Part shown: in pieces, positions 1 through 64,000 of the stretch
Layout of the letters: each line of letters opens with the position of its first letter
Position numbering within the stretch: position 1 is the stretch's first letter
Source: an uncultured Bacteroidales bacterium
GTDB lineage: Bacteria > Bacteroidota > Bacteroidia > Bacteroidales > DTU049
Reading direction: 5' to 3'
Assembly: GCA_964388575.1 (NCBI GenBank)
Contig: CAYMAZ010000008.1
Location: forward strand, 1,821-65,820
Length of the DNA stretch: 64,000 nucleotides
Translations under genes and position numbers: made by a program
The notes under the pieces: generated by a model
What the model was told of the DNA's origin: nothing
Databases searched by the model: none
The model's input: only the letters and a program-made list of their open reading frames with translations

Positions 1-1396
1 GGATGTTAATAACAACTCCGGGAAACCTGAATATCAAATCGTTACTTTTGATCATTGAGTTGAGAAAGGCAAGGCCTCTGGCCTTCCCACCTAAAGATCC
101 CTGTCCTATTCTTGAAAAAATCAGATATTTACTAAACCGGTCTCTTTCAAAATCTGCAATGACTCCTCTTGCCTTATGGTAACGATATTTTGCAATACTA
201 TCAAACAAAAACCGTCTAACTTCATCAACATCGGTAAAATCATCTGCATGAATCTGTCTGAAGAGTGAAGCGATTGGAAACAAAGCTCTCGCTCTGAGCC
301 ATTTTGAAAAATGATTGTGGCTGATATGATATTGAAGTGATTGATCAGGAACTTCAAATATTCTTTGTTGTAATTCCTGCAGATCTCTTGCACGGATCAA
401 TTCAGATTTGTCCTCAGGATCAACAAAAACAAAATCACCAAAAGCTAGATATTGGTTGATAAAGTTTTTAAGTTCAACCAAAAGGGTTTTGGAGTATTTA
501 TGAATAAAACTGACATTGCATTTTTCTGCATATTCAGCATTTTTAAGATCCGATGACTGGAGCAGAAAAGGCAACTCAGGATCATCCTTTCTAACATATT
601 GACAGAATTTAAATCCAGCTATCGGATCTTTCATGCCACCACTTGAAAAACTCATATCTGAAATAACACCGAGCAGGTTTTCCTTGTACTTATTATACAC
701 TGCCATTGCTTCATCCAATGTTGTGGCAAGGAGAATTTTTGGTCTTCCTCTCATACGAAGCATTTGCTGGTGTTCATTGATCCCTTCTGTCATAAACTCC
801 TTTGACTGAACAAAAACAATCTTGTAAATACTTGGTAAATAACTGGAATAATAGCGGACCGAGTCTTCAACAAGCAGAATTGCCTGAACACCAACCTGAT
901 GAATATCATAATCAGCATTCATTTTATCTTCGATCAGTTTAATGATGGCCACCAGAATACTCGAGTTTCCGAGCCAGCAAAACACATAGTCAATAAAATT
1001 ATATTCTTCAATTTTAATTTTTGTTGTTACTTCTCTGGAAAACGGAGTGAGCACAACCAAAGGTATTGATGGATATTTGTTTTTAATTTCCTCAGCCAGT
1101 TCAATTGGATTGACTTCTGCAAGATTGAGCATTGTAATGACAAGGTCAATTTTTTCTTCCCGAAGCAGTTTGAAAGCATCTTCAGAAGTTGATGCCTGAA
1201 AAAATATTGGTGGATAGCGCAAATTCAGTGCAACATATTCATTAAATACCTGCTCATTGATTCTTCCGTCCTCTTCCAGAATAAATGCATCATAATTACT
1301 GCAAATCAGTAGCACATGACGAATTCGTTTCTGCATGAGTACATCAAATGATGTGTCTGAAAAGAAAAAATTGGTCAGATCAAGTTTATTTTCCAT
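1..1396 (-). CDS. Receiver-domain / PPDK-N-terminal (ATP-grasp, PEP/pyruvate-binding-type) protein; C-terminus lies beyond the window edge; paralog of 1468..4905
   Basis: My own minus-strand translation from ATG 1394-1396 stays open to position 1: MENKLDLTNFFFSDTSFDVLMQKRIRHVLLICSNYDAF...AILLVEDSVRYYSSYLPSIYKIV...GVISDMSF...GQGSLGGKARGLAFLNSMIK. It is collinear with the 1145-aa neighbour (RVILVVEDEPSYFSRYLPLLYKIV...LISDVKF...GSIGGKGRGLAFINTLL). It is missing from the ORF track, most likely because it has no stop codon inside the window. Confidence 0.8.
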   Translation of the reverse strand, partial: MENKLDLTNFFFSDTSFDVLMQKRIRHVLLICSNYDAFILEEDGRINEQVFNEYVALNLRYPPIFFQASTSEDAFKLLREEKIDLVITMLNLAEVNPIELAEEIKNKYPSIPLVVLTPFSREVTTKIKIEEYNFIDYVFCWLGNSSILVAIIKLIEDKMNADYDIHQVGVQAILLVEDSVRYYSSYLPSIYKIVFVQSKEFMTEGINEHQQMLRMRGRPKILLATTLDEAMAVYNKYKENLLGVISDMSFSSGGMKDPIAGFKFCQYVRKDDPELPFLLQSSDLKNAEYAEKCNVSFIHKYSKTLLVELKNFINQYLAFGDFVFVDPEDKSELIRARDLQELQQRIFEVPDQSLQYHISHNHFSKWLRARALFPIASLFRQIHADDFTDVDEVRRFLFDSIAKYRYHKARGVIADFERDRFSKYLIFSRIGQGSLGGKARGLAFLNSMIKSNDLIFRFPGVVINI

Positions 1397-1415
1397 ATCC
1401 GGTGAGAAATTTTAT

Positions 1416-1423
1416 CAAATTTA
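1416..1423 (-). promoter_or_regulatory. Putative Bacteroidetes sigma-A -7 box (TAAATTTG)
   Basis: Exact TAnnTTTG match on the minus strand, 19 nt upstream of ATG 1396, in the 71-nt spacer between the two paralogs. Confidence 0.45.
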
Positions 1424-1467
1424 AAACTTTTTTTATTGTGATGAGCAACTTATCAGATGAGCTGTCA

Positions 1468-4400
1468 TTATTTGACCATAACAACAGTAATCCGTTTTTT
1501 CCCATCCATCCTCACCGGAACAGGTTCAGGAAACCGAACATGTTTAAACCAGGTTGTTTCATTTATTACCTCCTGTTTTTCAAGAATTTCCCATGCAATA
1601 AAACTTCGAAAAGCTTTATGTTGAATGGAGCAGTATCCCACGTTCATAGAAGTGACATTATGAAAGAAATGCGACCCCATAGATGCATCTAGGGGAAAAT
1701 CTTCAAGACTTGTTTCTACAATAAGTTTTGCATTACTTATCTGAGGCCAGTTGACCGGGATTCCAATAAACCTGTCTCGTGTTCCCCATCTTCCCGGACC
1801 GATCAGAATGTATTTCACATTCTCATCTATCATCTTCCTGTTCAACGCTTCGATTTCGTCTGCCATCACCATCGTTTGTGTTTTGTCAAAAATGTCTCTT
1901 TTAATATAAATTACATCCTGAATGTTTTCAATTTTGCCGTTCCCCATACTTTTTTCTGCATATAACAAAATTTCTTCTTTTTTCAAATCTGAAAGATTGA
2001 TTTCATAATCTTCATTAGATCCAAGAAGTGGCTTGATCTGCAAAAGATAAAACGAAGCTTTTAAATCCTTGTCTCTGTTGATGTCAACTGCAAATTCAAT
2101 TTCAACTGGCGCACCCATGGCTTCCTCTACAATCTGCAAAATCACTTCAATTGTTTTTGCAAGGGGAATGTAATTATATTTGAGAATATTACTAAAATTT
2201 ATTACTCGTGGGCCGTCTTTTGTGATACCGGGAATCATGGTCCCAGATTCCATGTCATAGACAGATGCCAGATGTCTTAAATTTCCGTGTTTTTCAGCAT
2301 CGTAAATATCAAGTTTTGCAAGAGAAGCCAATTCCCCTTCAAGTAAATCAATCTCATGTTTATTGAGATCAAGAGCCAGAAAATCAACCTGACTATTTTT
2401 GTATTGATCTTTGGGGCTCAGAATTTCAGTTGTCGGATATTTTGGTGAAAATCTGTAAGCCTTATCTCCCTCAACGACATATTTTCCAAGTCCGAGTGCG
2501 AGCACAGCAAACCCTTCTTCGGGCTGCATATGTGCAAACGGATAATAATTGTATGATTGTGCCACCCCACTGATATGAGGATAAAAATATGAATCAAATT
2601 TATTGCCCACAACCTCCTGAATCACGACTGCCATTTTTTCCTGCTCAATCTTATAATTCACAGCCTGAATATACCCTCTGGCCATTGAAGAAAAGACAGA
2701 TGCAAAAACGAGCTTAATGGCATCTGTCAGCTGCTTAAGACGTGCATCAAACGAAGGACTGGAATTTGAAATCAGGTAGGTTTCAAAGATTCCAGCAAAG
2801 GGTTGTCTGATAGAATCTTCAAACAAACCGCTTGATCTTACAGCAATTGGTTTTGTAACAAGTTTTAATAACCGCTTCAGTTTTTTCAACAAACCCTCAC
2901 TCAGATTTGCATTTAAAAAAGTCCTTTTTATGATTTCGTAGTCATTTTCATGCATAACCAAATCAAGAAGTTGATTTTTTTCCATGAAGAAATCGAACTC
3001 ATCTGTTCCTATAAAACAAGTCTTGGGTGTTCGGAGATTGATGTTTGGAATTATTTTGCTGAGGTCAAAGGAATACAATAATGTGTTAATAAATGCAAGT
3101 CCTCTACCCTTTCCCCCAATAGAACCAGAAGCAAGACTCAGAATATTTCCTTCTTCAAGCTGTTCAAAATCATCGAAAGGCATAATTTTTCCCTTATCCT
3201 GTTCATTTCTATGCGTTTTAATGATCTTCAGCAAAAACTCCCTGATTTCCTGTGCAGAAGTGAAGTCGGACACCCGTTTTGGCCCCAATATTTTTGCAAC
3301 ATGAATTTCACCACGAGCCATCAACCATAGTGAAAAATGATTTCTTTTGGCATGATAGAGCAATGAGTCATCAGGAATATTTCGAAGCTGAAATTCAAAT
3401 TCTTTCAGGGAACGTGCGACAGCAAGCTCTCTACCATCAGGACTGCGGTAGACAAAATGGCCAAAACCAAGATAATGCCTGATAAAACTCATGATATCAG
3501 CAGAAAGCGTTTCACTGTTCTTGTCAATAAATGTTGTTTTCAGTTCATAGGCACGATTGGCATTCTGAATATCAGATGATTGGATGATGACGGGAAGTTC
3601 CGCATTATCATTCCGAACCTGCTCCACAAGTTCGAAGCCCGCTGTTTCATCCAAAACTCCGTTTTTAAAGAATTTGACATCAGAGATCAGACAGAGCATA
3701 AATTCCTTAAACTTGGTATACAAGTCCATTGCTTCTTCATAACATGATACATGAAGAATTTTTGGTCTTCCCCTTAATTTTAATACTTTGTAAAGTTCAT
3801 CTGTACTTACATCATTGATGATGTCTCTGGTCTGTTCAAGAACGATTTTATAGAGCAAGGGTAGATAACGGCTGAAATAGCTCGGTTCATCCTCAACCAC
3901 AAGAATAACTCTGACCAATCCAAGACGTGTGTCATTTTCCACATTGACCATATCTTCAAGCTGCTTGATCATTGCAAAAAACAAATTTGGCATGCCATTC
4001 CACACAAACATTTTATCAAAATAAGGAAGTTCATTTTCTTCAATTTCAAATTCATCATCCACATTTGCATTCAATAGGAAAAAAATGGGAATGTAGGGAT
4101 ATTCACTTTTAATATCTTTACTCAATATTTTGGGAGTTCTGGTATCATTCCCTATCATATAAATAATGAGGTCATAATGTTTGGAACGCAGTTTTTCGAA
4201 CACTTCCTCAGGAGCAGAAACTGCAGTGATACGCGGAAGAGATGTCAGATTCATCTGCTGATATTCACCAAGAACGTGTTCTGCAATGTGCCCCTCTTTT
4301 TCAAGACTATAAGCATCGTATAATGTTGAAATCAATAATATTTCACGAACTTTGAAAGGCATCAGATCATGAAAAACATCTCTGTTATAATTCAGTTTTG

Positions 4401-4905
4401 CCCAATATTTTTCCAGAAGAAACATATTATCCTTTCCGTCACCTCTGTTAATGTCTCTTGCTTTTTCCTCATCTTCCTGAACTTTTGCAAAAACCTGTTT
4501 TGCTTTCTGACTGTTGAGAAACCCAATGACAATAGACGAGAGGTTTCCGAGCAAATCTTCTTCTTCTTTCAAAAAGGGGCCATTATCAGCATCCGGAAAA
4601 TCTTTTGTATAAAAGACTTCTATGATGCCCTGATAATTGTCTATGGTTTTAAAATTCTTGCAAAGCTTCCATTTGGTCTCATGAAACAAATGTGTTTTGT
4701 ACTCATTCTCCATAAATCTGATTCTTGCAACGGCGTGTTCAGGATACTGCATTGCATTTGGCAGAATCAGGCAGATATTATGCATTGTTTCATCAACAGA
4801 CTTATTTTCTCGTATGATAGCAGTTGTTTTGTTGATGGCATTTAATTCTTTAAGTCTTTCACGGCTCTCGTGTATCAGCTTTTCCAGATCCTGTTTTGAT
4901 TCCAT
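1468..4905 (-). CDS. GAF-like sensor + two receiver-like domains + PPDK-N-terminal ATP-grasp protein (likely to be named PEP synthase, but lacks the swivel-His and PEP-binding domains)
   Basis: 1145-aa ORF. N-terminal sensor module: LKELNAINKTTAII...PNAMQYPEHAVARIRF...IEVFYTKDFPDADNGPFLKEEEDLL. Receiver-like segments: REILLISTLYDAYSLEKEG; RVILVVEDEPSYFSRYL...LISDVKF. ATP-grasp hallmarks: GSIGGKGRGLAF, VRSSGLFED, GPGRWGTRD. I found no TSHAA-type phosphohistidine motif. Confidence 0.8.
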   Translation of the reverse strand: MESKQDLEKLIHESRERLKELNAINKTTAIIRENKSVDETMHNICLILPNAMQYPEHAVARIRFMENEYKTHLFHETKWKLCKNFKTIDNYQGIIEVFYTKDFPDADNGPFLKEEEDLLGNLSSIVIGFLNSQKAKQVFAKVQEDEEKARDINRGDGKDNMFLLEKYWAKLNYNRDVFHDLMPFKVREILLISTLYDAYSLEKEGHIAEHVLGEYQQMNLTSLPRITAVSAPEEVFEKLRSKHYDLIIYMIGNDTRTPKILSKDIKSEYPYIPIFFLLNANVDDEFEIEENELPYFDKMFVWNGMPNLFFAMIKQLEDMVNVENDTRLGLVRVILVVEDEPSYFSRYLPLLYKIVLEQTRDIINDVSTDELYKVLKLRGRPKILHVSCYEEAMDLYTKFKEFMLCLISDVKFFKNGVLDETAGFELVEQVRNDNAELPVIIQSSDIQNANRAYELKTTFIDKNSETLSADIMSFIRHYLGFGHFVYRSPDGRELAVARSLKEFEFQLRNIPDDSLLYHAKRNHFSLWLMARGEIHVAKILGPKRVSDFTSAQEIREFLLKIIKTHRNEQDKGKIMPFDDFEQLEEGNILSLASGSIGGKGRGLAFINTLLYSFDLSKIIPNINLRTPKTCFIGTDEFDFFMEKNQLLDLVMHENDYEIIKRTFLNANLSEGLLKKLKRLLKLVTKPIAVRSSGLFEDSIRQPFAGIFETYLISNSSPSFDARLKQLTDAIKLVFASVFSSMARGYIQAVNYKIEQEKMAVVIQEVVGNKFDSYFYPHISGVAQSYNYYPFAHMQPEEGFAVLALGLGKYVVEGDKAYRFSPKYPTTEILSPKDQYKNSQVDFLALDLNKHEIDLLEGELASLAKLDIYDAEKHGNLRHLASVYDMESGTMIPGITKDGPRVINFSNILKYNYIPLAKTIEVILQIVEEAMGAPVEIEFAVDINRDKDLKASFYLLQIKPLLGSNEDYEINLSDLKKEEILLYAEKSMGNGKIENIQDVIYIKRDIFDKTQTMVMADEIEALNRKMIDENVKYILIGPGRWGTRDRFIGIPVNWPQISNAKLIVETSLEDFPLDASMGSHFFHNVTSMNVGYCSIQHKAFRSFIAWEILEKQEVINETTWFKHVRFPEPVPVRMDGKKRITVVMVK

Positions 4906-5127
4906 ATATTATGAATTTTGCATTGTAAAAATAAACATTTCATTTCGTAGCTGTTTCCAAATATTTTAAATTTTTACATTTTTAAGTAATCAAAATATCT
5001 GCATTCCGTAAAACACTTAATGTGGTCAGTAAATCACTCAGACAGCAGGTCATGAATTCACATAATTTCGAAAAATTGCTTCATTTTTCGGACTCTGAAA
5101 ACAAGCATCACAAAAAATTTGATATAA

Positions 5128-6498
<1,371 letters not shown>

Positions 6499-6521
6499 TG
6501 CTTTTGTCTTAAAGCTTAAGA

Positions 6522-6550
6522 GGCTGTCAGCATCATGACAGCCTTTTTTT
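6522..6550 (+). terminator. Rho-independent terminator of gdhA
   Basis: Perfect 8-bp stem ggctgtca (6522-6529) / tgacagcc (6536-6543), 6-nt loop, then T7 (6544-6550). Confidence 0.85.
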
Positions 6551-6734
6551 AATGAGCTACATATCCGTTTTCAATGTATACATTTATAAATTTTCATCAC
6601 ATTATTTTAAGTTTACATTAAAATAACAGACATGATTCTTTTTATGAATGTTGCATGATTTTTGATCATTACAGGGTTTATTTCAAAATATTAGTGAAAC
6701 AAATTATTTAAATCAAATTTATGAAATAAAATTT

Positions 6735-6742
6735 TAATTTTG
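6735..6742 (+). promoter_or_regulatory. Putative -7 box (TAATTTTG) for the ECF sigma operon
   Basis: Exact TAnnTTTG match 45 nt upstream of ATG 6788. It overlaps the TTG (6740) used by the ORF track, which argues for the ATG start. Confidence 0.4.
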
Positions 6743-6787
6743 CTGAATTCAGGAACTCCAGGAGAAATCGAAAAGTTAAAAAATCAA

Positions 6788-7381
6788 ATGTATCAGATTG
6801 AAACAGACAATCTGGAATTTATCAGAAAAGGTGATAAAGCTGCTTTCGAAAAAATATTCAGAGATTTTTATGAAAAACTTTGTTCCTTTGCGAACAGCTA
6901 TGTCTTTGATATTAATGAAGCTCAGGATATTGTTCAGGATCTGTTTTTTCATATCTGGGTGAATAGGGAAAAATTTCCAAAGGAGATTTCCCTGAAAGCA
7001 TATCTTTTCACTTCAGTGAAAAACAGGTGTCTGAATGTTCTGAAACACAGAAAAATCTTGAGAAAACATTCTGAAAGTGTCCTTTCAGAGCAATCACCAA
7101 ACAGGTATGACGTCGAATTTCCTGAACCGGATGAATTACATGAAAAAATAAGAAAGACCATCGAACTTCTACCCCCGGAAAGAAGAAAAATTTTAATCAT
7201 GAGCAAGTTCGACGGCTTCAAATACAGGGAAATTGCTGAAAAGCTGAATATTTCAGTAAAAACCGTAGAAAATCAGATGGGAAAAGCCCTGCAGTTTTTG
7301 CGTGACCAGCTTAAAGACGAACTGTCTGTCTTGTTGTTTTTATACGGAATGATGACATTATTAAAGTATTTCAATTTATGA
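6788..7381 (+). CDS. ECF (group IV sigma-70) RNA polymerase sigma factor
   Basis: Region 2 (AQDIVQDLFFHIWVNREKF) and region 4 helix-turn-helix (ERRKILIMSKFDGFKYREIAEKLNISVKTVENQMGKAL). Start moved from TTG 6740 to ATG 6788. Confidence 0.9.
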   Translation: MYQIETDNLEFIRKGDKAAFEKIFRDFYEKLCSFANSYVFDINEAQDIVQDLFFHIWVNREKFPKEISLKAYLFTSVKNRCLNVLKHRKILRKHSESVLSEQSPNRYDVEFPEPDELHEKIRKTIELLPPERRKILIMSKFDGFKYREIAEKLNISVKTVENQMGKALQFLRDQLKDELSVLLFLYGMMTLLKYFNL

Positions 7382-7474
7382 TAGGGGAAAAACGAAATCT
7401 GGTTGTAATACAATATGAAAGAAATCTAGTTGTGATTTCTATGCGTGATTTTATAATTCAAACAACTGCACATC

Positions 7475-8515
7475 ATGAATGATCCGGTTCAACCTTTAGC
7501 TGCCGAACTTCTTGCTTCATACCTTGCCGGTGAGATCAGCAGTGAAAAAGCCATGGCTGTTGAGAGCTGGATTGATTCATCTCCGGGGAACAGGCAATAT
7601 TTTGAAGAATTCAGAAAAATCTGGATTGAAACCGGGAAACTGAATCCCCCACCCTTATTTGTTAACGTTGATCAGGCCTGGAACTCGCTATCAGAAAGAA
7701 TTGAATCATTTGAAAAAACAGAAACCCCATCTGCCATTTCTGCAAACCAGTTTATCTTTACACGAGGTTTAATTTTACGCATTGCTGCAATAATAATGAT
7801 CCCTCTGCTATCTGTTTTCGGATATCTGATTGTCAGAAATACTTTGAACAAGGGCAAAACAAATGAACTGTTTGCCACCTCAGCGACAGTGAAAAAAGAC
7901 CTCCCGGACGGATCTGTTGTCACACTGAATGCACATTCGGGTCTGTCCTATCCGGAGAAATTTTCAGGAAAATTGAGGGAAGTAACAATGCACGGGGAAA
8001 TTTTCTTTGAAATCAGTCCTGATAAGGAAAAGCCATTTAAGGTATTTGCTGATAACGCTGAAATTATTGTTACCGGAACAACATTTAATGTGAGGTCATA
8101 TGCAGATGAGCCTGAAATTGTAGTATATGTGGAAAGCGGTAGGGTCATAATGAAAGTTGGAAACAGAGATTCAGGTCAAACGTCATCCGTAACACTGGAT
8201 GCCGGAGATAAGGGAATTTATCACAAAACAACACAGATACTTGAAAAAACCACACTCACTGTGGCAAACGATCTGTTCTGGCTCAACAATACCCTGAATT
8301 TCATCAGAACACCTCTGCCTGAGGTCATTTCAGTTATTGAGAAAAACTATAAAGTGACCATTGAACTCAAACAGGAACATTTCAAAAACCTTCGGTTATC
8401 ATCCTCGTTCACCAACCAGCCGGTTGACTCAATTCTACAAATTATCGCAGGCACTTTTGATATGAAACTGAATAAGAATGGAACACACTATATCCTGGAC
8501 AACAATGACAGGTAA
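7475..8515 (+). CDS. FecR-family transmembrane anti-sigma factor
   Basis: 346 aa. N-terminal anti-sigma segment, one TM helix (LILRIAAIIMIPLLSVFGYLIV), a periplasmic FecR-like core (GEIFFEI...FKVFADNAEIIVTGTTFNV) and a DUF4974-like C-terminus (LPEVISVIEKNYKVTIELK...DSILQIIAGTFDMK). Confidence 0.88.
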   Translation: MNDPVQPLAAELLASYLAGEISSEKAMAVESWIDSSPGNRQYFEEFRKIWIETGKLNPPPLFVNVDQAWNSLSERIESFEKTETPSAISANQFIFTRGLILRIAAIIMIPLLSVFGYLIVRNTLNKGKTNELFATSATVKKDLPDGSVVTLNAHSGLSYPEKFSGKLREVTMHGEIFFEISPDKEKPFKVFADNAEIIVTGTTFNVRSYADEPEIVVYVESGRVIMKVGNRDSGQTSSVTLDAGDKGIYHKTTQILEKTTLTVANDLFWLNNTLNFIRTPLPEVISVIEKNYKVTIELKQEHFKNLRLSSSFTNQPVDSILQIIAGTFDMKLNKNGTHYILDNNDR

Positions 8516-10313
8516 ATTGCATAAACATATTCTATACAGTTCAATTATTCTGTTGTTTCAGACATGCTGTTATGCACAGGCGTATCCGCTTGCAAAAAAG
8601 ATCACAATTCATATTCAGAATCAGTCAGTAGAGAACGTTCTGGCTTCAATCAGCCGGTCGGCAGATGTTGTTTTTTCGTACAATTCGGATATCATCCCGC
8701 TTGATTCATTTGTAACAATCAGGTACGAAAACACAGAAATCCAGAAGATACTGAACAACCTGTTTCCAAATCGTTATACTTACAAAACTTCAGGCAAATA
8801 CATCATTATACAAAACAAAAAAGTCATTTCAAAAGAGAATAAGCAAACTGAATTACAGGTTAAAGGGAGAATCATGGATTCAGAAACCGGAGATGCATTG
8901 GCAAATACATCAGTGTACAGTATTTCAGGGAAAGAGGAAATACTCACCGATTCGTCCGGTGGATTCACGCTGACAGTCAGACCCGGTGATGAAGACTTGT
9001 TTATTGCTGTGAACAATGAACATTTTGAGGATACACTTTTACTTATACCTTCGGCACATTCTGATTCTCTGGTCATCAGACTGAGGCCAAAAACCCTTCT
9101 TGATTCAATCAGACAAAACCTGAAACAGCTGGATATTGGAAAACCCTTCAAAAAATTGGGAATTTCATCCCTTTTTGTCAGGAAAGACATGATGACACAT
9201 GCCAGGAATATTGATTACTTTACACAGCGGCCGGTCCAGATATCATTTCTTCCGTTTGCCGGAACAAATTACAGGCTGAGCGGTTCGGTATCAAACATAT
9301 TTTCCCTGAATATTATTTCGGGCTACTCTTATGGTGTGAACGGTTGTGAAATCGGTGGTGTGCTCAATATCAACAGGGGTTTTGTAAGAGGGTTTCAGGC
9401 TGGCGGATTCGGGAACATTACCGGGGGAAAGACAAAGGCTGTTCAGGCAGCAGGATTCTTTAACCAGAATATGGGAAGCGTCAGTGGAGTTCAGTTTGCC
9501 GGATTTTACAACATGACCACAGATACTTTAAAAGGAATGCAGGCTTCTGGATTTGCAAACGTTGCAGGCGATACTTCGGCCGGAGCTCAGTTTGCAGGAT
9601 TTGCAAACGTTGGAGTAAAGACATTTTCAGGAATACAGATCGCAGGATTTGCAAATATTGTATCACATGACATAAAAGGTTTACAAATAAGCGGTTTTAC
9701 AAATGTCACAGGAAAAACATTACAGGGTATACAAATTGCAGGATTTCTCAATTATGCAAAAAAGGTTGAAGGTTCTCAGATCGGATTGATTAATATTGCT
9801 GATAGCGTATCCGGGCTATCCTTCGGCGTTTTCAATCTCATCTTAAATGGATTACACCAGTTTTCAATACATTTCAGCGAAACAGGCTGTAGTAGCCTGA
9901 GGCTGAGCCTTGGAACACATCATTTTTATTCAGTATACGGAATTCATCTGATGCCCGTTCAAGGGTCACTCGTACCTGGTTATGAATACGGATTCGGGAC
10001 GTACCTTTTTCATAAATCTAAGCTGAATCTCAGCATTGATGCCGGAGCGACCTACTTTCCCACAAATAAAATGCAGAATTTTGATGATTTTCTTATTTCA
10101 AAAATATCAGCAGATCTGAATGTCAAAATTTCACACCATCTGGCCATTTTTGCCGGGCCAACATATTCAGTCCATATTTCAGAAGACAAAAGTACTGATC
10201 CTGCAACGATACCGGACAATCTTATTTTTAATGTAAATATGAGAAAAGAATACGGTCATTACATGTCTACAGGGTGGTTTGGACTGCAGGCTGGTTTAAA
10301 ACTGGCATTCTAA
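8505..10313 (+). CDS. STN + carboxypeptidase-regulatory-like N-terminal extension fused to 16-residue GFxN repeats and a short C-terminal beta-barrel-like segment (no plug or TonB-dependent barrel recognised)
   Basis: Signal peptide (MTGKLHKHILYSSIILLFQTCCYAQA). STN-like segment: ITIHIQNQSVENVLASISRSADVVFSYNSD...ILNNLFPNRYTYKTSGKYIIIQ. CarboxypepD_reg-like segment: VKGRIMDSETGDALANTSVYSISGKEEILTDSSGGFTLTV. Then the repeats, with the protein ending ...WFGLQAGLKLAF. ATG 8505 overlaps the FecR stop by 11 nt; an alternative ATG is at 8478. Confidence 0.75.
   Translation: MTGKLHKHILYSSIILLFQTCCYAQAYPLAKKITIHIQNQSVENVLASISRSADVVFSYNSDIIPLDSFVTIRYENTEIQKILNNLFPNRYTYKTSGKYIIIQNKKVISKENKQTELQVKGRIMDSETGDALANTSVYSISGKEEILTDSSGGFTLTVRPGDEDLFIAVNNEHFEDTLLLIPSAHSDSLVIRLRPKTLLDSIRQNLKQLDIGKPFKKLGISSLFVRKDMMTHARNIDYFTQRPVQISFLPFAGTNYRLSGSVSNIFSLNIISGYSYGVNGCEIGGVLNINRGFVRGFQAGGFGNITGGKTKAVQAAGFFNQNMGSVSGVQFAGFYNMTTDTLKGMQASGFANVAGDTSAGAQFAGFANVGVKTFSGIQIAGFANIVSHDIKGLQISGFTNVTGKTLQGIQIAGFLNYAKKVEGSQIGLINIADSVSGLSFGVFNLILNGLHQFSIHFSETGCSSLRLSLGTHHFYSVYGIHLMPVQGSLVPGYEYGFGTYLFHKSKLNLSIDAGATYFPTNKMQNFDDFLISKISADLNVKISHHLAIFAGPTYSVHISEDKSTDPATIPDNLIFNVNMRKEYGHYMSTGWFGLQAGLKLAF
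9339..9843 (+). repeat. In-frame 48-nt (16-residue) tandem coding repeat array, about 10 units
   Basis: Units read from the translation: AGFFNQNMGSVSGVQF / AGFYNMTTDTLKGMQA / SGFANVAGDTSAGAQF / AGFANVGVKTFSGIQI / AGFANIVSHDIKGLQI / SGFTNVTGKTLQGIQI / AGFLNYAKKVEGSQI ... Confidence 0.85.
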
Positions 10314-10343
10314 AATAATCATAAGTTATTTTTTAAAAAAATT

Positions 10344-10380
10344 CCTATTCAGATAAGAATCCAATAGGGGTATTTTTTTT
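10344..10380 (+). terminator. Possible weak intrinsic terminator or attenuator between the STN protein and its paralog
   Basis: Stem cctatt (10344-10349) / aatagg (10363-10368), extendable with two G-U pairs. 13-nt loop, then T8 (10373-10380). Confidence 0.35.
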
Positions 10381-10430
10381 CTGAGTTGTTATTGATAAGA
10401 TTACTCAATTATTCATTAATAACAATTACA

Positions 10431-11612
10431 ATGAAACAAAAACTATTTTCTGCGATTGTTTACCTGATTTTGTTGAACAGCCTGAATGCACATTCACAAA
10501 ACGGCGACAGCTCAAAGACATGCGTCAGGCCTGTTCAGTTGACATTTGTTTATCCACTTGGTACCAACGGCGTTGAATCAGGGAAAATCACCAACAACTT
10601 TTCTTTTAATATATTTGCAGGGCACAATGGAGGTCTGAATGGCGCTGAAATCGGAGGTTTTTCAAATACCATCAAACATACAATGACTGGTTTTCAGATT
10701 GCGGGATTCAGCAATGTTGTACTTGGAGAGGTTTCGGGCTGCCAGATCAGCGGATTCAGCAATTTCGTAAAACAAAACGTAAAAGGATGCCAGATTGCCG
10801 GTTTTTCAAATGTGACAGGAGATTCATCAAAAGTCTCCCAGTTTTCGGGTTTTTCAAATGTGATCAACGGATCAAATAACGGGATTCAAATTTCAGGCTT
10901 TTCCAATGTAACTTCTGATGATTATGAAGGTGCACAGATTTGCGGATTCAGCAATGTTTCGAGAGGAACCCACAGAGGGTGCCAGATTGCAGGGTTTTCA
11001 AATGTTTCCACAGGCAACCTTGAAGGATTGCAACTGAGCGGATTCATTAATGTTGCAGGGAAACTGAAAGGTGCTCAGATCGGCTTTATCAATGTCTGTG
11101 ATACCGTTGAAAACGGAATTCCCTTCGGTTTTATCAGTATCGTAACCAAAGGGTACAAAGCCATTGATCTGCATTATGATGAATCGCATTTTTTTAATAT
11201 CGGTATTCATACAGGAGCAGACCAGTTTTATAACATATTCACAGCAGGTCTCAGAATCAAATCTGAAAATTTCTTCTGGTCATACGGCTATGGTGTCGGA
11301 TCAAAATTCAGGATGACAGACAGATTGAACACAAATCTTGAGTTAACTTCAACTTACATTTCTCCTGACAAATGGTATCACAAAAGTTTCAATATGATTT
11401 GCAGGTTGCAACTGCTTGGGTCGTATAGACTGATAAATCATGTACATCTGTTTGGTGGAGTCAGTGCCAATGCTTTCATTACAAACAGAAAAACGGATGA
11501 AGGCATCCTGACCGACAGCGGACTTGTTTCATGGTCATTTTACAGAACAGACACGGGAAATTTTCTGCATAAATTCTATCCTGGATTCAGTGCCGGTATT
11601 CGCATATTTTAA
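10431..11612 (+). CDS. Paralogous GFSN-repeat outer-membrane protein (no STN or CarboxypepD_reg domain)
   Basis: Signal peptide MKQKLFSAIVYLILLNSLNAHSQ, ten 16-residue repeats, and a C-terminal alternating-hydrophobic segment ending ...GFSAGIRIF. Start moved from TTG 10386 to ATG 10431. Confidence 0.75.
   Translation: MKQKLFSAIVYLILLNSLNAHSQNGDSSKTCVRPVQLTFVYPLGTNGVESGKITNNFSFNIFAGHNGGLNGAEIGGFSNTIKHTMTGFQIAGFSNVVLGEVSGCQISGFSNFVKQNVKGCQIAGFSNVTGDSSKVSQFSGFSNVINGSNNGIQISGFSNVTSDDYEGAQICGFSNVSRGTHRGCQIAGFSNVSTGNLEGLQLSGFINVAGKLKGAQIGFINVCDTVENGIPFGFISIVTKGYKAIDLHYDESHFFNIGIHTGADQFYNIFTAGLRIKSENFFWSYGYGVGSKFRMTDRLNTNLELTSTYISPDKWYHKSFNMICRLQLLGSYRLINHVHLFGGVSANAFITNRKTDEGILTDSGLVSWSFYRTDTGNFLHKFYPGFSAGIRIF
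10641..11144 (+). repeat. In-frame 48-nt (16-residue) tandem coding repeat array, about 10 units
   Basis: Units: AGFSNVVLGEVSGCQI / SGFSNFVKQNVKGCQI / AGFSNVTGDSSKVSQF / SGFSNVINGSNNGIQI / SGFSNVTSDDYEGAQI / CGFSNVSRGTHRGCQI / AGFSNVSTGNLEGLQL / SGFINVAGKLKGAQI ... Confidence 0.85.
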
Positions 11613-11640
11613 ACAAACCATTCATTAAAATCCTTACAAA

Positions 11641-12372
11641 ATGAAAACAAATCTCATGAAATCAATTGCAATTTTTGCACTCATCATTATCACAACAATG
11701 CTTGTCACATCCTGCCAAAAGGAGTTCGGGAAAGGCCCTGTTGTGAATGTAATCAGAACTGTTGACAATTTTTCAAAAATTAAAGTTGAGAATTCTGCAA
11801 CAGTGCGTATTAAGAAAGGAGAATTTCAAAAAGTTGAAGTGTCAGATTATGAAAATCTAATCGGTTATTTATCGGTTGAAACAATTAATAATGAGTTGAT
11901 TATCAAAACAAAGCCTTACAATGTCATTCTGAAAAATTCACTGGCAACAGTAACCATCACTACTCCGGATGTTCTGACAGCAATTAAAATCAGCGGGAGC
12001 AGTGATGTGTCAGTTACAGATACCATGTCTACCTTACAAAATGTTCAAATCAGTGGAAGCGGATCATTTGAATCAAAATACAATGCATACACTTCATATA
12101 TTTCAAGTGAGATTTCCGGATCAGGAGATATCAGTATGAACGGTGTAAACGATAATGTTTATGCAAAAATTTCCGGATCTGGAAATATCAATTTCGGAGG
12201 ACTCGTATCTCAGCACGCCGTGTGTAATATCAGCGGCAGTGGTGACATTACAGTCAATGCACAGCAAACTCTCAGTGTCACTATCAGCGGCAGTGGAAAT
12301 GTGTATTACTTCGGCAATCCATCAATTAACACCAATATTTCAGGAAGCGGAAAAATTATCAGATTGAACTGA
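11641..12372 (+). CDS. DUF2807 (putative autotransporter-adhesin head GIN domain) lipoprotein
   Basis: Lipobox LVTSC after a hydrophobic leader. Repeated (I/V)SGSG(D/N)(I/V) rungs (ISGSSDV, ISGSGSF, ISGSGDI, ISGSGNI, ISGSGDI, ISGSGNV, ISGSGKI), typical of DUF2807 beta-helices. Confidence 0.75.
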   Translation: MKTNLMKSIAIFALIIITTMLVTSCQKEFGKGPVVNVIRTVDNFSKIKVENSATVRIKKGEFQKVEVSDYENLIGYLSVETINNELIIKTKPYNVILKNSLATVTITTPDVLTAIKISGSSDVSVTDTMSTLQNVQISGSGSFESKYNAYTSYISSEISGSGDISMNGVNDNVYAKISGSGNINFGGLVSQHAVCNISGSGDITVNAQQTLSVTISGSGNVYYFGNPSINTNISGSGKIIRLN

Positions 12373-12547
12373 AATTATATTACATGATAACTCAACTATA
12401 TAATACCTCATTATCTTAAAATAGGCTTTGAAAAGATTAGTAAATCTTAAAATCTGTCAAATATTCTGTAATACTTATTTAGAACGATACATTATCGTAC
12501 GCAAAAACTTTGTACTTTTATAATTCATAAACTAAATCTGTGTATCG

Positions 12548-13321
12548 ATGAGGCTGGCTATCATATCAGACATTCACGAAGATGTTGTTAATTTAACAAA
12601 AGCATTACGAATGATTGAAAAAGCAAATTGTGATGAAATTATTTGTCTGGGAGATATTGTCGGATTTAGTGTTCCGTATTATAAGTATATTGAAACACGC
12701 AATGCCAACCGATGTATCAGTTTGATTTCAGAAAATGTAAAATATGTCGTTGCGGGAAACCATGATCATTATGCCATCAGGAAGCTGCCAACAATTGTTC
12801 CCGGATTCAACTTACCTGCAGACTGGTACGAATTGCCTTTCTATAAACGCAAAGAGCTCGCTGCAAATCAGTTATGGCTATTTGAAGACAACGAACTTTC
12901 CGCTTTACTTGATGATCAATCCAAAGAATATATCAACAATCTTCCTGAAATGACAACAATTCAAGCCGAAAATCTCAAAATTCTACTGACACATTTTTTA
13001 AGCCCTGATATTACTGGTATCACAAAAAACTTCATTTACACATCAGGCGGATTCTCATCACATCATGAATTAATGATCGGGCACGAAGCCAGTTTATCAC
13101 TTTTTGGACATACTCATCAAAACGGTATGTATATCTTTGACTGCGGAAATGGAAATCCAATCATCTCAAAAAAAACAAAAATCAGTGCATCTCTATGCAG
13201 CATTGGTATTCCTGCAATTGCATCTTCAAACGGATTCTCAGGTTTTGCAATTCTTGACACAGAAAAATGTTCGATAGAAGTCAGATCAATTAGACCTGTG
13301 TTTAATTTAATATCCGGATAA
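12548..13321 (+). CDS. Metallophosphoesterase (calcineurin-like)
   Basis: Ordered motifs SDIH, GDIVG, GNHD, LLTH, GHTH. The stop lies 2 nt before the next start. Confidence 0.85.
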   Translation: MRLAIISDIHEDVVNLTKALRMIEKANCDEIICLGDIVGFSVPYYKYIETRNANRCISLISENVKYVVAGNHDHYAIRKLPTIVPGFNLPADWYELPFYKRKELAANQLWLFEDNELSALLDDQSKEYINNLPEMTTIQAENLKILLTHFLSPDITGITKNFIYTSGGFSSHHELMIGHEASLSLFGHTHQNGMYIFDCGNGNPIISKKTKISASLCSIGIPAIASSNGFSGFAILDTEKCSIEVRSIRPVFNLISG

Positions 13322-13323
13322 TT

Positions 13324-16224
13324 ATGAATAAAAAAACAGGATCAATGTTGAAGTTTTTTAATAAAATTATACTCCCTTCATTTCTGGCAGTATTACTTTT
13401 TATTCTAACATTATTTTTTATTGTAATTCCGGTATTTGAAAATGCAATGATGGACCGGAAACGGGAAATGATTCAGGAGCTTACAAACTCAGCATCAAGT
13501 ATTCTGGAAAAATATTATAAAGACGAGGTTGAAGGAATGATTTCCAAAGAAGATGCACAGCAAACTGCCATCTCACGCATTCAATATCTTCGTTACGGTG
13601 ATGAAAACAAAGATTATTTCTGGATCACCGATATGCATCCCAATATGATTATGCATCCATATGTTCCTGAACTAAACGGCACTGATCTGAGTGATTATGA
13701 AGATTCACACGGGAAAAAATTGTTTGTTGAATTTGTCAGTATTGTTAAAGAACAGGGACAGGGATTTGTTGACTATATGTGGCAATGGAAAGATGACTCA
13801 ACACATGTTGTTCCAAAACTTTCATATGTCAAAAAATTTGAACCCTGGGGATGGATTATCGGAACTGGCATTTATATTGAAGATGTCAGAAAAGAAATTT
13901 CTGCACTCTCATCAAAGTTAATGTACATAAGCATTATCATTGCAGCTATTACTGCATTGTTACTTACATTCATTTCATTTCAGTCATTGCGCATTGAACG
14001 AAAAAGACAATCGGCTGAAAGTAATCTGAAAGAATCACGAGAAAAATATCGATCATTAGTTGAAGCCTCAACTGAAGGACTTGTGATGATCAGTGACAAC
14101 AGGATCATTTTTGCAAATCCGGTGTTTCTGAAATTATCAGGATTGGCATGGGATGAACTTGAATCGATGAACTGGCAAGATATTTTCATTTTACCAGTAC
14201 AGTTGAATGAGAAACTTACCCATGGCAATCATGATATTGAGACCGAACCGTTTGAGACTGACATCTCTCTTCCTGTCAATCGTAAAATTCATGCACTCAT
14301 TCATTTAACACCCATATTATTTTACGGTAAGAAGGCAGTCATCTTTTCAATAAAAGATATCAGCACCGATATTATTATGAAACGCGAGTTGTTTGAAAGT
14401 CGTGAGCGGTTCAAGACATTGATGGATAAATTGAATGTTGGTATTTTCAGAACAACAATGGATGCCCGTGGTCGTTTTGTTGAAGCCAATCATACAGCTC
14501 TGCAGCTTCTAGGATATAACGATAATGAGCATTTTAAAGAAAAATATATCCTTGATCTGTTTGCTGAAAAAGAAGATAAAAAACAATTCAGAAATGATTT
14601 GTTAAATAAGGGATTCATCAGAAACAAGGTCATCAAATTAAAAAAAACTGACGGGGAAATTGCCCATATGATGGTTTCTTTGGCTGTAATTACAGGTGAA
14701 GACGGGCAGGCAACATATTGTGATGGAATCATTGAACCATTTTCATCCAAAATAACAGCCAAACAGTTTACTCAAAAGATAATCAACACAAATGAACTGA
14801 GAACTCTAATTCATTCAATCGGAGTCCATACATTTATCAAACCACTTCAAACAATCAGGCTGGACCAACCGATTGGAGAGGCTACACTTTTAATGGATGA
14901 TTTACAAAACAGAGTTCTTTTTGTTTCTGATAATCAAAGTCGGATTCTTGGTTTTGTAACTGATACTGAGATTGCAACTGGTCTGACCACATCGGGATTG
15001 AAAAAAAATTCACCCGTTTTTAACATCATGAGATCTCCGCTTATTTCGGTAAAAGAAAACACTTCTGTAATTACTGCAAAATCAATACTAAGAAAAAGAT
15101 CATATCCTGCTTTAACAGTTTCAGGTTATGATGAAAACATTGTTGGGTACATACACACAAACGACCTTAATGCTATTGATGAAATCCGTATGAGTGAGAT
15201 TTTTGAAGAAATCGGAAAGGCATTAAGTATAGAAAATCTTACTCAATTACGTTTTGAATTTGTAACCATCATTGCCAAACTAACAGAAAACAAATTACCT
15301 TCAAATGTAATACTGCAACTTCTTTCCGAAGTGTTTGATTCCATAACTTCAAGATTGTTTGATTTGGCTTATGTTGAACTGGGCACCCCTCCTGTTGAAT
15401 TTGCTTTTGTTGTAATGGGGAGTGAAGGCAGACTTGAACAAACACTGAAAACAGATCAGGATAATGCAATGATATATCGGGATACTGAAACAGATATGGA
15501 AAGCCATTCCAAATACTTTTTAAATCTTGGAACCTGGATTAATAACGCTCTTCATTACATCGGCTACGCACTTTGCAAAGGTGAAAATATGTCAATGAAT
15601 CCTCAATGGAACAAACCTTTAAGCGATTGGAAGAACTATTTTTACAAATGGATTAATAGTGGACAACCTAAAGATTTACTTGATATCAATATTTTCTTTG
15701 ATCTTCGATTTTGTTATGGAACTCCTGCAATTGTTGAAGAGCTTGAATCACATATTCTTTCTGAAAGCAAATCCAATACTGCATTTCTGCATCATCTTGC
15801 AAAAAATGCGATGCATTTTAAACCATCAGTAAATCTTTTTGGAAATGTAATAGTTGAATCTGCAGGCGCACCTGCAGATACACTTCGAATTAAAGACAAT
15901 ATTGCAGCCATTGTAAATTTTACAAGAATTTATGCCTTACAACAGGGAATAACAAATAAAAACACAATACTCAGGTTAAGAGAGCTCAACATTAAGGGAG
16001 TTTTAAACGATTCGGAATTAACAGAAACCGTTAGAGTATTTGAATATCTTACTTCAATCCGAATTCAACATCAGGCATCGCTAATTCTTGAGAATAAAGA
16101 AGCTGACAACATTATTCATGTCAAGACACTTACTGGCTTTGAGCAGACAATGATTAAAAAATCATTATCAATAATAAATGACATGTTAAGCAAGCTCAAT
16201 TTTGACTTTAAACTAAATTTATAA
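13324..16224 (+). CDS. Membrane sensor: single Cache - TM - PAS - PAS - CBS pair - DUF294 putative nucleotidyltransferase + DUF294_C
   Basis: 966 aa. TM1, then a Cache-like ectodomain (DYFWITDMHPNMIMHPY...GFVDYMWQWKD...WGWIIGTGIYIEDV), then TM2. Two PAS-like blocks (RSLVEASTEGLVMISDNRIIFANP; FKTLMDKLNVGIFRTTMDARGRFVEAN), a CBS pair, and the DUF294 signature FAFVVMGSEGRLEQTLKTDQDNAMIY. Confidence 0.8.
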   Translation: MNKKTGSMLKFFNKIILPSFLAVLLFILTLFFIVIPVFENAMMDRKREMIQELTNSASSILEKYYKDEVEGMISKEDAQQTAISRIQYLRYGDENKDYFWITDMHPNMIMHPYVPELNGTDLSDYEDSHGKKLFVEFVSIVKEQGQGFVDYMWQWKDDSTHVVPKLSYVKKFEPWGWIIGTGIYIEDVRKEISALSSKLMYISIIIAAITALLLTFISFQSLRIERKRQSAESNLKESREKYRSLVEASTEGLVMISDNRIIFANPVFLKLSGLAWDELESMNWQDIFILPVQLNEKLTHGNHDIETEPFETDISLPVNRKIHALIHLTPILFYGKKAVIFSIKDISTDIIMKRELFESRERFKTLMDKLNVGIFRTTMDARGRFVEANHTALQLLGYNDNEHFKEKYILDLFAEKEDKKQFRNDLLNKGFIRNKVIKLKKTDGEIAHMMVSLAVITGEDGQATYCDGIIEPFSSKITAKQFTQKIINTNELRTLIHSIGVHTFIKPLQTIRLDQPIGEATLLMDDLQNRVLFVSDNQSRILGFVTDTEIATGLTTSGLKKNSPVFNIMRSPLISVKENTSVITAKSILRKRSYPALTVSGYDENIVGYIHTNDLNAIDEIRMSEIFEEIGKALSIENLTQLRFEFVTIIAKLTENKLPSNVILQLLSEVFDSITSRLFDLAYVELGTPPVEFAFVVMGSEGRLEQTLKTDQDNAMIYRDTETDMESHSKYFLNLGTWINNALHYIGYALCKGENMSMNPQWNKPLSDWKNYFYKWINSGQPKDLLDINIFFDLRFCYGTPAIVEELESHILSESKSNTAFLHHLAKNAMHFKPSVNLFGNVIVESAGAPADTLRIKDNIAAIVNFTRIYALQQGITNKNTILRLRELNIKGVLNDSELTETVRVFEYLTSIRIQHQASLILENKEADNIIHVKTLTGFEQTMIKKSLSIINDMLSKLNFDFKLNL

Positions 16225-16252
16225 TCAAAAAAATCCCTAATAAAAGTAAACT

Positions 16253-17023
16253 CTATTTGTCTTCCTTTCTGCTTTTTGGAAAAAAATATCTCATTACACT
16301 TTGTTTTTTCTGCTTTTTCCCGAACAATATATTAAGATTATTTTCTGCAGCTAAATTATCAGGCCAAAGTTGCAAAGCATGAAAATATTGTTTGGCTGCA
16401 TTCTCAAAGTCATTACGATGTCTGAATATAATACCCAGATTTGTATAGCTTACAGATAATCTTCTTTTTGTTTCAAACTGAGCATCAGCAATTTGCTTTG
16501 TTCTCTTGCGAATATAGTTGTTTAAATTTGACTTGTTCTTAAACATCTGATCATCTTTTTGAAAGTCTGAGGACACTAATGCTTGAACTTCATTTTTCGG
16601 TTTGTCTTCCCATTCTTCAAGCCATTTGGAATACAAATCAATACTTTTTAACACATTCATCTCTGCCAGCTGAAATAATGAGTCTTTTATGATTTGATCT
16701 GAATTATTCGAATCCAAAGCCATTGACAAATAAGCAGCAGCTCTGTTATTGTATAAAACCCCTACTTCGTAAGATTCCTTGTAATGATCAATGTCAGCAT
16801 ATATTTCTTCAATTGAATCCATCAGAAGAAATATATTTTCATAATCCGAATGCTCTGCCAGTGAATTGTATTTTTCATACATTTCATGTGCCCGGACAAC
16901 ACGGGGATCAACTGATTTATTTTCAGCATTATAGTACCAACTTGCAACAAGTACTGCACAAATAACAAGAATCGTCATTATTAAAATAAGTACTCTTGTT
17001 TGTTTAATTTTCTGAAATTTCAT
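16253..17023 (-). CDS. Membrane-anchored TPR-repeat protein
   Basis: N-terminal TM helix (VLILIMTILVICAVLVASWYY). TPR-like helices (GVLYNNRAAAYLSMA; YTNLGIIFRHRNDFENAAKQYFHALQLWPDN). Start is 2 nt after the symporter stop. Confidence 0.6.
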   Translation of the reverse strand: MKFQKIKQTRVLILIMTILVICAVLVASWYYNAENKSVDPRVVRAHEMYEKYNSLAEHSDYENIFLLMDSIEEIYADIDHYKESYEVGVLYNNRAAAYLSMALDSNNSDQIIKDSLFQLAEMNVLKSIDLYSKWLEEWEDKPKNEVQALVSSDFQKDDQMFKNKSNLNNYIRKRTKQIADAQFETKRRLSVSYTNLGIIFRHRNDFENAAKQYFHALQLWPDNLAAENNLNILFGKKQKKQSVMRYFFPKSRKEDK

Positions 17024-17025
17024 TC

Positions 17026-18696
17026 TTATTCATGAACCTGTTCAACAAGGAATTTCCTTATTTCAACAGGAGTCGGTTTTGTGATTTTTGAAACAAAAAT
17101 ATTTGTAATTATCGCCAGTGGAGCTCCAATCCATGCAAAGTACCATGCTCCCAACCAATAATTGACAAAATCCTGAAGGGGTAATGTGGCACCAACCTTA
17201 CCAGCAATAAAATAGGTTAGGGAAATAATTGTAACAACACTACCGGCAATAAGGCCCGCAAGAGCACCCTGTTTATTCGAACCGCTCCACCATATTCCGA
17301 GAAGAAATAATGGAAATATTGTACAACCGGCCATTGAAAATGCAAGAGCTACCAGTTCTGCGATAAGTGCCAATTTAGCCAATGCAATTACAGCAACAAT
17401 AACGGCCATAAGAATGGTCCCTAATCTTGCAACAAGAAGTTGTCTTCTTGCACTCGCCTCAGGATTGATTACCTTAACATAAAGATCATGTGAAAATGCT
17501 GAAGCACCAGCCACCAGCAAACCTGAAACAGTGGAAAAAGCAGCAGAGACAGCTCCAGCAGCTAGCAAGCCTACAATAAGAGGATTCACATTGCCCAACT
17601 GTGCTGTATAAACGACAATAGCATCCTTAGCCAGTGTCCCAACTTCAGGATGAGCAGCAAGCATCTTTCCAAAAGCAGCATAAACAGGAGCAGTCCAATA
17701 TAATATACAAATAAAGAACAATCCCCAAACCACTGACCATCTTGCATCTCTTGAATTAGGAACAACATAAAACCTCTGAATAACGTGAGGCAACCCAGCT
17801 GTCCCAATCATCAGAGAAAACACAATAGCCATCCATTGAAAAAAAGTTCCTCCGGAAGAAAGAGCCCACGGCATGGCATATTCCGGTGAGGCAACAATTG
17901 AAAATTGATTTCCGTAATGATTGAATAGTTCTTTCGTTTCACTTATAGGAACTCCAGTAACAATATCAGAAACAACTGAACCATATCCAATTGGAGGTAA
18001 TAACCAGAAATAATCAAATTTAAAAAGCAGAATAAAAAGCGGCACTAAAAAGGAAACAATAATAACAATATACTGAATCTGCATATTTTTGGTCACTCCG
18101 AGCATTCCTGAAATGAGTGTATAAAGTAAAACAACACCTCCTCCTATAAATACAGCCCAAACATAATCTATTCCCATAATCCATTTGAACATTATACCAA
18201 TGCCTCCAAACTGACCCACACAATATGAAATTGAAATAATAATTGTAACAACGGCAGCAGCAATTCTTAATGTTTTAGAATAAAATCTGTCTCCAATAAA
18301 ATCTGAAGCAGTATATTTTCCATATTTTCTAATCTGACCGGCCATTAGAATCAGCAGAAGGACATACCCTCCTGTCCAACCGACAACATAAGCCAGTCCA
18401 TGATATCCTGCCCCAAACATCAATGCTGCCATGCCGAGAAAACTGGCAGCACTCATCCAGTTGGAAGCAATTGCCATCCCCGAACCAACCCTTGAAATAC
18501 TTCTTCCTGCAGCATAGTAATCAGAAGTATCCTTCGCACGGAATACAATGCCGACAAGTACAAAAACAACCAGAATACTAATTAAAATAATTGCAGGACC
18601 GACTTTAAATCCACCTTCAAGCTCAGTTGCTTTGGCAGATGCAAATAACGAAAATGTTGAAATAATCATTATTAGTGAAAGTAATATCTTTTTCAT
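17026..18696 (-). CDS. Sodium:solute symporter (SSF; large subunit of the DUF4212-associated type)
   Basis: 556 aa, about 13-14 hydrophobic helices, SSF-like N-terminal motif DYYAAGRS, immediately downstream of a DUF4212-like gene. Confidence 0.85.
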   Translation of the reverse strand: MKKILLSLIMIISTFSLFASAKATELEGGFKVGPAIILISILVVFVLVGIVFRAKDTSDYYAAGRSISRVGSGMAIASNWMSAASFLGMAALMFGAGYHGLAYVVGWTGGYVLLLILMAGQIRKYGKYTASDFIGDRFYSKTLRIAAAVVTIIISISYCVGQFGGIGIMFKWIMGIDYVWAVFIGGGVVLLYTLISGMLGVTKNMQIQYIVIIVSFLVPLFILLFKFDYFWLLPPIGYGSVVSDIVTGVPISETKELFNHYGNQFSIVASPEYAMPWALSSGGTFFQWMAIVFSLMIGTAGLPHVIQRFYVVPNSRDARWSVVWGLFFICILYWTAPVYAAFGKMLAAHPEVGTLAKDAIVVYTAQLGNVNPLIVGLLAAGAVSAAFSTVSGLLVAGASAFSHDLYVKVINPEASARRQLLVARLGTILMAVIVAVIALAKLALIAELVALAFSMAGCTIFPLFLLGIWWSGSNKQGALAGLIAGSVVTIISLTYFIAGKVGATLPLQDFVNYWLGAWYFAWIGAPLAIITNIFVSKITKPTPVEIRKFLVEQVHE

Positions 18697-18724
18697 ATTG
18701 AATTATTGTTTTAATGAATTAAAC

Positions 18725-19480
18725 TTAAAATTGCCTGGCTGCAGTTTCTTTTCTTTCAATTTTGTCAGTAATAATACAGTATATCCAACATAATCCTATA
18801 AAAAGGATTAGCAGAAACACAGCTGAATAAAAATAATGAAAAGGAAATCCCAGAAATTTTGTATCTGTCAACACTGAGCGATTGTGAATCAGATAAAATG
18901 GCATCCCTTTTTCTGTAATTTTTTTATTTTCCTCACTAAACACTTCATAATTTTCGGAACTTAAAGAAAACGGAATTATAAGTTTACGTGCATCTGTTGC
19001 ATCAATGTCCAACATTCCGCACACCTTTTCTTCCAAAACTTTCTTGGATTCAATATAAGCAGGGTCCAATAATCCACTCCCTTCCAATTTTTGCTTTTCA
19101 AAGTTTACAACATCCAAATAAAGTTTTTCCTTTTCATCACCTGCCAGTTGAAACAATGCCCATGTAAATCCGTTTGACATTGCAGCCTCATACTCAGGTT
19201 TAATGTATACTTTCCCAAGAACATACAACAAAGAGCTGGCAAAATTCTTCAATTGAGCTTCATCGGCAGTTTCTGACTTTACATTTTCCCATACTGAGAT
19301 AAATGTGTTGTAGGCAGGTTCAGGCACAGGTTTCTGTATCACCCTAAGTAATATCTGAAAGCCAAATACGGCTATTGCCCATATGAGGATCAGCCATATA
19401 ATCATATTCCTGTTTTTCAATGCTCGGGGACTAACCGGTTTGAAAAAACTAACATGATAGTCGTTTTGATTTGTGTCCAT
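18725..19480 (-). CDS. DUF4212-like putative solute:sodium symporter small subunit with a large insertion
   Basis: First helix (NRNMIIWLILIWAIAVFGFQILL) and C-terminal FLGFPFHYFYSAVFLLILFIGLCWIYCIITDKIE resemble the two conserved halves of DUF4212, separated by about 165 residues. Start set to ATG 19480; TTG 19504 lies inside the -7 box. Confidence 0.6.
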   Translation of the reverse strand: MDTNQNDYHVSFFKPVSPRALKNRNMIIWLILIWAIAVFGFQILLRVIQKPVPEPAYNTFISVWENVKSETADEAQLKNFASSLLYVLGKVYIKPEYEAAMSNGFTWALFQLAGDEKEKLYLDVVNFEKQKLEGSGLLDPAYIESKKVLEEKVCGMLDIDATDARKLIIPFSLSSENYEVFSEENKKITEKGMPFYLIHNRSVLTDTKFLGFPFHYFYSAVFLLILFIGLCWIYCIITDKIERKETAARQF

Positions 19481-19501
19481 AGGTTTTGGTTGATTAAGCA
19501 A

Positions 19502-19509
19502 CAAAAGTA
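19502..19509 (-). promoter_or_regulatory. Putative -7 box (TACTTTTG) for the symporter operon
   Basis: Exact TAnnTTTG match 21 nt upstream of ATG 19480. Confidence 0.45.
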
Positions 19510-19606
19510 AAAAATTCGTTCAATGAATATTGAATTTAAATTTTGTGATATAACATTGTTTAAAAACAACTTTATTTCAGAAAATGATTTACTTTTACAA
19601 TAAAAA

Positions 19607-20296
19607 ATGAAATTTAGAAAAGATATTCAGTGCAATGAATGTTTGCTAAAATGTGATATATATCTGACATTACGGAAAAATGGCAATGATTTTTCCAATG
19701 TCAATCCTCTGCATGTCTCCTATCGCAGACATGAAATCATCTGCAAGCAGGGAAATGAGGTCACACATGCCATTTATCTGGTCAAGGGAACTGCCAAGCT
19801 CTATATTGAAGGACTAAACAACCGGAACATCATCCTGTATATCATGAAGCCCCACAGCTACATTGGGTTACTTTCATTTTTTGAGACCCCAACGTATTCT
19901 TATTCAGTTACTGCACTGGAAGATAGTGAGATATGTATGATTGATCTGAATTACATAAAAAAACTTTATGTGGAGAACCACGATTTTCTCATCAAACTCA
20001 ATGAGGCATTTGGCAAATCGGTTGCATCCATCATGCATAAAATTATCACGCTGAATCAGAAAAACATAAGAGGCCGGTTTGCAGACAGCCTGCTCTATTT
20101 ATCGAAATTACAAAACAACCTGAGGTTTGAAATGTTACTTACGAGGCGGGAACTTGGAGAATTGTCGGCAATTTCGGAAGAAAATACAGTCAGACTTCTT
20201 ACAGAACTTAAAAGAGAAGGAATTATTGAAGTTCAAGGGAGACAAATTACAATACTTGACGACAAACTGTTAAAGAAAATCAGCGAGGTTGGATAG
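19607..20296 (+). CDS. Crp/Fnr-family transcriptional regulator with an FNR-like cysteine pattern
   Basis: cNMP-binding-like beta-roll followed by a C-terminal helix-turn-helix (RRELGELSAISEENTVRLLTELKREGII). Cysteines are at positions 9, 12, 16 and 110. Confidence 0.85.
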   Translation: MKFRKDIQCNECLLKCDIYLTLRKNGNDFSNVNPLHVSYRRHEIICKQGNEVTHAIYLVKGTAKLYIEGLNNRNIILYIMKPHSYIGLLSFFETPTYSYSVTALEDSEICMIDLNYIKKLYVENHDFLIKLNEAFGKSVASIMHKIITLNQKNIRGRFADSLLYLSKLQNNLRFEMLLTRRELGELSAISEENTVRLLTELKREGIIEVQGRQITILDDKLLKKISEVG

Positions 20297-20301
20297 CTTC
20301 A

Positions 20302-21438
20302 TCAAAGCATACTGATCATTTTCCCGACAGATTGCCATAATAATCCAGCAGTTTTGTCCCAGGAAAATTCTGTTTTTCTTCTACGACCAGCAGCCACAAG
20401 TTTTTCAGCAAGTTCAGGCTCATTAACAATGCGCATCATTGCTCCGGTGATCGCTTCGGTATCAGAGGGATTTACACACAGGGCAGCATCGCCGGCAACT
20501 TCGGGCATTGAAGTCACATTGGAAGTTATAACCGGTGTCTCTGCATAAAATGCTTCCAGGATGGGAATCCCGAATCCTTCAAACAGAGATACGTACATCA
20601 GTGCAGTTGCCGATGAAATCACAGCTCCCAGCCGATCTGAAGACAACCTTCCTGCAAAAATCACATCATTCTTAAAACGCATGATGTTCCAAACATCCTC
20701 AAGTTCTTTGTTCCAGATCCAACGATCACCCACAATCATAAACTTTTCCTTAGCTTCGGGGTTTTGTTGTTTGTAATACTCGAATGCCAGTAATTGATTT
20801 GAAAGATTTTTCCTCGGATGTATTGTCCCGACAAATAAAAAATATGGGTGACCATTTGCAAACTGCTCTCTGACTTGATTTTTCTCCCAATCAGTAAATT
20901 TTCTGAATTTCGTATTCGCTCCGTTGTAGACAACATCAATTTCTGAGGGATCTGCACCATATTGACTGACAAGATCCTTTTTTGTAAATTGTGAAACAGT
21001 CGCAATCCGGTTTGGTTTGTGAACAAACTTTGGTGTATATTTCCGTAAATAATTTGAAATTCCAGCAGGGAGATGTTCAGGATAATGTTCAAAGCCGATG
21101 TCATGAATAACGATCAATGACGGAATATTAATTTTCAGCGACATCATGCTGTCAGGATAGATGATAACATCCGGGTTAATTTTCCTGATCACAACAGGCA
21201 AAACGTATTCAAACCAAAACCTGAGTAAAATAGCTCTGTATCTGGACTTAAAAAAAGTCACAACCGGGATAATGTTATCTGAAGTAATGAATTTCTTATC
21301 ATATGGTCTGTCAAAAATATAGTAGAAAGTGTGCTCAGGATTATTTGCAGCGATTCTGCTCATCGTCTCAAAAGTAAACACCTCAATACCTGTCATTCTT
21401 TCTTGCCTGAGCAAACGGGTATTCACTGCAATCTTCAT
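20302..21438 (-). CDS. Glycosyltransferase, GT4 (GT-B) family
   Basis: 378 aa with the C-terminal GT-B motif (SLFEGFGIPILEAFYAETPVITSNVTSMPEVAGDAA). Confidence 0.85.
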   Translation of the reverse strand: MKIAVNTRLLRQERMTGIEVFTFETMSRIAANNPEHTFYYIFDRPYDKKFITSDNIIPVVTFFKSRYRAILLRFWFEYVLPVVIRKINPDVIIYPDSMMSLKINIPSLIVIHDIGFEHYPEHLPAGISNYLRKYTPKFVHKPNRIATVSQFTKKDLVSQYGADPSEIDVVYNGANTKFRKFTDWEKNQVREQFANGHPYFLFVGTIHPRKNLSNQLLAFEYYKQQNPEAKEKFMIVGDRWIWNKELEDVWNIMRFKNDVIFAGRLSSDRLGAVISSATALMYVSLFEGFGIPILEAFYAETPVITSNVTSMPEVAGDAALCVNPSDTEAITGAMMRIVNEPELAEKLVAAGRRRKTEFSWDKTAGLLWQSVGKMISML

Positions 21439-21458
21439 AATTTTGTACTTGGATTTTA

Positions 21459-21466
21459 CAAAGTTA
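21459..21466 (-). promoter_or_regulatory. Putative -7 box (TAACTTTG) for the GT4 gene
   Basis: Exact TAnnTTTG match 20 nt upstream of ATG 21438. Confidence 0.45.
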
Positions 21467-21529
21467 ACATTAATTTAAAAATTGCCCGGCAAAAACAAAA
21501 CAGCATTGCGATTTATGATATTTTTGCCT

Positions 21530-21537
21530 TACTTTTG
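21530..21537 (+). promoter_or_regulatory. Putative -7 box (TACTTTTG) for the flippase gene; a second copy (TATTTTTG) is at 21519-21526
   Basis: Exact TAnnTTTG match 20 nt upstream of ATG 21558. The tandem box is part of the direct repeat ttttgcctt / ttttgcctt. Confidence 0.45.
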
Positions 21538-21557
21538 CCTTGGCAACAGTCAATGTT

Positions 21558-23018
21558 ATGCAACGAAAATTTCTTTCAAGTCTGATCATTCTGCTCGGTG
21601 TAAACCTCATCATCAAACCTGTCTGGATACTCGGTATTGACAGGACAGTGCAAAATATTACAGGCCCTGCCGAATATGGTTTTTACTTTGCCATTCTGAA
21701 TTTTTCATTTCTGTTCAACATTTTACTGGACTTTGGCATTACTAATTTCAATAACAGAAATATTGCCCAAAATGAGCATTTACTTCAGAAACACTTTTCT
21801 GGTATTTCAATGTTGAAGTTTATGCTTGCTGGACTGTATCTTGCAGCAACATTCATAACTGGGTACATCATTGGATATGACAGCAGACAGTTCCATTTTC
21901 TGATTTTTTTAAGCATCAATCAGTTTTTGTTATCTTTCATACTTTACCTCCGTTCAAATATTTCCGGATTGCAGCTTTTCAAAACTGACAGTCTTTTGTC
22001 TGTACTTGACAGGTTGTTGATGATAATCTTCTGTTCTGTCCTGATTTGGGGAAATCTGATCAAAGGATCATTCAGGATTGAATGGTTTATTTATGCACAA
22101 ACCATTGCCTATGCATGTACTTTTATTATTTGTCTGACGATTGTTGTGATCAAGGCAAAATACAGAAAGCCGGGATGGAATCTTGCTTTCTTTTTGCTCA
22201 TTCTCAGACAAAGCTCTCCTTTTGCACTCTTAATTTTGTTAATGACATTTTATAACAGAATTGACTCTGTTATGCTCGAACGTATGCTTCCCGATGGGAA
22301 TCATCAGGCAGGGATATATGCAGCTGCTTACCGCTTGCTGGATGCCTTTAATATGATCGCTTATCTTTTTTCAGTCATTCTGCTGCCATTATTTGCACGT
22401 ATGATTAAACTGAAAGAAAATATTTTGCCAATCATAAGAACATCTTTCAGCCTGTTATTTATTTTCTCTACTTACGTTGCATTGTTTACCAGTTTTCACA
22501 GCGGAGATCTGATGAGTATTATGTATTACAGCAATACATCTGAATCAGCGGATGTTTTCAGGATTCTGATGTTTTGTCTCATTCCTGTTTCCATGACATA
22601 TGTTTTCGGAACACTTCTGACGGCCAACGGAAGTTTAAAAGTATTAAACATCATTGCATTTTGTGGTATGTTGCTCAACATCGGACTCAACCTGCTTGTA
22701 ATCCCCAGATATGAAGCCATTGGAGCTGCCGCTGTATCACTTATTACACAGTCAATCACTGCTATATTGCAACTTCTCTATGTTGTTGTTCTTTTTAAAA
22801 TTAAACCCGGCTCAGGATATATGCTCAAACTGGGGTTACATTTGATTATACTGATTGCTTCAGTTGCTTTTGTCAGACAGTTTACTGTAAATACCGGTCT
22901 GGCATTTTTGATAAGTGGAACCGTTACATTACTTTCAGCTTTGCTTCTTGGGGTCCTGAAACCGGTAAAATTTATGAAGTTGATGTTCGACAGGAATTTT
23001 GACAAAAATGTTGATTGA
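21558..23018 (+). CDS. Oligosaccharide/polysaccharide flippase (MOP/Wzx-like)
   Basis: About 486 aa with roughly 12-14 TM helices and typical Wzx-like length and topology. Start moved from TTG 21540 to ATG 21558. Confidence 0.7.
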   Translation: MQRKFLSSLIILLGVNLIIKPVWILGIDRTVQNITGPAEYGFYFAILNFSFLFNILLDFGITNFNNRNIAQNEHLLQKHFSGISMLKFMLAGLYLAATFITGYIIGYDSRQFHFLIFLSINQFLLSFILYLRSNISGLQLFKTDSLLSVLDRLLMIIFCSVLIWGNLIKGSFRIEWFIYAQTIAYACTFIICLTIVVIKAKYRKPGWNLAFFLLILRQSSPFALLILLMTFYNRIDSVMLERMLPDGNHQAGIYAAAYRLLDAFNMIAYLFSVILLPLFARMIKLKENILPIIRTSFSLLFIFSTYVALFTSFHSGDLMSIMYYSNTSESADVFRILMFCLIPVSMTYVFGTLLTANGSLKVLNIIAFCGMLLNIGLNLLVIPRYEAIGAAAVSLITQSITAILQLLYVVVLFKIKPGSGYMLKLGLHLIILIASVAFVRQFTVNTGLAFLISGTVTLLSALLLGVLKPVKFMKLMFDRNFDKNVD

Positions 23019-23023
23019 TTGTG

Positions 23024-24097
23024 TTAATCAACAACTTTCTTATCAATGTATTTTGAATTGAGAAGGCGAAGAGCACCCATGTAATCCATTTCAAATTCCA
23101 GCAGATTACCGACTTTCAGTTTTTGCGGATTATTTTTCAGATCAACAACGATCATATCTGAGCTGGCTCCAATAATATCCTGATAGCTTTCAACCGGTTT
23201 AATGTGCGTTGTATCAACATCCAAAGACCCGATATCAATAATGGCTCTGTGGGAATGTTCATGTTCAGGCGTTTCATCAAAGTCAAATGCCTCACCTTCA
23301 ACATTGAGTCCCATTTCACCTGAAGGCGTCATAGGTTTTTCAATAAGCTCAATGATCTCGGCATAAAATCTAATCACATCACTATGCATCTCTTTAAATG
23401 GCTGATTATGATACACATCCGTACCAATAAACAGAGTCTCACCAACACGAAAATGATTAATTCCGCGAGGCATCCTGTTTTGAAATATCAGAGGGATTGT
23501 TACTGATGCTCCACCAGAAACGAACGGAATTTTTGTGTTAAATTTTGCCTCAACAAGTTCCTTGTACAAACTAAGCTGAATGAGTTTGTCTTCGTTGGGC
23601 AACACCCCGTACAAACAGGTGAGATTTGTGCCTATTCCAACAACTTCGATATTTGGTAAATTAAAAACCTCAGCATAAAAGTCAATAAAATCTTCACGCA
23701 TAACTCCTTCTCTCAACTCTCCCATTTCTATCATAATCAGAATTTTATGAACTTTCCCCTGATTCTGAGCTTCTTTTGACAACAGCTTGATGGTAGCAAG
23801 CTCTGTGTTGAAACTGATGTCCGCAAATTCCACAACACCTTTCAAAGCACGTTTGGCGGGTGGTTTTATATAAATCGTCTCTATTGTAGAATCTATTGAT
23901 TTGATGGTTTTCAGGTTTGAAACTCTGGAATCACAAATCTGTTTCACTCCCAGAGAGATCAGCTCCTTCAAATAGGATTTCTCTCCGCAAAGCAACTTGG
24001 AAACCACAGCCCATTGAATACCATTTCTTTTAAACAAGTCGTCAAGATATTTGTAATTCTCTCTGAGTTTTTGTCTGTTTAATGTAATAAATGCCAT
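23024..24097 (-). CDS. PLP-dependent alanine/ornithine racemase-family protein (YhfX-like)
   Basis: 357 aa. Alanine-racemase N-terminal TIM-barrel pattern with a candidate PLP lysine (WAVVSKLLCG); HFRVGETLFIGTD in the C-terminal part. Confidence 0.65.
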   Translation of the reverse strand: MAFITLNRQKLRENYKYLDDLFKRNGIQWAVVSKLLCGEKSYLKELISLGVKQICDSRVSNLKTIKSIDSTIETIYIKPPAKRALKGVVEFADISFNTELATIKLLSKEAQNQGKVHKILIMIEMGELREGVMREDFIDFYAEVFNLPNIEVVGIGTNLTCLYGVLPNEDKLIQLSLYKELVEAKFNTKIPFVSGGASVTIPLIFQNRMPRGINHFRVGETLFIGTDVYHNQPFKEMHSDVIRFYAEIIELIEKPMTPSGEMGLNVEGEAFDFDETPEHEHSHRAIIDIGSLDVDTTHIKPVESYQDIIGASSDMIVVDLKNNPQKLKVGNLLEFEMDYMGALRLLNSKYIDKKVVD

Positions 24098-24103
24098 ATG
24101 ATT

Positions 24104-24547
24104 TTATTTATTTGGACATCTCATTTCAAGATATTTGCTTGAAAAACCGAATTTTTCATACAGAAAACGAGCCGGATTATCAGGTTCAACATGTAATTTT
24201 ACAGAACCTTCTGCTTTTTCAAGTGTTTTACTCATTAATTTTTTTCCCAGTCCCTGACCTCTGTAATCTTTATGTGTTGCAATATAGACAAGAATATTGG
24301 CCGGAATATATCCATCCATTCCTGTTTTATTAACAATCACGGCCCCAACAGGGACATCATTATCTCTGGCCAGCAGGGCAAAACCTCCGAAAGAATCACC
24401 AACTTTCAGGGCATAATTCAAACATCGTTCAATATCTTCTTTCGGATCACCATACTGCTCGAGATGCTCAAACAGAAAATCAATAATCTGATTCTTTTCA
24501 TTCAGATCTGGCATATTTAATTTATCAAACTCTTTCAATAAAAACAT
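24104..24547 (-). CDS. GNAT-family N-acetyltransferase
   Basis: 147 aa with the acetyl-CoA motif YRGQGLGKKLM. Its stop is 6 nt upstream of the racemase start. Confidence 0.8.
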   Translation of the reverse strand: MFLLKEFDKLNMPDLNEKNQIIDFLFEHLEQYGDPKEDIERCLNYALKVGDSFGGFALLARDNDVPVGAVIVNKTGMDGYIPANILVYIATHKDYRGQGLGKKLMSKTLEKAEGSVKLHVEPDNPARFLYEKFGFSSKYLEMRCPNK

Positions 24548-24726
24548 AATTCTTCCTTTAATTTAAATTACACAAATAAATTTTTGATTTTCATTCATCA
24601 GGACTCAGCTAATTAAATTCAACTAACCAATTTGTGTGAAAAAAATCCTGCGTTTTACAAAATTACAAAAAAAAAATTAAATTGTAAAAACATCATAAAG
24701 AAACAGGTTTATCACTTCAAAACTTG

Positions 24727-24734
24727 TATATTTG
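24727..24734 (+). promoter_or_regulatory. Putative -7 box (TATATTTG)
   Basis: Exact TAnnTTTG match 25 nt upstream of ATG 24760. It overlaps the track's TTG start (24724). Confidence 0.45.
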
Positions 24735-24759
24735 CAAAAATTCGAAAGTATCTTATTTG

Positions 24760-25485
24760 ATGATTGTCAATATATTTGTCCCGTGCATTATTGATCAGAT
24801 TTACCCGCAAACTGCGGTTAATATGGAAAAGATCCTTTCACATTTTGGTATTGAAACACAATACATTGAAGAACAGACATGCTGCGGGCAGATCGCATAT
24901 AAAAACGGTTATTTTGATCAGGCTCAGGAACTCGGTGAAAAATTTATCAAAGAGTTCAACAATGGACTTAATGTTGTCATGCCAAGCATATCATGTGCTG
25001 TGATGGTCCGAAAATATTATCCTGAAATTTTTTATAATTCCTCTCTGCATAATGATCTGAAGCAACTCATTCCCAAAACTTTTGAATTCACGGATTTTCT
25101 GTACAATGTTGCCGGTATTCAAACCCTCAATTCGAGATACAGCTCAAGAATTGCAATACACACAAGTTGCTCTGGTCTAAGGGATTATGGCAACAGCAAT
25201 CTCATGAACAAACTCTTATCTACTGTTGATGGGCTGGTTATACTCAACATGAAAGATGCTGATGTTTGTTGCGGATTCGGTGGGTCGTTTGCCATCAGGA
25301 ATCATCATATTTCTGCAGCTATGGGTAAAGATAAGTTACAAAATGCCATTGATACCGGAGCACAATATCTGATTTCTAACGAAGCATCCTGCCTGATGCA
25401 TCTGAAAACAATGGCAAAAAAACACAAATTACCCATTGAACCAATCCATATTATTGATTTTATTGCATTAATATTAAATTTGTAG
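24760..25485 (+). CDS. (Fe-S)-binding CCG-domain oxidoreductase, LutA/GlcF-like
   Basis: N-terminus MIVNIFVPCIIDQIYPQ plus two CCG motifs (EQTCCGQ, DVCCGFGGSF). No lutB or lutC nearby. Confidence 0.75.
   Translation: MIVNIFVPCIIDQIYPQTAVNMEKILSHFGIETQYIEEQTCCGQIAYKNGYFDQAQELGEKFIKEFNNGLNVVMPSISCAVMVRKYYPEIFYNSSLHNDLKQLIPKTFEFTDFLYNVAGIQTLNSRYSSRIAIHTSCSGLRDYGNSNLMNKLLSTVDGLVILNMKDADVCCGFGGSFAIRNHHISAAMGKDKLQNAIDTGAQYLISNEASCLMHLKTMAKKHKLPIEPIHIIDFIALILNL
25475..25482 (+). promoter_or_regulatory. Putative -7 box (TAAATTTG) for radC-wecB
   Basis: Exact TAnnTTTG match abutting the preceding gene's TAG stop, 21 nt upstream of ATG 25504. Confidence 0.4.
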
Positions 25486-25503
25486 TTTACAAATTTTTCA
25501 TTC

Positions 25504-26205
25504 ATGAAGAAATCCAGTGCGAACTCAATAAAATCATGGGCTCCAGAAGACAGACCCCGTGAAAAAATGATACTCAAAGGCAGAAGCTCTCTTTCTGATG
25601 CCGAATTACTCGCCATACTACTTCGAAGTGGTAATTCCCGCGAATCTGCTCTGGATCTTGCAAAACACATCCTGCGTGACTCTGATAATGATCTGAATGA
25701 ATTAGGTAAACATTCTGCTGAACGTTTTATGCAATATCCCGGTGTAGGTGAAGCAAAAGCAGTTTCAATTGTGGCAGCACTTGAACTGGGACGAAGACGC
25801 AGGGAATCAAAAATTAAAAAAGTCAATGCGATTACAAGCAGCAGGGATGTATTTGAATATATGCAAAGTGTGCTTACTGACCTTCAACATGAAGAATTCT
25901 GGGCTTTATTTCTGAATGTCAAAAATCACATTCTTTCCAGGGTGTTAATTGGAGAAGGTGGAACAACCCAAACCGTTGTTGATCCGAAAAAGGTTTTCAG
26001 GCTTGCTATAGAACATAACGCTGTAAATATTCTGGTTTGTCACAATCATCCCTCCGGTGGAATTCAGCCTAGCCAATCAGATATAAATCTCACAAGGAAA
26101 CTTCGTGAAGGGGCAAAAATTCTGGATATGTCTCTGATTGATCATGTGATCCTCGGCAACGAAAATTATTATAGTTTTGCAGACCAGGGTGTATTAGATC
26201 ATTAA
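25504..26205 (+). CDS. radC: RadC-family JAB/MPN domain protein
   Basis: 233 aa. Helix-hairpin-helix N-terminus (LSDAELLAILLRSG) and the JAMM motif HNHPSG...PSQSD. Confidence 0.9.
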   Translation: MKKSSANSIKSWAPEDRPREKMILKGRSSLSDAELLAILLRSGNSRESALDLAKHILRDSDNDLNELGKHSAERFMQYPGVGEAKAVSIVAALELGRRRRESKIKKVNAITSSRDVFEYMQSVLTDLQHEEFWALFLNVKNHILSRVLIGEGGTTQTVVDPKKVFRLAIEHNAVNILVCHNHPSGGIQPSQSDINLTRKLREGAKILDMSLIDHVILGNENYYSFADQGVLDH

Positions 26206-26217
26206 AACAGAATACTT

Positions 26218-27363
26218 GTGATAAAGATTTTAACTATTATCGGGGCGCGACCACAAATCATCAAAGCTGCTGCCCTAAGTCGGGCAATAAGAGAACGTTT
26301 TGCTGATCAGATTATTGAAATTTTTGTCCATACGGGACAGCATTATGACCATAATATGTCAGATGTTTTCATTGAAGAACTTGGGCTGCAACAACCACAT
26401 TATCAACTTGGAATAGGCTCCGGACCTCATGGAAAGCAAACTGCTTCAATGATTGGTGCTCTTGAAGAAATTCTTCTTAAAGAACAACCCCGTTGGTGCA
26501 TTTTATTCGGCGACACAAACTCAACTCTTGCAGGAGCAATTGCTGCTGCCAAATTACAAATTCCTATTGCTCACATTGAGGCCGGTCTTCGTTCTTTTGA
26601 CAAAACAATGCCTGAAGAACTCAACAGAATTGTCTGTGACCATTTTTCCACTCTTCTGTTTACACCTACAAAAACTGCCATCCATAATCTTGAAAATGAG
26701 GGCTTCAGATCAACTGTATCGCCCCCCTACAGTATGAATCATCCTGCAATTATTCACAGTGGTGATATCATGTACGACAACACTTTATACTTTTCTGAAG
26801 TTGCTGTCAATAAAACAACTATTCTGGAAAAATTGAGTCTTACACATTCTCCTTTTGCTTTATGCACCATTCACAGACAACACAATACAGATGATCCAAA
26901 ACGACTGACTGACATTTTTCAGTCAATTCTTGAATTGTCTGAGGAAACCAACCTGAGGTACATCATTCCACTCCACCCACGAACTTTAAAAATGATTCAA
27001 AAATTGCCAGAGAAAAAACTATATCCTTCACTGATAAAAAGCACAGCAGTTCAAATTACAGAACCTGTTTCATTTCTCGAAATGACTGCACTTGAGGCCA
27101 ATTCAACACTCATACTGACTGATTCCGGAGGTGTGCAGAAAGAAGCCTTCTTCATGAAAAAGCCTTGCGTCATTCTCAGAAATGAAACCGAGTGGGTTGA
27201 AATCTTAGAACATCAAACAGGAATATTGGCAGATGCAGATATTTCAAAAATAAAAAATGCTGTCTTTCGTTTTATTACCAACCCTCCTGACCAGTTTCCT
27301 GAGATTTTTGGTGACGGACATTCTGCAGTAAACATATGCAATTCGCTCATAGATTATGCTTAA
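26218..27363 (+). CDS. wecB: UDP-N-acetylglucosamine 2-epimerase (non-hydrolysing)
   Basis: GTG start. MIKILTIIGARPQIIKAA, GDTNSTLAGA, HIEAGLRS, DSGGVQKEA. Confidence 0.92.
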   Translation: MIKILTIIGARPQIIKAAALSRAIRERFADQIIEIFVHTGQHYDHNMSDVFIEELGLQQPHYQLGIGSGPHGKQTASMIGALEEILLKEQPRWCILFGDTNSTLAGAIAAAKLQIPIAHIEAGLRSFDKTMPEELNRIVCDHFSTLLFTPTKTAIHNLENEGFRSTVSPPYSMNHPAIIHSGDIMYDNTLYFSEVAVNKTTILEKLSLTHSPFALCTIHRQHNTDDPKRLTDIFQSILELSEETNLRYIIPLHPRTLKMIQKLPEKKLYPSLIKSTAVQITEPVSFLEMTALEANSTLILTDSGGVQKEAFFMKKPCVILRNETEWVEILEHQTGILADADISKIKNAVFRFITNPPDQFPEIFGDGHSAVNICNSLIDYA

Positions 27364-27366
27364 AAA

Positions 27367-27780
27367 ATGCTTTTTATAATGTTTGAAAAACTCAATGATT
27401 TTATTTCAATAATCTATATCGGTGTTTTTATTTCATTTGCTGCACTTATCGGTATCGTCATTAACAAATACAGTTTGGTTTTCAGACAGGGTTTTGAACT
27501 GGATATTGCCATAAGCTGCCTCAGTATTTTTGCACTTGTTATCCCCATTGTACTCCATTATACAAAATCATTGAACCTTTTCCGGATCATAACCGGATTT
27601 ATTCTTCTGTTGTTATTATATGTTGACCTTTTTATCTGGATTGTCATTTTCCACGGTTTCAAGGCACTGCCTTCACCGGTTAAGTCATTGAATTTTCTCC
27701 TTCCTACTGCATTGTTTTTTATTGTAACAATTGTTTTTGTATTATCCCAGTCACAAAAAAATTGGGAGGAACATCCTTGA
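27367..27780 (+). CDS. Small integral membrane protein (4 predicted TM helices), function unknown
   Basis: 137-aa hydrophobic ORF. Starts 3 nt after wecB and overlaps the next gene by 4 nt (TTGA). Confidence 0.5.
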   Translation: MLFIMFEKLNDFISIIYIGVFISFAALIGIVINKYSLVFRQGFELDIAISCLSIFALVIPIVLHYTKSLNLFRIITGFILLLLLYVDLFIWIVIFHGFKALPSPVKSLNFLLPTALFFIVTIVFVLSQSQKNWEEHP

Positions 27781-29078
27781 AAAACATTCTTGTGTATACA
27801 GAAAATCCCTGTGTAAGAACACAATATATTGCAGATACACTTCTGACCAATTTTCAGGGTATTGGTGTTGAAATCACACATTCTCCGGATGTGTTTCTTC
27901 AGGCTGATAACCCAAAATTCTCATATCTTCCAAGAGGGCTTGATCACATTCCCAATATCCTCAACAGCAATACAATCTGGAATGATTCAATATATCATCT
28001 CACATTGCCAAAAACTTCATTTACTGAACTTAAAGGATTACACAATGATACTGATGTGTTATCAATTGGTTTTTTTCTGCTGTCAAGAGCTGAAGAGTAT
28101 GTTTCACAAAATCATGATAAGCACGGTAGATACCGATCATCCGAATCTGAAGCTGCAAAAGCTCAGTTACTTCAGACACCACTTGTGGATATGATTTCTG
28201 AACATCTGGTAAAGTGGCTCCAATCCTTTTATCCTGATCTCACATCAAATCCAAAACCAAATCGAACCATTCTTACTTTTGACATTGACATGGCATATGC
28301 CATTCTTGGGAAGCCATTCATAAGACAGGCTGGTGGTACTTTTCTTGAACTTATTTCGGGTCATTTCTCAAAATTAAAAGACAGGATTCAAATCCTTCAG
28401 CACAAAAAATCCGATCCGTTTGATGTATATCGTTACCTTGAAAAACTTGCTGCTGAAACCGGATTACCAATGATTTTCTTTTTCAATATGTGTTCACATG
28501 GTAGATTTGACAAAGCCATCAACACTAAACACAAAATGTTCAGAAATCTTGTCCAAAGAGTTTCTGAATTTGCTGAAATTGGACTTCATCCCTCATACAT
28601 AGGAGGCCAGAATGCAGAAACCATCATTGCTGAAAAACAGATACTTGAAAACATAACCGGTAGAGAAATACAACATAGCCGTCAGCATTTTCTCAAGCTT
28701 CACATTCCAAAAACTGTTAGAGCATTGGCCAGGGCAGGCATTAAAAATGATTATACAATGGGGTTTGCCGAAACACCCGGCTGGAGAGCCGGAACCACGA
28801 AACCATTCAGAATTTTTGATATTCAGCAAAATGCAATAACGACAGTAACAACACATCCTATTTCATTTATGGATGGGACCCTAAGAGAATATCTCGATTT
28901 GACTCCTGAAAAAGCAATCCAACAGATATTTGAAATTAAAAAAATCACAGAACAGCATTCCGGCATATTCATTCCTTTGTGGCACAATGAAACCATCAGC
29001 GAAACAGGCAAATGGAAGCAATGGCGCAGTTGTGTCTTTGAACCCATGATCGAACAAATAATAAAGAATCAAACATGA
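27777..29078 (+). CDS. Hypothetical protein, possibly a divergent polysaccharide deacetylase-like enzyme
   Basis: About 433 aa. NodB-like candidates TFDIDMAY and IGLHPSY. The N-terminus (LKNILVYTENPCVRTQYIADTLL) resembles N-termini I recall from Bacteroidetes deacetylase-family proteins. TTG start overlaps the upstream stop. Confidence 0.4.
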   Translation: MKNILVYTENPCVRTQYIADTLLTNFQGIGVEITHSPDVFLQADNPKFSYLPRGLDHIPNILNSNTIWNDSIYHLTLPKTSFTELKGLHNDTDVLSIGFFLLSRAEEYVSQNHDKHGRYRSSESEAAKAQLLQTPLVDMISEHLVKWLQSFYPDLTSNPKPNRTILTFDIDMAYAILGKPFIRQAGGTFLELISGHFSKLKDRIQILQHKKSDPFDVYRYLEKLAAETGLPMIFFFNMCSHGRFDKAINTKHKMFRNLVQRVSEFAEIGLHPSYIGGQNAETIIAEKQILENITGREIQHSRQHFLKLHIPKTVRALARAGIKNDYTMGFAETPGWRAGTTKPFRIFDIQQNAITTVTTHPISFMDGTLREYLDLTPEKAIQQIFEIKKITEQHSGIFIPLWHNETISETGKWKQWRSCVFEPMIEQIIKNQT

Positions 29079-29998
29079 TACGTCTGTTAAGACATCACGA
29101 GATTAATATGAACAAATGGGATGAGTGCATCCTCACATCTCCGGGAGGCACTGTGTATGCTTTTTCGTGGTATCTTAATCATGTGGCAGGTCAATGGGAT
29201 GCCATTGTTGAAGATGACTATCAGTCTGTTTTTCCGTTACCAAGGAAAAAAAAATTTGGTATCAAATACGCACTTCAACCTTTTTGGACACAGCAACTTG
29301 GCTTGTTTTCCAAAAATATTATCACTCCGGAAAAAAGTATTCAGTTTCTTAACGAAGCATTCAGGAATGTTTTATATTTTGACATGAATCTGAACAATTT
29401 GCAGACACTTCCTCAGAATTATAGTTTCAAATTAATTGAAAATAACAATTTTCAACTTCAACTTTTTCAAAGTTATGAACAGATACATGCAGCATATTCT
29501 GACAATCTGAAGCGAAAACTTAGAAAAGCTCGGGATCTGATTTTAATTGAAAACATCTCTCATGAACCAATCATCAGTATGTTTCGAAAGTATAGAGGGA
29601 GAAGCATTCATAAACTCGATGAATCGGCTTATAAAAGATTTACAGCATTGATCTATCATTGCAGAAGCAATGGTGTTGCAAAAATTATCGGTGTTTCAGA
29701 TAAAACAAACACTTTGCTTTGTGGAGCTATTTTTTTAATAATGAAAGATAAAGCCATTTTGATTTTCAGTGCGGTCAGTGATGTTGGGCGTGAAAAGTCA
29801 GCCATGCCATGGCTCATCGACGGCTTTATTGCTCATAACCAGCAAAAAACAATAACTCTTGATTTTGAAGGGAGCAACGATCCAAATCTCGCAAGATTTT
29901 ACAAAAGTTTTGGAGCCACCAATGTCCCTTATCTGAGAATAATAAAGAATAAACTACCTCTTCCCGATACATTTATCCATTTGTTGAGAAAGAAATAA
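29075..29998 (+). CDS. Hypothetical protein, FemAB/CelD-like GNAT-fold candidate
   Basis: 307 aa. ATGA start/stop overlap with the upstream gene. Layout (SWYLN...; NLKRKLRKARD; ...FEGSNDPNLARFYKSFGA) is reminiscent of Acetyltransf_6/FemAB-like proteins. Weak call. Confidence 0.35.
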   Translation: MIRLLRHHEINMNKWDECILTSPGGTVYAFSWYLNHVAGQWDAIVEDDYQSVFPLPRKKKFGIKYALQPFWTQQLGLFSKNIITPEKSIQFLNEAFRNVLYFDMNLNNLQTLPQNYSFKLIENNNFQLQLFQSYEQIHAAYSDNLKRKLRKARDLILIENISHEPIISMFRKYRGRSIHKLDESAYKRFTALIYHCRSNGVAKIIGVSDKTNTLLCGAIFLIMKDKAILIFSAVSDVGREKSAMPWLIDGFIAHNQQKTITLDFEGSNDPNLARFYKSFGATNVPYLRIIKNKLPLPDTFIHLLRKK

Positions 29999-30117
29999 TT
30001 AAACAGAAATTCACAAAACACCTTTTTTAGCCCTGTAAAAATCAACTGAAGATAATTGTTTTGAAATTGATTTTGTTCAAAACATCAGAAAAATCATTAT
30101 TCTTCCATATTTTTTTT

Positions 30118-30125
30118 TAAATTTG
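30118..30125 (+). promoter_or_regulatory. Putative -7 box (TAAATTTG)
   Basis: Exact TAnnTTTG match 17 nt upstream of ATG 30143. Confidence 0.45.
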
Positions 30126-30142
30126 CACAAACAAACTCGCCT

Positions 30143-32128
30143 ATGCATTCTGAGTTGTTGCAGTCTCTTGTTATCATTTTCGGAGTTTCTGCATTTACTG
30201 TATTCATATTAAACAGATTCAAGATTCCTTCAGTTGCCGGATTTCTGCTGGCGGGTATACTGATCGGACCCCATGCACTCGGATGGATTTCAGTCATTGA
30301 GGAAATCGAACTTTTTGCAGAGGTTGGTGTTATTTTGTTATTGTTTACAATTGGAATGGAATTTTCCCTGAAAAAACTGTTAAGAATGCGACGTGTAGTT
30401 TTTGGATCGGGCTTATTTCAGGTCATCACAACAATCATTTCCACCTTTCTTATTGCATATGTTTTTTATGATTTACCTTTTGCAAAGGCTGTTTTCTGGG
30501 GTTTTCTCATTGCACTGAGCAGTACTGCTATTGTAGTGAAATCCATAGCTGACAATAATGAAAGCACATCACCACAGGGCAGAGCAATGATCGGAATAGT
30601 CCTGTTCCAGGACCTCAGTGTTGTACTCTTCATTGTTCTAATTCCATTAATGGGAGGAAATATTGAATTTTCAATTACAGAGACAGCAATCATCATTTTA
30701 AAAGCAATTGCGGTTATAGTGTTTGTTATTGCCGGTTCAAGATGGCTTGTCCCATTCATTTTTGATCAGATTGTCAAAACAAAAAGCCGTGAGTTGTTTA
30801 TTATATCCATTATTTTGTTTTGTGTGGGAACAGCAATGTTTACGAATGTCATGGGACTGTCATTATCCCTCGGGGCCTTTCTGGCAGGCATGATGCTTTC
30901 CGAATCTGATTATGCTTATCAGGCAATGGCTGACATTGTACCGTTTAAAGAAAGTTTTATCGGCTTATTTTTTGTATCAGTTGGTATGCTTCTAAACGTT
31001 ACATTTGCTGCCAATCATCTGTTTCTGATTTTACTTTTCTTTTTTGCAATTATAATCATCAAAGCAATTGTTGGCTTCATTGCTGTAAAGTTAGCAGGCT
31101 TTACAACAAGAATCTCAATTATATCAGGACTTGGCATCGCTCAGATAGGTGAATTTTCTTTCGTTCTGGCAATGGAGGGAAGATTAAACGGTTTGATGAG
31201 CGTCGAGTTATATCAGATTTTTATTGCAACAAGTGTTTTATCCATGTTTGCGACTCCATTCATCCTGAAAAGTTCTCCGGCAATTGCCACCTGGATTTTA
31301 AAAAAGATTCAAAAGAGTTATTTTAAAAATCATCAGATATCAAAATATTCTCAGGAGTTTCTGAGCAGAGACTCAAAAAGCGACCATGTCATCATTGCGG
31401 GCTTTGGATTTAACGGACGAAACCTGGCTAACATTCTAAAACAAGCAGAAATTCCCTATACGATTCTTGATATTGACATGAACCTTGTAAAACAATACAA
31501 GCGAAAAGGGGAACCCATATTTTACGGTGATGCATCCTCTCAGGATGTTCTGGATCATCTTGGAATTAAAAAGGCAAAAATGCTGGTAGTCACAATTTCC
31601 AATCCGATTGTTCAACGAATTATTATCAGCAATGCCAGAACTCTTAGTAAATGCCTATACATTCTTGTTCGCACAAAACATGTCAGATCAGTTACAGAAC
31701 TAAAAAACACAGGCGCCAATGATGTTATTCCTGAAGAATTTGAGACATCTCTGGAATTTTTTCACAGAGTATTTCTCTATTACAATGTCTCATCCGAAAC
31801 AATAGAAAGTACACTCGAAACCATCAGGCAAAACAACTACTCCCTGCTTCGGAACTCAAGTGAAGACAAAATGGTGCTACTTGGTAAACTTCAATGCATT
31901 CCGGAAGTTGATATCAGATCTGTAAAAATTTCCAAATACTCCAGTCACATAGGTAAAACAATCCGAGAGCTGAATGTACGCCAGGTGACTGGAGTTTCTA
32001 TACTGGCAATCCGAAGGGGTGATGAACTGATAACAACTCCTAACCTGGAAACTCCACTGCAGGCCAATGATATTCTTTTGTTCACAGGTGATAATCAAAG
32101 CATCACAAAAGCCCTGGGATTCTTTTAA
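30143..32128 (+). CDS. CPA2-family monovalent cation:proton antiporter with TrkA-N and TrkA-C (RCK) domains (KefB/KefC-like)
   Basis: 661 aa. About 12-13 TM helices (GFLLAGILIGP), a Rossmann GFGFNGRNLA motif, and a C-terminal RCK_C segment (GKTIRELNVRQVTGVSILAIRRGDELI). Confidence 0.88.
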   Translation: MHSELLQSLVIIFGVSAFTVFILNRFKIPSVAGFLLAGILIGPHALGWISVIEEIELFAEVGVILLLFTIGMEFSLKKLLRMRRVVFGSGLFQVITTIISTFLIAYVFYDLPFAKAVFWGFLIALSSTAIVVKSIADNNESTSPQGRAMIGIVLFQDLSVVLFIVLIPLMGGNIEFSITETAIIILKAIAVIVFVIAGSRWLVPFIFDQIVKTKSRELFIISIILFCVGTAMFTNVMGLSLSLGAFLAGMMLSESDYAYQAMADIVPFKESFIGLFFVSVGMLLNVTFAANHLFLILLFFFAIIIIKAIVGFIAVKLAGFTTRISIISGLGIAQIGEFSFVLAMEGRLNGLMSVELYQIFIATSVLSMFATPFILKSSPAIATWILKKIQKSYFKNHQISKYSQEFLSRDSKSDHVIIAGFGFNGRNLANILKQAEIPYTILDIDMNLVKQYKRKGEPIFYGDASSQDVLDHLGIKKAKMLVVTISNPIVQRIIISNARTLSKCLYILVRTKHVRSVTELKNTGANDVIPEEFETSLEFFHRVFLYYNVSSETIESTLETIRQNNYSLLRNSSEDKMVLLGKLQCIPEVDIRSVKISKYSSHIGKTIRELNVRQVTGVSILAIRRGDELITTPNLETPLQANDILLFTGDNQSITKALGFF

Positions 32129-32142
32129 ATTATTTTGATTTT

Positions 32143-33048
32143 TCACGCATCATCCTTGGGAATTCTTGATTCTGTTGCAGATACTGTTTGTGATAGTCGC
32201 TGAATCCGGACACTGATATCTCTGAATTGATCCTGATTTTTTGCTTGATTCAGTAAGATTGTCTTTGTTGTTTCTTCTTTAATTTCGCTGATTTTTTCAC
32301 TTAAAAGGCTCAGATTTTCTGCCATTCCATTCAATGATTCAAGCGTTTTTAGTTGATCATTCTGTTCTTTCTGCATTTCTTTAATTTTCTGTCTTAATTC
32401 CGAAAGCTGCTGCTCAGTCAAGGTATTCAATTTGTCAATTTTTTCCTTTGAACTCAGATTCATTGCATTCACAGATTCATTAACCTCCAGAATTTTTTGT
32501 TGAAGATCGCGGCTTAACTCCTGAACCTGAGCTGTTGCAAGAAGTGTGCTGTTATCAACCATCGATATTGTTTCGTTCTTAAGATCTTTCATACATTTAT
32601 GCTGAAATAGATCAAAATCTTTTAAAAGTTTCGAATAATAAAAAAAGATAAATACTACTCCAAGAATGCAGGTAAATAAAAAAATATATACAATGAGGAA
32701 ATGTATTTTCTGACGTTTATGAATTTTTTCTCTTAATTTTTTTTGATTTTCAACGGCATCATTGATAAGAACGATATCTTTGCGAATGTCATCCTGAAAT
32801 TTTAAAAATTGCTTGCTCATGAGTTGTGTGCTTTTCTCGTGTGAAGAAACAAAACCGGACATTTCTTCATTAAGTTTTTTATCCATTTCAATCTGACTGT
32901 TTTGAATATTTTTAATATGCCGGTCATTTTGCTTCACTCCATTTGACAATTCATTAATTGTTTGCACCATTGATGATATATCTTCGGTTTGAGCAGCTGA
33001 GACCAATACGAACATCAAACAAAACATTAAAATATAAAATTTTTTCAT
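32143..33048 (-). CDS. Coiled-coil membrane protein, function unknown
   Basis: Signal peptide, a central TM helix (IHFLIVYIFLFTCILGVVFIFFYY) and long heptad-like Q/E/K-rich segments on both sides. Confidence 0.5.
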   Translation of the reverse strand: MKKFYILMFCLMFVLVSAAQTEDISSMVQTINELSNGVKQNDRHIKNIQNSQIEMDKKLNEEMSGFVSSHEKSTQLMSKQFLKFQDDIRKDIVLINDAVENQKKLREKIHKRQKIHFLIVYIFLFTCILGVVFIFFYYSKLLKDFDLFQHKCMKDLKNETISMVDNSTLLATAQVQELSRDLQQKILEVNESVNAMNLSSKEKIDKLNTLTEQQLSELRQKIKEMQKEQNDQLKTLESLNGMAENLSLLSEKISEIKEETTKTILLNQAKNQDQFRDISVRIQRLSQTVSATESRIPKDDA

Positions 33049-33268
33049 AATTTAAATTTTTATGATAATTTGCAAATTGTCACACAATTCAAATGCAATA
33101 CAAGCATAAAACATGTGTTCGTCGTGAAAAACTTTGTAAATATACAATAATAATAATCTTATTGCAATTTTTTTTTGCAAAACACAATTGATAAACCACG
33201 CATCTCGCTCACAATGAAAAACTTACAATGCAAAAAAACTCAATTGGGACTTGACCGAGAAGTGAAGT

Positions 33269-35194
33269 TTAAACCATTTCGGTTGGTAAAATTTCTGATG
33301 CAACGACAGCTTCTGCATTTTCATCATTAATATCAGACTCATATCTGAGGTTATCAATGATAAAATCCTGTCTCTCAGGAGTATTCTTTCCCATATAAAA
33401 CGAGAGCATATCTTTAATTGAATATTCTTTTTTCAGAATAATTGGTTCAAGTCGCATTGAGCTGCCGATGAAGTGTTTAAACTCATCAGGTGAGATTTCG
33501 CCAAGACCCTTAAATCGGGTAATTTCTGAATTTTTACCAAGGGTTTCAACAGCTTTTCTCTTCTCATCCCCGTTGTAACAATACATTGTTTTTTGTCTGT
33601 TTCTGACCCTGAACAATGGAGTTTGAAGGATATACAAATGTCCTGCACGAACCAGATCAGGAAAAAACTGAAGAAAAAAAGTTAACAGGAGTAATCTGAT
33701 GTGCATCCCATCTACATCAGCATCTGTGGCAATCACAACATTATTATAGCGAAGGTTTTCAATACCATCTTCAATGTTCAGGGCTGACTGTAAAAGATTA
33801 AATTCTTCATTTTCATAAACCAGTTTTTTTGTCTGACCATATGAATTAAGGGGTTTCCCTTTCAGGCTGAATACGGCCTGTGTGTTAACATCCCTGGATT
33901 TGGTGATGGAGCCGCTGGCAGAATCTCCTTCTGTTATAAACAGTGTGGTTTCAAGCTTACGGTTATTATTTTGGTCTGTGAGATGAATGCGACAATCACG
34001 AAGTTTTTTATTATGCAAACTGACTTTTTTAATACTTTCTTTTGAAAGTTTTTTGATATTTGCCATCTCCTTTCGCTCTTTCTCGCTTTGAAGAATTTTG
34101 GTTTGCAAAGCTTCGCTCACTTCAGGATTCATATGCAGATAATTGTCAAGATGTTTTTTGACAATTTCGTTGATATAATACCTGATCGTTCTGCCATTTG
34201 GTTCCATGTGCTGCGATCCCAACTTGGTTTTGGTCTGTGATTCAAACACTGGCTCATGAATTTTGATACTGAGCGCTGCCGAAATCGACGATCTGATATC
34301 TGATGAATCGAAATCCTTTCTGAAAAACTCACGAATTGTTTTCACCAGTGCTTCCTTGAATGCAGCAACATGTGTCCCCCCCTGAGAAGTGTATTGTCCA
34401 TTCACAAAAGAATAGTAATCTTCACCGTACTGATTTGAAATATGTGTAAAAGCAAATTCAAAATCCTTATCTTCAATATGAATGATCGGATAAAGTGTTT
34501 CACCTGAAATATTGTGTTCGAGAAGGTCAAGCAAGCCCTTCTGAGACTGAAAGACCTGCTTGTTGAAGATGATTTTTAGATTTCTGTTCAAAAAAGCATA
34601 ATTCCACAATTGTTTCTCAACATATTCATCTAAATATTCATAATCTCCAAATATATCAGGATCTGGGGTGAACCTGACTTCTGTACCGTTTGGTTTATTT
34701 GTTTTTTCATTTATCGTTTGTATAAGAACTCCACCGTCTGTGAATTCAGCATACGATGTTTCTCCATCACGAAAAGACTGAACCAAAAAACTTCTGGAAA
34801 GTGCATTCACAGCTTTTACACCAACACCGTTGAGTCCCACTGTTCTTTTAAAGGCTTCAGAATCATACTTTGCCCCGGTATTCATTTTTGATACAACATC
34901 GACCACACTGCCAAGCGGAATGCCACGACCATAATCACGAACTAAAACTGATTTGTTATCGGTAATTTCAATTTCAATCTTTTTTCCATAACCCATGATG
35001 TATTCATCAATACTGTTATCGATCACTTCCTTCATCAAAACATAAATACCGTCATCTCTTGATGAGCCATCGCCTAGTTTCCCGATGTACATTCCGGGAC
35101 GCAACCTGATATGTTCTTTCCAATCCAGTGTTTGAATACTGGATTCACTGTAATTGCCGTTGCCGTTCCCGTTACTGTTTTCAATAATATCCAT
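33269..35194 (-). CDS. parE: DNA topoisomerase IV subunit B
   Basis: [27 protein letters not shown] ATPase motifs ([15 protein letters not shown]), Toprim motifs ([14 protein letters not shown]). Start taken as ATG 35194; the track uses TTG 35203, which sits inside a -7 box. Confidence 0.9.
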
Positions 35195-35200
35195 ATTTTG

Positions 35201-35208
35201 CAAAATTA
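35201..35208 (-). promoter_or_regulatory. Putative -7 box (TAATTTTG) only 6 nt from the parE ATG
   Basis: Exact TAnnTTTG match on the minus strand; reads ctgacTAATTTTGcaaaatATG. Confidence 0.35.
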
Positions 35209-35359
35209 GTCAGAATCATTGATTTGTCAACGGTTTTAATTAAAAAATTCAACAAAATTATTAACACTCTGAACACAAATACAAATGGTTCACTGTACAG
35301 AAATTCGGAATTACGGAATGTGAAATTTGTTGAATCATTTTGAATATCCCCGAATACTT

Positions 35360-35827
35360 TTATGATTTACGAAATAGTTCATTATACAAAGGGATATCTC
35401 TAAAAAAGATTACATTTTCTCCTGATATGTCTGCCATAATATGATGCAACCCGTTTGTCAGGAAAAGCCATTTCGCCTTTAGCTGGCGATTATACATACA
35501 CGCCTGATAAAAAACATTTTCATTAACTGTAACTTCCGGAGCTTTACATTCGATAATAACCAGAGGTTGAGCAGATTGATCAAACACAACAGCATCAGCG
35601 CGACGGGAAAGTCGGTTGTACTTCACCTGAATTTCAACAGCTATTCTTCCGGAAGGATAGCCCAGATTCTGCGTCAGGTTATTGAGAAATGACTGTCTGA
35701 CCCATTCTTCCGGAGTAAGTTTCACCCATTGTTTTCTGATTTGATCGAAAATTTCATAGCTCTCATTTTTCAGTCTGACTCTTGGCTGAAACGGTGGCAG
35801 GTTTAGTACGGTCAATTGAAGGCTCAT
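35360..35827 (-). CDS. HsdR N-terminal (restriction-endonuclease-like fold) domain protein, stand-alone
   Basis: About 155 aa. EEWVRQSFLNNLTQNLGYPSGRIAVE...RRADAVVFDQSAQPLVIIECKAP is typical of the small HSDR_N-type proteins. An alternative TTG start is at 35833. Confidence 0.7.
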   Translation of the reverse strand: MSLQLTVLNLPPFQPRVRLKNESYEIFDQIRKQWVKLTPEEWVRQSFLNNLTQNLGYPSGRIAVEIQVKYNRLSRRADAVVFDQSAQPLVIIECKAPEVTVNENVFYQACMYNRQLKAKWLFLTNGLHHIMADISGENVIFFRDIPLYNELFRKS

Positions 35828-35856
35828 TTTCAAAGTTGAAGTTCCTATTTTTTAAC

Positions 35857-35864
35857 TATTTTTG
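35857..35864 (+). promoter_or_regulatory. Putative -7 box (TATTTTTG) for amn-holA-rlmD
   Basis: Exact TAnnTTTG match 56 nt upstream of ATG 35921. Forms the left arm of a perfect 12-bp inverted repeat. Confidence 0.4.
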
Positions 35865-35883
35865 CAAAATATTGCATTCTTTG

Positions 35884-35891
35884 CAAAAATA
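35884..35891 (-). promoter_or_regulatory. Putative -7 box (TATTTTTG) for the HsdR_N-domain gene
   Basis: Exact TAnnTTTG match 56 nt upstream of ATG 35827. Forms the right arm of the same inverted repeat. Confidence 0.4.
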
Positions 35892-35920
35892 ATTTATTTC
35901 ATGAAATAATTCTCAGGCTG

Positions 35921-36706
35921 ATGAAAACAAAAGAAGAAATCGTTCATAACTGGTTACAACGGTATACCGGAGTTTCACTTGAAGAAATTTCAAAACACAT
36001 TCTTCTTGTTAATTTCCATCAGTATCTTGAATTGTTTTCTTCACTTCACAATCATGCCGAAATTAAAGGAATTGACAAGACAATGCCCAATGTCACTGCC
36101 GACGGAATCACTATTATCAATTTTGGAATGGGAAGTGCCAATGCAGCAACCATAATGGATTTGCTTTCTGCTATTGAACCAAAGGCTGTATTATTTCTCG
36201 GAAAATGTGGAGGACTTAAGAAAATCAACAATCTTGGCGACTTAATTCTTCCAATTGCTGCAATCAGAGGAGAGGGAACGTCCAATGACTATTTCCCTCC
36301 CGAAGTTCCTGCTCTGCCAGCATTTAGCCTTCAACGTGCAGTTTCAACGACCATTCGCGATTTTGACCGGGATTACTGGACTGGCACAGTTTTTACAACA
36401 AACCGAAGAGTTTGGGAACATGATGAAGAATTTAAAGACTATCTGCGACGTATCAGATGTATGGGAATAGATATGGAAACTGCAACACTGTTTACTGTCG
36501 GCTTTTACAACCATATCCCAACAGGTGCATTGCTTCTTGTGAGTGACCAGCCCATGGTGCCAGAAGGTGTTAAAACTGAAGAAAGTGATAAAAAGATCAG
36601 TGCCATGTATCTTGAAGACCATCTCAAAATTGGAATTAAAGCCCTTTCTATCATTAAAAACCAGGGGCGTTCAGTGAAACATCTGAAATTTGACAGCAGA
36701 CTTTAA
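35921..36706 (+). CDS. amn: Short-form AMP nucleosidase / PNP_UDP_1-family nucleoside phosphorylase
   Basis: 261 aa. FGMGSANAATIMDLL, GKCGGL, MGIDMETATLF. Confidence 0.75.
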   Translation: MKTKEEIVHNWLQRYTGVSLEEISKHILLVNFHQYLELFSSLHNHAEIKGIDKTMPNVTADGITIINFGMGSANAATIMDLLSAIEPKAVLFLGKCGGLKKINNLGDLILPIAAIRGEGTSNDYFPPEVPALPAFSLQRAVSTTIRDFDRDYWTGTVFTTNRRVWEHDEEFKDYLRRIRCMGIDMETATLFTVGFYNHIPTGALLLVSDQPMVPEGVKTEESDKKISAMYLEDHLKIGIKALSIIKNQGRSVKHLKFDSRL

Positions 36707-36722
36707 CAGCAAACAAGCATTC

Positions 36723-37730
36723 ATGGAAGCCACTTACAGGGAAATCATTTCAGATCTTCAGAAAAAGATTTATCATCCGGTTTATCTTCTTGCAGGAGAG
36801 GAGTCTTATTTCATTGATAAAATCTCGGATGAAATTGAAGAAAAGGTACTTACCCCTGATGAAAAAGAATTTAATCAGGCCGTTCTTTACGGACGTGATA
36901 TTGATGTCCCGACAGTCATAGATCATGTAAAACGATATCCGATGATGTCGAATTATCAGGTTGTAATAATTAAGGAAGCTCAGGATATCCAGGCTATTGA
37001 GCAACTTGCAGCTTATATTGAAAAACCTGTGCCTTCAACCATACTTGTGCTTTGTTACAAAAACAAAACTCCTGATAAAAGACGTTCACTCTATAAATCC
37101 ACACAAAAAAACGGCATTTATTTTGAATCCAAACGGTTACACATTTCCAAAACGCCTGACTGGATCAAAGAATACATGATGAGCATGGGTTACACTATAA
37201 CGAACAAAGCAACCATGCTGATTACCGAGTTTGTTGGAAATGATATAAGTAAGATCACTAACGAAATCAGCAAACTGACTATTAATCTAACTGCAGGCAC
37301 GGAAATAAACGACTCTCACATTGAGCAAAATATTGGCATCAGTAAAGATTACAACATTTTTGAGTTGACAAATGCACTAGGAGTGAAAGATGTTTATAAG
37401 GCAAACCGAATTGTTTTCCATTTTGCTTCTAACAAAAAGGAAGATCCCATATTTTCTGGTGTTCCAATGCTTTTTGAATTTTTCACCAAAGTCTTACTTT
37501 ATCAGGAAAATTCACCCCGTGCAGGTTCAAAAGAACTGGCATCAATTATTGGGGTGAGTCCATATTTCCTTGATCAATATAAAACAGCATCCAAAAATTA
37601 TTCCCGAGAAAAATTAATCAGAATAATCGGTTATCTCAGAGAATATGATTTAAGGGCCAAAGGTGTTGACAACGCTTCAACATCAGGAGGAGAACTGATT
37701 AAAGAATTAATATTTAAGATTTTACACTAA
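36723..37730 (+). CDS. holA: DNA polymerase III subunit delta
   Basis: HPVYLLAGEESYFIDKISDEI and VVIIKEAQ, with length and helical C-terminus typical of HolA. Start moved from TTG 36690 to ATG 36723. Confidence 0.85.
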   Translation: MEATYREIISDLQKKIYHPVYLLAGEESYFIDKISDEIEEKVLTPDEKEFNQAVLYGRDIDVPTVIDHVKRYPMMSNYQVVIIKEAQDIQAIEQLAAYIEKPVPSTILVLCYKNKTPDKRRSLYKSTQKNGIYFESKRLHISKTPDWIKEYMMSMGYTITNKATMLITEFVGNDISKITNEISKLTINLTAGTEINDSHIEQNIGISKDYNIFELTNALGVKDVYKANRIVFHFASNKKEDPIFSGVPMLFEFFTKVLLYQENSPRAGSKELASIIGVSPYFLDQYKTASKNYSREKLIRIIGYLREYDLRAKGVDNASTSGGELIKELIFKILH

Positions 37731-37739
37731 ACACCTCAA

Positions 37740-39191
37740 ATGAAATCATATCCAAGAATCAAAAGGCCTCAACCGGTTATCCTCAGAAATGTGTTGATCA
37801 CTGATGCAGGCTCTGAAGGCAAAGCCATTGCAAAACACAACGGCATGGTAATTTTTATTCCATTCGGAGCACCGGGAGACAATGTTGATATTGAGATTAC
37901 CCTCAGGAGAAAAAGTTATTCTGAAGGAAAAATCATTCAAATCAACTCTCCTTCACCTTTTCGACAGGAGCCTTTTTGTGGTCATTTCGGATTATGCGGT
38001 GGATGCCGATGGCAACACATCACTTACAGGCAGCAACTCAGCATTAAACAAAAGCATGTCAGAGACAATCTGGAACGGATTGCAGGAATTCAGAATCCCA
38101 ATGTGCTTCCTATAGTTGGATCCGAAAAAGAAAAGTATTACCGAAACAAACTCGAATATACATTTGGGGATAGACGTTGGCTTACTTATGATGAAATTTC
38201 AAGCGAAACAGAGTTTGACCAGCGTTCCCTCGGTTTTCATATTCCAGGGCGTTTTGATAAAATTATTCATGTTCAGGAATGTTTTCTTCAACCCGATCCT
38301 TCAGACAGCATTCGAAATGAAGTATTTAAATTTGTCAAATCAAATGATATTCATTTTTTTAATCTCAAGGATAAAACCGGATATGCAAGAAATTTGATCA
38401 TACGTAACAATTCACTTGGTGAGGTCATGCTCATTTTTGTTGTAACAGAAAACAACGAGGAATTGCTTTCAAAATTTTCAGAACACATATCATCGAAATT
38501 TCCACAGATTATCTCAGTCTTTGCTGCCATCAATGATAAACTGAATGATTCACTTGAGGGCGTACCATTTATCCATTTGTTCGGAGATGAATATCTTACT
38601 GAGGAAATTGACGGGCTTCAATTCCATATTGCACCTTCTTCATTTTTTCAGACAAACACTGTCCAGGCTGTAAAATTATATCGCTCTGCTCTTGAACTTG
38701 CACAACTGAACGGCCATGAAGTTGTGTATGATCTTTACACTGGCACCGGAACAATTGCATCGATGTTTGCCAGAAAAGCAAAAAAAGTCATTGGAATCGA
38801 GTATATTGAATCTGCCATTCTTGATGGCAGAAAAAACATGGAACTCAACCAGATCGACAATGTTGAACTGTATCATGGGGATATGGCAAAACTTTTCAAC
38901 TTTAACTGGGCCAAACGGAAAGGATTTCCGGATGTTGTGGTTACAGATCCGCCAAGAGCCGGGATGCATCCTGATGTTGTTCACACCATTCTTGAACTTC
39001 AACCTGAAAAAATTGTTTACATTAGCTGTAATCCTGCCACACAAGCCAGAGATCTTGCAGCCATGACGAAAGACTACGATTTGGTCAGAGCACAACCATT
39101 TGATATGTTTCCGCAAACTCATCATGTTGAAAACATTGTGCTGCTCAGAAAAAAATCAGGGAATAAACCGGATAACACACACACTTCCTAA
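37740..39191 (+). CDS. rlmD: 23S rRNA (uracil-C5)-methyltransferase RlmD/RumA family
   Basis: TRAM domain, Fe-S cysteines (CGHFGLCGGCRWQH), SAM motif (DLYTGTGTI), and catalytic VYISCNP and TDPPRAG. Confidence 0.9.
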   Translation: MKSYPRIKRPQPVILRNVLITDAGSEGKAIAKHNGMVIFIPFGAPGDNVDIEITLRRKSYSEGKIIQINSPSPFRQEPFCGHFGLCGGCRWQHITYRQQLSIKQKHVRDNLERIAGIQNPNVLPIVGSEKEKYYRNKLEYTFGDRRWLTYDEISSETEFDQRSLGFHIPGRFDKIIHVQECFLQPDPSDSIRNEVFKFVKSNDIHFFNLKDKTGYARNLIIRNNSLGEVMLIFVVTENNEELLSKFSEHISSKFPQIISVFAAINDKLNDSLEGVPFIHLFGDEYLTEEIDGLQFHIAPSSFFQTNTVQAVKLYRSALELAQLNGHEVVYDLYTGTGTIASMFARKAKKVIGIEYIESAILDGRKNMELNQIDNVELYHGDMAKLFNFNWAKRKGFPDVVVTDPPRAGMHPDVVHTILELQPEKIVYISCNPATQARDLAAMTKDYDLVRAQPFDMFPQTHHVENIVLLRKKSGNKPDNTHTS

Positions 39192-39214
39192 AAAAATAAT
39201 CGTCATATACATCG

Positions 39215-40309
39215 CTAGTGTTTCATTAAAACAACAGTTTGTGTCTTGCCGTTCAGGCTGGATTGAAACATATATGTTCCAGTAGCCAGATCTGAAGTAT
39301 CAATATTCAATTGATTCATTCCGTTGTCAATAGAAATGTGCCCTTTGCCAACGATTTTTCCATCCAGAGAAAAAAGATTCCAGATCAGCTCTGAAGACTG
39401 GAATGAAAAAATATCCAAAAGAATCTGATCATGAAACGGAACGGGATAAATCCACATGTATGATTCTTCAGAGAAAGTCACATTCAGGCATTCATCAACA
39501 TGAACATTGACAGAATCGTGATTTGTACATGCCAATGAATCAGTAAAAGTGTAAGTAATCACCCAGTCTCCTGTTCCAGCAGCAGAAGGATCAAACATCA
39601 GTCCAGAAACACCATTCCCGTTAAAAACCCCTCCTGTTGGAATCCCGCTCATTATGATAACCGGACTGTAGATACAATAAAATGTATCTAACCCCTGAAT
39701 TGACACATCAGGCAAAGGGAAAACTGTCAGATTGAGCACATACACACTATCGCAACCAGGAGGATTTGTTGTTTCCAGACTATCATAATAAGTTCCAGCC
39801 TGATCACAGGTCATTCCTCTCCAAATCAACACATTATGTTCACAGATTGCTGTGTCAAGCACCTCTTCAAAATCTGTACATGGCAGTGGTGGTAAAAACT
39901 CTACAATAAATTCACCCTGAATATCATTTTTACTTTGACAAACAATTGAATTGTAGCCAGTTCCGCCCAATTTCCATCCGTTATCAACATCACATTCATA
40001 GATCCACACAATGTGCCATGCACCCATACCTGGTAAAGTCCGACCAAAACTATGAAGTGTAGGATTATCCAAAACAGCAAGTCTGCTCGTCCAGCCACCA
40101 GTGTTGAGCATTGCCTGTGCCGATGCATCTGCATTAAACCAGTTACCACCCTGAGATATCATTTTAAACCACGTTCCGGTTGTTGAATTATAAACTGCAT
40201 CACTGTGACCTGGGGGCTGGGCATATATTGATGATCCATAAATCAATGCAGTTGCAAACAGCATCAGAATCTTCAGTTTGACTGAATAAAAATTTTGTAG
40301 ATTTTTCAT
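39215..40309 (-). CDS. Secreted protein with a T9SS type-A C-terminal sorting domain; N-terminal lectin-like and Cys-rich modules
   Basis: Signal peptide. CTD-like tail (IYPVPFHDQILLDI...LFSLDGKIVGKG...LATGTYMFQSSLNGKTQTVVLMKH). Internal GCDSVYVLNLTVFP-type Cys-rich module. Confidence 0.7.
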   Translation of the reverse strand: MKNLQNFYSVKLKILMLFATALIYGSSIYAQPPGHSDAVYNSTTGTWFKMISQGGNWFNADASAQAMLNTGGWTSRLAVLDNPTLHSFGRTLPGMGAWHIVWIYECDVDNGWKLGGTGYNSIVCQSKNDIQGEFIVEFLPPLPCTDFEEVLDTAICEHNVLIWRGMTCDQAGTYYDSLETTNPPGCDSVYVLNLTVFPLPDVSIQGLDTFYCIYSPVIIMSGIPTGGVFNGNGVSGLMFDPSAAGTGDWVITYTFTDSLACTNHDSVNVHVDECLNVTFSEESYMWIYPVPFHDQILLDIFSFQSSELIWNLFSLDGKIVGKGHISIDNGMNQLNIDTSDLATGTYMFQSSLNGKTQTVVLMKH

Positions 40310-40342
40310 GTAAATAAAATTTAAATTATTGAATGGAATTGA

Positions 40343-41056
40343 TCATTTCTTCAAAATCTTCACTTCTGTCCTGCGGTTCAGACTTCGACCTTCATCCGTA
40401 TTGTTTGAAGCCACCGGTTTGGTATCTCCATATCCAACTGCAACAATTCTTTTCCCGGATATTCCGCTTCGGATCAGATAATTTCTGACAGCTTCTGCTC
40501 TATCCTGTGATAGCTTGATATTTGATGCACTGCTTCCGACATTATCTGTATGTCCTGAAATTTCAATTTCCATTGCTGGTTGAGCCTTTAGAAGTTCAAC
40601 CAGTTCATTAAGTGAAGTAAACGATTCCGGCATTAGAACACTTTTACCAAATTCAAAATACACATTTTCAAGTGTAAATATTCTGGAAGGTTCATAGGTG
40701 ATTTCAACTGAAAATGTAAACAAGCCCTTTTCTTCGGGAACTTCAAGCAATGCATAGTCTTTAGTTGTAAACAGATCCTTATACGACACTTCATAAACAT
40801 CTCTTTTGGGGAGTAGAATCACAGCTTTGCCATCAACTCCGGTCAGTACTATATAGGTCTTCTGAGTTCTTCTGCCAAAGAACTCAACAGTTTCATTGTG
40901 TAAAGGATTCAACTGATTGTCTGTAACCAGAATCTCTACAAGAACCTCACGTTCATTTGGCTCAGTATTTTGTGCATGAGAAGCAGAAAAGAACAAAGAC
41001 AAACCCAAAATTAAAATCAGCTTAGGATACGGTTGGAAGCATTTTTGAAAGCGCAT
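40343..41056 (-). CDS. OmpA-family peptidoglycan-binding protein
   Basis: Signal peptide and a C-terminal OmpA_C domain (VYFEFGKSVL...ISGHTDNVGSSASNIKLSQDRAEAV...NRRTEVKI). Confidence 0.88.
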   Translation of the reverse strand: MRFQKCFQPYPKLILILGLSLFFSASHAQNTEPNEREVLVEILVTDNQLNPLHNETVEFFGRRTQKTYIVLTGVDGKAVILLPKRDVYEVSYKDLFTTKDYALLEVPEEKGLFTFSVEITYEPSRIFTLENVYFEFGKSVLMPESFTSLNELVELLKAQPAMEIEISGHTDNVGSSASNIKLSQDRAEAVRNYLIRSGISGKRIVAVGYGDTKPVASNNTDEGRSLNRRTEVKILKK

Positions 41057-41082
41057 GATTTGCCGGGTTTTGTTGTTGTGAT

Positions 41083-42852
41083 TTATTTTTTTCTGACTTC
41101 AAATAACTTTTCAATTTCTGAGGCATACTTTTTTGCAATGTAACTACGTTTGAGCTTCAGAGTTGGAGTAAGTTCACCTCCGGCAATGGACCAGGGCTCT
41201 TTGAGTAGTTCAAAACGGATAATCTGCTCAGATTCTCCAAAGTTTTTATTGAATTTATTCACCTCCTTTTCAAATCTTTTCTTTATAACAGGGTTTTGAA
41301 CAACAAGTTCATCCGAACCATAATCAATACTTTTAACTTCACAATATGATTTGAGATGTGTAAATGAGGGGACAATAAGTGCACCGGCAAATTTTTGATT
41401 TTCACCGAAGACAATAATCTGTTCAATAAAGGGTGATTCCTTAAATTTATTTTCAATTACCTGGGGAGAAATATATTTTCCAGCAGATGTCTTGAAAATT
41501 TCCTTTTTGCGGTCAGTAATTCTGAGCTGACCCTCAGGTTCAAGTTTTCCAATATCTCCTGTTTTAAACCATCCGTCTTCTGTTATCACTTCAGCTGTCA
41601 TCTGAGGTTCCTTATAATATCCTTTCATCACATGCGGACCTCTTGTCAGAATTTCCCCATCATCAGCGATTTTCACTTCTACGTTTGGTAATGGAAGGCC
41701 AACCGTACCAAATTTAATCCCGTTTTTTTCAAATCGACTAACAGCAATCACAGGGGAAGTTTCAGTGAGTCCGTATCCTTCAAGCACACGAAAACCCGCT
41801 GCCCAGAACACCCTTGAAAGTCTTATCTGCAAGGCAGCTCCTCCGGAAACAATAAGGTCAAGATCTCCTCCCAATGCTTTACGCCATTTCTTAAAAACAA
41901 GCATTCTGGCAAAAAACAGTTGCAAATTATAGAACCAGTTATTTCCCTCTATCTTATATTTCAAACCCAGATTGACTGCCCAGAAAAAAATCTGTTTTAC
42001 AGGAAATTTCAGCTTTCTTCCCTTGAGCATAATTTTGTCAAAAATATTTTCGAGCAATCGGGGAACAGTCGTGATAATATGAGGTCTGATTTCAGCCAAC
42101 AGATCAGAGATATGTGCAACATTCTCAACATAGTATATAGAATACCCATTGTATTGGTACATATAATTCATCATTCTCTCATAGACATGACACATGGGCA
42201 GAAAGCTCAGCACACGATGCGTTTCAGGAGGAGGAACCCGATATGTTTCAAAAACATTACTTAAAATATTTGTGTGGCTCAGCATGACACCCTTCGGATT
42301 TCCGGTTGTTCCTGATGTATAAATAATTGTTGCAACCTCATCGGGCTGAATTAAAGCTGTAATCCTTTTCACTTCATCTTCATTCCGGTTGTTTTTGCCC
42401 ATCTCAATGAGATCTGCAATGTATTTTATTCCATTCAAATCTTTAAATGTATATACATCATTAATTTCAGAGATTTCATCTGCGATCGGTTTTACTTTTT
42501 CATATAACTCCTTCCCTGAAACAAAAACGAGTTTCGCCTCAGAATGCCTGAGAATATATCGGTAATCATTTTCACTTATTGTAGGATAAACAGGGACATG
42601 GATTGCTCCACACAACATAATTCCCATGTCTAGGAAATTCCATTCAGGGCGGTTATTGGTGATCGTGATTATTTTGTCACCTGGGTTGATCCCCAGATTT
42701 ATGAATGCATACGCAAGATTATATGCACTTTCATAATACGTTGTGCTATCATACGTTTTCCATTGGCCGTTTTCTTTCCCTCCAAATACAACCTCCTGAT
42801 AGCCTCTTGCTTTTATTCTTTCCAGTAAATCAAATAAACGTGTAACTTCCAT
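41083..42852 (-). CDS. Long-chain fatty acid--CoA ligase (AMP-dependent synthetase)
   Basis: 589 aa. AMP-binding motif YTSGTTGNPKGVMLSH, GYGLTETS, and TGDIG...RKKEIFKTSAGKYISP. Confidence 0.88.
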   Translation of the reverse strand: MEVTRLFDLLERIKARGYQEVVFGGKENGQWKTYDSTTYYESAYNLAYAFINLGINPGDKIITITNNRPEWNFLDMGIMLCGAIHVPVYPTISENDYRYILRHSEAKLVFVSGKELYEKVKPIADEISEINDVYTFKDLNGIKYIADLIEMGKNNRNEDEVKRITALIQPDEVATIIYTSGTTGNPKGVMLSHTNILSNVFETYRVPPPETHRVLSFLPMCHVYERMMNYMYQYNGYSIYYVENVAHISDLLAEIRPHIITTVPRLLENIFDKIMLKGRKLKFPVKQIFFWAVNLGLKYKIEGNNWFYNLQLFFARMLVFKKWRKALGGDLDLIVSGGAALQIRLSRVFWAAGFRVLEGYGLTETSPVIAVSRFEKNGIKFGTVGLPLPNVEVKIADDGEILTRGPHVMKGYYKEPQMTAEVITEDGWFKTGDIGKLEPEGQLRITDRKKEIFKTSAGKYISPQVIENKFKESPFIEQIIVFGENQKFAGALIVPSFTHLKSYCEVKSIDYGSDELVVQNPVIKKRFEKEVNKFNKNFGESEQIIRFELLKEPWSIAGGELTPTLKLKRSYIAKKYASEIEKLFEVRKK

Positions 42853-42868
42853 ATTGTTCGATTTGTAA

Positions 42869-42876
42869 CAAAAATA
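42869..42876 (-). promoter_or_regulatory. Putative -7 box (TATTTTTG)
   Basis: Exact TAnnTTTG match 16 nt upstream of ATG 42852. Confidence 0.45.
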
Positions 42877-42918
42877 CGATTCTTATTAATGAATGATCAG
42901 TTTTATAATATCTCAATG

Positions 42919-43677
42919 TTATAAATTTTTGTTAAAAATTTGTGCGCTCGCTTGTTGAGAGGGCATAACAAGAATATCATTTATGTTTACATGTAGTGGT
43001 CTTGTTGCACAAAAATAGACAACTTCAGCCACATCAGCAGGTGTTAAAGGGGTATACCCATCATAAACTGCAGATGCTTTTGCCTCATCACCATTATATC
43101 TCACTTTACTGAATTCTGTATTCACAGCACCCGGAGAAACCTGAGTTACTTTAATACCAGAGGTCAGCAAATCTATACGCATTGCTTTAGTGAGTGCATC
43201 AACAGCATGTTTGGTTGCACAATAAATATTCCCTTTGGGATAAACTTCTCGACCGGCGATGCTGCCAATATTGACAATATGTCCCTGACCTGGAATCATC
43301 AATGGAAGTACTGATTTTGTTACCCACAACATCCCTTTGACATTGGTATCAATCATGACCTCCCAGTCTTCTTCATCGCCCTGATCAAGTGTATTGAGAC
43401 CAAGAGCAAGTCCTGCATTGTTAATTAAAACGGAAATATTTTTCCATTCATCAGGTAACGAATGTATTACATCTTGTACCTTTTTTCTGTTTCTCACATC
43501 AAGCTGAACAGGGTAACACAATATATTGTATTCTTTCATAATTGCATCCGAAATAGTTTCAATTCTGTCTTTTCGTCTTGCAACAAGAATGACTTTATAA
43601 CCATTTACTGCAAATATCCTGGCACATGCTTCTCCAATGCCACTACTGGCACCAGTAATAAAAACTGTTTTGTTCAT
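42919..43677 (-). CDS. SDR-family NAD(P)-dependent oxidoreductase (YdfG-like)
   Basis: TGASSGIG, NNAG, YCATKHA. Confidence 0.88.
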   Translation of the reverse strand: MNKTVFITGASSGIGEACARIFAVNGYKVILVARRKDRIETISDAIMKEYNILCYPVQLDVRNRKKVQDVIHSLPDEWKNISVLINNAGLALGLNTLDQGDEEDWEVMIDTNVKGMLWVTKSVLPLMIPGQGHIVNIGSIAGREVYPKGNIYCATKHAVDALTKAMRIDLLTSGIKVTQVSPGAVNTEFSKVRYNGDEAKASAVYDGYTPLTPADVAEVVYFCATRPLHVNINDILVMPSQQASAQIFNKNL

Positions 43678-43684
43678 ATGAATG

Positions 43685-44995
43685 CTATTTTATTTTTACA
43701 ATTCCGGCAAATTTCTTATTTAATTTTTCACTATCAATCATTTGTATCAAAATCACAAATAAAAACATATATCCAATAACCTTATATCTTACAACAGCAC
43801 CCATAACTGGCGTCGAAAGACCAACAAGTGCAAAAAAAAGAATCGCAAAAGTGGCACTAAACCAAAACAATGGATCTGTTTTGAAACTTTCACGAATCAC
43901 AAAGAAAAATAAAACCAATGAAATCAAAAAAATCAGGTTTTCAACAGAAACAAATATCATAAACAGATTATGGCTGTCAATAAAAAACGGGCGAAACAAC
44001 ACATTCAAAAATGCAGAAGGAAGAGCTGCTATAAAACTCCGGATTGAAGGTTCCAAAGCAGAACTGTTTACTAAACTTCCGGCATCAATTGAATTTGCAA
44101 AGTTGATAAAATCATTTTGCTGACGCACAAACATCTCAACAAAATTCAGACCGGGGAATAACTGATGAAAATTCCAGATCAGTATCACAAAACCTGTGAC
44201 AGTGAGAAAATACTTCATAAATACATATTTAGGCTTTTGCTTCAATGTCCAGAGAAAGGAGATAATACCGGGAATCAAACAGAATAAAACATACACTTTG
44301 ACAGAACCCATAATGAGTATAAAAAGAATACACAAAAAAAGATCACGGGCTTTAAATTCACCTCTCATCATTTTCATAAATGTATACATAAATCCTCCCA
44401 AAGCAAACACAATAAGTGCTTCTTTAGAAATTCCCGATGTCCAGAAAATCAATGAAGGAAAAAACATCAGTGCCACAAACAAAATTTTCTCACTGACCGG
44501 ATTGTTCAATTGAATTGATCTGTAAAACAAAAAAATTCCCAAATATCCAAGTATAACAAATAGCAGGACATTAGCATAAAATGAACCCAATGTAAACAGA
44601 ATCAGGAACGCATTCCATCGCACCATTGTTCTGTTGTCATTTGGAAGCAAATGGTCATGGGACTTATACCAGGTATTCATTTTCATATAATAGGTCCCAT
44701 TAATTTCTTTGGTATGATCACCAATGCCTGCTAACATTCTGAAAAAATCCTGAGGATTATCCGACAATGCAGAATACATAATTCTGGCATCATCATAATA
44801 CCTGTACATATCCGCAGTTTTCCTGTCCTGATAATAATGAGTATAAATAACTATAAATAACGAAGCCAGAAAAAGTCTGTACGAAATTGAAATCAACAAA
44901 AGTTTTTTGCTGATTTGTGTTTTCGAAAAAAACGGTACTTTAAAAACAATCAGCAAAAACAGAAAAAGATAAACGATTGCAACAAGAATATCCAA
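43685..44995 (-). CDS. Polytopic integral membrane protein, function unknown
   Basis: 436 aa with at least 10 hydrophobic helices. TTG start 5 nt after the purL stop; its stop is 7 nt before the SDR gene start. Confidence 0.5.
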   Translation of the reverse strand: MDILVAIVYLFLFLLIVFKVPFFSKTQISKKLLLISISYRLFLASLFIVIYTHYYQDRKTADMYRYYDDARIMYSALSDNPQDFFRMLAGIGDHTKEINGTYYMKMNTWYKSHDHLLPNDNRTMVRWNAFLILFTLGSFYANVLLFVILGYLGIFLFYRSIQLNNPVSEKILFVALMFFPSLIFWTSGISKEALIVFALGGFMYTFMKMMRGEFKARDLFLCILFILIMGSVKVYVLFCLIPGIISFLWTLKQKPKYVFMKYFLTVTGFVILIWNFHQLFPGLNFVEMFVRQQNDFINFANSIDAGSLVNSSALEPSIRSFIAALPSAFLNVLFRPFFIDSHNLFMIFVSVENLIFLISLVLFFFVIRESFKTDPLFWFSATFAILFFALVGLSTPVMGAVVRYKVIGYMFLFVILIQMIDSEKLNKKFAGIVKIK

Positions 44996-45000
44996 ATCAG

Positions 45001-48000
45001 TTATTTGAGGTTCAGTTTTTCTTCAATCCATTGACGTGCAGCGACAAAAGACATCATCCACGGACTCACAACATCTTCATGCCTGTTTTCAGGATAGTGT
45101 GCCCATTGCCATGGAAATAGTGAACGTTCAATGTGGGGCATAATGGCAAGATGTCTGCCATCATCAGAACAAATTCCTGCAGCGGAATACTCAGAGCCGT
45201 TAGGATTACCCGGCAACTCATCATATGAATATTTCATGCAGATGTTGTAGTGTTCTTCAAGGTGAGGGAATCTAAATTTCCCTTCTCCGTGTGCAATCCA
45301 AACCCCAAGCTTTGTCCCAACCAACGGTTTCATCATCACTGATTCAGTCTCCCTGACCTGTACACTTATGAAACCTGATTCAAACTTACCGGTATCATTA
45401 TGCAGCATTTTGGGTTTTAAACGATCACGGGGTGTAATGAGACCCAACTCCATCATCAGCTGACATCCGTTACACACACCCAAGCTTAAAGTATCTGATC
45501 TGTTGTAAAAATTCTCAAGAGCTGTTCTTGCTTTTTCATTAAACATAAAGGCTCCTGCCCATCCTTTTGCTGATCCAAGCACATCTGAATTACTGAATCC
45601 ACCCACAAAAACAATCATATTGACATCCTCAAGAGTTTCCAGTCCGGAAACCAAATCTGTCATGTGCACATCCTTCACACTGAATCCGGCATGATGCAGT
45701 GAATATGCCATTTCACGGTCTCCGTTAACTCCTTTTTCCCTGATAATAGCCACTTTTGCACTTTTTTCAATCGATTTACGATTTTTCCTTAACATCTGAT
45801 CAAATGTCCCTTTAAAATTCTCAGGAAACGCATATTCCAATGTGTGGAATTTAAAATTTTGCATCCTTTGTTTAGCCATTGCCTGTCCACTCTGCAGTTT
45901 ATCCATGTGATAAGAGGGAGCAAACCAAACCTCACGCCAGTAATCAATTTCGAAAAATTCATACTGTATGTTCTTTATAATCTTTAGAATTCTTTCTGGG
46001 ATGACACGACCAATAATGTGAAAATCCACATTTCTCAATATCAGTTCATCAATAACCCTTTTGGAATCACTCACCTGGATAACAACTCCAGGGTTCTCAC
46101 TGAAGAGGATTTTTATAATATCCAATTCTGTCACAGAAGATAAGTTGATATCCAACCCAACTTTGGGATTTGCAAAACACATTTCAAGAAGAGACGTGAT
46201 CAGTCCCCCGCTACCAATATCATGTCCGGCAAGGATGTATTTTTCTTTAATGAAATGCTGAATCAGGTTGAAAGTTTTAACAAACTGTTTTGTATCGGTG
46301 ATTTGTGGAACTTTATTTCCGACAGCACTTAATGTCTGATAAAAAGCACTCCCCCCAAGTTCTCTGTTATCACTGGAAAATTTAACATAAATCAGAGTTG
46401 AGTAATAGTCAGTTTTCAGTACAGGCTTTACAACCTTTTTCACATCCAATACTTCGGCAGCAGTAGAAACGATCACAGTTCCCGGAGCCACAACTTTAGA
46501 ACCGTCCGGATATTTCTGGGTCATAAACATTGAATCCTTACCTGTCGGCACAGGAATACCCAGCTCAATTGCAAAATCACTTAATCCTTTCACTGCTTTA
46601 TATAATCTGTCAGCCTCACCCGGTTGATCGGAAGGCCACATCCAGTTTGCACTAAGGGATACTCCGCAAAGTCCGCTCTTCAATGGAGCCCAGATGAGGT
46701 TTGTCAATGCTTCAGCAACTGCAAGTCGGCTCCCGGCAACCGGATCGATCATTCCAGCTACAGGAGCATGACCAATGGACGTTGCAACACCTGCCGTTCC
46801 AGTATAATCAATAGAACAAACCCCAAGATTATTAATCGGTAATTGCACTTCCCCACAGCACTGTTGTAGTGCAATCTTTCCGGTTACGGACCTGTCAACT
46901 TTATTTGTCAACCAATCTTTACTCCCTACAGACTCAAGCCTTAATACGTTTCGAAGATATGAATTAAACTTATGAAGCTGATATTCAGGTTCATGAAATA
47001 CCCTCTTTATTGATATATCATTAATCGTTGATTTTGGTGGATGTCCAAAAAGTAGATTCAGCTTCAACTCAATGGGATTGACTTTACCGCGACCTTTAAA
47101 TACCAGCTTTTTATGTGATGAAACCTCTCCTGCAATATAAATCGGAGCTCTTTCACGACTGGCAATTCTTTTTAAATATTCAATATGTTTTGGTTTCACA
47201 AGCAAACCCATTCTTTCCTGAGATTCGTTACAAACAACTTCTTTATCCGAAAGACTGGGATCTCCGATTGGGAGTTCATCAATATTTATAATACCGCCGG
47301 TTTCCTCAACAAGTTCAGAAAAACAATTCAAATGGCCTCCTGCTCCGTGATCATGAACAGAAATAATTGGGTTACTGTGGTCTTCAACCAAAGCCCTTAT
47401 AACATTAAATACACGCTTTTGCATTTCCGGATTAGCCCTCTGAACAGCATTGAGTTCAATGGAGTTTGACAGCTCACCAGTACTCACCGATGACACAGCA
47501 CCTCCGCCCATTCCGATCCGGTAATTGTCACCACCAATCATGATGATGGCATCACCACTTTTCCCAAATCCCTTCTGAGCATATTGTCGAATCGTATACC
47601 CAACTCCTCCGGCAAGCATAATCACTTTGTCAAACCCAAAACACTCCTGATTCTCAGCATGTTCAAAAGTCAAAACACTACCACATATCAGAGGTTGTCC
47701 AAATTTGTTTCCGAAATCACTTGCTCCTGTTGATGCTTTACTTAGAATCTGATCAGGCGACTGATACAGCCAGGGACGGGGATCTATGTTTTTCTCCCAG
47801 GGCTTACTATTTTTATGTCTCGAATATGCTGTACAATATACTGCTGTTCCGGCCAGTGGGATACTACCCCTTCCCCCAGCCATTCTGTCTCTGATTTCTC
47901 CCCCGCTCCCTGTTGAAGCACCGTAGAAGGGCTCTACAGTTGTTGGAAAATTATGTGTCTCCGCCTTCAGTGAAATGACTGTCTCATCATTTTTTATCAC

Positions 48001-48696
48001 AAAATAACTTGATTCATCCTGCTTTGCAACAGTAAAGATTTCTGCTGCAGGACCCTTAAAAAAAGCAACATTATCTGAATATGCTGAGACAATATGTGTT
48101 GGATTTTTTGCTGTGGTTTTCTTGATAAGTTCGAAAAGCGTTTCTTTTTGTGTTTCTCCGTCAAGAACAAATGTCCCGTTAAAAATTTTATGTCTGCAAT
48201 GCTCAGAGTTGACCTGTGAAAAACCATATACCTCGGTATCTGTAAGCTTTCTGCCCAACTTTTTACAAACAAATTCAAGATATTTGATTTCACTTTTACT
48301 TAAGGCCAGGCCATGTGATTCGTTGTATTCTTCAAGATTGTCAATAAACATCACATCCTCAGGCTGAGCTTCAATATTAAATATGTTCTGATCAAGATCG
48401 TGATATATTGACTGCAACATTCTGTCATAATGAATTTGTTCATCATTACAGATTCTAAACTCTTCCATCCGCTCTATATTCTGAACACCCATGTTTCTAC
48501 AAATTTCAACAGCATTTGTACTCCAAGGTGTAATCATTTCACGTCTGGGGCCAACAAATATTCCTTCCATAATCTCATCTTTCTGTAAAATTGCATCAGA
48601 AAGCAACCACTCTAACTTATCTAAATCGTCTTCTGTGGGGGTAGATCTGAAAAAAACAGCATAATAAATTTTTCTCTGAACAAAGAACCGTATCAT
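45001..48696 (-). CDS. purL: Phosphoribosylformylglycinamidine synthase (single-chain large PurL)
   Basis: 1231 aa. AETHNFPT, GGEIRD and VHDHGAGG motifs, with a C-terminal glutamine amidotransferase (GVCNGCQ). Confidence 0.97.
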   Translation of the reverse strand: MIRFFVQRKIYYAVFFRSTPTEDDLDKLEWLLSDAILQKDEIMEGIFVGPRREMITPWSTNAVEICRNMGVQNIERMEEFRICNDEQIHYDRMLQSIYHDLDQNIFNIEAQPEDVMFIDNLEEYNESHGLALSKSEIKYLEFVCKKLGRKLTDTEVYGFSQVNSEHCRHKIFNGTFVLDGETQKETLFELIKKTTAKNPTHIVSAYSDNVAFFKGPAAEIFTVAKQDESSYFVIKNDETVISLKAETHNFPTTVEPFYGASTGSGGEIRDRMAGGRGSIPLAGTAVYCTAYSRHKNSKPWEKNIDPRPWLYQSPDQILSKASTGASDFGNKFGQPLICGSVLTFEHAENQECFGFDKVIMLAGGVGYTIRQYAQKGFGKSGDAIIMIGGDNYRIGMGGGAVSSVSTGELSNSIELNAVQRANPEMQKRVFNVIRALVEDHSNPIISVHDHGAGGHLNCFSELVEETGGIINIDELPIGDPSLSDKEVVCNESQERMGLLVKPKHIEYLKRIASRERAPIYIAGEVSSHKKLVFKGRGKVNPIELKLNLLFGHPPKSTINDISIKRVFHEPEYQLHKFNSYLRNVLRLESVGSKDWLTNKVDRSVTGKIALQQCCGEVQLPINNLGVCSIDYTGTAGVATSIGHAPVAGMIDPVAGSRLAVAEALTNLIWAPLKSGLCGVSLSANWMWPSDQPGEADRLYKAVKGLSDFAIELGIPVPTGKDSMFMTQKYPDGSKVVAPGTVIVSTAAEVLDVKKVVKPVLKTDYYSTLIYVKFSSDNRELGGSAFYQTLSAVGNKVPQITDTKQFVKTFNLIQHFIKEKYILAGHDIGSGGLITSLLEMCFANPKVGLDINLSSVTELDIIKILFSENPGVVIQVSDSKRVIDELILRNVDFHIIGRVIPERILKIIKNIQYEFFEIDYWREVWFAPSYHMDKLQSGQAMAKQRMQNFKFHTLEYAFPENFKGTFDQMLRKNRKSIEKSAKVAIIREKGVNGDREMAYSLHHAGFSVKDVHMTDLVSGLETLEDVNMIVFVGGFSNSDVLGSAKGWAGAFMFNEKARTALENFYNRSDTLSLGVCNGCQLMMELGLITPRDRLKPKMLHNDTGKFESGFISVQVRETESVMMKPLVGTKLGVWIAHGEGKFRFPHLEEHYNICMKYSYDELPGNPNGSEYSAAGICSDDGRHLAIMPHIERSLFPWQWAHYPENRHEDVVSPWMMSFVAARQWIEEKLNLK

Positions 48697-48715
48697 AGGG
48701 TTTCAATTATTTTGA

Positions 48716-48723
48716 CAAACATA
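48716..48723 (-). promoter_or_regulatory. Putative -7 box (TATGTTTG) for the purL operon
   Basis: Exact TAnnTTTG match 19 nt upstream of ATG 48696. Confidence 0.45.
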
Positions 48724-48776
48724 ATTTTTTTTTTTGTAAACAACAAAATTTTTTATTCTTCTCATTCATTCAATTT

Positions 48777-49616
48777 TTATTGACTCGTCTTCAGAAAGAC
48801 AAATCTCTTTTCCTTTGCTGGAATAATTTTCTTTCTGTTCCAATCATAAGTATAGTAATTTTTCAATTTATGAGGTTGTGAATAATTGAAATGAATATAT
48901 CTGTTTAAAAAATAATCAAACAGATACCCTGCATGGGAATGTGCTGCCCCTGAAGTTAACACATAGAAGTCGTATGCATCAATCTCTGTAAAGTTATAAG
49001 AATATGAATATTGTCTTTTCAGCCATTCATAAACAAACCTTCCGTTGATTCTGTCTGACACACTTGATGAAGCAAAAAACAAATGGGATGGAACAGTTGA
49101 GTCAGCATTGACCGGATTCAGTTCCATCCAAACGTTGAACTGATATTCAGAAACAATGGTGTCAAAATACAGGGAATAATCTGTAAAAGGGAGCTCATCA
49201 CTCATCCAAACCCGATGTTCTTCAAATGACATTTGTACTGGTGAAAGCTGCCACATCAATTCTTTATTAATAAAAAACTGAGCAATGCTGTCTGTTTCAT
49301 AAACCCGAAACCCTTTGTCTTTAAGAGTTTCTATCATAATTCTGTCGTAACCAGATTGAATATCTGCAATCAAAGTGTCATCCAAAATATAGGAAATTTT
49401 TTCAGGTTTAAAATAATTCAAAGAATCTCTAAGTTCGTCAGAGCGAAAAAATTCAACCAGAACATTTGGATCTGAGATATACAGAATCGCCGGCAAATCT
49501 TTTTTTTCAACAAATTCTTTTGCAACACGCTGATAGCCTGCACATGCAAATAATAATACACTAAAACAAATACAAAGGTTGAGAAGTTTTTTATTCACCC
49601 CGGGATTGTTTTGCAA
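48777..49616 (-). CDS. Hypothetical lipoprotein
   Basis: 279 aa with a lipobox-like LLFACAG. The start overlaps the fprA 3' end by 26 nt. Confidence 0.45.
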   Translation of the reverse strand: MQNNPGVNKKLLNLCICFSVLLFACAGYQRVAKEFVEKKDLPAILYISDPNVLVEFFRSDELRDSLNYFKPEKISYILDDTLIADIQSGYDRIMIETLKDKGFRVYETDSIAQFFINKELMWQLSPVQMSFEEHRVWMSDELPFTDYSLYFDTIVSEYQFNVWMELNPVNADSTVPSHLFFASSSVSDRINGRFVYEWLKRQYSYSYNFTEIDAYDFYVLTSGAAHSHAGYLFDYFLNRYIHFNYSQPHKLKNYYTYDWNRKKIIPAKEKRFVFLKTSQ

Positions 49617-50838
49617 TCAACATTTCTGCAATTTGGTTACCATATTCCCGTGCTTTTATCAACTGGGGCTCATGTGCAGTGAATTTCACAAACACTGTAT
49701 CATCGGGCATTTCAAGTTTGAGATTTTTAAGATTGGCATAAATCAGTTTTTCACCCTCTCCACTCCATCCGTACGAACCAAATGCTCCACCGATTTTTCC
49801 CCTGTCACGAATTGGATTAATCAACGCAAAAAGTTTGTAAACAGGCAGAAGTATATTCTGATTAATCGTTGGACATCCAACAATAATTGCCTGCGAACGC
49901 GCAATCTTTTCATCCAGTTCACCAACAGGTGTGGTTTCAATGTCCTGAATATCAACTATTGCATCTGGAATTTTAAATTTGACACCTTCTCCAATGGCTC
50001 TGGCGATATCTCCGGTTTTCTGATAAGCAGATACATACGGAATAAAGATGTATTTCTCCAAAGGATATCTCATTGTTTCTTTTGCAAATTCTTCAGACAT
50101 GTCAACATAGCGCTTCCAGTCATTGGTTAGAAGCGGCCCATGACCTGTACAAACCGCTTGAATATCGAGATGCCTGATTTTATCAATTGCCTTTAGCATG
50201 AACTTACTGTAAGGCTTTAAAATCACGTCAAAGTAATATTTGAAAGCGTCATCATAATTTTCAACCTGATTGTCAAACATTCTTTCATCGCAGTAATGAG
50301 CACCGAACGAATCACAGGTAAACAGCACCTTCTCCTTCTCTAGCCATGTATACATTGAATCGGGCCAATGCAGATTGGGTGCAGAAATAAAAGCAAGATC
50401 CATATTCCCCAGTGAAAGAGTATCTCCTTCTTTCACAACCAGATGGGGAAATTCGTAACCTAAAAGATCTTTCATATACCTGATTGCATTTCCACTTCCA
50501 ACGACTTTTGCATTGGGAGAAACCTTAAGCAGATTACCAACATTCCCACTATGATCAGGTTCTGTATGATTAAGAATGATATATTCAATTTCTGAAGGAT
50601 CGCATATCTGTTGAAGTTTCTTCAAATAGACTTCCCAGAATTTTTCTTTGGTAGTTTCGACAACTGCTTTTTTTTCTGCATCAATGAAATAAGAATTATA
50701 TGTTGTTCCGTATTCTGTTGTCATAACAACATCAAAGGTAACAATGTCGTAATCGAGAACTCCAACCCATTTTACTGATGGAGAAACTGTCAACACTTTA
50801 TCATCGGCAATTTTTCTTTGTGAAGCATTATCGGGCAT
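49591..50838 (-). CDS. FprA-family A-type flavodiiron protein
   Basis: Metallo-beta-lactamase di-iron motif HTEPDHSG, plus a C-terminal flavodoxin domain (IIVGCPTINQN...GSYGWSGEG). Confidence 0.9.
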   Translation of the reverse strand: MPDNASQRKIADDKVLTVSPSVKWVGVLDYDIVTFDVVMTTEYGTTYNSYFIDAEKKAVVETTKEKFWEVYLKKLQQICDPSEIEYIILNHTEPDHSGNVGNLLKVSPNAKVVGSGNAIRYMKDLLGYEFPHLVVKEGDTLSLGNMDLAFISAPNLHWPDSMYTWLEKEKVLFTCDSFGAHYCDERMFDNQVENYDDAFKYYFDVILKPYSKFMLKAIDKIRHLDIQAVCTGHGPLLTNDWKRYVDMSEEFAKETMRYPLEKYIFIPYVSAYQKTGDIARAIGEGVKFKIPDAIVDIQDIETTPVGELDEKIARSQAIIVGCPTINQNILLPVYKLFALINPIRDRGKIGGAFGSYGWSGEGEKLIYANLKNLKLEMPDDTVFVKFTAHEPQLIKAREYGNQIAEMLIAKQSRGE

Positions 50839-50858
50839 GGTTACATATTTTAAGTTTG

Positions 50859-50866
50859 CAAATTTA
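50859..50866 (-). promoter_or_regulatory. Putative -7 box (TAAATTTG)
   Basis: Exact TAnnTTTG match 20 nt upstream of ATG 50838. Confidence 0.45.
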
Positions 50867-51022
50867 CTCTTTTTTTGTCAGATTATGATAAACAAAATTC
50901 ATCACTTGACTTCCATTCTTAAGGGTTTCAGAAAGAAACAGTATTGTTAATTGCCCCTTGACAGTTTCAGATCAAATACAGCTGCAGCAAATCGAATACA
51001 AATTATAATTATGCATTTTTTC

Positions 51023-51030
51023 TATTTTTG
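51023..51030 (+). promoter_or_regulatory. Putative -7 box (TATTTTTG)
   Basis: Exact TAnnTTTG match 45 nt upstream of ATG 51076. Confidence 0.4.
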
Positions 51031-51075
51031 CAGACTCAAATTAGCAGGTAAATTCATTCTCAAAAAACAACCACT

Positions 51076-51834
51076 ATGAAAAGAATTTTTCAACTATTGG
51101 TATTTGGAGCATATATATGTTTTTCAAACTTCACTACCGGACAAGTGTTAAATATTGAAGATGAGCGGATCGTTACTGATACGACTGGGTGGGCCGGGAG
51201 TACCAAACTATCTTTTGACTTTTCAAAAAACACTGTTGAATTATTGAAGAGTGGAATAAACATGCATGTTCAGTATAAAACTGATAAAAGCCTGTACCTT
51301 TTACTTGGTGATTACAAATTAACCAAAGGCACTGACACTGAATATGAAAATGCAGGAATAATTCATCTGCGCTATAATTACAAGTTTCTTGACTGGTTGA
51401 CCGGAGAGGCGTTTATCCAGTCACAGTTTAATAAAATGCTGAAAATTGACCAAAGATCCCTGACCGGCGCAGGACCTCGTTTCCGGGTGATCAAAACCAA
51501 GCCCTTTCGTTTGTATTTTGCTTCTTTGTACATGTATGAATACGAAGAACTTAAAGAATTTGACAAATACAACAGAGATCACCGCATCAGTTCTTATATG
51601 TCATTTTTCCTCAAACTGGGAGAAACACTCATGCTCACCAACACAACGTATTTTCAGCCCAAAATCATTCAATTCAACGATTTCAGAATTTCTTCGCAAT
51701 TGAACCTGATCTTTAAAATTTCGAAATTCACTTCATATATGCTTTCCTATCACTATTATCTAGACAAATATCCGACTCCAACAATCCCACAGGAAACACA
51801 CAGTCTAACAAACTCATTGATTTTTAATTTCTAA
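51076..51834 (+). CDS. Outer-membrane beta-barrel protein, DUF481-like
   Basis: Signal peptide, alternating-hydrophobic strands, and a C-terminal aromatic residue (...SLIFNF). Segments such as WAGSTKLSFDFSKNT and GAGPRFRV resemble DUF481. Confidence 0.5.
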   Translation: MKRIFQLLVFGAYICFSNFTTGQVLNIEDERIVTDTTGWAGSTKLSFDFSKNTVELLKSGINMHVQYKTDKSLYLLLGDYKLTKGTDTEYENAGIIHLRYNYKFLDWLTGEAFIQSQFNKMLKIDQRSLTGAGPRFRVIKTKPFRLYFASLYMYEYEELKEFDKYNRDHRISSYMSFFLKLGETLMLTNTTYFQPKIIQFNDFRISSQLNLIFKISKFTSYMLSYHYYLDKYPTPTIPQETHSLTNSLIFNF

Positions 51835-51874
51835 AATCAATTATTGGCAGAAAAGTTCAGTTGTTTTTTTTATA

Positions 51875-54610
51875 TCAAATATCAAAATCAAACAATGTCA
51901 TCTGCTCATTGTTTTTTGAGTTTGAATCTTCATCAGGCTTTGTGGGATCAGGGAGTTCTGATTCACTATTTTTTTCCGGATGGTTTCCGGAAGATGCTGG
52001 ATGCTGTTCAACTGAAGTATTGTTTCCGTTCATTTCCTTTTCAGTCAATTCATCTTCAGAATCAGATGTCTGCACCTGCATGTCATCAAGATCGAACGTT
52101 TCAATTTTATGAATTTCAATTTCTTTAATATTTTGATTCGTCAGTTTTTTGCCTTTGGCTTTGAAACTTTTAACTCCAATGTATTCCGAAATAATGAGCA
52201 ACTGATCTGGTTTTTCTTTTTTGTCTTTTTCTTTTTTAAAAATTATCTTTAATTCAGCGTCCCTGTACTCGATGAATTTGATCAGTTTATTTCCGGCTGC
52301 TGCATCAATAAAATCATATGTTTTATTAACTGTCCCTTCTACATTGAATCGCTTCAGGTAGTAGCTTCCACTCGCTGATTCAAAATAAACAACAGAAAAA
52401 ATATCAGAAGATTTAAACTTTTTGACCAGGATCATTCCATCATCAAAATGAATATGCATATGGAAGGGATAAATACAATAAGTGCCATTTTCGTAAAAAG
52501 CAACGATACTATCACTTCCCAAAAAATCACCTAGAAATTCTCCTCTGGAATCAGTATTAAGCCTTCTGGTTTCATAATCATACCAAACTGCAGCAGCTTT
52601 TTGTACAGGCTTACCTTCAATTTTTACTGCGATTTTTCGTATTATATTTCTTGAAATAATATTTCCCTTTGAATTTCTGCCCTTAATAATAATGTCAGCA
52701 AAATCGAAATCAAACTGAAGTTTTTTCAATCTTGGTTTGGGCTTGAGGAAAACTGTGATCGTTTCAGTTTCACCAAGTGGATTTGCTGAGAAATACACAA
52801 CTGATCCCTGATCATTTCCGCATAAGTTATAGTCTTTGTCCCGGATAATTCCCGTCACTGCAAAACGCTTCACATAATATAATTTGGATTTCTGATCCTG
52901 ATAAATCACATTATATGTTGTGTTTTCATCATTTCTTTTGAACACATCAATATGAAGTACATTTTTCCCTATAAAAACTTTTTCTGAGATTTTGGTAACA
53001 AGGTAACTACCGTCTTCCTTGAATGCGATAATTTCATCAATGTCAGAACAATCTGTTACAAACTCATCCCTTTTGAGACCAAAACCTGCAAATCCTTCCT
53101 TTCTGTTAACATAAAGCTTTACATTTGATGCTGCCACTGCAGTAGCTTCGATCTGATCAAAACTTCTGATTTCGGTTTTTCGTTCACGTCCTTTGCCATA
53201 CTTCTGTTTAATTCTTTGAAAGAACGAAACAGCATAATCCACAAGATTATCCAAATAACCCTGTACTTCAGCTATGTCATCTTCAATTGATAAAATGATT
53301 TCATCAGCTTTGAAACTGTCATAACGGGAAATTCTTTTAATTTTGATTTCAGTAAGTCGAATAATATCATCACGTGTAATTTCCCTATAGAACATATGTT
53401 TAAATGGCTCCAGTCCTCTATCAATGGTTTCAATGACAGATTCCCAGGTTTCACATTCCTCAATATCCCGATAAATTCGTTCTTCAATGAAAATTTTTTC
53501 AAGAGATGAAAATAAATGCTGCTCCCTAAGCTCACTCCGTTGAATTTCCAATTCCTTTCGCATCAGTTCAAGGGAGTTCTGAGTTGAGATTCTGAGCATC
53601 GTTTTCACATCCAAAAATGCAGGTCTGGATTCATGGATAACACATGAATTTGGACTAATACTAACTTCACAATCAGTGAAAGCATAAAGAGCATCAATTG
53701 TCTGGTCAGAATTTACACCCGGGGGTAAATGAATAAGTATTTCAACATTGGCAGCAGTGTTATCATCAATTTTTTTAATCTTCACCTTCCCCTTTTCACT
53801 TGCATTAATAATAGAATCAATTAGCGAATTGGTCGTTGTTGTGAAAGGTATTTCATTAATAATCAGAGTCCTTGGATCAGCTTTTGTAATTTTTGCTCTT
53901 ACCCTGATCTTACCGCCCCTCAATCCTTCATTATATCTTGTTATATCTATTGATCCACCTGTAGGGAAATCGGGGAAAATTTCAAAATCTTGTTTTTTTA
54001 ATATTCGAATGGAAGCATCTATGAGCTCATTAAAGTTGTGAGGCATTATTTTTGAAGCCAGTCCAACGGCAATTCCTTCAACACCCTGAGCCAGTAAAAG
54101 AGGAAATTTTACAGGAAAACACACTGGTTCCCTATTTCGTCCATCATAAGAAGAACGCCATTCTGTAATCTTAGGATTAAAGACAACATCAAGAGCAAAT
54201 TTACTCAGTCTTGCCTCAATGTATCTTGGAGCTGCTGCTGAGTCCCCTGTCAGAATATTTCCCCAGTTTCCCTGACAATCAATAAGCAAATCTTTTTGTC
54301 CGAGTTGGACCAATGCATCGCCTATTGAAGCATCTCCGTGTGGATGATACTTCATTGTTTGCCCGATAATGTTTGCAACTTTATTGTAACGCCCGTCATC
54401 CATCTCTTTCATGGCATGCAAAAGTCGCCTCTGAACAGGCTTTAACCCATCCAGAAGTTCAGGAACTGCACGCTCAAGAATAACGTAAGATGCATAATCC
54501 AGAAACCAATTCTCATACATGCCCGAAAGCTGCATAAAGCGTTGACGGTCATGTTTACTTCCATCAGTTTGTAAATGAAATGATCCAATCGCATCTGAAT
54601 CCATCATCAT
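51875..54610 (-). CDS. parC: DNA topoisomerase IV subunit A
   Basis: ERAVPELLDGLKPVQRRLLHAM, YHPHGD, and catalytic AAPRYIEARL. 911 aa with an acidic C-terminal tail. Confidence 0.92.
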   Translation of the reverse strand: MMMDSDAIGSFHLQTDGSKHDRQRFMQLSGMYENWFLDYASYVILERAVPELLDGLKPVQRRLLHAMKEMDDGRYNKVANIIGQTMKYHPHGDASIGDALVQLGQKDLLIDCQGNWGNILTGDSAAAPRYIEARLSKFALDVVFNPKITEWRSSYDGRNREPVCFPVKFPLLLAQGVEGIAVGLASKIMPHNFNELIDASIRILKKQDFEIFPDFPTGGSIDITRYNEGLRGGKIRVRAKITKADPRTLIINEIPFTTTTNSLIDSIINASEKGKVKIKKIDDNTAANVEILIHLPPGVNSDQTIDALYAFTDCEVSISPNSCVIHESRPAFLDVKTMLRISTQNSLELMRKELEIQRSELREQHLFSSLEKIFIEERIYRDIEECETWESVIETIDRGLEPFKHMFYREITRDDIIRLTEIKIKRISRYDSFKADEIILSIEDDIAEVQGYLDNLVDYAVSFFQRIKQKYGKGRERKTEIRSFDQIEATAVAASNVKLYVNRKEGFAGFGLKRDEFVTDCSDIDEIIAFKEDGSYLVTKISEKVFIGKNVLHIDVFKRNDENTTYNVIYQDQKSKLYYVKRFAVTGIIRDKDYNLCGNDQGSVVYFSANPLGETETITVFLKPKPRLKKLQFDFDFADIIIKGRNSKGNIISRNIIRKIAVKIEGKPVQKAAAVWYDYETRRLNTDSRGEFLGDFLGSDSIVAFYENGTYCIYPFHMHIHFDDGMILVKKFKSSDIFSVVYFESASGSYYLKRFNVEGTVNKTYDFIDAAAGNKLIKFIEYRDAELKIIFKKEKDKKEKPDQLLIISEYIGVKSFKAKGKKLTNQNIKEIEIHKIETFDLDDMQVQTSDSEDELTEKEMNGNNTSVEQHPASSGNHPEKNSESELPDPTKPDEDSNSKNNEQMTLFDFDI

Positions 54611-54632
54611 GATTTTTCCTAATCAATTTATT

Positions 54633-56684
54633 CTATTTCCAAAATCGCAGTAAAATTATCTCAATTGCCAAAAATAACAAAGCCAAAATTAAAAATGTTT
54701 TCCACAAATGTTTCCCTTGTATCAACAACTGCATGTCATATTCCAATCCTGCATCGGATTCCAGTATTTCAATACCAGCAGTCTGATTCTGCCGGAATAT
54801 TGAATCCAACTGATTTCTGCTGTAAAACTTCATCATGGATTCTTCATCAGAGTAATTAAACGATACCCCCTGTAATATTTTATCTCCTTCAGTTACAAGG
54901 TAATTCCCTGCATGCTGAATCATGTTGTGAACAAAAAGTGTAGAATGATTTCCTTCACTTTTCAGCTGAGGAATAAAATCAACTGTTTTGTCATGATTCA
55001 CAATTCTGTAGTTATTTCCTTCCGACATATTGTCTGTTTCACCTGAAACTCTGACCGGATCATTGCTTCCGATAGTATAATAAATATCGGAATGTGGTCT
55101 GCTTAAAAAAGCAATTTGATAAAAAACAGGGACAACAATTGCATGTTTATAAAAATCTGTAAATTCACTATTAAAAGGGCTTGTAAAATAGTAAACAGTG
55201 CCCTTCCCGACAGAAGCCATAACAAGAAAAGGTAATCCGTTCTGCATTTTCATCAGAGGTAGTCTCCAGCTCATTCCTGTTTCTACCAATGTCAGATATT
55301 TTTTTACAGATGGCAGATCAATGTCTTTTGGAACTCCTTCAAAAACGCCCTTGAATAGATCATGCCCGAGATTCAGATCAGAAATTCTCAACCCAGCAGG
55401 ACTGATGTTTCCATATGTATCAAGACCCAGGCTGGTCATGAGCTGGTTTAAATTGCCTCCCTTTTCTTTAGCAGGAGGAATAATTAACAGTGACCCTCCG
55501 GCACTTACAAACTCATTGATTTCCTGGATAAATGCACTCCCTGGTTCTTCCACTGCATCCAAAATCACCAGATGTGATTCTCTGACCCTTCCAAACTGTA
55601 GTTGTCTGATACCTGTTGAATTGAAATTAAACAACGGTTCATTTCTGAATATTGCTGCAACAGAATTGCTTAGTTGTTCCTTGCCGTAAACTGCAAGCAC
55701 ATTGATTTCAGGTAAAATTGTAAAAGAAAAATACATTTGATCATCAAATGTCACCGGACTATCCTGTATTTCAACATAACATTGATAAATACCACTCTCT
55801 GCAGGCACAAAGGACATCTCAGCGACAGTTTCTCCATTGGGCGCAAGATCAAAAGATGAGACTGAACGGCGGGATTCGTTTACAAACAGCTCAATTGGAA
55901 CATTTTCATATGGCTCATCTGAATGATTTCTAATTTTGATACTGAGTAAAACCTGCCTGCCTGGTTGTAAGACTGGAGAATCAAACCACACCGAATCGAT
56001 TGCTGCATTTGGCACTGGTGTTCCTTCAACAGGGATCATATACAAAGGGAACAACATTGTATCGGGCAACTGATCAGGATCAATAAAGCTATGCTGAAAG
56101 TCAGATATGACAAAACCAATCGTATTATCAGAAGAAATTTGATGGGATGCCTCCGCAAATTTTATGAGCAAATCATTGAAGGTCATTGAAAAAGATGAAA
56201 TCTGAAGTTCAGATACTTTATCAGAAAATTGCCTGGAAGACAAAGGCCTGAACATTGATGCATCCCGCAAATTTGAAAAAAGCAGAAATCTGTCTGATAC
56301 TGAAAATCCTCCGGCAATACTGAGAGCAATACTTTGTGCTTCACTCAATCTTGAATGATATGACTCACCTGCCTCCATACTGAAGGAATTATCAACGTAT
56401 ACAAAAATAATTTTTTCTTTTACACTATCTGTCGATGCTCCAGACCTGGGAATAAAAGGTCTGGCAAAAGCAATCACAAGAGATACAATTGCAAAAATTC
56501 TCAATAGTAGAATAATGAGATGCTTAATTCTTGATTTTTTTCTGGTTTCGAGCTGGACATTACGCAATAGCCTGGTACTTGAAAAAAGAACAATTCTGAA
56601 CTTTCTCAGTCTGAACAAATGAATAAGCAAAGGCAGTGTTACTGCCAAAAGCCCCCAAAGCACAAAAGGATAAACAAATTGCAT
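54633..56684 (-). CDS. BatA-type N-terminal double-transmembrane domain protein
   Basis: MQFVYPFVLWGLLAVTLPLLIHLFRLRK, then a second TM helix, a large extracytoplasmic region and a C-terminal TM helix. Confidence 0.7.
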   Translation of the reverse strand: MQFVYPFVLWGLLAVTLPLLIHLFRLRKFRIVLFSSTRLLRNVQLETRKKSRIKHLIILLLRIFAIVSLVIAFARPFIPRSGASTDSVKEKIIFVYVDNSFSMEAGESYHSRLSEAQSIALSIAGGFSVSDRFLLFSNLRDASMFRPLSSRQFSDKVSELQISSFSMTFNDLLIKFAEASHQISSDNTIGFVISDFQHSFIDPDQLPDTMLFPLYMIPVEGTPVPNAAIDSVWFDSPVLQPGRQVLLSIKIRNHSDEPYENVPIELFVNESRRSVSSFDLAPNGETVAEMSFVPAESGIYQCYVEIQDSPVTFDDQMYFSFTILPEINVLAVYGKEQLSNSVAAIFRNEPLFNFNSTGIRQLQFGRVRESHLVILDAVEEPGSAFIQEINEFVSAGGSLLIIPPAKEKGGNLNQLMTSLGLDTYGNISPAGLRISDLNLGHDLFKGVFEGVPKDIDLPSVKKYLTLVETGMSWRLPLMKMQNGLPFLVMASVGKGTVYYFTSPFNSEFTDFYKHAIVVPVFYQIAFLSRPHSDIYYTIGSNDPVRVSGETDNMSEGNNYRIVNHDKTVDFIPQLKSEGNHSTLFVHNMIQHAGNYLVTEGDKILQGVSFNYSDEESMMKFYSRNQLDSIFRQNQTAGIEILESDAGLEYDMQLLIQGKHLWKTFLILALLFLAIEIILLRFWK

Positions 56685-56712
56685 AACGAACCTACAGGTT
56701 TACAGTGAGACC

Positions 56713-57138
56713 CTATGAATATTCCTCATTAAGATACGTCTTCAAACGCATGGTAATTATTTCCACAAATTGTTTGAGAGGTTTATCAACCACAACTGAA
56801 AGCATCGGATTGACATCGGCATCAACGACAAATTGAAACTCAGCAGTTGATGGATTTTGAATATTTTGAGTAATCAGTGTTGTCAGAAAAAAAGGCACCG
56901 GGAACCCGCTGTCAGGTGAAGGTTGAATTACAATTTTTGTATCCGGGTCACGTGAAACGTATGTCAGCTTTAATTTCCCCATTCCCTGCACAGAAAACAC
57001 ACAATAATCGGCTGTGGCTTCCCAGTCATGAATCTGTTCCGGTAAAAACTTCTCAAAATGTCTGAAATCAGATAAAAAGTTAAAGATCACACCTGCAGGT
57101 TGGCGAACCTCTTCAACAACACCTTCATATTTACGCAT
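56713..57138 (-). CDS. Hypothetical protein (SRPBCC/START-like candidate)
   Basis: 141 aa. Size and secondary-structure-like pattern only. Starts 3 nt after the pyrE stop. Confidence 0.35.
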   Translation of the reverse strand: MRKYEGVVEEVRQPAGVIFNFLSDFRHFEKFLPEQIHDWEATADYCVFSVQGMGKLKLTYVSRDPDTKIVIQPSPDSGFPVPFFLTTLITQNIQNPSTAEFQFVVDADVNPMLSVVVDKPLKQFVEIITMRLKTYLNEEYS

Positions 57139-57141
57139 AAA

Positions 57142-57786
57142 TTACTTCCCCCATTCTTCTGGTTTTTGTCTCCAATCCTTCAATGTATCAAGCTGCTGAG
57201 TACCGATGATTCCGTTTTCAGATGCTATTTGAATAATGGTTTCATAATCAGAGAGTGTAAATAGTGGACATTTTGCATCTTTAAATTTCTTTTTGGCGAC
57301 ATCAAATCCATAAGTAAAAATGGCAACCATGCCCACAACATTACATCCTGCCTCACGCAAGGCCTGGACAACAGAAATACTGCTTCCACCGGTGGATATC
57401 AAATCTTCAACAACAACAACGTTGCTTCCTGATTCAACATGACCTTCAATGCGGTTCTGCAATCCATGTCCTTTGGATTCTCCTCTCACATAAACAAAGG
57501 GTAATCCCATGTCCTGGGCAACAAGTGCCCCAAGAGCAATCCCTCCAGTTGCAACACCTGCAACAACATTGGGTGTTGCATAACTTTCATTAATACATTT
57601 CACCATTTCCTGTCTCAGGTAAGTTCGGATTACAGGATAAGACAATGTTTTCCTGTTATCACAGTATATGGGAGATTTCCATCCTGAAGCCCAGGTAAAT
57701 GGATTTGCCGGATTCATTTTTATTGCTTTAATTTGCAATAAATATTCAGCAGTTTTTTTGGCACTTTCTAAATTATACAGTCTCAT
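57142..57786 (-). CDS. pyrE: Orotate phosphoribosyltransferase
   Basis: 214 aa with the PRPP-binding motif [14 protein letters not shown]. Confidence 0.95.
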
Positions 57787-58414
57787 GGTGCAAAAATATA
57801 AAGTTTTTTACAAATCCAATGAAATTGTTTTTGAAAATTCTCCACCTCAGGACATCTGCAATAATCAGGTACACTCCATGATCAACCCTGAGAACAAGCA
57901 GCTGATGACTGCACTTAATGCGTGTTTCATTGAGAATACAGGGATTTCAAAATTACACGTTATTTCCAGTGATCCTGAAACAGCCTTTCAAAATTTCATC
58001 AAAAACCTTTTTCTGATTGAAGCTGCCGGAGGAATTATAATCAACGAACAGAAGGAATGGTTGCTCATCAAAAGAAGTGGTGTATGGGATCTTCCAAAAG
58101 GAAAAGTAGATGCAGGCGAAACTATCAAACAGGCTGCAATTCGTGAAGTCAAAGAAGAAACAGGGATTGAATCTGTGAGTATTGTTAAGGAGCTGAGTCC
58201 CACCTATCATATTTACCCACTTGATCATGAATGGGTATTTAAAAAGACATACTGGTTTCTTATGCTTGGCTCAAAAGGGAGATTGCGACCTCAAGCTGAA
58301 GAAAGAATTTCAGAAGCTGTTTGGATGAATGAACACTCTATAAAAAAAGTAATTCCTCTCATGTACGCCTCCCTCTTAAATGTTATCAAGGAAGCAGGTG
58401 TGATCTTTTATTAG
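57785..58414 (+). CDS. NUDIX hydrolase
   Basis: Nudix box [22 protein letters not shown]. Start taken as ATG 57785 ([16 protein letters not shown]...); the track's longer ORF runs antisense through pyrE. Confidence 0.8.
57791..57798 (-). promoter_or_regulatory. Putative -7 box (TATTTTTG) 4 nt from the pyrE ATG
   Basis: The minus strand reads TATTTTTGcaccATG. The box lies inside the NUDIX coding region. Confidence 0.35.
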
Positions 58415-58438
58415 CTTTAAGAATCAAATTTCAACTTT

Positions 58439-58446
58439 TACTTTTG
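58439..58446 (+). promoter_or_regulatory. Putative -7 box (TACTTTTG)
   Basis: Exact TAnnTTTG match 26 nt upstream of ATG 58473. Confidence 0.45.
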
Positions 58447-58472
58447 TAAAAATAAACACAATTGATTTTATC

Positions 58473-59951
58473 ATGCAAACAAAAATAATTCTTTCGTTCG
58501 TTTTTTGTTTTGTATCTGTTCTTGTTGTTGATTCTCAAACAACACCTCAGATATCAGCAGACAGTCTGGAAAAACATGTATATTACCTTGCATCTGATGA
58601 ACTTCAGGGTCGAAATACCGGTTCTGAAGGTCAGAAAATAGCAGCAAAATACATTGCTGATTATTTCAATGATTTTGGTCTTATTCCTGCCGGAAACTCA
58701 GATAATAATCCTTATTTCCAGGAATTTTTCATATCAGAGCATACTGTTTTGTTCAGATTCCCAATGTATCAAAGCAAGATGATGCCATTTCAGAAATCAG
58801 CCCGACATAACTTCATATATTTCGGAACAGATGAAAATTCTGGAAAATGGCAGGATGAAACTATTTGTACAAACCCGGTGAATTGCTGTGAACATGTTCA
58901 AATGTTCAGGTTTTTCAGAGCAAATAACCTGAATGAAGTATTCGATTCCATAAGAATTTATCACCGGAACTGTCATAATAATAAATTCATCTGCCTTTTG
59001 CCGGCGCTGGAAATACGTGAAGTAGCAAAAGGACAACCTGAAAGAAACAGCTTGTTTTATTCTACTGATGGGGAAATAAAGTCTCTCACTTATGGCAACC
59101 CGGGAAAATATATTGATAACAGCCAATATTGTCTTGTCCGGGATTTTGTAACAGAGATGAAAGGTGTTGAACTGATCCTGGTCAGCCCTGACTTTCTTAT
59201 TGAACGGGGATATGTTCCTCACGAACCTTCAGGACTGGATTCAGTAAATTTCAGCATTTTTAAAGGTCGCATGCATGAAACAATCAATACTGAAAATGTG
59301 ATCGGATTTATTGAAGGAGGCAAAAATAAAAGTCAGGTCATCGTGATCGGAGCACATTACGACCATATTGGAACCGGAAAAGCCGGAATTTTTAACGGCG
59401 CTGATGACAATGCATCAGGGACAGCAGCTCTAATTGAGCTGGCCAGGCATTTTTCAATGGCCAAACAAAATGATGAACTTGATGGTAGAAGTATCCTCTT
59501 TATTGCTTTTACAGGCGAAGAGAAAGGTTTGCTTGGTTCGGATGTTTATATGCAGTTTCCCACTTTCTCCGTTGACTCAACTATTTTTATGCTAAACATG
59601 GATATGATCGGCCGACCTCCTTACCCTAATGACAAGAAAGGTGTTGTATTTTATGCATCTTATGGAAACAAAAAAAAGGACATAAAAAAAATTGTCAAAA
59701 AAAGTGGTCGTCAGATTGGAAGTGCAAAAGCATTTAAAAATTCAGGATTTCTAAACAGCTTTTTATGGCGCCATGGATCAGATCACGACAGATTTGTTAA
59801 TCAGGGGATTTCTTCTGTTGTTTTTTTTACTGGGTTACACGAAGATTATCACAAATCGACGGATACAGCAGAGAAATTAAATTACAAAAATATGTCTGAA
59901 ATTACGAAACTTATGTATCTGACTGCATACTACTTTATGAAAAACAACTGA
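58473..59951 (+). CDS. M28-family metallopeptidase (aminopeptidase)
   Basis: Signal peptide; GAHYDHIG, GADDNASGTAALIELAR, FTGEEKGLLGS. Confidence 0.88.
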   Translation: MQTKIILSFVFCFVSVLVVDSQTTPQISADSLEKHVYYLASDELQGRNTGSEGQKIAAKYIADYFNDFGLIPAGNSDNNPYFQEFFISEHTVLFRFPMYQSKMMPFQKSARHNFIYFGTDENSGKWQDETICTNPVNCCEHVQMFRFFRANNLNEVFDSIRIYHRNCHNNKFICLLPALEIREVAKGQPERNSLFYSTDGEIKSLTYGNPGKYIDNSQYCLVRDFVTEMKGVELILVSPDFLIERGYVPHEPSGLDSVNFSIFKGRMHETINTENVIGFIEGGKNKSQVIVIGAHYDHIGTGKAGIFNGADDNASGTAALIELARHFSMAKQNDELDGRSILFIAFTGEEKGLLGSDVYMQFPTFSVDSTIFMLNMDMIGRPPYPNDKKGVVFYASYGNKKKDIKKIVKKSGRQIGSAKAFKNSGFLNSFLWRHGSDHDRFVNQGISSVVFFTGLHEDYHKSTDTAEKLNYKNMSEITKLMYLTAYYFMKNN

Positions 59952-59994
59952 TACTCTTCATCAACCACTTGATTAATTGCAATTTGGCTTCTTT

Positions 59995-60627
59995 CTATTC
60001 GAAAAGAAATAGAAGTTTGTCACAGACGTCAGTGTCATCATCAATATGTAAGGTTTGAAAGCCAAACCTTACTGCTGCAGAAATATGCACCAGTGTATCA
60101 TCCACGAAAAGAATTTTCTGAACATCCGTCTCCAGTTCCTGTGCAACAGTCATGAAAATCCGTTTTTCTGGTTTTCTCATGCCCATTCTGAAAGAATAAA
60201 AAGCATGGTCAAATATTGATTCTAAGGATTCTTCACCCATGATTTTGATTTTTTGAGAGTAATATCTGTAATGAATTACATTGGTGTTGCTCAACAGAGC
60301 AATTCTGAATTTTTTTCTTATTTTTTTTAAAAACTCAATCCGATATTCAGGAAAATCAAGGATCATCGAATTCCAAGCATTGAGAAGTTGCTTATCAGAA
60401 ACATGATCTGGTAATAACTTTCTGATTTCATCAAAAAGCCTCGTTTGATCAATTTCGCCCCTGTCAAGCTTATCAAACAAACCTGATTGTGAATATTTAC
60501 CAAAGCAGGCACGGGAATCTTTCAACCCCAGTTGTTCCAGCTTATTCTGGGTTAAGGCAAAATCAATGTTGAGTATCACTCCCCCCAGATCAAAAACAAT
60601 AACCTCCGGATATTTCAGAACAATGAT
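59995..60627 (-). CDS. HAD-superfamily phosphatase, YihX-like; 5' end uncertain
   Basis: VIVFDLGGVILNIDF (motif I), LLSNTN (motif II), MRKPE and FVDD. The first canonical start (GTG 60579) lies downstream of the nucleophile Asp codon (60589-60591). The frame is open upstream to 60645 with no ATG, GTG or TTG. Confidence 0.7.
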   Translation of the reverse strand: MIVLKYPEVIVFDLGGVILNIDFALTQNKLEQLGLKDSRACFGKYSQSGLFDKLDRGEIDQTRLFDEIRKLLPDHVSDKQLLNAWNSMILDFPEYRIEFLKKIRKKFRIALLSNTNVIHYRYYSQKIKIMGEESLESIFDHAFYSFRMGMRKPEKRIFMTVAQELETDVQKILFVDDTLVHISAAVRFGFQTLHIDDDTDVCDKLLFLFE

Positions 60628-60637
60628 GTTTAAGGGT

Positions 60638-61837
60638 TTATTTATTTAAAGCTTTGATGGCAGGAAGTACTTTCCCCTCAAGATATTCAAGCATGGCGCC
60701 GCCTCCGGTTGAAACATATGAAACCTGATCGGCCAGATTGTATCTGTTGATTGCCGCCACACTGTCTCCACCTCCAATAAGCGAATAGGCTCCACGAATG
60801 GTGGCACTGGCAACCGATATTGCCATTGATTTTGTTCCCTGTTTAAACTTCTCAAATTCAAAAACACCAAGTGGACCATTCCACAAAATTGTTTCACTGC
60901 TGTTGACAATTTCCGCAAAACGTCTGATGCTTCTCTGTCCGATATCAAGGCCCATCCATTTATCAGGTATGCTGTCAGCTTCAGAATATTTAATCTCTGA
61001 TTCGTTGGAAAACCTGTCTGCAATGACGGCATCTACAGGCAGATATACATTCACTCCCTTACGCATCATTTCTGAAATCGCTTCCTTGGCAATACCAATC
61101 TTATCTTCTTCATAAATTGATGCCCCAACATTTCCTCCAAGGGCTTTGATAAAAGTAAATGACATTCCTCCTGCAATAATCAGATTATCAACCTTGTTGA
61201 TCAGATTTTTAATTACATCTATTTTGGAAGATACTTTAGCACCACCAATAATAGCTGTAAACGGCCTTTTATCAGCATTCAGGGCTTTATCAAGATTTTT
61301 GATCTCATCTTCAAGCAATAGTCCTGCGTATTTATCCTTTTTAAAATACTTGGCAACAGTTGCCGTTGATGCATGTTCACGATGCGCAGCACCAAATGCA
61401 TCATTGACATAAATATCTGCAAGTTCTGAAAGATTTTTTGCAAATTGTTCATCTGCCTTTTCTTCTTCATCATAAAACCTTAAATTCTCAAGAAGTGCTA
61501 TTGATCCTGGTTCCAAACCGGATAATATTTCTTTTGAACGTGGTCCGAATAACTCACGATCAAAAACTACATTTTTATTTAGAAGCTTTGTGAGATGAAT
61601 TGCGATGGGCATCAGTGAAAAACTGGGTTCGTGACCTTTGGGCCTCCCCAAATGTGACATCAGGATTGCGGCTCCTCCATCTTCAATGACTTTTAATATT
61701 GTTGGCAAAGACTCTCTGATTCTTGTATCATCAACAATTTCCTGATTCTGATTCAGAGGAACATTGAAATCAACCCTGATTAAAACTTTTTTGCCTCTGA
61801 AATTAACGTTTTCAATTCCATGCATATCTGTCAACAT
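60638..61837 (-). CDS. pgk: Phosphoglycerate kinase
   Basis: 399 aa. RVDFNVP, SHLGRPKG, GGAKVSSKI, GGGDS. Confidence 0.97.
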   Translation of the reverse strand: MLTDMHGIENVNFRGKKVLIRVDFNVPLNQNQEIVDDTRIRESLPTILKVIEDGGAAILMSHLGRPKGHEPSFSLMPIAIHLTKLLNKNVVFDRELFGPRSKEILSGLEPGSIALLENLRFYDEEEKADEQFAKNLSELADIYVNDAFGAAHREHASTATVAKYFKKDKYAGLLLEDEIKNLDKALNADKRPFTAIIGGAKVSSKIDVIKNLINKVDNLIIAGGMSFTFIKALGGNVGASIYEEDKIGIAKEAISEMMRKGVNVYLPVDAVIADRFSNESEIKYSEADSIPDKWMGLDIGQRSIRRFAEIVNSSETILWNGPLGVFEFEKFKQGTKSMAISVASATIRGAYSLIGGGDSVAAINRYNLADQVSYVSTGGGAMLEYLEGKVLPAIKALNK

Positions 61838-61914
61838 TTTTAAGTTCAGCGGATAAAATTAGAAAAAAAAACGTTGTGAACATTTAATTCAAATAAAATA
61901 TTGTTGTTTTTTAT

Positions 61915-63093
61915 CTATTCCGGGACAATCCAGTTTTGTGAATCTGAATTCCAATGCATTTCTCTGATGTTGAGATTGTTTGTCTGAAGGTGTTTACGGC
62001 TATCGTCAATAAATCTTGTCATCAGAGAATATGACTGAGCATCAAAAAAGTCTGGATTGTGTTCAAATTGAGAAACTGGAAGAATATAAAACTGCTTTTT
62101 TCCGTTAATCAACGGCGTCCAGACCCATGTGAGAATATACCCGGTTTCTACAATCTCAACAATATCTCCATACTTTCTGAATTTTATAAATAACATTGCC
62201 CCTCCATCACAATACTGTTGGCGCTGATTTGAAACATAGTTACCCAAAGAATAGGCTACCATCAGCTCCACATCGGGATTATCAGGATGTGTATACCTTT
62301 GCATCGGTTGAAGCACATGTGGGTGAGACCCGATTACAACACGTGCTCCGTTATTAAAACACAATTCTGCCAGCATTTCCTGATATTTATTCTGAATTCG
62401 TTCATATTCATTCCCCCAATGATAGCAAACGATGATTTCGTCCGGATTGAGGGTCTTAGCATGTAGTATGTCCTTTTTAATCAGCGCTGTATCTATTTGA
62501 TTCACTATTGTTGGAGCAGGAACAGGCAATCCGTTAAATCCATAGGAATAATTCAGCAGGGCAATTCTGAATCCATTCTGCTCAATAATCAGAGGATTAT
62601 TCTTTTCACGATCTGCAGAATCCAGAAAGGATCCTGTACGAAAAATCTCGAGACTGTCAACAACCTGAATGGTTCTGATAATACCCTTTTTTCCTCTGTC
62701 ACATGTATGATTATTGGCAAGCAGCAACACATCAATGCCTGCATTCTTTATCGCATTACCAATTTCATCAGGAGCACTAAACTGGGGATATCCCCGATAG
62801 GGCTTCCCTCCGAAAGTGAATTCAAGATTTGCAACTGTAATGTCTGCAATGTCATAAACATGCTTCACATATTGAAAACTATGATCATAAAAATATGATC
62901 TTGTCTTACTGTCCCATGCAGAACTGATTTGGGGCTCATGCTGCATAATATCACCCAGAAACAAAAAGCTCAGCTCAACTGTGTCTTCCTTTGCTGATTT
63001 TGTAAATTCATCCTGCACATCACTCTCAGGCAGTTTTGAGGTTGCTGCAAACAAGAATATTAAACCCAGAAGTATAAAGGTAATTTGTTTCAT
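61915..63093 (-). CDS. CapA-family (PGA_cap) metallophosphatase-like protein
   Basis: Signal peptide; FLGDIMQH, LANNHTCDRG, HWGNEY, GSHPHV. Confidence 0.85.
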   Translation of the reverse strand: MKQITFILLGLIFLFAATSKLPESDVQDEFTKSAKEDTVELSFLFLGDIMQHEPQISSAWDSKTRSYFYDHSFQYVKHVYDIADITVANLEFTFGGKPYRGYPQFSAPDEIGNAIKNAGIDVLLLANNHTCDRGKKGIIRTIQVVDSLEIFRTGSFLDSADREKNNPLIIEQNGFRIALLNYSYGFNGLPVPAPTIVNQIDTALIKKDILHAKTLNPDEIIVCYHWGNEYERIQNKYQEMLAELCFNNGARVVIGSHPHVLQPMQRYTHPDNPDVELMVAYSLGNYVSNQRQQYCDGGAMLFIKFRKYGDIVEIVETGYILTWVWTPLINGKKQFYILPVSQFEHNPDFFDAQSYSLMTRFIDDSRKHLQTNNLNIREMHWNSDSQNWIVPE

Positions 63094-63110
63094 AGGCTAT
63101 TGTGGGGCGG

Positions 63111-63118
63111 CAAAGTTA
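63111..63118 (-). promoter_or_regulatory. Putative -7 box (TAACTTTG)
   Basis: Exact TAnnTTTG match 17 nt upstream of ATG 63093. Confidence 0.45.
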
Positions 63119-63228
63119 TAAAAATTATAAATTAATCTACAGGAAACATATGTCGATACAGATAAGACTCATTCAAAATAAAATTTATAACATTTTAATA
63201 ATGTTGTATTTAATAACTCAATTTTCAC

Positions 63229-63236
63229 TAAATTTG
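63229..63236 (+). promoter_or_regulatory. Putative -7 box (TAAATTTG)
   Basis: Exact TAnnTTTG match 27 nt upstream of ATG 63264. Confidence 0.45.
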
Positions 63237-63263
63237 CAACTTCAAATTTAATATCAAAAACAT

Positions 63264-64000
63264 ATGATACTTATTAAAGATTGCGAAATATTTTCTCCGG
63301 AATATCTTGGGAAGAAAGATATCCTGATTGGAGGAAACAGTGTTATTGCCATATCGGATCAAATCTCAGTTCATGACGGCGTTGATACGGAAGTTATTGA
63401 CTGTAAGGGGTTAACAATGATCCCAGGTCTAATTGATGCACATGTTCACATTGCAGGCGCTGGCGGAGAAGGTGGACCTGCCACACGTACACCTGAACTA
63501 CAGCTAAGTCATATGATTCATGCTGGTGTAACTTCAGTCATCGGATGCCTCGGCACTGACGGTATGACACGAAGTGTTGAATCCGTTCTCATGAAAGCAA
63601 AGGCCCTGAAGCAGGAAGGTGTTTCTGCCTGGATTATGACAGGTGCTTACCAGATCCCCACACCTACAATACTAGGTGATGTTGGTAAAGATGTTGCCAT
63701 GATTGAAGAAGTGATTGGTGTCGGAGAAATTGCTCTTTCTGATCATCGCTCTTCATTTCCTTCAGCTTACGAACTTATCCGCCTTACTGAACATGCCCGT
63801 GTTGGAGGTATGCTCGGAGGGAAAGCAGGAATTGTCAACATACACATGGGTGATGCAAAGGATCCATTCAGACCCATTCATGAAGCAGTTGAAATGAGTG
63901 AACTGAAATACACACAGTTCTGGCCGACACATTGCAACCGAAACGATTATATATTTGAAGATGCAAAAGAATACGGTAAAAAAGGATATATTGATCTTAC
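63264..64000 (+). CDS. iadA: Isoaspartyl dipeptidase (beta-aspartyl peptidase), 3'-truncated by the window edge
   Basis: My own translation: MILIKDCEIFSPEYLGKKDILIGGNSVIAI...PGLIDAHVHIAGAGGEGGPATRTPEL...GVGEIALSDHRSS. The frame is open to position 64000. Confidence 0.85.
   Translation, partial: MILIKDCEIFSPEYLGKKDILIGGNSVIAISDQISVHDGVDTEVIDCKGLTMIPGLIDAHVHIAGAGGEGGPATRTPELQLSHMIHAGVTSVIGCLGTDGMTRSVESVLMKAKALKQEGVSAWIMTGAYQIPTPTILGDVGKDVAMIEEVIGVGEIALSDHRSSFPSAYELIRLTEHARVGGMLGGKAGIVNIHMGDAKDPFRPIHEAVEMSELKYTQFWPTHCNRNDYIFEDAKEYGKKGYIDL

Follow-up and report, generated by a model that had tools for sequence, protein, structure and literature searches.

Can an ECF sigma factor and its FecR-type anti-sigma factor be wired to an outer-membrane partner that is not a transporter? 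The question is raised by a five-gene locus in a 64,000-nucleotide stretch of Bacteroidales DNA (hereafter, the window), where a sequence-only reading had proposed an STN-domain repeat protein, here called STNrep, in place of a TonB-dependent transporter. Our analysis identifies the module as a real, widespread and uncharacterised variant of cell-surface signalling (CSS). With a probability of about 0.6, the locus encodes a self-contained trans-envelope switch resembling CSS systems, for which we infer the STN–FecR contact, the orientation of the solenoid and the signal.

Gene content and boundaries of the locus

All five open reading frames were confirmed on the plus strand between 6788 and 12372, at the coordinates and in the order proposed earlier: ECF sigma factor, FecR-type anti-sigma factor, STNrep (602 aa), an STN-less paralog and a DUF2807 lipoprotein (Table 1). 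The 11-nt overlap of the STNrep start with the fecR stop was likewise found. Upstream, the gdhA terminator claimed as the boundary folds as a hairpin (6518–6547) followed by a T-run, and the orthologous genes of gdhA in two relatives (L083 and L084) contain ELFV_dehydrog domains. The 175-nt gap after 12372 is present, and no terminator-like hairpin was seen within it.

Table 1 Features of the signalling module and its upstream boundary.
Feature	Coordinates	Strand	Evidence or description
gdhA, upstream gene	5158-6498	+	ELFV_dehydrog domains in orthologues
Intrinsic terminator of gdhA	about 6518-6553	+	Hairpin + T-run, -18.3 kcal/mol, z = -5.4
ECF sigma factor, 197 aa, Bacteroidetes FecI-like type	6788-7381	+	TIGR02985 3e-52; Sigma70_r2, Sigma70_r4_2
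P1, promoter-like site	7381-7407	+	ATAGGGGAAAAACGAAATCTGGTTGTA; two mismatches to family motif
FecR-type anti-sigma factor, 346 aa	7475-8515	+	PF04773 9.8e-14; FecR_C PF16344 (formerly DUF4974) 4.6e-11
STNrep, 602 aa, predicted outer-membrane partner, whole gene	8505-10313	+	>1300 homologues; AF2 pLDDT 88.3
STN (signalling-type) domain, residues ~31-104	8595-8816	+	Pfam STN, Foldseek
CarboxypepD_reg/NTE-like beta-sandwich, residues ~117-193	8853-9083	+	Profile, Foldseek
Beta-solenoid, residues ~240-442	9222-9830	+	DSSP, repeat register, NF047436
Predicted 8-strand outer-membrane barrel, residues ~443-602, ends GLKLAF	9831-10310	+	Foldseek
P2, promoter-like site	10364-10390	+	ATAGGGGTATTTTTTTTCTGAGTTGTT; perfect match to family motif
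Paralog, 393 aa, without STN or CarboxypepD_reg	10431-11612	+	Alignment to STNrep, AF2, LA_2272_repeat
DUF2807 ('Toastrack'/GIN) beta-helix lipoprotein, 243 aa	11641-12372	+	PF10988 3.4e-36

Profile searches substantiated the assignments of both regulators. The sigma factor scored 177 bits against TIGR02985 (cut-off 126), and FecR contains both the FecR domain and the DUF4974-like C-terminus ascribed to it. FecR residues 98–116, the most hydrophobic 19-mer, were assigned as its single transmembrane segment, and a GT.F motif lies at residue 201. The sequence thus predicts a cytoplasmic N-terminus, one transmembrane segment, and a periplasmic FecR domain followed by the STN-like FecR_C domain.

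The two downstream genes are also what they had been taken for. The paralog aligned to STNrep residues 223–600 with 32% identity (E = 3e-62), and in its model (AF2, pLDDT 91.8) a signal peptide is followed by a regular solenoid and then by a barrel at the C-terminus. More than 1100 homologues of the paralog were found, all unnamed. Starting 28 nt downstream, the DUF2807 gene encodes a protein whose lipobox residue, Cys25, is shared by all of 16 orthologues and whose PDB relatives are 3jx8, 3pet, 3ljy and 4opw; no relation to the STNrep solenoid was detectable by hhalign.

Domain architecture of STNrep

A protein identical over all 602 residues is present in public data (P0001). In the structure predicted for STNrep alone, a signal peptide is followed by STN, CarboxypepD_reg, a helical linker, a beta-solenoid and an OmpA-sized 8-strand barrel, with no transporter barrel. 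For the window protein alone, both N-terminal domains fell under the Pfam thresholds (STN: E = 0.0087, 16 bits; CarbopepD_reg_2: E = 6e-4, 20 bits). Among 57 aligned homologues, STN matched 42 (best 4e-9) and CarbopepD_reg_2 matched all. Foldseek searches with the AF2 model related the STN domain to the PupA signalling domain (2a02, TMt 0.65) and also to PilQ N0 and DotD, and the second domain to a transthyretin-like domain (5aq0, TMt 0.79); the latter also gave a profile match to the N-terminal extension (NTE) of a SusC homologue (9hfj_A, 1.3e-7). The STN-like and carboxypeptidase-regulatory-like segments are therefore supported by family profiles and the predicted structure.

The sequence-only reading had likened this N-terminus to the extension of FecA or SusC-like transporters. 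Both domain types are indeed present, but their order is inverted: in SusC-type transducers CarboxypepD_reg (the NTE) precedes STN (PMC7782687). Because STN comes first in STNrep, its N-terminus is not simply a SusC extension. Moreover, the closest 150 relatives of this N-terminal module, from a search of 1.84 billion representatives, were all ≤781 aa, so none of them is SusC-sized.

The 16-residue repeats were likewise recovered. Nine units stand in perfect register (residues 280–423), with one or two degenerate ones, giving about ten coils of the form GxQxAGFxNxxxxxxx that open with a conserved RPVQxSFxPxxGTN; the repeat motif occurs eight times, compared with 0.03 in shuffled sequences. DSSP assigns the strands of the modelled solenoid a regular 7+4 arrangement, with pLDDT 94–98, and Foldseek found no fold match for it in the PDB. 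The solenoid scored 23 bits against NF047436 (LA_2272_repeat), a label that comes without a function; the paralog exceeded its cut-off of 25 with 29.3 bits.

The C-terminal barrels of the STNrep and paralog models matched 8-strand outer-membrane proteins only, that of STNrep hitting NspA, OmpA-TM, OprF-N, Opa60 and a designed 8-strand barrel (TMt 0.5–0.66), and 106 of 119 STNrep homologues end in F, L, I or W. The count of eight strands and the assignment of the solenoid to the periplasm derive from DSSP, local Foldseek matches with E values of only 0.002–0.1, and the even-strand topology rule.

The absence of a recognisable plug or TonB box was confirmed: Plug and TonB_dep_Rec profiles matched none of STNrep and its 57 homologues, no TonB box is conserved, and there is no 22-strand barrel. 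Could the gene nevertheless be what truncation or decay has left of a SusC/FecA-type transducer, as its two N-terminal domain types might suggest? This reading is refuted, and we give it practically no credence: more than 1300 full-length homologues of 550–750 aa share the architecture, their repeat number is narrow, and the model is confident, in addition to the missing Plug and barrel signal, the inverted domain order and the short N-terminal relatives.

Conservation of the locus and its association with transporters

A survey with two narrow peptide patterns confirmed at least 469 STNrep loci in species-representative genomes; the best 80 of these all belong to Bacteroidota. Of 82 loci, 77 have FecR and 73 the sigma factor, directly upstream on the same strand, and the full arrangement was kept in about 76. 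The fecR and STNrep genes stand a median of 10 nt apart and overlap in 25 of 76 pairs, a spacing typical of co-translated genes. In a 60%-identical relative the order of the five-gene block is preserved while its position among neighbouring genes has changed; three Dyadobacter loci carry STNrep without adjacent sigma or fecR. Some STNrep homologues already bear an NCBI architecture name, and our literature search for a description of the family found none, the only mentions being in a table of differential expression (PMC12893687) and in lists from proteomic or vaccine work.

The claim that STNrep stands in place of a transporter holds at this locus but not across the family. In 46 of the 82 loci we found an STN-less TonB-dependent transporter of ~780 aa, comprising CarboxypepD_reg, Plug and a TonB_dep_Rec barrel. 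Across the family, then, the pathway is not as a rule separate from transporters, and these loci favour a nutrient-linked role in their lineages, where STNrep may be an adaptor rather than a sensor. An ordinary nutrient-uptake CSS could be split in two: the STN-less transporter, encoded close by in many lineages and, on this reading, at another place in this genome, would bind the substrate, and STNrep would dock onto it via the solenoid or CarboxypepD_reg and relay its occupancy to FecR. Such transporters are commonly followed by DUF2807, like the paralog in the window, and at least 20 loci carry the promoter-like motif described below directly upstream of the transporter (20 strict matches). 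We nonetheless consider this arrangement possible but rather doubtful. No homologue of the associated transporter was detected in the 64-kb window by tblastn, nor any TonB-dependent transporter among its ten largest other open reading frames; 36 of the 82 loci lack the transporter within 8 kb; and the constant core is sigma–FecR–STNrep, not the transporter.

A promoter-like motif and the proposed switch

What is new in this analysis is a conserved bipartite promoter-like motif, ATAGGGGTA-N12-GTTGTY. Strict matches numbered 95 (10.1 expected), and 84 of them lie directly 5' of module genes, with a 12-nt spacer in 82 of the 84 and additional conserved ATAG bases. In the window, sites with up to two mismatches number 2 (0.16 expected), and both fall in intergenic gaps of the module. 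The first base of P1 is also the final one of the sigma stop codon, and the site lies 68 nt 5' of the fecR ATG; an equivalently placed site exists in relatives L083, L084, L004, L005 and L006. P2 lies 41 nt 5' of the paralog ATG, and no other site in the 64 kb matches GGGGTA-N11-14-GTTGT (0.03 expected); L084 has the motif at this position and L083 a weaker site, and the motif precedes paralogs in ~20 other loci. Further motif targets (PepSY-like, DUF6134 and SDR/epimerase genes) are unrelated, which also speaks against the split between STNrep and a transporter. The motif is probably read by the sigma factor. Its presence ~85 nt 5' of sigma in ~40 loci suggests autoregulation there; no motif site lies 5' of the sigma gene in the window. 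By eye we spotted TAATTTTG at 6735–6742, 5' of that gene.

Since STNrep lies behind P1, it is itself a putative target, and it could, together with the paralog and the DUF2807 protein, simply be an envelope protein under sigma/FecR control, such as an adhesin or a scaffold between outer membrane and periplasm. Its STN-like fold would then be structural, as in secretin N0, and FecR would sense something else directly. A DUF2807 protein of P. gingivalis has been reported as an adhesin (PMC10949514), secretin and DotD folds were among the Foldseek matches, and the window protein scores weakly for STN. We regard this reading as improbable, given that the gene kept right after fecR, often overlapping it, is the one with STN and not its STN-less paralog; that FecR retains FecR_C, the STN-binding module of characterised systems (PMC7186176); and that STNrep is constant across loci while the paralog, DUF2807 and transporter genes vary.

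In the favoured trans-envelope switch, inner-membrane FecR would hold the sigma factor via its cytoplasmic N-terminus, and the STN domain of STNrep would contact the periplasmic FecR/FecR_C domains. The barrel would anchor STNrep in the outer membrane, with the rigid ~10-coil solenoid, helical linker, CarboxypepD_reg and STN tip projecting into the periplasm. STN domains bind FecR-type C-terminal domains and shield them from proteolysis (PMC7186176, PMC11637429). If FoxA/FoxR and PupB/PupR are a guide, the contact may stabilise the anti-sigma factor. A cue on the barrel or solenoid of this putative sensor would break or alter the contact. Candidate cues are a disturbance of the outer membrane or the periplasm and the binding of a second protein, for example the paralog or the DUF2807 lipoprotein here and the STN-less transporter in other lineages. 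FecR would then be degraded and the sigma factor released to read its motif, with P1 driving fecR–STNrep to reset the switch and P2 driving paralog–DUF2807 as output. Because the switch is paired with a small STN-bearing outer-membrane protein and not a nutrient transporter, the module probably reports an envelope signal.

With E. coli FecI–FecR–FecA and Pseudomonas Fox/Pup, the module shares an ECF sigma factor, a single-pass FecR with an STN-like C-terminal domain and, as predicted for STNrep, a co-encoded outer-membrane partner presenting STN in the periplasm. In contrast to those partners, STNrep has CarboxypepD_reg, a solenoid and an OmpA-sized barrel but no TonB box, plug or 22-strand barrel, and the module has no evident link to TonB energy or iron. 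With the Bacteroides sigma/anti-sigma/SusC switches (PMC2709373, PMC7782687) it shares the phylum, the TIGR02985 sigma, FecR with FecR_C, a partner with STN and CarboxypepD_reg/NTE, and the gene order, with the partner right after the anti-sigma gene. Their sigma-dependent promoter lies 3' of a constitutively primed sigma gene (PMC2709373), a pattern that the placement of P1 matches. Unlike them, the module lacks a SusC barrel, SusD and glycan-degrading genes, and its predicted targets are a paralogous small outer-membrane protein and a DUF2807 lipoprotein.

A CSS partner that is no transporter has precedent in VreA (PMC2729926) and Dma1 (PMC10927553). P. aeruginosa PUMA3 (VreA–VreI–VreR) likewise has an STN-bearing non-transporter 'receptor', a signal that is not known and a regulon that does not provide uptake of the substrate of the receptor itself. 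However, VreA, from a different phylum, is a soluble periplasmic protein of ~23 kDa with STN and a TolA/TonB-C-like domain, whereas STNrep is predicted to be integral to the outer membrane and to carry a solenoid; apart from STN, no relation between their sequences was seen. Bacteroides Dma1 similarly represents a Bacteroidota-specific coupling of an ECF sigma factor, there of ECF21 type, to the outer membrane via an 8-strand barrel and not a transporter, but as one polypeptide of anti-sigma domain, transmembrane helix, disordered linker and barrel; the module uses two proteins, FecR and STNrep, presumably joined by the STN contact, and a folded solenoid replaces the linker. The fifth gene is a clear member of the DUF2807/Toastrack family, whose proteins recur beside the envelope-stress signalling systems Lia and Psp and are proposed to be mostly intracellular (PMC11237479), whereas its product is predicted to be exported.

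Gene content and boundaries of the module

The sequence-only reading had proposed five plus-strand genes downstream of gdhA, encoding an ECF sigma factor, a FecR-type anti-sigma factor, a 602-aa protein (hereafter STNrep), a paralog of STNrep and a DUF2807 lipoprotein. An ORF listing recovered all five, and profile-HMM searches bore out the identities of the sigma, FecR and DUF2807 products. The sigma protein matched TIGR02985 (3e-52, 177 bits; cut-off 126) as well as Sigma70_ECF, Sigma70_r2 and r4_2. The FecR protein (346 aa), which has a single hydrophobic segment at residues 98-116, matched PF04773 (9.8e-14, 52 bits) and PF16344 (FecR_C; 4.6e-11, 43 bits), both over cut-off. The fifth product matched DUF2807 (PF10988; 3.4e-36, 125 bits) along the whole profile (positions 1-181 of 181). 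This lipoprotein carries an invariant lipobox Cys, and its PDB relatives are 3jx8, 3pet, 3ljy and 4opw. 'Toastrack', the superfamily that includes DUF2807, has ties to envelope-stress systems (PMC11237479); for one DUF2807 protein, from P. gingivalis, an adhesin role was reported (PMC10949514).

Both proposed boundaries were found: upstream, the gdhA terminator forms a strong hairpin with a T-run (-18.3 kcal/mol, z = -5.4), and downstream of the DUF2807 gene lies an AT-rich gap of 175 nt, in which no convincing terminator was detected. A terminator scan inside the module added nothing useful, and a sigma-70 promoter scan did no better than shuffles. Scans of window positions 1-64000 detected neither tRNA genes nor any Rfam family at gathering threshold.

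Positions of the module genes and motif sites in the window, and of the predicted segments of STNrep
Feature	Position	Strand	Description	Basis
gdhA	5158-6498		upstream of module	
ECF sigma gene	6788-7381	+		ORF listing
P1, promoter-like motif site	7381-7407		starts on last base of sigma stop codon, 68 nt before fecR	
fecR	7475-8515	+		ORF listing
STNrep gene (602 aa)	8505-10313	+	11-nt overlap with fecR stop	ORF listing
P2, promoter-like motif site	10364-10390		perfect motif match, 41 nt before paralog	
Paralog gene (393 aa)	10431-11612	+		ORF listing
DUF2807 gene (243 aa)	11641-12372	+		ORF listing
STNrep, signal helix	residues 4-20			AlphaFold2
STNrep, STN-like domain	residues 32-104		alpha/beta	AlphaFold2
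STNrep, beta-sandwich	residues 117-193			AlphaFold2
STNrep, helical linker	residues 198-235		less confident	AlphaFold2
STNrep, all-beta region	residue 240 onwards		strict 7+4-residue strand pattern per 16 residues	pLDDT 94-98
STNrep, eight longer strands	residues ~443-602		C-terminus ...GLKLAF	AlphaFold2

Domain architecture, origin and predicted fold of STNrep

The N-terminus of STNrep had been read as STN-like and carboxypeptidase-regulatory-like. In Pfam searches of STNrep alone, both domains are sub-threshold (STN, 16 bits; CarbopepD_reg_2, 20 bits). Across the family, STN (PF07660) was matched in 42 of 57 homologues (best 4e-9), and CarbopepD_reg_2 in all 57 aligned members when scanned singly. 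The family profile also matches an isolated NTE, the CarboxypepD_reg-type N-terminal domain of SusC homologues (9hfj_A, 1.3e-7). The idea that this region corresponds to the signalling extension of SusC or FecA therefore stands for the domain types but not for their order: STN comes first in STNrep, whereas the NTE precedes STN in SusC transducers (PMC7782687).

As proposed, STNrep has neither a plug nor a TonB-dependent barrel. Plug (PF07715) was absent from STNrep at E <= 1 and from the 57 homologues at E <= 0.01, and TonB_dep_Rec (PF00593) was matched neither in STNrep nor in any of the 57 (Pfam). The ~160 residues after the solenoid resemble 8-strand barrels, not 22-strand ones. No TonB_C match was found in STNrep, and residues 194-239, which are helical, of lower confidence and unconserved in the 57-sequence consensus, hold no DEVVV-like motif by sequence alone, a search that a short motif could escape.

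These absences could in principle reflect a decayed transporter. Residues 1-240, searched against 1.84 billion representative proteins, gave 3466 relatives, including 498 at E <= 1e-10 (the ~500 at this threshold are sequence clusters at the 50% identity level). The best 150 of the 3466 are all <= 781 aa and none is SusC-sized; STNrep therefore represents an old, coherent family, not a recently truncated transporter, and an origin by transporter decay is effectively refuted. More than 1300 homologues are among the matches listed, typically 600-700 aa long and many with precomputed STN and CarbopepD_reg_2 domains. The closest one outside the source organism is 64% identical, which places that organism in an uncultured Bacteroidota lineage of low GC (~36%). 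Longer homologues (~700-725 aa) were considered as possible fusions to FecR or other domains, and their architecture was found unchanged.

Ten 16-residue repeats had been counted; nine units lie in perfect register (residues 280-423), flanked by degenerate end units, and the repeat motif occurs 8 times vs 0.03 in shuffles. Repeat number falls within a narrow range, 9-11 in 90 of 119 homologues. The sole model recognising the repeat is an NCBIfam entry named after Leptospira LA_2272 (NF047436, LA_2272 surface repeat; cut-off 25 bits), with which the paralog scores 29.3 bits and STNrep 23, just under.

The structure prediction called for by the sequence-only reading was carried out with AlphaFold2 and the family alignment. 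The model is confident (pLDDT 88.3) and comprises an STN-like domain, a sandwich, a solenoid and an 8-strand barrel. The fourth gene proved to encode an STN-less paralog as proposed, aligning to STNrep residues 223-600 at 32% identity (E = 3e-62). It begins right at RPVQxSFxPxxGTN, the conserved motif that opens the solenoid, and its model is like that of STNrep (pLDDT 91.8), with small barrels as the sole structural matches. Strand counts and geometry of both models were read from DSSP strings. Foldseek against the PDB related STNrep to the transthyretin-like domain 5aq0 (TMt 0.79), to the STN/N0 domains of PupA (2a02, TMt 0.65), PilQ (N0) and DotD, and to OmpA-TM, NspA, OprF-N, Opa60 and a designed 8-strand barrel (TMt 0.5-0.66), and these barrel and N-terminal-domain matches are weak and local, with none at E <= 1e-3 for STNrep or the paralog. 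The solenoid had no PDB fold match in either model. The paralog family has >1100 matches, all 'hypothetical' and without a Pfam domain. Kinship between the solenoid and Toastrack was dropped because hhalign of the paralog and DUF2807 families saw nothing shared past signal peptides.

A hydrophobic or aromatic C-terminal residue is expected of BAM-inserted outer-membrane (OM) proteins, and the terminal residue is F, L, I or W in 106 of 119 STNrep homologues. From the model, we infer that STNrep is an OM protein anchored by its 8-strand barrel. Because 8-strand OM barrels keep both termini periplasmic, an established topology, the solenoid, CarboxypepD_reg and STN domains would hang into the periplasm.

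Gene neighbourhoods and a promoter-like motif

Bacteroidota have dozens of ECF sigma/FecR pairs, usually read as SusC-type nutrient transporter switches. The present module defines a large and differently wired subset, found in hundreds of species. With two narrow peptide patterns from a 12-sequence alignment, at least 469 STNrep loci were confirmed in one-genome-per-species data; the best 80 of the 469 are all from Bacteroidota and span Chitinophagaceae, Dyadobacter, other Cytophagales, Pedobacter, Marinifilum and Bacteroidales-like MAGs. Context was counted by searching the window's five proteins against the ORFs of 82 loci. The fecR gene lies directly upstream of STNrep in 77 of these, with a median gap of 10 nt and an overlap in 25 of 76 pairs, and the sigma gene lies upstream of fecR in 73, the exceptions being mostly contig ends; a purely structural or adhesin role for STNrep is less likely. 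The STN-less paralog is present in 31 of the 82 loci, DUF2807 in 32, and 46 encode a ~780-aa, STN-less protein that has CarboxypepD_reg, Plug and TonB_dep_Rec. The neighbourhood survey called for by the earlier reading thus shows sigma-FecR-STNrep loci to be widespread, but not transporter-free across the family. The earlier proposal of a non-transporter sensor stands for this locus, whose OM partner lacks Plug and a TonB-dependent barrel, and needs qualifying family-wide, since the predicted regulons of other loci often include transporters.

The five-gene block is intact in L083, a locus from a 60%-identical relative, and its order is kept among the window (6788-12372), L083 (7296-13055) and the related locus L084 (7287-11417). 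In the window and L084, the module sits between gdhA and a metallophosphoesterase gene, whereas in L083 it comes after the metallophosphoesterase gene and the Cache/PAS/DUF294 gene, so the block behaves as a single unit. In the window, the metallophosphoesterase gene (12548-13321) is followed 2 nt on by a gene for a 966-aa sCache_2/PAS/CBS/DUF294 nucleotidyltransferase sensor protein (13324-16224), a pair kept in L083 (3589-7217). Upstream of gdhA, the minus strand (1468-4905) encodes a 1145-aa protein with PPDK_N (pyruvate phosphate dikinase nucleotide-binding), which occurs in L084 (1-5571) as a tandem pair; one member of the pair has a faint response-regulator match. Three Dyadobacter loci (L044 7847-9815; L023; L014 904-2867) have STNrep without adjacent sigma and fecR genes. 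The paralog comes after STNrep in L044 and L023, a promoter-like motif still lies directly upstream of STNrep in L044 and L014, and the upstream neighbours in L044 are a LysR regulator and a dehydrogenase.

Enrichment of k-mers upstream of sigma genes yielded this motif, TAGGGGTA followed 12 nt later by GTTGT(C/T), ~85 nt before the sigma start codon in ~40 loci. As a strict regular expression, ATAGGGGTA-N12-GTTGTY matched 95 times in 2.4 Mb vs 10.1 expected. Directly upstream of module genes lie 84 of the 95 matches, before sigma (36), transporter (20), paralog (13), fecR (6), DUF2807 (3), STNrep (2), PepSY-like (2) and other genes (2). The spacer is 12 nt in 82 of the 84, and ATAG is conserved at positions that the motif leaves unconstrained. 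Read as TAGGGG plus TGTC, the elements are 16 nt apart, the usual spacing for ECF sigma promoters. Because the motif precedes sigma genes in other lineages, the module's sigma factor probably reads it.

The window holds exactly two sites at <= 2 mismatches (0.16 expected), and P2 is the sole core-pattern match in 64 kb (0.03 expected). Close relatives have sites at both the P1 and P2 positions. These positions predict three transcription units: sigma from its own motif-less promoter, fecR-STNrep from P1, and paralog-DUF2807, whose genes are 28 nt apart, from P2. Because no motif site was found upstream of the window's sigma gene, we do not propose sigma autoregulation in this lineage. The Bacteroidetes housekeeping -7 consensus is TAnnTTTG; TAATTTTG, a match of a kind that AT-rich DNA often yields by chance, was seen by eye at 6735-6742, 46 nt upstream of the sigma ATG. 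A 35-aa gene called in L083 (7874-7981) between sigma and fecR, over the P1 motif region, is probably spurious. The layout predicted here, a sigma-dependent promoter after a separately primed sigma gene, was found in Bacteroides sigma/anti-sigma/SusC switches (PMC2709373).

Candidate signalling route and alternatives

The module shares the testable defining features of cell-surface or trans-envelope signalling (CSS), namely its type of sigma factor, the architecture of FecR, an STN partner encoded alongside and a conserved promoter. TonB-dependent transducers (FecA, FpvA and signal-transducing SusC proteins) likewise contain STN, but their Plug and 22-strand barrel are absent from STNrep, and the module is therefore not a TonB-dependent transducer system. 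P. aeruginosa VreA (PUMA3) is a soluble, non-transporter partner with STN and a TolA/TonB-C-like domain (PMC2729926); it has STN in common with STNrep, the rest of which is CarboxypepD_reg, solenoid and beta-barrel. A functional precedent is Bacteroides Dma1, in which an anti-sigma factor and an 8-strand OM barrel are fused (PMC10927553). Dma1 is one polypeptide (anti-sigma, TM helix, disordered linker, C-terminal barrel), whereas FecR and the barrel protein here are separate genes and the window FecR has folded periplasmic domains, leaving the 8-strand barrel as the sole likeness. STNrep belongs to neither the VreA nor the Dma family. The literature searched contained no functional study of the STNrep family, the LA_2272 repeat or the motif, and no paper describing the five-gene module.

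OM partners of the Fec, Pup and Fox systems use their STN domain to bind FecR-type regulators at the C-terminal domain, which is STN-like plus juxtamembrane (PMC7186176). The STN contact is present without signal and shields the anti-sigma factor from proteolysis (PMC11637429). For Bacteroides SusC proteins, binding of the N-terminal domains to the C-terminus of the cognate anti-sigma factor was found (PMC2709373). In the analogous scheme proposed here, STNrep would tether FecR from the OM, and a cue on its barrel or solenoid would alter the contact. FecR would then be degraded, and the freed sigma factor would activate P1 (reset) and P2 (output).

The readings differ in the nature of this cue. 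In the main rival, a split transducer, an STN-less transporter senses the substrate and STNrep relays the signal; if true, a transporter can obtain its STN signalling domain in trans. The transporter's presence in 46 of 82 loci and its place behind the motif fit such a division of labour, but none was found in the window or in the other 36 neighbourhoods, and other motif targets are diverse (PepSY-like, DUF6134, an SRPBCC/DUF2062-SDR/epimerase operon). The window gave no tblastn match to the locus-associated transporter, PepSY-like, DUF6134 or small proteins.

In a more novel reading, to which we give a probability of about one in four, STNrep would be a TonB-independent sensor of OM or periplasm integrity. 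An OM-anchored rigid rod of 8-strand barrel, ~10-coil solenoid, linker, NTE and STN would bridge to FecR, and loss of the bridge, which could follow OM damage, failed OMP assembly, a change in envelope spacing or displacement by the induced paralog, would free the sigma factor. To our knowledge, envelope-stress pathways are poorly known in Bacteroidota. TonB-independent signalling by STNrep, if real, would mean a new type of input to FecR-family anti-sigma factors and a candidate envelope-stress pathway. If STNrep senses integrity, the pathway would be Bacteroidota-wide, built from CSS parts and comparable in role to RpoE/RseA or Rcs, with the paralog and DUF2807 lipoprotein as effectors or feedback elements.

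The module is widespread and its OM component, a small solenoid-barrel protein two-thirds of which lacks any Pfam domain and which has no characterised member, is structurally novel. Its regulon is now predictable from the conserved promoter motif, and therefore testable; motif and architecture together should improve the annotation of thousands of 'hypothetical' genes.

Several motif targets outside the window deserve mention. In L008 (10271-13348), L025 (10055-13388) and ~20 other Chitinophagaceae loci, the ~780-aa STN-less transporter lies behind the motif, usually with the DUF2807 lipoprotein immediately next; DUF2807 thus pairs with transporter or paralog, reminiscent of barrel plus lipoprotein pairs. 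Further small genes behind the motif (L026 10151-10579, L030 10083-10511, L034 1241-1927, L020 12405-12815, L066 9953-10363) encode PepSY_like (142 aa), DUF6134 (228 aa) and 136-138-aa proteins without a Pfam match. In Bacteroidales-like MAGs (L011 9745-12723, L059 10842-13821), the motif, with one mismatch (GTTGCC), precedes genes for an SRPBCC-like 210-aa protein, a DUF2062 plus short-chain dehydrogenase fusion and an NAD-dependent epimerase, a three-gene set that suggests targets in lipid or envelope modification for this lineage.

What the first reader, a model, noticed from the sequence alone, without database searches (positions are those of the whole stretch)
9339..11144. Two paralogous arrays of a 16-residue (48-nt) G-F-x-N ... 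G-x-Q repeat, probably a beta-solenoid
Both proteins contain about ten consecutive in-frame units with the pattern [AS]-G-F-x-N-[VIMF]-x6-G-x-Q-[IFAL]. Examples are AGFANVGVKTFSGIQI and SGFSNVINGSNNGIQI.

Each array spans about 168 residues (9339-9843 and 10641-11144). Each decays at its C-terminal end into degenerate units (GLINIADSVSGLSF; GFINVCDTVENGIPF).

The strict period, the invariant G-F/N/G/Q positions and the alternating hydrophobics suggest one solenoid rung per repeat. In the second paralog, Cys recurs at repeat position 14 (GCQI three times), which would stack into a ladder.

I vaguely recall similar GF-N repeats in uncharacterised surface proteins of other phyla, but I cannot name a characterised family.
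Basis: seen in the sequence. Interest (0 to 1): 0.65.

Follow-up and report, generated by a model that had tools for sequence, protein, structure and literature searches.

The report
Solenoid-stalk outer-membrane proteins tied to sigma/anti-sigma pair
Two neighbouring genes encode outer-membrane-anchored proteins whose strict 16-residue repeats are predicted to stack into a rigid beta-solenoid rod. The larger protein carries the docking domain normally found on nutrient-sensing receptors, so it looks like an undescribed, receptor-less partner of a sigma/anti-sigma gene switch that is widespread in Bacteroidota.

Summary
Both ORFs (p1 8505-10313, p2 10431-11612) contain nine in-register 16-residue units, [AS]-G-F-x-N-[VI]-x6-G-x-Q-[ILVF], followed by one or two conserved 14-residue units. 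Identity at lag 16 is 13-16 SD above shuffles.

AlphaFold2 gives a very confident model (pLDDT 92.5 for the whole protein, 97 for the repeat region). It has two short strands per unit. Its only fold neighbours are beta-helices, and none is close.

The C-terminal ~150 residues form an OmpX/NspA-like 8-stranded outer-membrane barrel ending in Phe.

The repeat is catalogued but uncharacterised (NCBIfam NF047436, LA_2272_repeat). There is no Pfam family and no solved relative.

The important new point is context. p1 also carries an STN domain and a SusC-type NTE domain, but no plug and no 22-strand barrel. In 68 of 70 Bacteroidota genomes its homologue sits directly after an ECF sigma and a FecR anti-sigma gene.

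Best reading: an outer-membrane-anchored periplasmic stalk presents STN to FecR, giving a cell-surface-signalling variant that lacks a TonB-dependent transducer. p2 is a head-less paralogue.

The "surface protein" and "Cys ladder" ideas are not supported.

The parts
6740..7381 (+). ECF sigma-70 factor, Bacteroidetes type. First gene of the module.
   Evidence: TIGR02985 Sig70_bacteroi1, E 3.5e-52. Sigma70_r2 and r4_2 domains. A homologue lies upstream of the p1 homologue in 68/70 genome loci.
7475..8515 (+). FecR-type anti-sigma factor with FecR and FecR_C domains. Its stop codon overlaps the likely p1 start (8505) by 11 nt.
   Evidence: PF04773 E 9.8e-14 and PF16344 E 4.6e-11. Directly adjacent to the p1 homologue on the same strand in 68/70 loci.
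8505..10313 (+). p1: signal peptide, STN-like domain, SusC-type NTE (CarbopepD_reg) domain, linker, solenoid, C-terminal barrel. The ORF opens at 8478; the likely start is M10 at 8505.
   Evidence: ORF. A 100%-identical database protein, P0121, is 602 aa, and M10 is nearly invariant among homologues. No Plug or TonB_dep_Rec hit in p1 or in 53 homologues.
8595..8696 (+). STN-like domain of p1 (residues 40-73 of the 611-aa ORF).
   Evidence: PF07660 E 0.0092, 16.2 bits, below the 28.4-bit cut-off in this copy. 43/53 homologues match STN at E<0.01, best 9.3e-12.
8853..9092 (+). Carboxypeptidase-D-regulatory-like domain of p1, the type that forms the N-terminal extension (NTE) of SusC.
   Evidence: PF13715 E 6.2e-4 in this copy and a match in 53/53 homologues. 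The family profile hits the solved SusC NTE: 9hfj_A E 4.4e-8, and 8aa4_A residues 29-124.
9234..9353 (+). Conserved N-terminal cap of the p1 solenoid (RPvQiSFlPfaGTN...NG.EIGG).
   Evidence: N-cap HMM built from p2 homologues scores 47.4 bits, E 2.1e-14.
9354..9872 (+). p1 repeat array: nine 16-residue units plus two 14-residue cap units.
   Evidence: lag-16 z = 12.8. Aligns unit for unit with the p2 array.
9873..10310 (+). p1 C-terminal beta-barrel domain, ending ...GLKLAF.
   Evidence: Collinear with the p2 barrel. Weak DUF481 outer-membrane-protein hit, E 0.019. Terminal Phe read from the sequence.
10431..11612 (+). p2: signal peptide, solenoid, barrel. A head-less paralogue of p1. The ORF opens at TTG 10386; the likely start is M16 at 10431.
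   Evidence: M16 is nearly invariant in 64 homologues. The closest homologue, P0001, is 393 aa.
10527..10652 (+). Conserved N-terminal cap of the p2 solenoid.
   Evidence: N-cap HMM 85 bits. Weak NF047435 LA_2272_fam_lipo match at residues 70-106.
10653..11129 (+). p2 repeat array: nine 16-residue units plus the 14-residue cap unit(s).
   Evidence: lag-16 z = 15.9. AF2 model shows periodic 4- and 7-residue strands with pLDDT about 98. NF047436 LA_2272_repeat 28.8 bits, above the cut-off of 25.
11154..11609 (+). p2 C-terminal barrel of about 8 strands, outer-membrane type, ending ...GIRIF.
   Evidence: AF2 strands at 257-265, 270-278, 281-292, 295-309, 314-327, 336-350, 353-366 and 394-407. Foldseek neighbours are NspA, OmpX, Opa60, PagL, the OmpA transmembrane domain and designed 8-strand barrels, with TM up to 0.56 of the target.
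11641..12372 (+). DUF2807 (GIN-domain) putative lipoprotein. Last gene of the module.
   Evidence: PF10988 E 3.4e-36. The lipobox-like ...LVTSC is read from the sequence. Present in 20/59 full loci and in the closest relative's module.

Best explanation
The two repeat arrays are beta-solenoid stalks of two paralogous outer-membrane proteins.

Architecture. Each protein is exported by a signal peptide and anchored by a C-terminal barrel of about 8 strands with a terminal-Phe beta-signal. The N-terminal array (a 45-residue cap, nine 16-residue rungs and 14-residue cap rungs) forms a rigid rod. At the textbook rise of 4.8 A per rung this rod is roughly 5-6 nm long. Because it sits N-terminal to an even-stranded barrel, it should project into the periplasm.

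p1. p1 additionally carries an STN domain and a SusC-type NTE domain at the tip of the rod. These are the two periplasmic modules of Bacteroidota TonB-dependent transducers. p1 is encoded immediately after an ECF sigma factor and a FecR anti-sigma factor.

Proposed mechanism (inferred). The p1 STN domain docks onto the periplasmic C-terminal domain of FecR, as the signalling domain of FoxA/FecA does. This docking controls FecR proteolysis and hence sigma activity. p1 has no plug and no 22-strand channel, so the input cannot be TonB-driven ligand passage. More likely it is the state of the envelope or outer membrane, or something bound by the solenoid.

p2 and DUF2807. p2 (stalk and anchor only) and the DUF2807 lipoprotein are accessory partners or outputs of the same module.

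What is shown. The repeat, the predicted fold, the domain content, the family size and the synteny.

What is inferred. The periplasmic location, the STN-FecR contact and the nature of the signal.
For: Repeat: strict period of 16 residues.

Fold:
- AF2 pLDDT 92.5 for the whole protein and 97.0 for the repeat region, with a periodic two-strand rung.
- Fold neighbours of the array are exclusively beta-helices.
- Array length changes in quanta of 16 residues across 488 relatives.

Barrel:
- Eight long strands, with Foldseek neighbours NspA, OmpX, Opa60 and PagL.
- Both proteins end in Phe.
- With the N-terminus placed in the periplasm, the long loops (8 and 27 residues) fall outside the cell and the 2-residue turns fall inside, which is the usual pattern for outer-membrane proteins (own reasoning).

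Head domains:
- STN in 43/53 homologues and CarbopepD_reg_2 in 53/53.
- The profile matches the solved SusC NTE at E 4.4e-8.
- No Plug or TonB-receptor domain.

Synteny:
- Sigma and FecR lie directly upstream on the same strand in 68/70 species-level genome loci across Bacteroidota.
- FecR and p1 overlap by 11 nt.
- The five genes move as one block between this window and its closest relative.

Precedents:
- The FoxA signalling domain binds the C-terminus of FoxR and protects it from proteolysis (PMC11637429).
- In Bacteroidota, Dma anti-sigma factors use an 8-strand outer-membrane barrel as their sensor or anchor (PMC10927553).

Accessory genes in related loci point to envelope biology:
- Fatty-acid hydroxylase fused to DUF4833, and SDR fused to DUF2062.
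- The stand-alone short form lies next to acyltransferase genes (Pfam Acetyltransf_5 and Acyltransferase; the likeness to the lipid-synthesis enzymes OlsB and OlsA is my own recollection), an OmpA-family gene and SurA.
Against: - No coordinates were available. Handedness, which residues face inward, and the solenoid-barrel geometry could not be inspected.
- The STN hit in this particular p1 is below Pfam's cut-off (16.2 against 28.4 bits).
- Domain order is STN then NTE. This is the reverse of SusC transducers, where the NTE precedes the STN (PMC7782687).
- No STN-FecR complex was modelled or tested.
- 29/80 related loci also encode a TonB-receptor-like protein without an STN domain. In those genomes p1 may serve a receptor instead of acting alone.
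- Rung number varies from 5 to 13 among long forms, which argues against a strict ruler.
- NCBIfam curators call the repeat a 'surface' repeat.
Confidence: 0.55

Rival explanations
1. Split transducer. p1 is the detached signalling arm of a separate TonB-dependent receptor that lacks its own STN domain. The receptor senses a ligand, and p1 relays the signal to FecR.
For: In 29/80 related loci a ~780-aa protein with CarboxypepD_reg and a weak Plug domain, but no STN, is encoded in the same gene string, usually downstream on the same strand.
Against: This window has no such gene in the module or anywhere in its 64 kb. About two thirds of the loci lack one nearby. There is no evidence of contact between the two proteins. 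The receptor may simply belong to the sigma regulon, as in classical cell-surface signalling.
Confidence: 0.2
2. Surface-exposed solenoid. The repeats form an extracellular adhesin-like or passenger-like rod displayed by the C-terminal barrel, in the manner of an autotransporter.
For: An N-terminal beta-solenoid followed by a C-terminal barrel is the domain order of type Va autotransporters. The NF047436 description says 'surface repeat'. LA_2272 appears in a list of predicted outer-membrane proteins (PMC5348505).
Against: The barrel matches 8-strand barrels, which have no channel for a passenger, and not the 12-strand autotransporter barrel; the best autotransporter hits have TM <= 0.20. No autotransporter Pfam domain was found. 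The STN head of p1 would end up outside the cell, away from FecR, despite the 68/70 synteny. The loop-length pattern favours a periplasmic N-terminus.
Confidence: 0.12
3. Purely structural envelope proteins. The rods act as outer-membrane-anchored periplasmic spacers or tethers with no signalling role, and the sigma/FecR pair merely regulates their expression.
For: Short forms without an STN domain occur alone in envelope-biogenesis neighbourhoods. p2 has no head domain. The family is very large, with 8155 cluster representatives.
Against: This does not explain why the long form keeps an STN domain (43/53 homologues) and always follows FecR. Rung number is variable.
Confidence: 0.13

Closest known systems
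Cell-surface signalling by TonB-dependent transducers (FecA/FecR/FecI, FoxA/FoxR/FoxI; SusC-like transducers of ECF-controlled PULs in Bacteroidota)
   Same: The gene trio has the same logic: ECF sigma, FecR-type anti-sigma with a FecR_C domain, and an outer-membrane protein carrying an STN domain and a SusC-type NTE domain. The expected contact is between STN and the FecR C-terminus (PMC11637429, PMC7186176).
   Different: There is no plug, no recognisable TonB box and no 22-strand barrel. They are replaced by a 16-residue-repeat solenoid and a barrel of about 8 strands. The order STN then NTE is reversed relative to SusC transducers (PMC7782687).
[quoted passage not shown]
   Same: Both are Bacteroidota sigma/anti-sigma systems whose envelope-side element is an 8-stranded outer-membrane barrel and not a TonB-dependent transporter. 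In both cases the proposed signal is the state of the outer membrane (PMC10927553).
   Different: In Dma the barrel is fused to the anti-sigma factor through a disordered linker. Here the anti-sigma factor is a separate FecR protein, and the barrel protein reaches it through a folded solenoid, an NTE domain and an STN domain.
NCBIfam NF047436 LA_2272_repeat, NF047435 LA_2272/LA_2273 lipoprotein and NF047437 VC2662 family (uncharacterised)
   Same: The G-x-Q-x-G-[FL]-x-N repeat is shared. p2 scores 28.8 bits against a cut-off of 25, and 56/64 homologues match.
   Different: The lipoprotein N-terminal model and the VC2662 full-length model are far below their cut-offs: 17.5 against 30 bits, and 20.9 against 140 bits. 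No function is known for those families. VC2662 is described as an uncharacterized hypothetical protein, and deleting it in a strain lacking ompU left the colony phenotype similar to the ompU-deletion strain (PMC10865864).
Ice-nucleation protein central repeat (16-residue beta-solenoid coils, AGYGSTxTAxxxSxLT)
   Same: The coil length of 16 residues is the same, and both units begin A-G-aromatic. In both, one repeat is predicted to form one coil (PMC9418140).
   Different: p1 and p2 give no hit to any ice-nucleation family in Pfam at E <= 1. They lack a TxT water-ordering motif and have about 11 rungs against about 65. The likeness is geometric and is not evidence of homology.
Left-handed beta-helix (hexapeptide-repeat) proteins such as GlmU, LpxA, LpxD and YdcK
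   Same: These are the nearest solved folds to the repeat-only model.
   Different: E >= 0.2, TM <= 0.3 and rmsd about 11 A. Those proteins have 18 residues and three strands per rung, against 16 residues and two strands here. There is no sequence similarity.

Membership tests
Beta-solenoid repeat protein (generic) | Tandem units of constant length, each forming one coil of parallel strands | tested here: met
   Strict 16-residue period. AF2 pLDDT 97 with an identical 4- and 7-residue strand pattern in every unit. Fold neighbours are all beta-helices. Indels come in steps of 16 residues. This rests on prediction only; no coordinates were inspected.
NCBIfam NF047436 LA_2272_repeat | HMM score at or above the curated cut-off of 25 bits | tested here: met
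   p2 scores 28.8 bits. p1 scores 22.9 bits, just below the cut-off. 56/64 homologues of p2 match at E<0.01.
NCBIfam NF047435 LA_2272/LA_2273 family lipoprotein | N-terminal lipoprotein domain model at or above 30 bits | tested here: not met
   p2 scores 17.5 bits and p1 gives no hit. The signal peptides do not look like lipoprotein signals (read from the sequence).
NCBIfam NF047437 VC2662 family | Full-length equivalog model at or above 140 bits | tested here: not met
   p1 scores 20.9 bits, over the repeat part only.
TonB-dependent transducer (cell-surface signalling receptor) | N-terminal STN signalling domain | tested here: inconclusive
   PF07660 scores 16.2 bits against a cut-off of 28.4 in this p1. 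However, 43/53 homologues match, best E 9.3e-12.
TonB-dependent transducer (cell-surface signalling receptor) | Plug domain and 22-strand TonB-dependent receptor barrel | tested here: not met
   No PF07715 or PF00593 hit in p1 or in 53 homologues. The C-terminal part is about 150 residues and models as an 8-strand barrel.
TonB-dependent transducer (cell-surface signalling receptor) | Encoded next to an ECF sigma factor and a FecR-type anti-sigma factor | tested here: met
   True in the window and in 68/70 genome loci.
SusC-like transporter | Carboxypeptidase-D-regulatory-like NTE domain | tested here: met
   PF13715 matches in 53/53 homologues. The profile matches the solved SusC NTE 9hfj_A at E 4.4e-8. 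The position relative to STN is reversed.
[quoted passage not shown] | Anti-sigma domain and outer-membrane barrel in one polypeptide | tested here: not met
   p1 and p2 have no anti-sigma domain and no inner-membrane helix. FecR is a separate gene.
Type Va autotransporter | 12-strand translocator barrel (PF03797) with a linker running through its pore | tested here: not met
   No such Pfam hit. The best fold matches are 8-strand barrels; the autotransporter barrels of Hbp and EspP match only at TM 0.15-0.20.
Pentapeptide repeat protein (a JGI annotation of one homologue, P0189) | 5-residue period, with four repeats per square coil | tested here: not met
   There is no lag-5 or lag-20 signal and no Pentapeptide Pfam hit.
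Outer-membrane beta-barrel protein | Signal peptide, closed amphipathic barrel and C-terminal aromatic beta-signal | tested here: met
   Helical N-terminal signal region. Eight long strands matching NspA, OmpX and PagL. Terminal Phe in both proteins. Localisation itself cannot be tested here.

The most novel reading that the evidence does not exclude
A TonB-independent form of cell-surface signalling that is widespread in Bacteroidota. In it, a small outer-membrane barrel carries a rigid periplasmic beta-solenoid stalk, and the stalk holds an STN domain against the FecR anti-sigma factor. Loss, displacement or ligand-loading of the stalk, caused for example by outer-membrane damage, an assembly defect or altered envelope spacing, would then be what releases the sigma factor. 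This would be a mechanical or integrity sensor built from transducer parts, with head-less paralogues such as p2 acting as modulators.
Probability: 0.3. Interest if true: 0.75.

Novelty: new variant of a known kind. Interest (0 to 1): 0.6.

Why it matters
Bacteroidota genomes carry on average about 22 ECF sigma factors (PMC7826278). The textbook partner of their FecR-type anti-sigma factors is a SusC-like TonB-dependent transducer.

This finding points to a second outer-membrane partner class. It is very common (8155 cluster representatives, and 273 species-level genome hits in one scan) and has no transport channel at all. It keeps the STN and NTE modules but mounts them on a solenoid stalk and an 8-strand anchor.

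If the model holds, three things follow:
- The set of trans-envelope signalling architectures grows beyond classical cell-surface signalling and the recently described Dma factors.
- A testable role is assigned to a large family of proteins annotated only as hypothetical.
- A compact 16-residue solenoid fold with no solved relative is added to the known folds.

If the stalk turns out to be merely structural, the family is still a major uncharacterised envelope component.

Tried and rejected
1. DNA-level tandem repeat: none found.

2. Sequence search of the PDB. The single sequence of p2 gave only noise. The 64-sequence profile gave nothing even at E <= 10.

3. Foldseek searches.
- The whole model against the PDB matched only through the barrel.
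- The repeat-only model against the PDB had no match better than E 0.2.
- The repeat-only model against BFVD gave one uncharacterised phage protein at E 6.8e-4 and generic fibre proteins, which is uninformative.

4. Matched-length pairing of the two stalks. p1 and p2 in the window have the same rung number. In 38 loci that carry both forms, only 5 match, against 5.8 expected from permutation. The idea was rejected as a general rule.

5. Cys ladder: rejected because the cysteines are not conserved.

6. The first related-locus scan, with a 53-sequence alignment, failed because no stretch was conserved enough. It was repeated with 12 sequences.

7. A last homologue search used a 63-residue query built from the two 14-residue cap regions, in order to fish LA_2272/VC2662-type proteins from other phyla. 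It found no candidate. The cross-phylum link therefore rests only on the NCBIfam model hits.

8. Literature searches for the family name, LA_2272, VC2662 and STN/solenoid/anti-sigma combinations found no paper describing this architecture.

9. The promoter and terminator scan was at background level and uninformative.

10. I could not obtain model coordinates. The inward or outward orientation of N5, Q15 and the hydrophobic positions 14 and 16 is therefore unresolved.

Full report
**1. What is in the sequence**

The flagged coordinates lie in two adjacent same-strand ORFs: p1 (8478-10313, 611 aa as listed) and p2 (10386-11612, 408 aa). The likely true starts are M10 of p1 (nt 8505) and M16 of p2 (nt 10431). 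A 100%-identical database protein is 602 aa, the closest p2 homologue is 393 aa, and both methionines are nearly invariant in alignments.

Translating the two flagged windows reproduces the quoted peptides. G-[FLV]-x-N recurs at exactly 16-residue spacing nine times in each protein. It then recurs at 14-residue spacing.

Identity at lag 16 is 52 (p1) and 61 (p2) against about 11 +/- 3 in shuffles (z = 12.8 and 15.9). Lag 32 is similar and lag 8 shows nothing.

At the DNA level the units are only 47% identical, and Tandem Repeats Finder finds no repeat. The repeat is therefore old and is maintained at the protein level.

**2. The unit across the family**

I took 2021 units from 237 homologues. 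The profile is [A57/S27]-G99-F85-x-N99-[V/I]-x-x-[G/K/D]-x-x-x-G78-x-Q87-[I/L/V/A/F], with numbers in per cent.

Position 14 is a generic small or hydrophobic residue. The three 'GCQI' cysteines of p2 are not conserved: Cys occurs in 17/64 homologues at column 119, is not among the six commonest residues listed at column 135, and occurs in 4/64 at column 199. Only two of the three sit on neighbouring units.

The 'decaying' C-terminal units are in fact a conserved 14-residue cap, consensus vQlGfiNiadsvekGipiGflsivkkG. There is an equally conserved 45-residue N-terminal cap, RPxQxSFxPxGTNG...NxxSxNxxAGY.GG..G.EiGG.

The distance between the two caps in 488 relatives falls on 74, 90, 106, 122, 138, 154, 170, 186, 202, 218 and 234 residues. 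Evolution therefore adds or removes whole 16-residue units.

**3. Fold**

AlphaFold2 on p2 with 64 homologues gives pLDDT 92.5 and pTM 0.79. The repeat region alone (residues 44-256) gives pLDDT 97.0 and pTM 0.87.

Every unit shows the same pattern:
- a 4-residue strand (positions 4-7);
- a 3-residue turn (positions 8-10);
- a 7-residue strand (positions 11-16 plus position 1 of the next unit);
- a 2-residue turn (G2-F3).

Foldseek of the repeat-only model against the PDB returns only beta-helical proteins: YdcK, GlmU, LpxD/LpxA, tapirin, the HxuA TPS domain and an ice-binding protein. None is close (E >= 0.2, TM <= 0.39). Sequence and profile searches of the PDB find nothing.

I conclude that the array is very probably a beta-solenoid with one 16-residue rung per unit, of a geometry with no solved relative. 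I could not view coordinates, so handedness and side-chain orientation remain open.

**4. The rest of the proteins**

After the array, p2 has eight long strands. Foldseek places these next to NspA, OmpX, Opa60, PagL, the OmpA transmembrane domain and designed 8-strand barrels, with TM up to 0.56 of the target. Both proteins end in Phe (...GIRIF...GLKLAF), the classical beta-signal of outer-membrane proteins (established knowledge).

p1 and p2 align collinearly across cap, array and barrel: 32% identity over 381 residues with 3 gaps.

p1 has about 250 extra N-terminal residues:
- A weak STN hit (16.2 bits) that is clear in the family, matching 43/53 homologues with best E 9.3e-12.
- A CarbopepD_reg_2 domain matching 53/53 homologues.

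The family profile matches the solved N-terminal extension (NTE) of a SusC homologue: 9hfj_A at E 4.4e-8, and 8aa4_A residues 29-124. There is no Plug or TonB-receptor domain.

**5. Catalogue status**

There is no Pfam family for the array or the barrel.

NCBIfam NF047436 'LA_2272 family surface repeat-containing protein' matches p2 above its cut-off (28.8 against 25 bits) and p1 just below it (22.9 bits). 56/64 homologues match. The Leptospira lipoprotein model and the Vibrio VC2662 model are hit only weakly.

The papers that mention LA_2272 or VC2662 treat them as hypothetical proteins. [quoted passage not shown] The only paper using that phrase lists one such gene in a table of differentially expressed genes.

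The family is large. 8155 representatives of 50%-identity clusters match at E <= 1e-3, and 3185 match at E <= 1e-30.

**6. Context**

In the window the gene order is:
- ECF sigma (6740-7381);
- FecR anti-sigma (7475-8515);
- p1;
- p2;
- DUF2807 lipoprotein (11641-12372).

The flanking genes are unrelated: glutamate dehydrogenase, a metallophosphoesterase and a Cache/PAS/CBS/DUF294 protein.

A scan of one genome per species found 273 relatives of p1, all in records labelled as Bacteroidota or left unassigned. They include Dyadobacter, Pedobacter, Spirosoma, Chitinophaga, Imperialibacter, Marinifilum and Cyclobacteriaceae.

Among the 80 loci fetched:
- 68 of the 70 with enough upstream DNA have sigma and FecR directly upstream on the same strand.
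- Of the 59 with both flanks, 35 have a second, usually short, paralogue. 20 have DUF2807, 16 have both and 20 have neither.

Clustering all ORFs revealed further recurrent neighbours:
- a ~780-aa receptor-like protein with CarboxypepD_reg and a weak Plug domain but no STN (29/80 loci);
- an SDR fused to DUF2062 (8 loci);
- a fatty-acid hydroxylase fused to DUF4833 (8 loci).

None of these three is in this window.

In the closest relative the same five genes are intact but sit on the other side of the metallophosphoesterase and DUF294 genes. The five genes therefore move as a unit.

A stand-alone short form lies beside acyltransferase genes (Pfam Acetyltransf_5 and Acyltransferase; their likeness to OlsB and OlsA is my own recollection), an OmpA-family gene and SurA.

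**7. Mechanism**

Shown: the domain content, the predicted folds and the synteny.

Inferred, step 1: location. An even-stranded barrel puts both termini in the periplasm. With that orientation the long loops (8 and 27 residues) face outward and the 2-residue turns face inward, as in known outer-membrane proteins. The solenoid would then be a periplasmic rod, roughly 11 regular rungs plus caps, or about 5-6 nm.

Inferred, step 2: contact. In p1 the rod carries NTE and STN at its tip. STN domains of transducers bind the C-terminal domain of FecR-type regulators. In FoxA/FoxR this binding protects the regulator from proteolysis until the signal arrives (PMC11637429). I propose that p1 does the same for the adjacent FecR.

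Inferred, step 3: input. Without a plug or channel, the input is probably the state of the outer membrane or envelope, or a ligand of the stalk. Bacteroidota already offer a precedent for sigma control through an 8-strand outer-membrane barrel, the Dma factors (PMC10927553).

p2 would be a head-less partner or output.

One difference from SusC transducers is the domain order. p1 has STN then NTE, whereas in SusC transducers the NTE precedes the STN (PMC7782687).

**8. Rivals**

(a) Split transducer serving an STN-less receptor. This is plausible where such a receptor is adjacent. It is not the case in this window.

(b) Surface adhesin or autotransporter-like display. This is disfavoured by the 8-strand barrel, by the STN head and by the FecR linkage.

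(c) Purely structural spacer. This is possible for short forms, but it does not explain the STN domain or the synteny.

The idea that the two stalks pair with matched length was tested and rejected.

**9. Verdict**

The repeat and its solenoid interpretation hold. The surface location and the Cys ladder do not.

The repeat type is catalogued but uncharacterised. The architecture and its near-obligate link to a sigma/FecR pair appear undescribed in the literature I could search.

I rate it a new variant of a known kind: cell-surface signalling without a TonB-dependent transducer. Interest is 0.6.

Noticed in passing
window 6740-12372 compared with L084 5296-11055: The five-gene block (sigma, FecR, p1, p2, DUF2807) is intact in the closest relative but sits in a different place. 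Here it lies between glutamate dehydrogenase and the metallophosphoesterase. There it lies after the Cache/DUF294 gene and before the SSF transporter. The block has moved as a unit.
   Followed up: partly
window 8505-8515: The FecR stop codon (8515) overlaps the likely p1 start (8505) by 11 nt, which suggests translational coupling. In most related loci the stop-to-stop frames of FecR and the p1 homologue also overlap or abut, but gene starts were not determined there.
   Followed up: partly
L030 9728-12166; L001 10182-12545; 29 of 80 loci: A ~780-aa receptor-like protein with CarboxypepD_reg and a weak Plug domain but no STN recurs downstream of the module. This raises the possibility of a transducer split over two genes.
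   Followed up: partly
L064 2817-4370 and seven other loci, most of them Pedobacter; L024 8849-10213 and seven other loci: Fusion proteins that look lipid-related recur beside the module: a fatty-acid hydroxylase fused to DUF4833, and DUF2062 fused to a short-chain dehydrogenase. This hints at a link to envelope lipids.
   Followed up: no
L042 11900-13976: A second sigma-FecR-solenoid module begins about 1.8 kb downstream of the first, giving tandem modules in one genome.
   Followed up: no
p1/p2 repeat unit compared with the ice-nucleation protein unit: Both are 16-residue solenoid coils that begin A-G-aromatic: AGF.N here and AGYGST in ice-nucleation proteins. This is probably a convergent solution for a tight turn. 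No homology was detected.
   Followed up: partly
window 13324-16224 (+): A 966-aa protein combines Cache, two PAS domains, CBS and a DUF294 nucleotidyltransferase with its substrate-binding domain. It is a membrane sensor with an unusual output. The same gene is conserved next to the metallophosphoesterase in L084.
   Followed up: no
window 1468-4905 (-): A 1145-aa ORF whose only Pfam match is the PPDK_N ATP-binding domain, at residues 595-968. The other ~770 residues are unassigned.
   Followed up: no
L002 8001-9269: A stand-alone short solenoid-barrel gene with no sigma/FecR nearby sits between acyltransferase genes (Acetyltransf_5 and Acyltransferase; OlsB/OlsA-like by my own recollection) and an OmpA-family/DUF5723/SurA cluster. 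This is an envelope-biogenesis neighbourhood.
   Followed up: no

Follow-up and report, generated by a model that had tools for sequence, protein, structure and literature searches.

The window analysed here, a 64,000-nt stretch of DNA from an uncultured Bacteroidales bacterium, contains two adjacent plus-strand genes at 12548-16224. The upstream gene (12548-13321) encodes a 257-aa metallophosphoesterase (MPEa), which we propose as an antagonist hydrolase, and the downstream gene (13324-16224) encodes a 966-aa transmembrane sensor-nucleotidyltransferase. Only the letters 'tt' separate the stop codon of MPEa (TAA, 13319-13321) from the ATG at 13324. This 2-nt gap after a calcineurin-like phosphoesterase gene had been noted in a preliminary description, and it suggests that the two genes are translationally coupled. 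In orthologous esterase/DUF294 gene pairs, the spacing ranged from -4 to about +30 nt. An alternative gene caller placed the start of the downstream gene at Met8, giving a 959-aa protein (P0001). The two genes converge on a symporter operon with DUF4212, SSF and TPR genes, and a Crp-family regulator lies beyond the operon. An Rfam search of the 64,000-nt window returned no match.

The 966-aa protein consists, in order, of a TM helix, sCache_2, a second TM helix, two PAS domains, a CBS pair, DUF294 and DUF294_C; Pfam and TIGR profiles and hydropathy agree with the architecture first described. TM helix 1 (13354-13437, residues ~11-38) and TM helix 2 (13918-13980, residues ~199-219) showed Kyte-Doolittle hydropathy peaks of 3.08 and 2.57, respectively, and they flank the periplasmic sCache_2 domain (13447-13902, residues 42-193; PF17200, 2.7e-44, 151.3 bits against a cut-off of 25). 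Two cytoplasmic PAS domains follow (14029-14718, residues ~236-350 and 361-465), detected as two stretches by TIGR00229 (3.7e-19) and as two stretches each by Pfam PAS, PAS_8 and PAS_9. For the CBS pair claimed earlier (14830-15183, residues about 503-620), Pfam recognised a single unit only (residues 567-615, 8.9e-11, 42.4 bits against a cut-off of 24), while the second unit is a probable one, read from IMPDH and PrdR alignments across residues 503-633. The C-terminal part comprises the DUF294 pol-beta-type nucleotidyltransferase core (15265-15669, residues 648-782; PF03445, 2.8e-41, 141.1 bits against a cut-off of 21) and the DUF294_C helical 'substrate-binding' domain (15781-16209, residues 820-962; PF10335, 6.7e-31, 107.5 bits against a cut-off of 22.5). 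No cNMP_binding domain was detected by Pfam in the 966-aa protein, where TM-sCache_2-TM-PAS-PAS takes its place. Full-length homologs with 35-67% identity were found in many phyla. The Cache-fused DUF294 architecture is not rare: at least 80 species-representative genomes from many phyla encode it, and it has already been annotated automatically.

Compared with solved structures, the sCache_2 domain gave E values of 1e-36 to 1e-39 overall, with 3e-39 for PDB 4k08 and 2e-36 for PscD-SD (5g4y/5g4z). Residues Y98, W100, H111, Y151, W153 and K165 aligned to the PscD propionate contacts Y90, W92, H103, Y143, W145 and K156, respectively. These six ligand-contact residues (Y/H/Y/K plus a Trp sandwich) were all invariant across 40 homologs. 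Judged by these alignments, the domain appears to be of the monocarboxylate-binding type and is a predicted C2/C3 monocarboxylate sensor, in line with the earlier suggestion that such Cache domains commonly bind small carboxylates. Like the 966-aa protein, PscD of P. syringae and Adeh_3718 of Anaeromyxobacter carry an sCache_2 domain of ~150 residues between two TM helices with the same carboxylate contacts, and the sensor region of the MctS histidine kinase matched the Cache domain at 9e-28. The output domain differs, being an MCP signalling domain or histidine kinase in known sCache_2 receptors and a nucleotidyltransferase in the 966-aa protein.

The nucleotidyltransferase signature GSEGRLEQTLKTDQDNAMIY occupies residues 699-718 of the 966-aa protein. 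G699, S700, R703, E705, D711, Q712 and D713, as well as the downstream D793 and R795, were invariant in 40 homologs with 38-67% identity, so the pol-beta signature G-S...D-x-D with a downstream acidic residue is complete. By sequence, the module had no relative in the PDB even at E values up to 10, and GlnE, GlnD_UR_UTase, HD and ACT gave no Pfam or NCBIfam match in the 966-aa protein. We compared an AF2 model of the DUF294 module (pLDDT 88.7) with known folds using Foldseek. The best PDB folds were the N-terminal and C-terminal domains of GlnE and the DrrA-Rab8a complex (E 7e-9 to 3e-7, TM 0.64-0.69), with 1v4a, 3k7d and 6yx5 as the top matches. Aminoglycoside nucleotidyltransferases formed the next tier at TM ~0.33, and polymerase-type and aminoglycoside nucleotidyltransferases reached TM 0.35 or less among the matches listed. 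No cGAS/CD-NTase appeared among the best 50 matches listed, and no CCA-adding enzyme or poly(A) polymerase appeared among the matches listed, where the sole terminal uridylyltransferase, MEAT1 (3hj1), aligned poorly (TM 0.18). The modelled DUF294 module therefore resembles GlnE and DrrA, both protein AMPylases, more than any other fold listed, a likeness that is suggestive and no proof of a protein acceptor. DUF294_C belongs to the same clan as the C-terminal domains of GlnD and GlnE (PMC3710099). The searchable literature yielded no biochemical data for any DUF294 protein.

MPEa matched Metallophos (3.1e-13, 51 bits against a cut-off of 21.5) and Metallophos_2 (6.5e-14). All five metal-binding motifs (DxH / GD / GNH[DE] / H / GHxH) are present, and D8-x-H10, G35-D36, G70-N71-H72-D73, H149 and G187-H188-x-H190 were invariant in 34 homologs; by these motifs, MPEa is predicted to be catalytically intact. 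The structures nearest its AF2 model (pLDDT 94) were 3rqz, the SapH Ap4A hydrolase/phosphodiesterase and MJ0936, and the fold is nearer to small-molecule/protein phosphoesterases than to Mre11-type nucleases. A DUF294 gene lay directly downstream of 3/3 distant MPEa homologs and of 54/67 metagenomic MPEa homologs.

We surveyed the partners at 83 non-redundant DUF294 loci from many phyla, and a metal-dependent hydrolase adjoined or was fused to the nucleotidyltransferase in about 68 of the 83. The partner was a window-type Metallophos enzyme directly upstream on the same strand (23 loci), a second Metallophos subfamily, convergent and downstream (20 loci), an AP_endonuc_2 TIM barrel, also convergent and downstream (14 loci), or an N-terminal fusion (4 PHP and 2 DnaQ/RNase_T), with 5 further cases. 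All 62 members of the three partner clusters, drawn from 1072 flanking ORFs, lay within 1.2 kb of the DUF294 gene. Partner type changed with nucleotidyltransferase clade, and the esterase partner was absent from one Bacteroidales clade (L002, L013, L014, L017, L018). Fused partner domains, including RNase_T in P0098, L049 and L056, precede TM1, a position matching that of the upstream gene in the window. The fused PHP domain had its best matches in 3',5'-nucleoside bisphosphate phosphatase and RNase RNM; the AP_endonuc_2 partner scored alike against sugar epimerases and CbiR/Nfo phosphodiesterases. Up to five hydrolase folds thus appear to interchange as partner, with a presumed phosphodiesterase activity that is least certain for AP_endonuc_2, and this swapping likely narrows the partner role to hydrolysis of a nucleotide-containing phosphodiester.

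The convergent operon (16253-19480), previously described as DUF4212/SSF, was observed together with a third gene, which encodes a TPR protein. The small symporter subunit, DUF4212 (18725-19480 (/19504), minus strand; PF13937 4.6e-11; TIGR03647 33.8 bits against 26.05), has TM segments at residues 31-57 and 217-250, and its profile match falls on the C-terminal TM. Between its two TM helices lies a ~160-aa insertion; homologs in L001, L004, L008, L094 and L095 are 235-270 aa long, compared with 85-88 aa in proteobacteria. Directly downstream, after 28 nt, the SSF gene (17026-18696, minus strand) encodes the large subunit, a sodium:solute symporter of the VC_2705 family (PF00474 2.7e-54; TIGR03648 502.1 bits against a cut-off of 320.75), with ActP and MctC as next best. 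The last gene (16253-17023, minus strand) encodes a membrane-anchored TPR protein (TPR_1 4.8e-07) with one N-terminal TM; it is 42% identical to the product of the gene after SSF in a Cytophagales locus, and the gene also occurs in L001, L010 and L075. The Crp/Fnr-family regulator (19607-20296, plus strand; cNMP_binding 2.5e-17; HTH_Crp_2 5.8e-12) is divergent from the operon.

An SSF gene lay within 5 kb of the DUF294 gene in 47 of the 54 loci with full flanks, and in two loci every gene formed one co-directional cluster; one PHP-fusion locus had no symporter within 7 kb. The preliminary description had made its idea dependent on a DUF294 match and on conserved synteny with the phosphoesterase and the symporter; the profile match and both linkages were found. 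No target candidate was conserved at every surveyed locus. COG2905 genes show cofitness with DUF4212/SSF genes on lactate and D-alanine, and symporter expression was speculated by Price et al. to require COG2905 (10.1101/072470). The P. aeruginosa PA3232-PA3235 cluster is upregulated ~16-fold during growth on propionate (PMC9765439).

These comparisons identify the locus as a transmembrane variant of the known COG2905/DUF294 module that accompanies monocarboxylate symporters. In P. aeruginosa PA3232-PA3235, the Paracoccus acs cluster, Shewanella Sama_1525 and P. stutzeri Psest_0349, a cNMP_binding-CBS-CBS-DUF294-DUF294_C protein has as neighbours a DnaQ-like exonuclease and a symporter of the ActP/DUF485 or VC_2705/DUF4212 type. 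As the preliminary description had it, the usual members of the family are cNMP-binding and CBS proteins with an exonuclease and an acetate-type symporter nearby. In proteobacteria, their domain order is cNMP_binding-CBS-DUF294-DUF294_C, and their neighbours are an RNase_T-type exonuclease and DUF485/ActP or DUF4212/SSF symporters, once with acs. The CBS-DUF294-DUF294_C core is common to COG2905 and the 966-aa protein (91-98% query cover, 22-31% identity, E to 6e-62), as are the adjoining hydrolase and the monocarboxylate SSF symporter with its small subunit. The input differs, being a cytosolic cNMP-binding domain in COG2905-type proteins and TM-sCache_2-TM-PAS-PAS here, and so does the partner, a DnaQ/RNase_T exonuclease there and a Metallophos enzyme in the window; in relatives of the 966-aa protein, the second Metallophos subfamily, AP_endonuc_2 or a fused PHP/DnaQ replaces the exonuclease. 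The Crp-family gene, the TPR gene and the large DUF4212 insertion are additions of the window.

GlnE is the glutamine synthetase adenylyltransferase and GlnD the PII uridylyltransferase; the nucleotide is removed by the AR domain of GlnE, by the HD domain of GlnD and, for DrrA/SidM of Legionella, by SidD. Like GlnE, GlnD and DrrA, with which its identity is only 13-15%, the 966-aa protein has a pol-beta nucleotidyltransferase core and, after it, a helical domain that belongs to one clan with theirs. The logic proposed for the window is also alike, in that nucleotidylylation acts as a reversible switch and a separate activity takes the nucleotide off, and the GlnD-like analogy drawn earlier gains support from the GlnE/DrrA match of the model. 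The 966-aa protein differs in its extracytoplasmic sensor input and in that its remover would be a separate, interchangeable metallo-hydrolase.

Taken as a whole, the locus is best explained by carboxylate-gated NMP transfer to a target protein, with reset by the esterase and control of the symporter, an explanation that we put forward tentatively, as slightly more apt to prove wrong than right. The periplasmic sCache_2 domain would bind a C2/C3 monocarboxylate, for example acetate, propionate, pyruvate or lactate. The signal would pass across TM2 and through the two PAS domains and the CBS pair, the latter probably integrating adenine-nucleotide status. The GlnE/DrrA-type C-terminal nucleotidyltransferase would then move NMP from a putative NTP donor to a target-protein hydroxyl, and the modified target would govern, in one direction or the other, how active the adjacent Na+/monocarboxylate symporter (DUF4212 + SSF + TPR) is or how strongly it is expressed. 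Co-transcribed MPEa would cleave the X-O-P-O5'-nucleoside bond, releasing 5'-NMP and resetting the switch. The writer/eraser chemistry proposed earlier, with protein nucleotidylylation, removal by the esterase and a given target, is likewise a presumption. The idea of reversible nucleotidylylation, with a putative target, nucleotide and chemistry, is strengthened by the Cache match, the GlnE/DrrA fold and the partner and symporter linkage. That a carboxylate directly gates a protein-nucleotidylylation switch, with Metallophos, AP_endonuc_2, PHP or DnaQ enzymes as eraser and the symporter under control, seems possible but rather doubtful.

DnaQ, RNase AM-like PHP and SapH-like Ap4A hydrolases are known chiefly as nucleases or as hydrolases of nucleotides, so a nucleotide or nucleic-acid product fits the partner families equally well. 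DUF294 might, on external carboxylate, make a diffusible nucleotide (a dinucleoside polyphosphate, a short oligonucleotide or a cyclic nucleotide) that the esterase degrades and cNMP-binding proteins read, the readers being the neighbouring Crp in the window and the fused cNMP domain in proteobacteria. The partners directed at nucleotides or nucleic acids (DnaQ/DEDDh exonuclease, PHP), the structural nearness of MPEa to SapH and ApaH-like proteins, the Crp-family gene within 5 kb in 30 of the 83 loci and the cNMP_binding domain of classical members all point this way. However, the fold is clearly nearer to GlnE/DrrA than to polymerase-type or aminoglycoside enzymes, the best 50 matches listed included no cGAS/CD-NTase, many related loci have no cNMP-binding protein, and we know of no diffusible nucleotide product for the DUF294 family; we consider such a signal unlikely on balance. 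A product at RNA 3' ends, with tailing of the symporter mRNA or a small RNA, trimming by an exonuclease-type partner and post-transcriptional symporter control, would suit the DnaQ/RNase_T, RNase AM-like PHP and Nfo-like partners, which act at nucleic-acid ends, and the speculation of Price et al. on symporter expression (10.1101/072470). It is improbable given the missing CCA-adding and poly(A) polymerase folds among the matches listed and the poor MEAT1 alignment, a 966-aa protein with no RNA-binding domain, the empty Rfam search of the window and an MPEa fold further from Mre11-type nucleases.

The tight adjacency and N-terminal fusions are equally predicted by an enzyme-regulator complex, in which the esterase would be the regulated effector, bound or modified by the sensor-nucleotidyltransferase, and its substrate the real output. 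We give this little credence, since five unrelated folds would have to be regulated alike, and the apparent common feature of the partners is metal-dependent phosphate-ester hydrolysis rather than a regulatory surface. Finally, no activity has been demonstrated in the DUF294 family, and the module could be a catalytically silent ligand-binding or scaffold domain in a neighbourhood of mere co-regulation. The invariance of G-S...D-x-D, D793 and R795 over the 40 homologs and of the MPEa metal-site residues makes this very improbable, and the fact that partners have been exchanged or fused again and again speaks for a pairing that function requires.

DUF294/COG2905 is a large and widespread family with a published genetic tie to carboxylate uptake. 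Over the cytosolic proteobacterial form, the Cache-fused form offers as handles a predicted C2/C3 ligand class, a modelled GlnE/DrrA-type output and a natural experiment in swapped partners. If the preferred reading, carboxylate-gated nucleotidylylation with reset by a hydrolase, is true, bacterial transmembrane receptors would gain a new class of output beside phosphorylation, methylation and cyclic-nucleotide synthesis, and the DUF294/COG2905 family as a whole would have a function assigned to it. Acetate, propionate and lactate are central metabolites of gut and sediment communities. If confirmed, the mechanism would represent a new kind of one-component transmembrane signalling and would show how uptake of these compounds is tuned in many Bacteroidota, Ignavibacteriota and other lineages rich in anaerobes.

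We annotated the translated open reading frames of the window with Pfam and NCBIfam. The results agreed with the preliminary description, in which a 966-aa Cache/PAS/CBS/DUF294 protein starts 2 nt past a phosphoesterase gene. The calcineurin-like metallophosphoesterase (257 aa, here termed MPEa) is encoded at 12548-13321 (+) and the nucleotidyltransferase at 13324-16224 (+), with the junction TAA-tt-ATG. The nucleotidyltransferase contains sCache_2 (residues 42-193, 2.7e-44), two PAS domains (236-350 and 361-465), a CBS pair (about 503-620), DUF294 (648-782, 2.8e-41) and DUF294_C (820-962, 6.7e-31). Hydropathy gave two TM helices, near residues 11-38 and 199-219, on both sides of the Cache domain, indicating that this domain is extracytoplasmic. 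Convergent on this pair lies a symporter operon encoding a DUF4212 small subunit (18725-19480, -), a VC_2705-family sodium:solute symporter (SSF; 17026-18696, -; TIGR03648, 502 bits) and, as its last gene, a 256-aa membrane-anchored TPR protein (16253-17023, -); the first two had been recognized previously, and the third had been omitted. A Crp/Fnr-family regulator (19607-20296, +) is divergent from the operon. G+C is about 35-40% throughout the window, the locus shows no compositional break, and its nearest relatives are uncultured Bacteroidales. A sigma-70/terminator scan of 12300-19700 with a tool that does not cover Bacteroidota-type promoters gave fewer matches than shuffled sequence, and Rfam gave no match in the entire window; thus, there was no sign of a riboswitch or leader. 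Immediately upstream of the MPEa locus are genes for a 408-aa secreted protein with repeated 'GFSN(V)' units and no Pfam match (10386-11612, +) and a DUF2807 (adhesin-head-like) protein (11641-12372, +). A DUF2807 gene also lies upstream in related loci L097 and L098, and the gene pair seems to have no relation to the nucleotidyltransferase finding.

Among 5.8 billion proteins searched, 2940 matched at E 1e-10 or better, and all of the best 120 of these had the full architecture. Scanning GTDB species representatives yielded at least 80 full-length loci (35-66% identity) in Bacteroidota, Ignavibacteriota, Acidobacteriota (Aminicenantes), Myxococcota, Gemmatimonadota, Sumerlaeota, Calditrichota, NC10 and others, under the NCBI product names 'DUF294 nucleotidyltransferase-like domain-containing protein' or 'cache domain-containing protein'. 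The Cache-fused architecture is distinct from the classical COG2905-type form, yet it is not rare. Proteobacterial homologs had the form given in the preliminary description, a protein of about 600 aa (cNMP_binding-CBS-DUF294-DUF294_C) adjoining an RNase_T exonuclease. The acs and acetate-type symporter neighbours named there were also found, as DUF485-ActP in P. aeruginosa and acs-DUF4212-SSF in Paracoccus; Skermanella carries DUF4212-SSF.

The window Cache domain matched two solved monocarboxylate-type sCache domains, Adeh_3718 (4k08; E 3e-39) and PscD-SD (5g4y/5g4z; E 2e-36). In PscD, propionate is bound by Tyr90, His103, Tyr143 and Lys156 and sandwiched by Trp92 and Trp145 (PMC5062169). 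The aligned counterparts in the 966-aa protein are Y98, H111, Y151, K165, W100 and W153, and all six were invariant among 40 aligned homologs (38-67% identity). On the basis of these matches and the invariant contacts, we strongly predict that the ligand is a C2/C3 monocarboxylate.

The active site of the output domain is intact: across 40 aligned homologs, neither the pol-beta signature G699-S700 ... D711-x-D713 nor the residues D793 and R795 varied. Since a sequence search of the PDB with the DUF294 module gave no match even at E up to 10, we compared an AlphaFold2 model of residues 625-966 (pLDDT 88.7, pTM 0.88) with the PDB using Foldseek. The results showed similarity to the GlnE N-terminal domain (1v4a; E 7e-9, TM 0.69), the GlnE adenylylation domain (3k7d; TM 0.65-0.69) and DrrA in complex with Rab8a (6yx5; TM 0.64), far above the next tier among the matches listed, aminoglycoside nucleotidyltransferases (TM about 0.33). 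As modelled, the DUF294 module therefore has the protein AMPylase fold of GlnE and DrrA, consistent with the earlier assignment of DUF294_C to the GlnD/GlnE C-terminal domain clan (PMC3710099). The module shares this fold but is not a member of the GlnE or GlnD family at the sequence level. Weak fold matches also included Hailong HalB and MNT/HEPN nucleotidyltransferases; the defence-system reading that they prompted was rejected because the full-length TM was 0.25 or less and the gene context is metabolic.

To characterize the hydrolase partner, we called ORFs in 83 non-redundant loci, clustered them by BLAST and annotated representatives with Pfam and NCBIfam. A hydrolase partner adjoined or was fused to the nucleotidyltransferase in about 68/83 loci, and the synteny with the phosphoesterase raised in the preliminary description was conserved, MPEa lying directly upstream on the same strand in 23 of the 83 (gaps mostly -4 to +31 nt). 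A second Metallophos subfamily (MPEb, L007 type) was directly downstream and convergent in 20 loci, as was an AP_endonuc_2 TIM-barrel protein in 14. N-terminal fusions carried a PHP domain (4 loci) or a DnaQ/RNase_T domain (2 loci), and 5 loci had a third Metallophos type (1), a separate PHP gene (1) or a partner moved away from the gene by an IS element or additional ORFs (3). MPEa and MPEb share N-terminal motifs only, and we rejected them as orthologs in favour of separate subfamilies. Of the 1072 further ORFs in these loci, 62 belonged to the three partner clusters, and every one of them mapped no more than 1.2 kb from the nucleotidyltransferase gene. Partner type went with the nucleotidyltransferase clade, indicating that partners were replaced several times within one orthologous family. 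The fused domains precede TM1, the position of the upstream MPEa gene in the window. One Bacteroidetes locus has a convergent amidohydrolase-family gene (L029:12880-14127, -) overlapping the nucleotidyltransferase 3' end by 4 nt, whose product may be a further metal-dependent hydrolase partner.

MPEa is a small family (447 matches). The three distant members examined all lay directly upstream of a Cache-DUF294 gene, and in a metagenome scan a DUF294 gene followed immediately downstream in 54/67 informative loci. An exclusive partnership was rejected, as about 13/67 metagenomic homologs occur elsewhere, and those examined belonged to gene clusters of ATP-grasp or class-II aaRS-like type or had other unrelated neighbours. 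In metagenomic loci L120, L123, L127, L146 and L112, a paralogous MPEa clade (36-40% identity) does not adjoin DUF294 and shares its clusters with genes for ATP-grasp ligases and class-II aminoacyl-tRNA-synthetase-like proteins. Because aaRS-like enzymes make acyl-adenylates and ATP-grasp ligases make acyl-phosphates, the Metallophos protein of such clusters may act on activated-acyl compounds of these kinds. Two loci (L144:1566-3644 and L126:2402-3583) each encode a PAS-CBS-DUF294 protein of about 690 aa that is cytosolic and has neither a Cache domain nor TM helices, and both genes come after an MPEa-type Metallophos gene (4-nt overlap in L144); pairing with Metallophos is therefore not bound to Cache input.

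The metal-site motifs of MPEa were invariant among homologs, and its model (pLDDT 94) was nearest to 3rqz, the SapH Ap4A hydrolase/phosphodiesterase, MJ0936 and lambda phosphatase. The fused PHP domain most resembled 3',5'-nucleoside bisphosphate phosphatase and RNase RNM. For the AP_endonuc_2 partner, the top named relative was the cobamide-remodelling phosphodiesterase CbiR (7e-15), with sugar epimerases at 1e-12 to 1e-14 and Nfo at 1e-7, which makes its chemistry less certain. Most partners thus have as relatives metal-dependent phosphodiester hydrolases yielding a 5'-nucleotide, the AP_endonuc_2 assignment being the least certain. A pyrophosphatase role was rejected, since DnaQ-type exonuclease partners appear unsuited to it.

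No esterase partner was found at the loci of a Bacteroidales/Marinilabiliales clade with full-length homologs (L002, L013, L014, L017 and L018; order nucleotidyltransferase, Crp, DUF485, SSF), indicating that some lineages can do without the partner. CBS often goes unscored by Pfam in this clade; its members P0033 (L013) and P0040 (L002) had no precomputed CBS match, and in the wider set of homologs P0027, P0036, P0039 and P0049 likewise had none. Partner loss and CBS decay may be connected.

An SSF gene lay within 5 kb in 59/83 loci and in 47/54 of those with at least 3 kb on each flank, so that the symporter linkage suggested previously was likewise conserved. The accompanying small subunit was DUF485 (ActP-like) or DUF4212 (VC_2705-like). 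Two Cytophagales-type loci had one co-directional cluster: DUF4212, SSF, TPR-like protein, a protein of about 450 aa, MPEa and nucleotidyltransferase. The window TPR protein is 42% identical to the same-position gene of a Cytophagales locus (L095:3701-4465), which suggests that this symporter variant has it as a conserved accessory component. The window DUF4212 subunit is about 250 aa, compared with about 85-88 aa in proteobacteria, and an insertion of about 160 aa separates its two TM helices; positive residues preceding TM1 suggest that the insertion is periplasmic. Long forms (235-270 aa) also occur in L001, L004, L008, L094 and L095. After the SSF gene, 33/83 loci encode a protein of about 420 aa (cluster c2, e.g. 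L023:8658-9920) that carries a signal peptide but has no Pfam match. It resembles an outer-membrane beta-barrel and may act as a porin for carboxylates. This protein was absent from the window, and the ORF at 10386-11612, when tested, was not a member.

Of the readings considered, the best supported is a transmembrane sensor/nucleotidyltransferase of one-component type, opposed by a dedicated metallo-hydrolase, that regulates the neighbouring monocarboxylate symporter. The carboxylate-binding Cache domain would control the GlnE/DrrA-like nucleotidyltransferase, the hydrolase would counteract it, and the pair would regulate the adjoining symporter. The analysis itself shows the domain architecture, intact catalytic sites in the nucleotidyltransferase and in MPEa, the conserved ligand pocket, the fold and the conserved linkage to partner and symporter. 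Inferred are the acceptor and the nucleotide, the role of the hydrolase as eraser (removal of the attached NMP), the sign of regulation and the target. Phosphodiester hydrolysis of the kind expected from the partners would strip NMP from a protein hydroxyl and would just as well break down a nucleotide or oligonucleotide product. The same gene set could serve other chemistries. In one, which we consider unlikely, cNMP-binding domains read a diffusible nucleotide signal. A divergent Crp/Fnr gene is present in 30/83 related loci, typically in the order nucleotidyltransferase - Metallophos - Crp | DUF485 - SSF, and the regulator would be a candidate reader if the nucleotidyltransferase makes such a signal. 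The other is RNA tailing and trimming, which seems very doubtful. The fold match of the modelled DUF294 module is to protein AMPylases.

The module is of a kind already known from genome context and fitness data, and the finding would not surprise a specialist in domain architecture. Price et al. found that DUF4212/SSF genes matter on D,L-lactate or D-alanine and show cofitness with the nearby COG2905 gene, and speculated that symporter expression requires COG2905 (10.1101/072470). In P. aeruginosa on propionate, the PA3232-PA3235 cluster was up about 16-fold (PMC9765439). Many literature matches for 'DUF294' concern DUF2946; on DUF294/COG2905 we found only this cofitness remark, the P. aeruginosa expression data and a HEPN-clan classification. 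The searchable literature yielded no description of a transmembrane variant fused to Cache and PAS, of a structural grouping of DUF294 with GlnE and DrrA, or of hydrolase partners being exchanged and fused repeatedly. With a defined, predicted ligand, an enzyme pair and a phenotype, the long-open function of DUF294 becomes directly testable.
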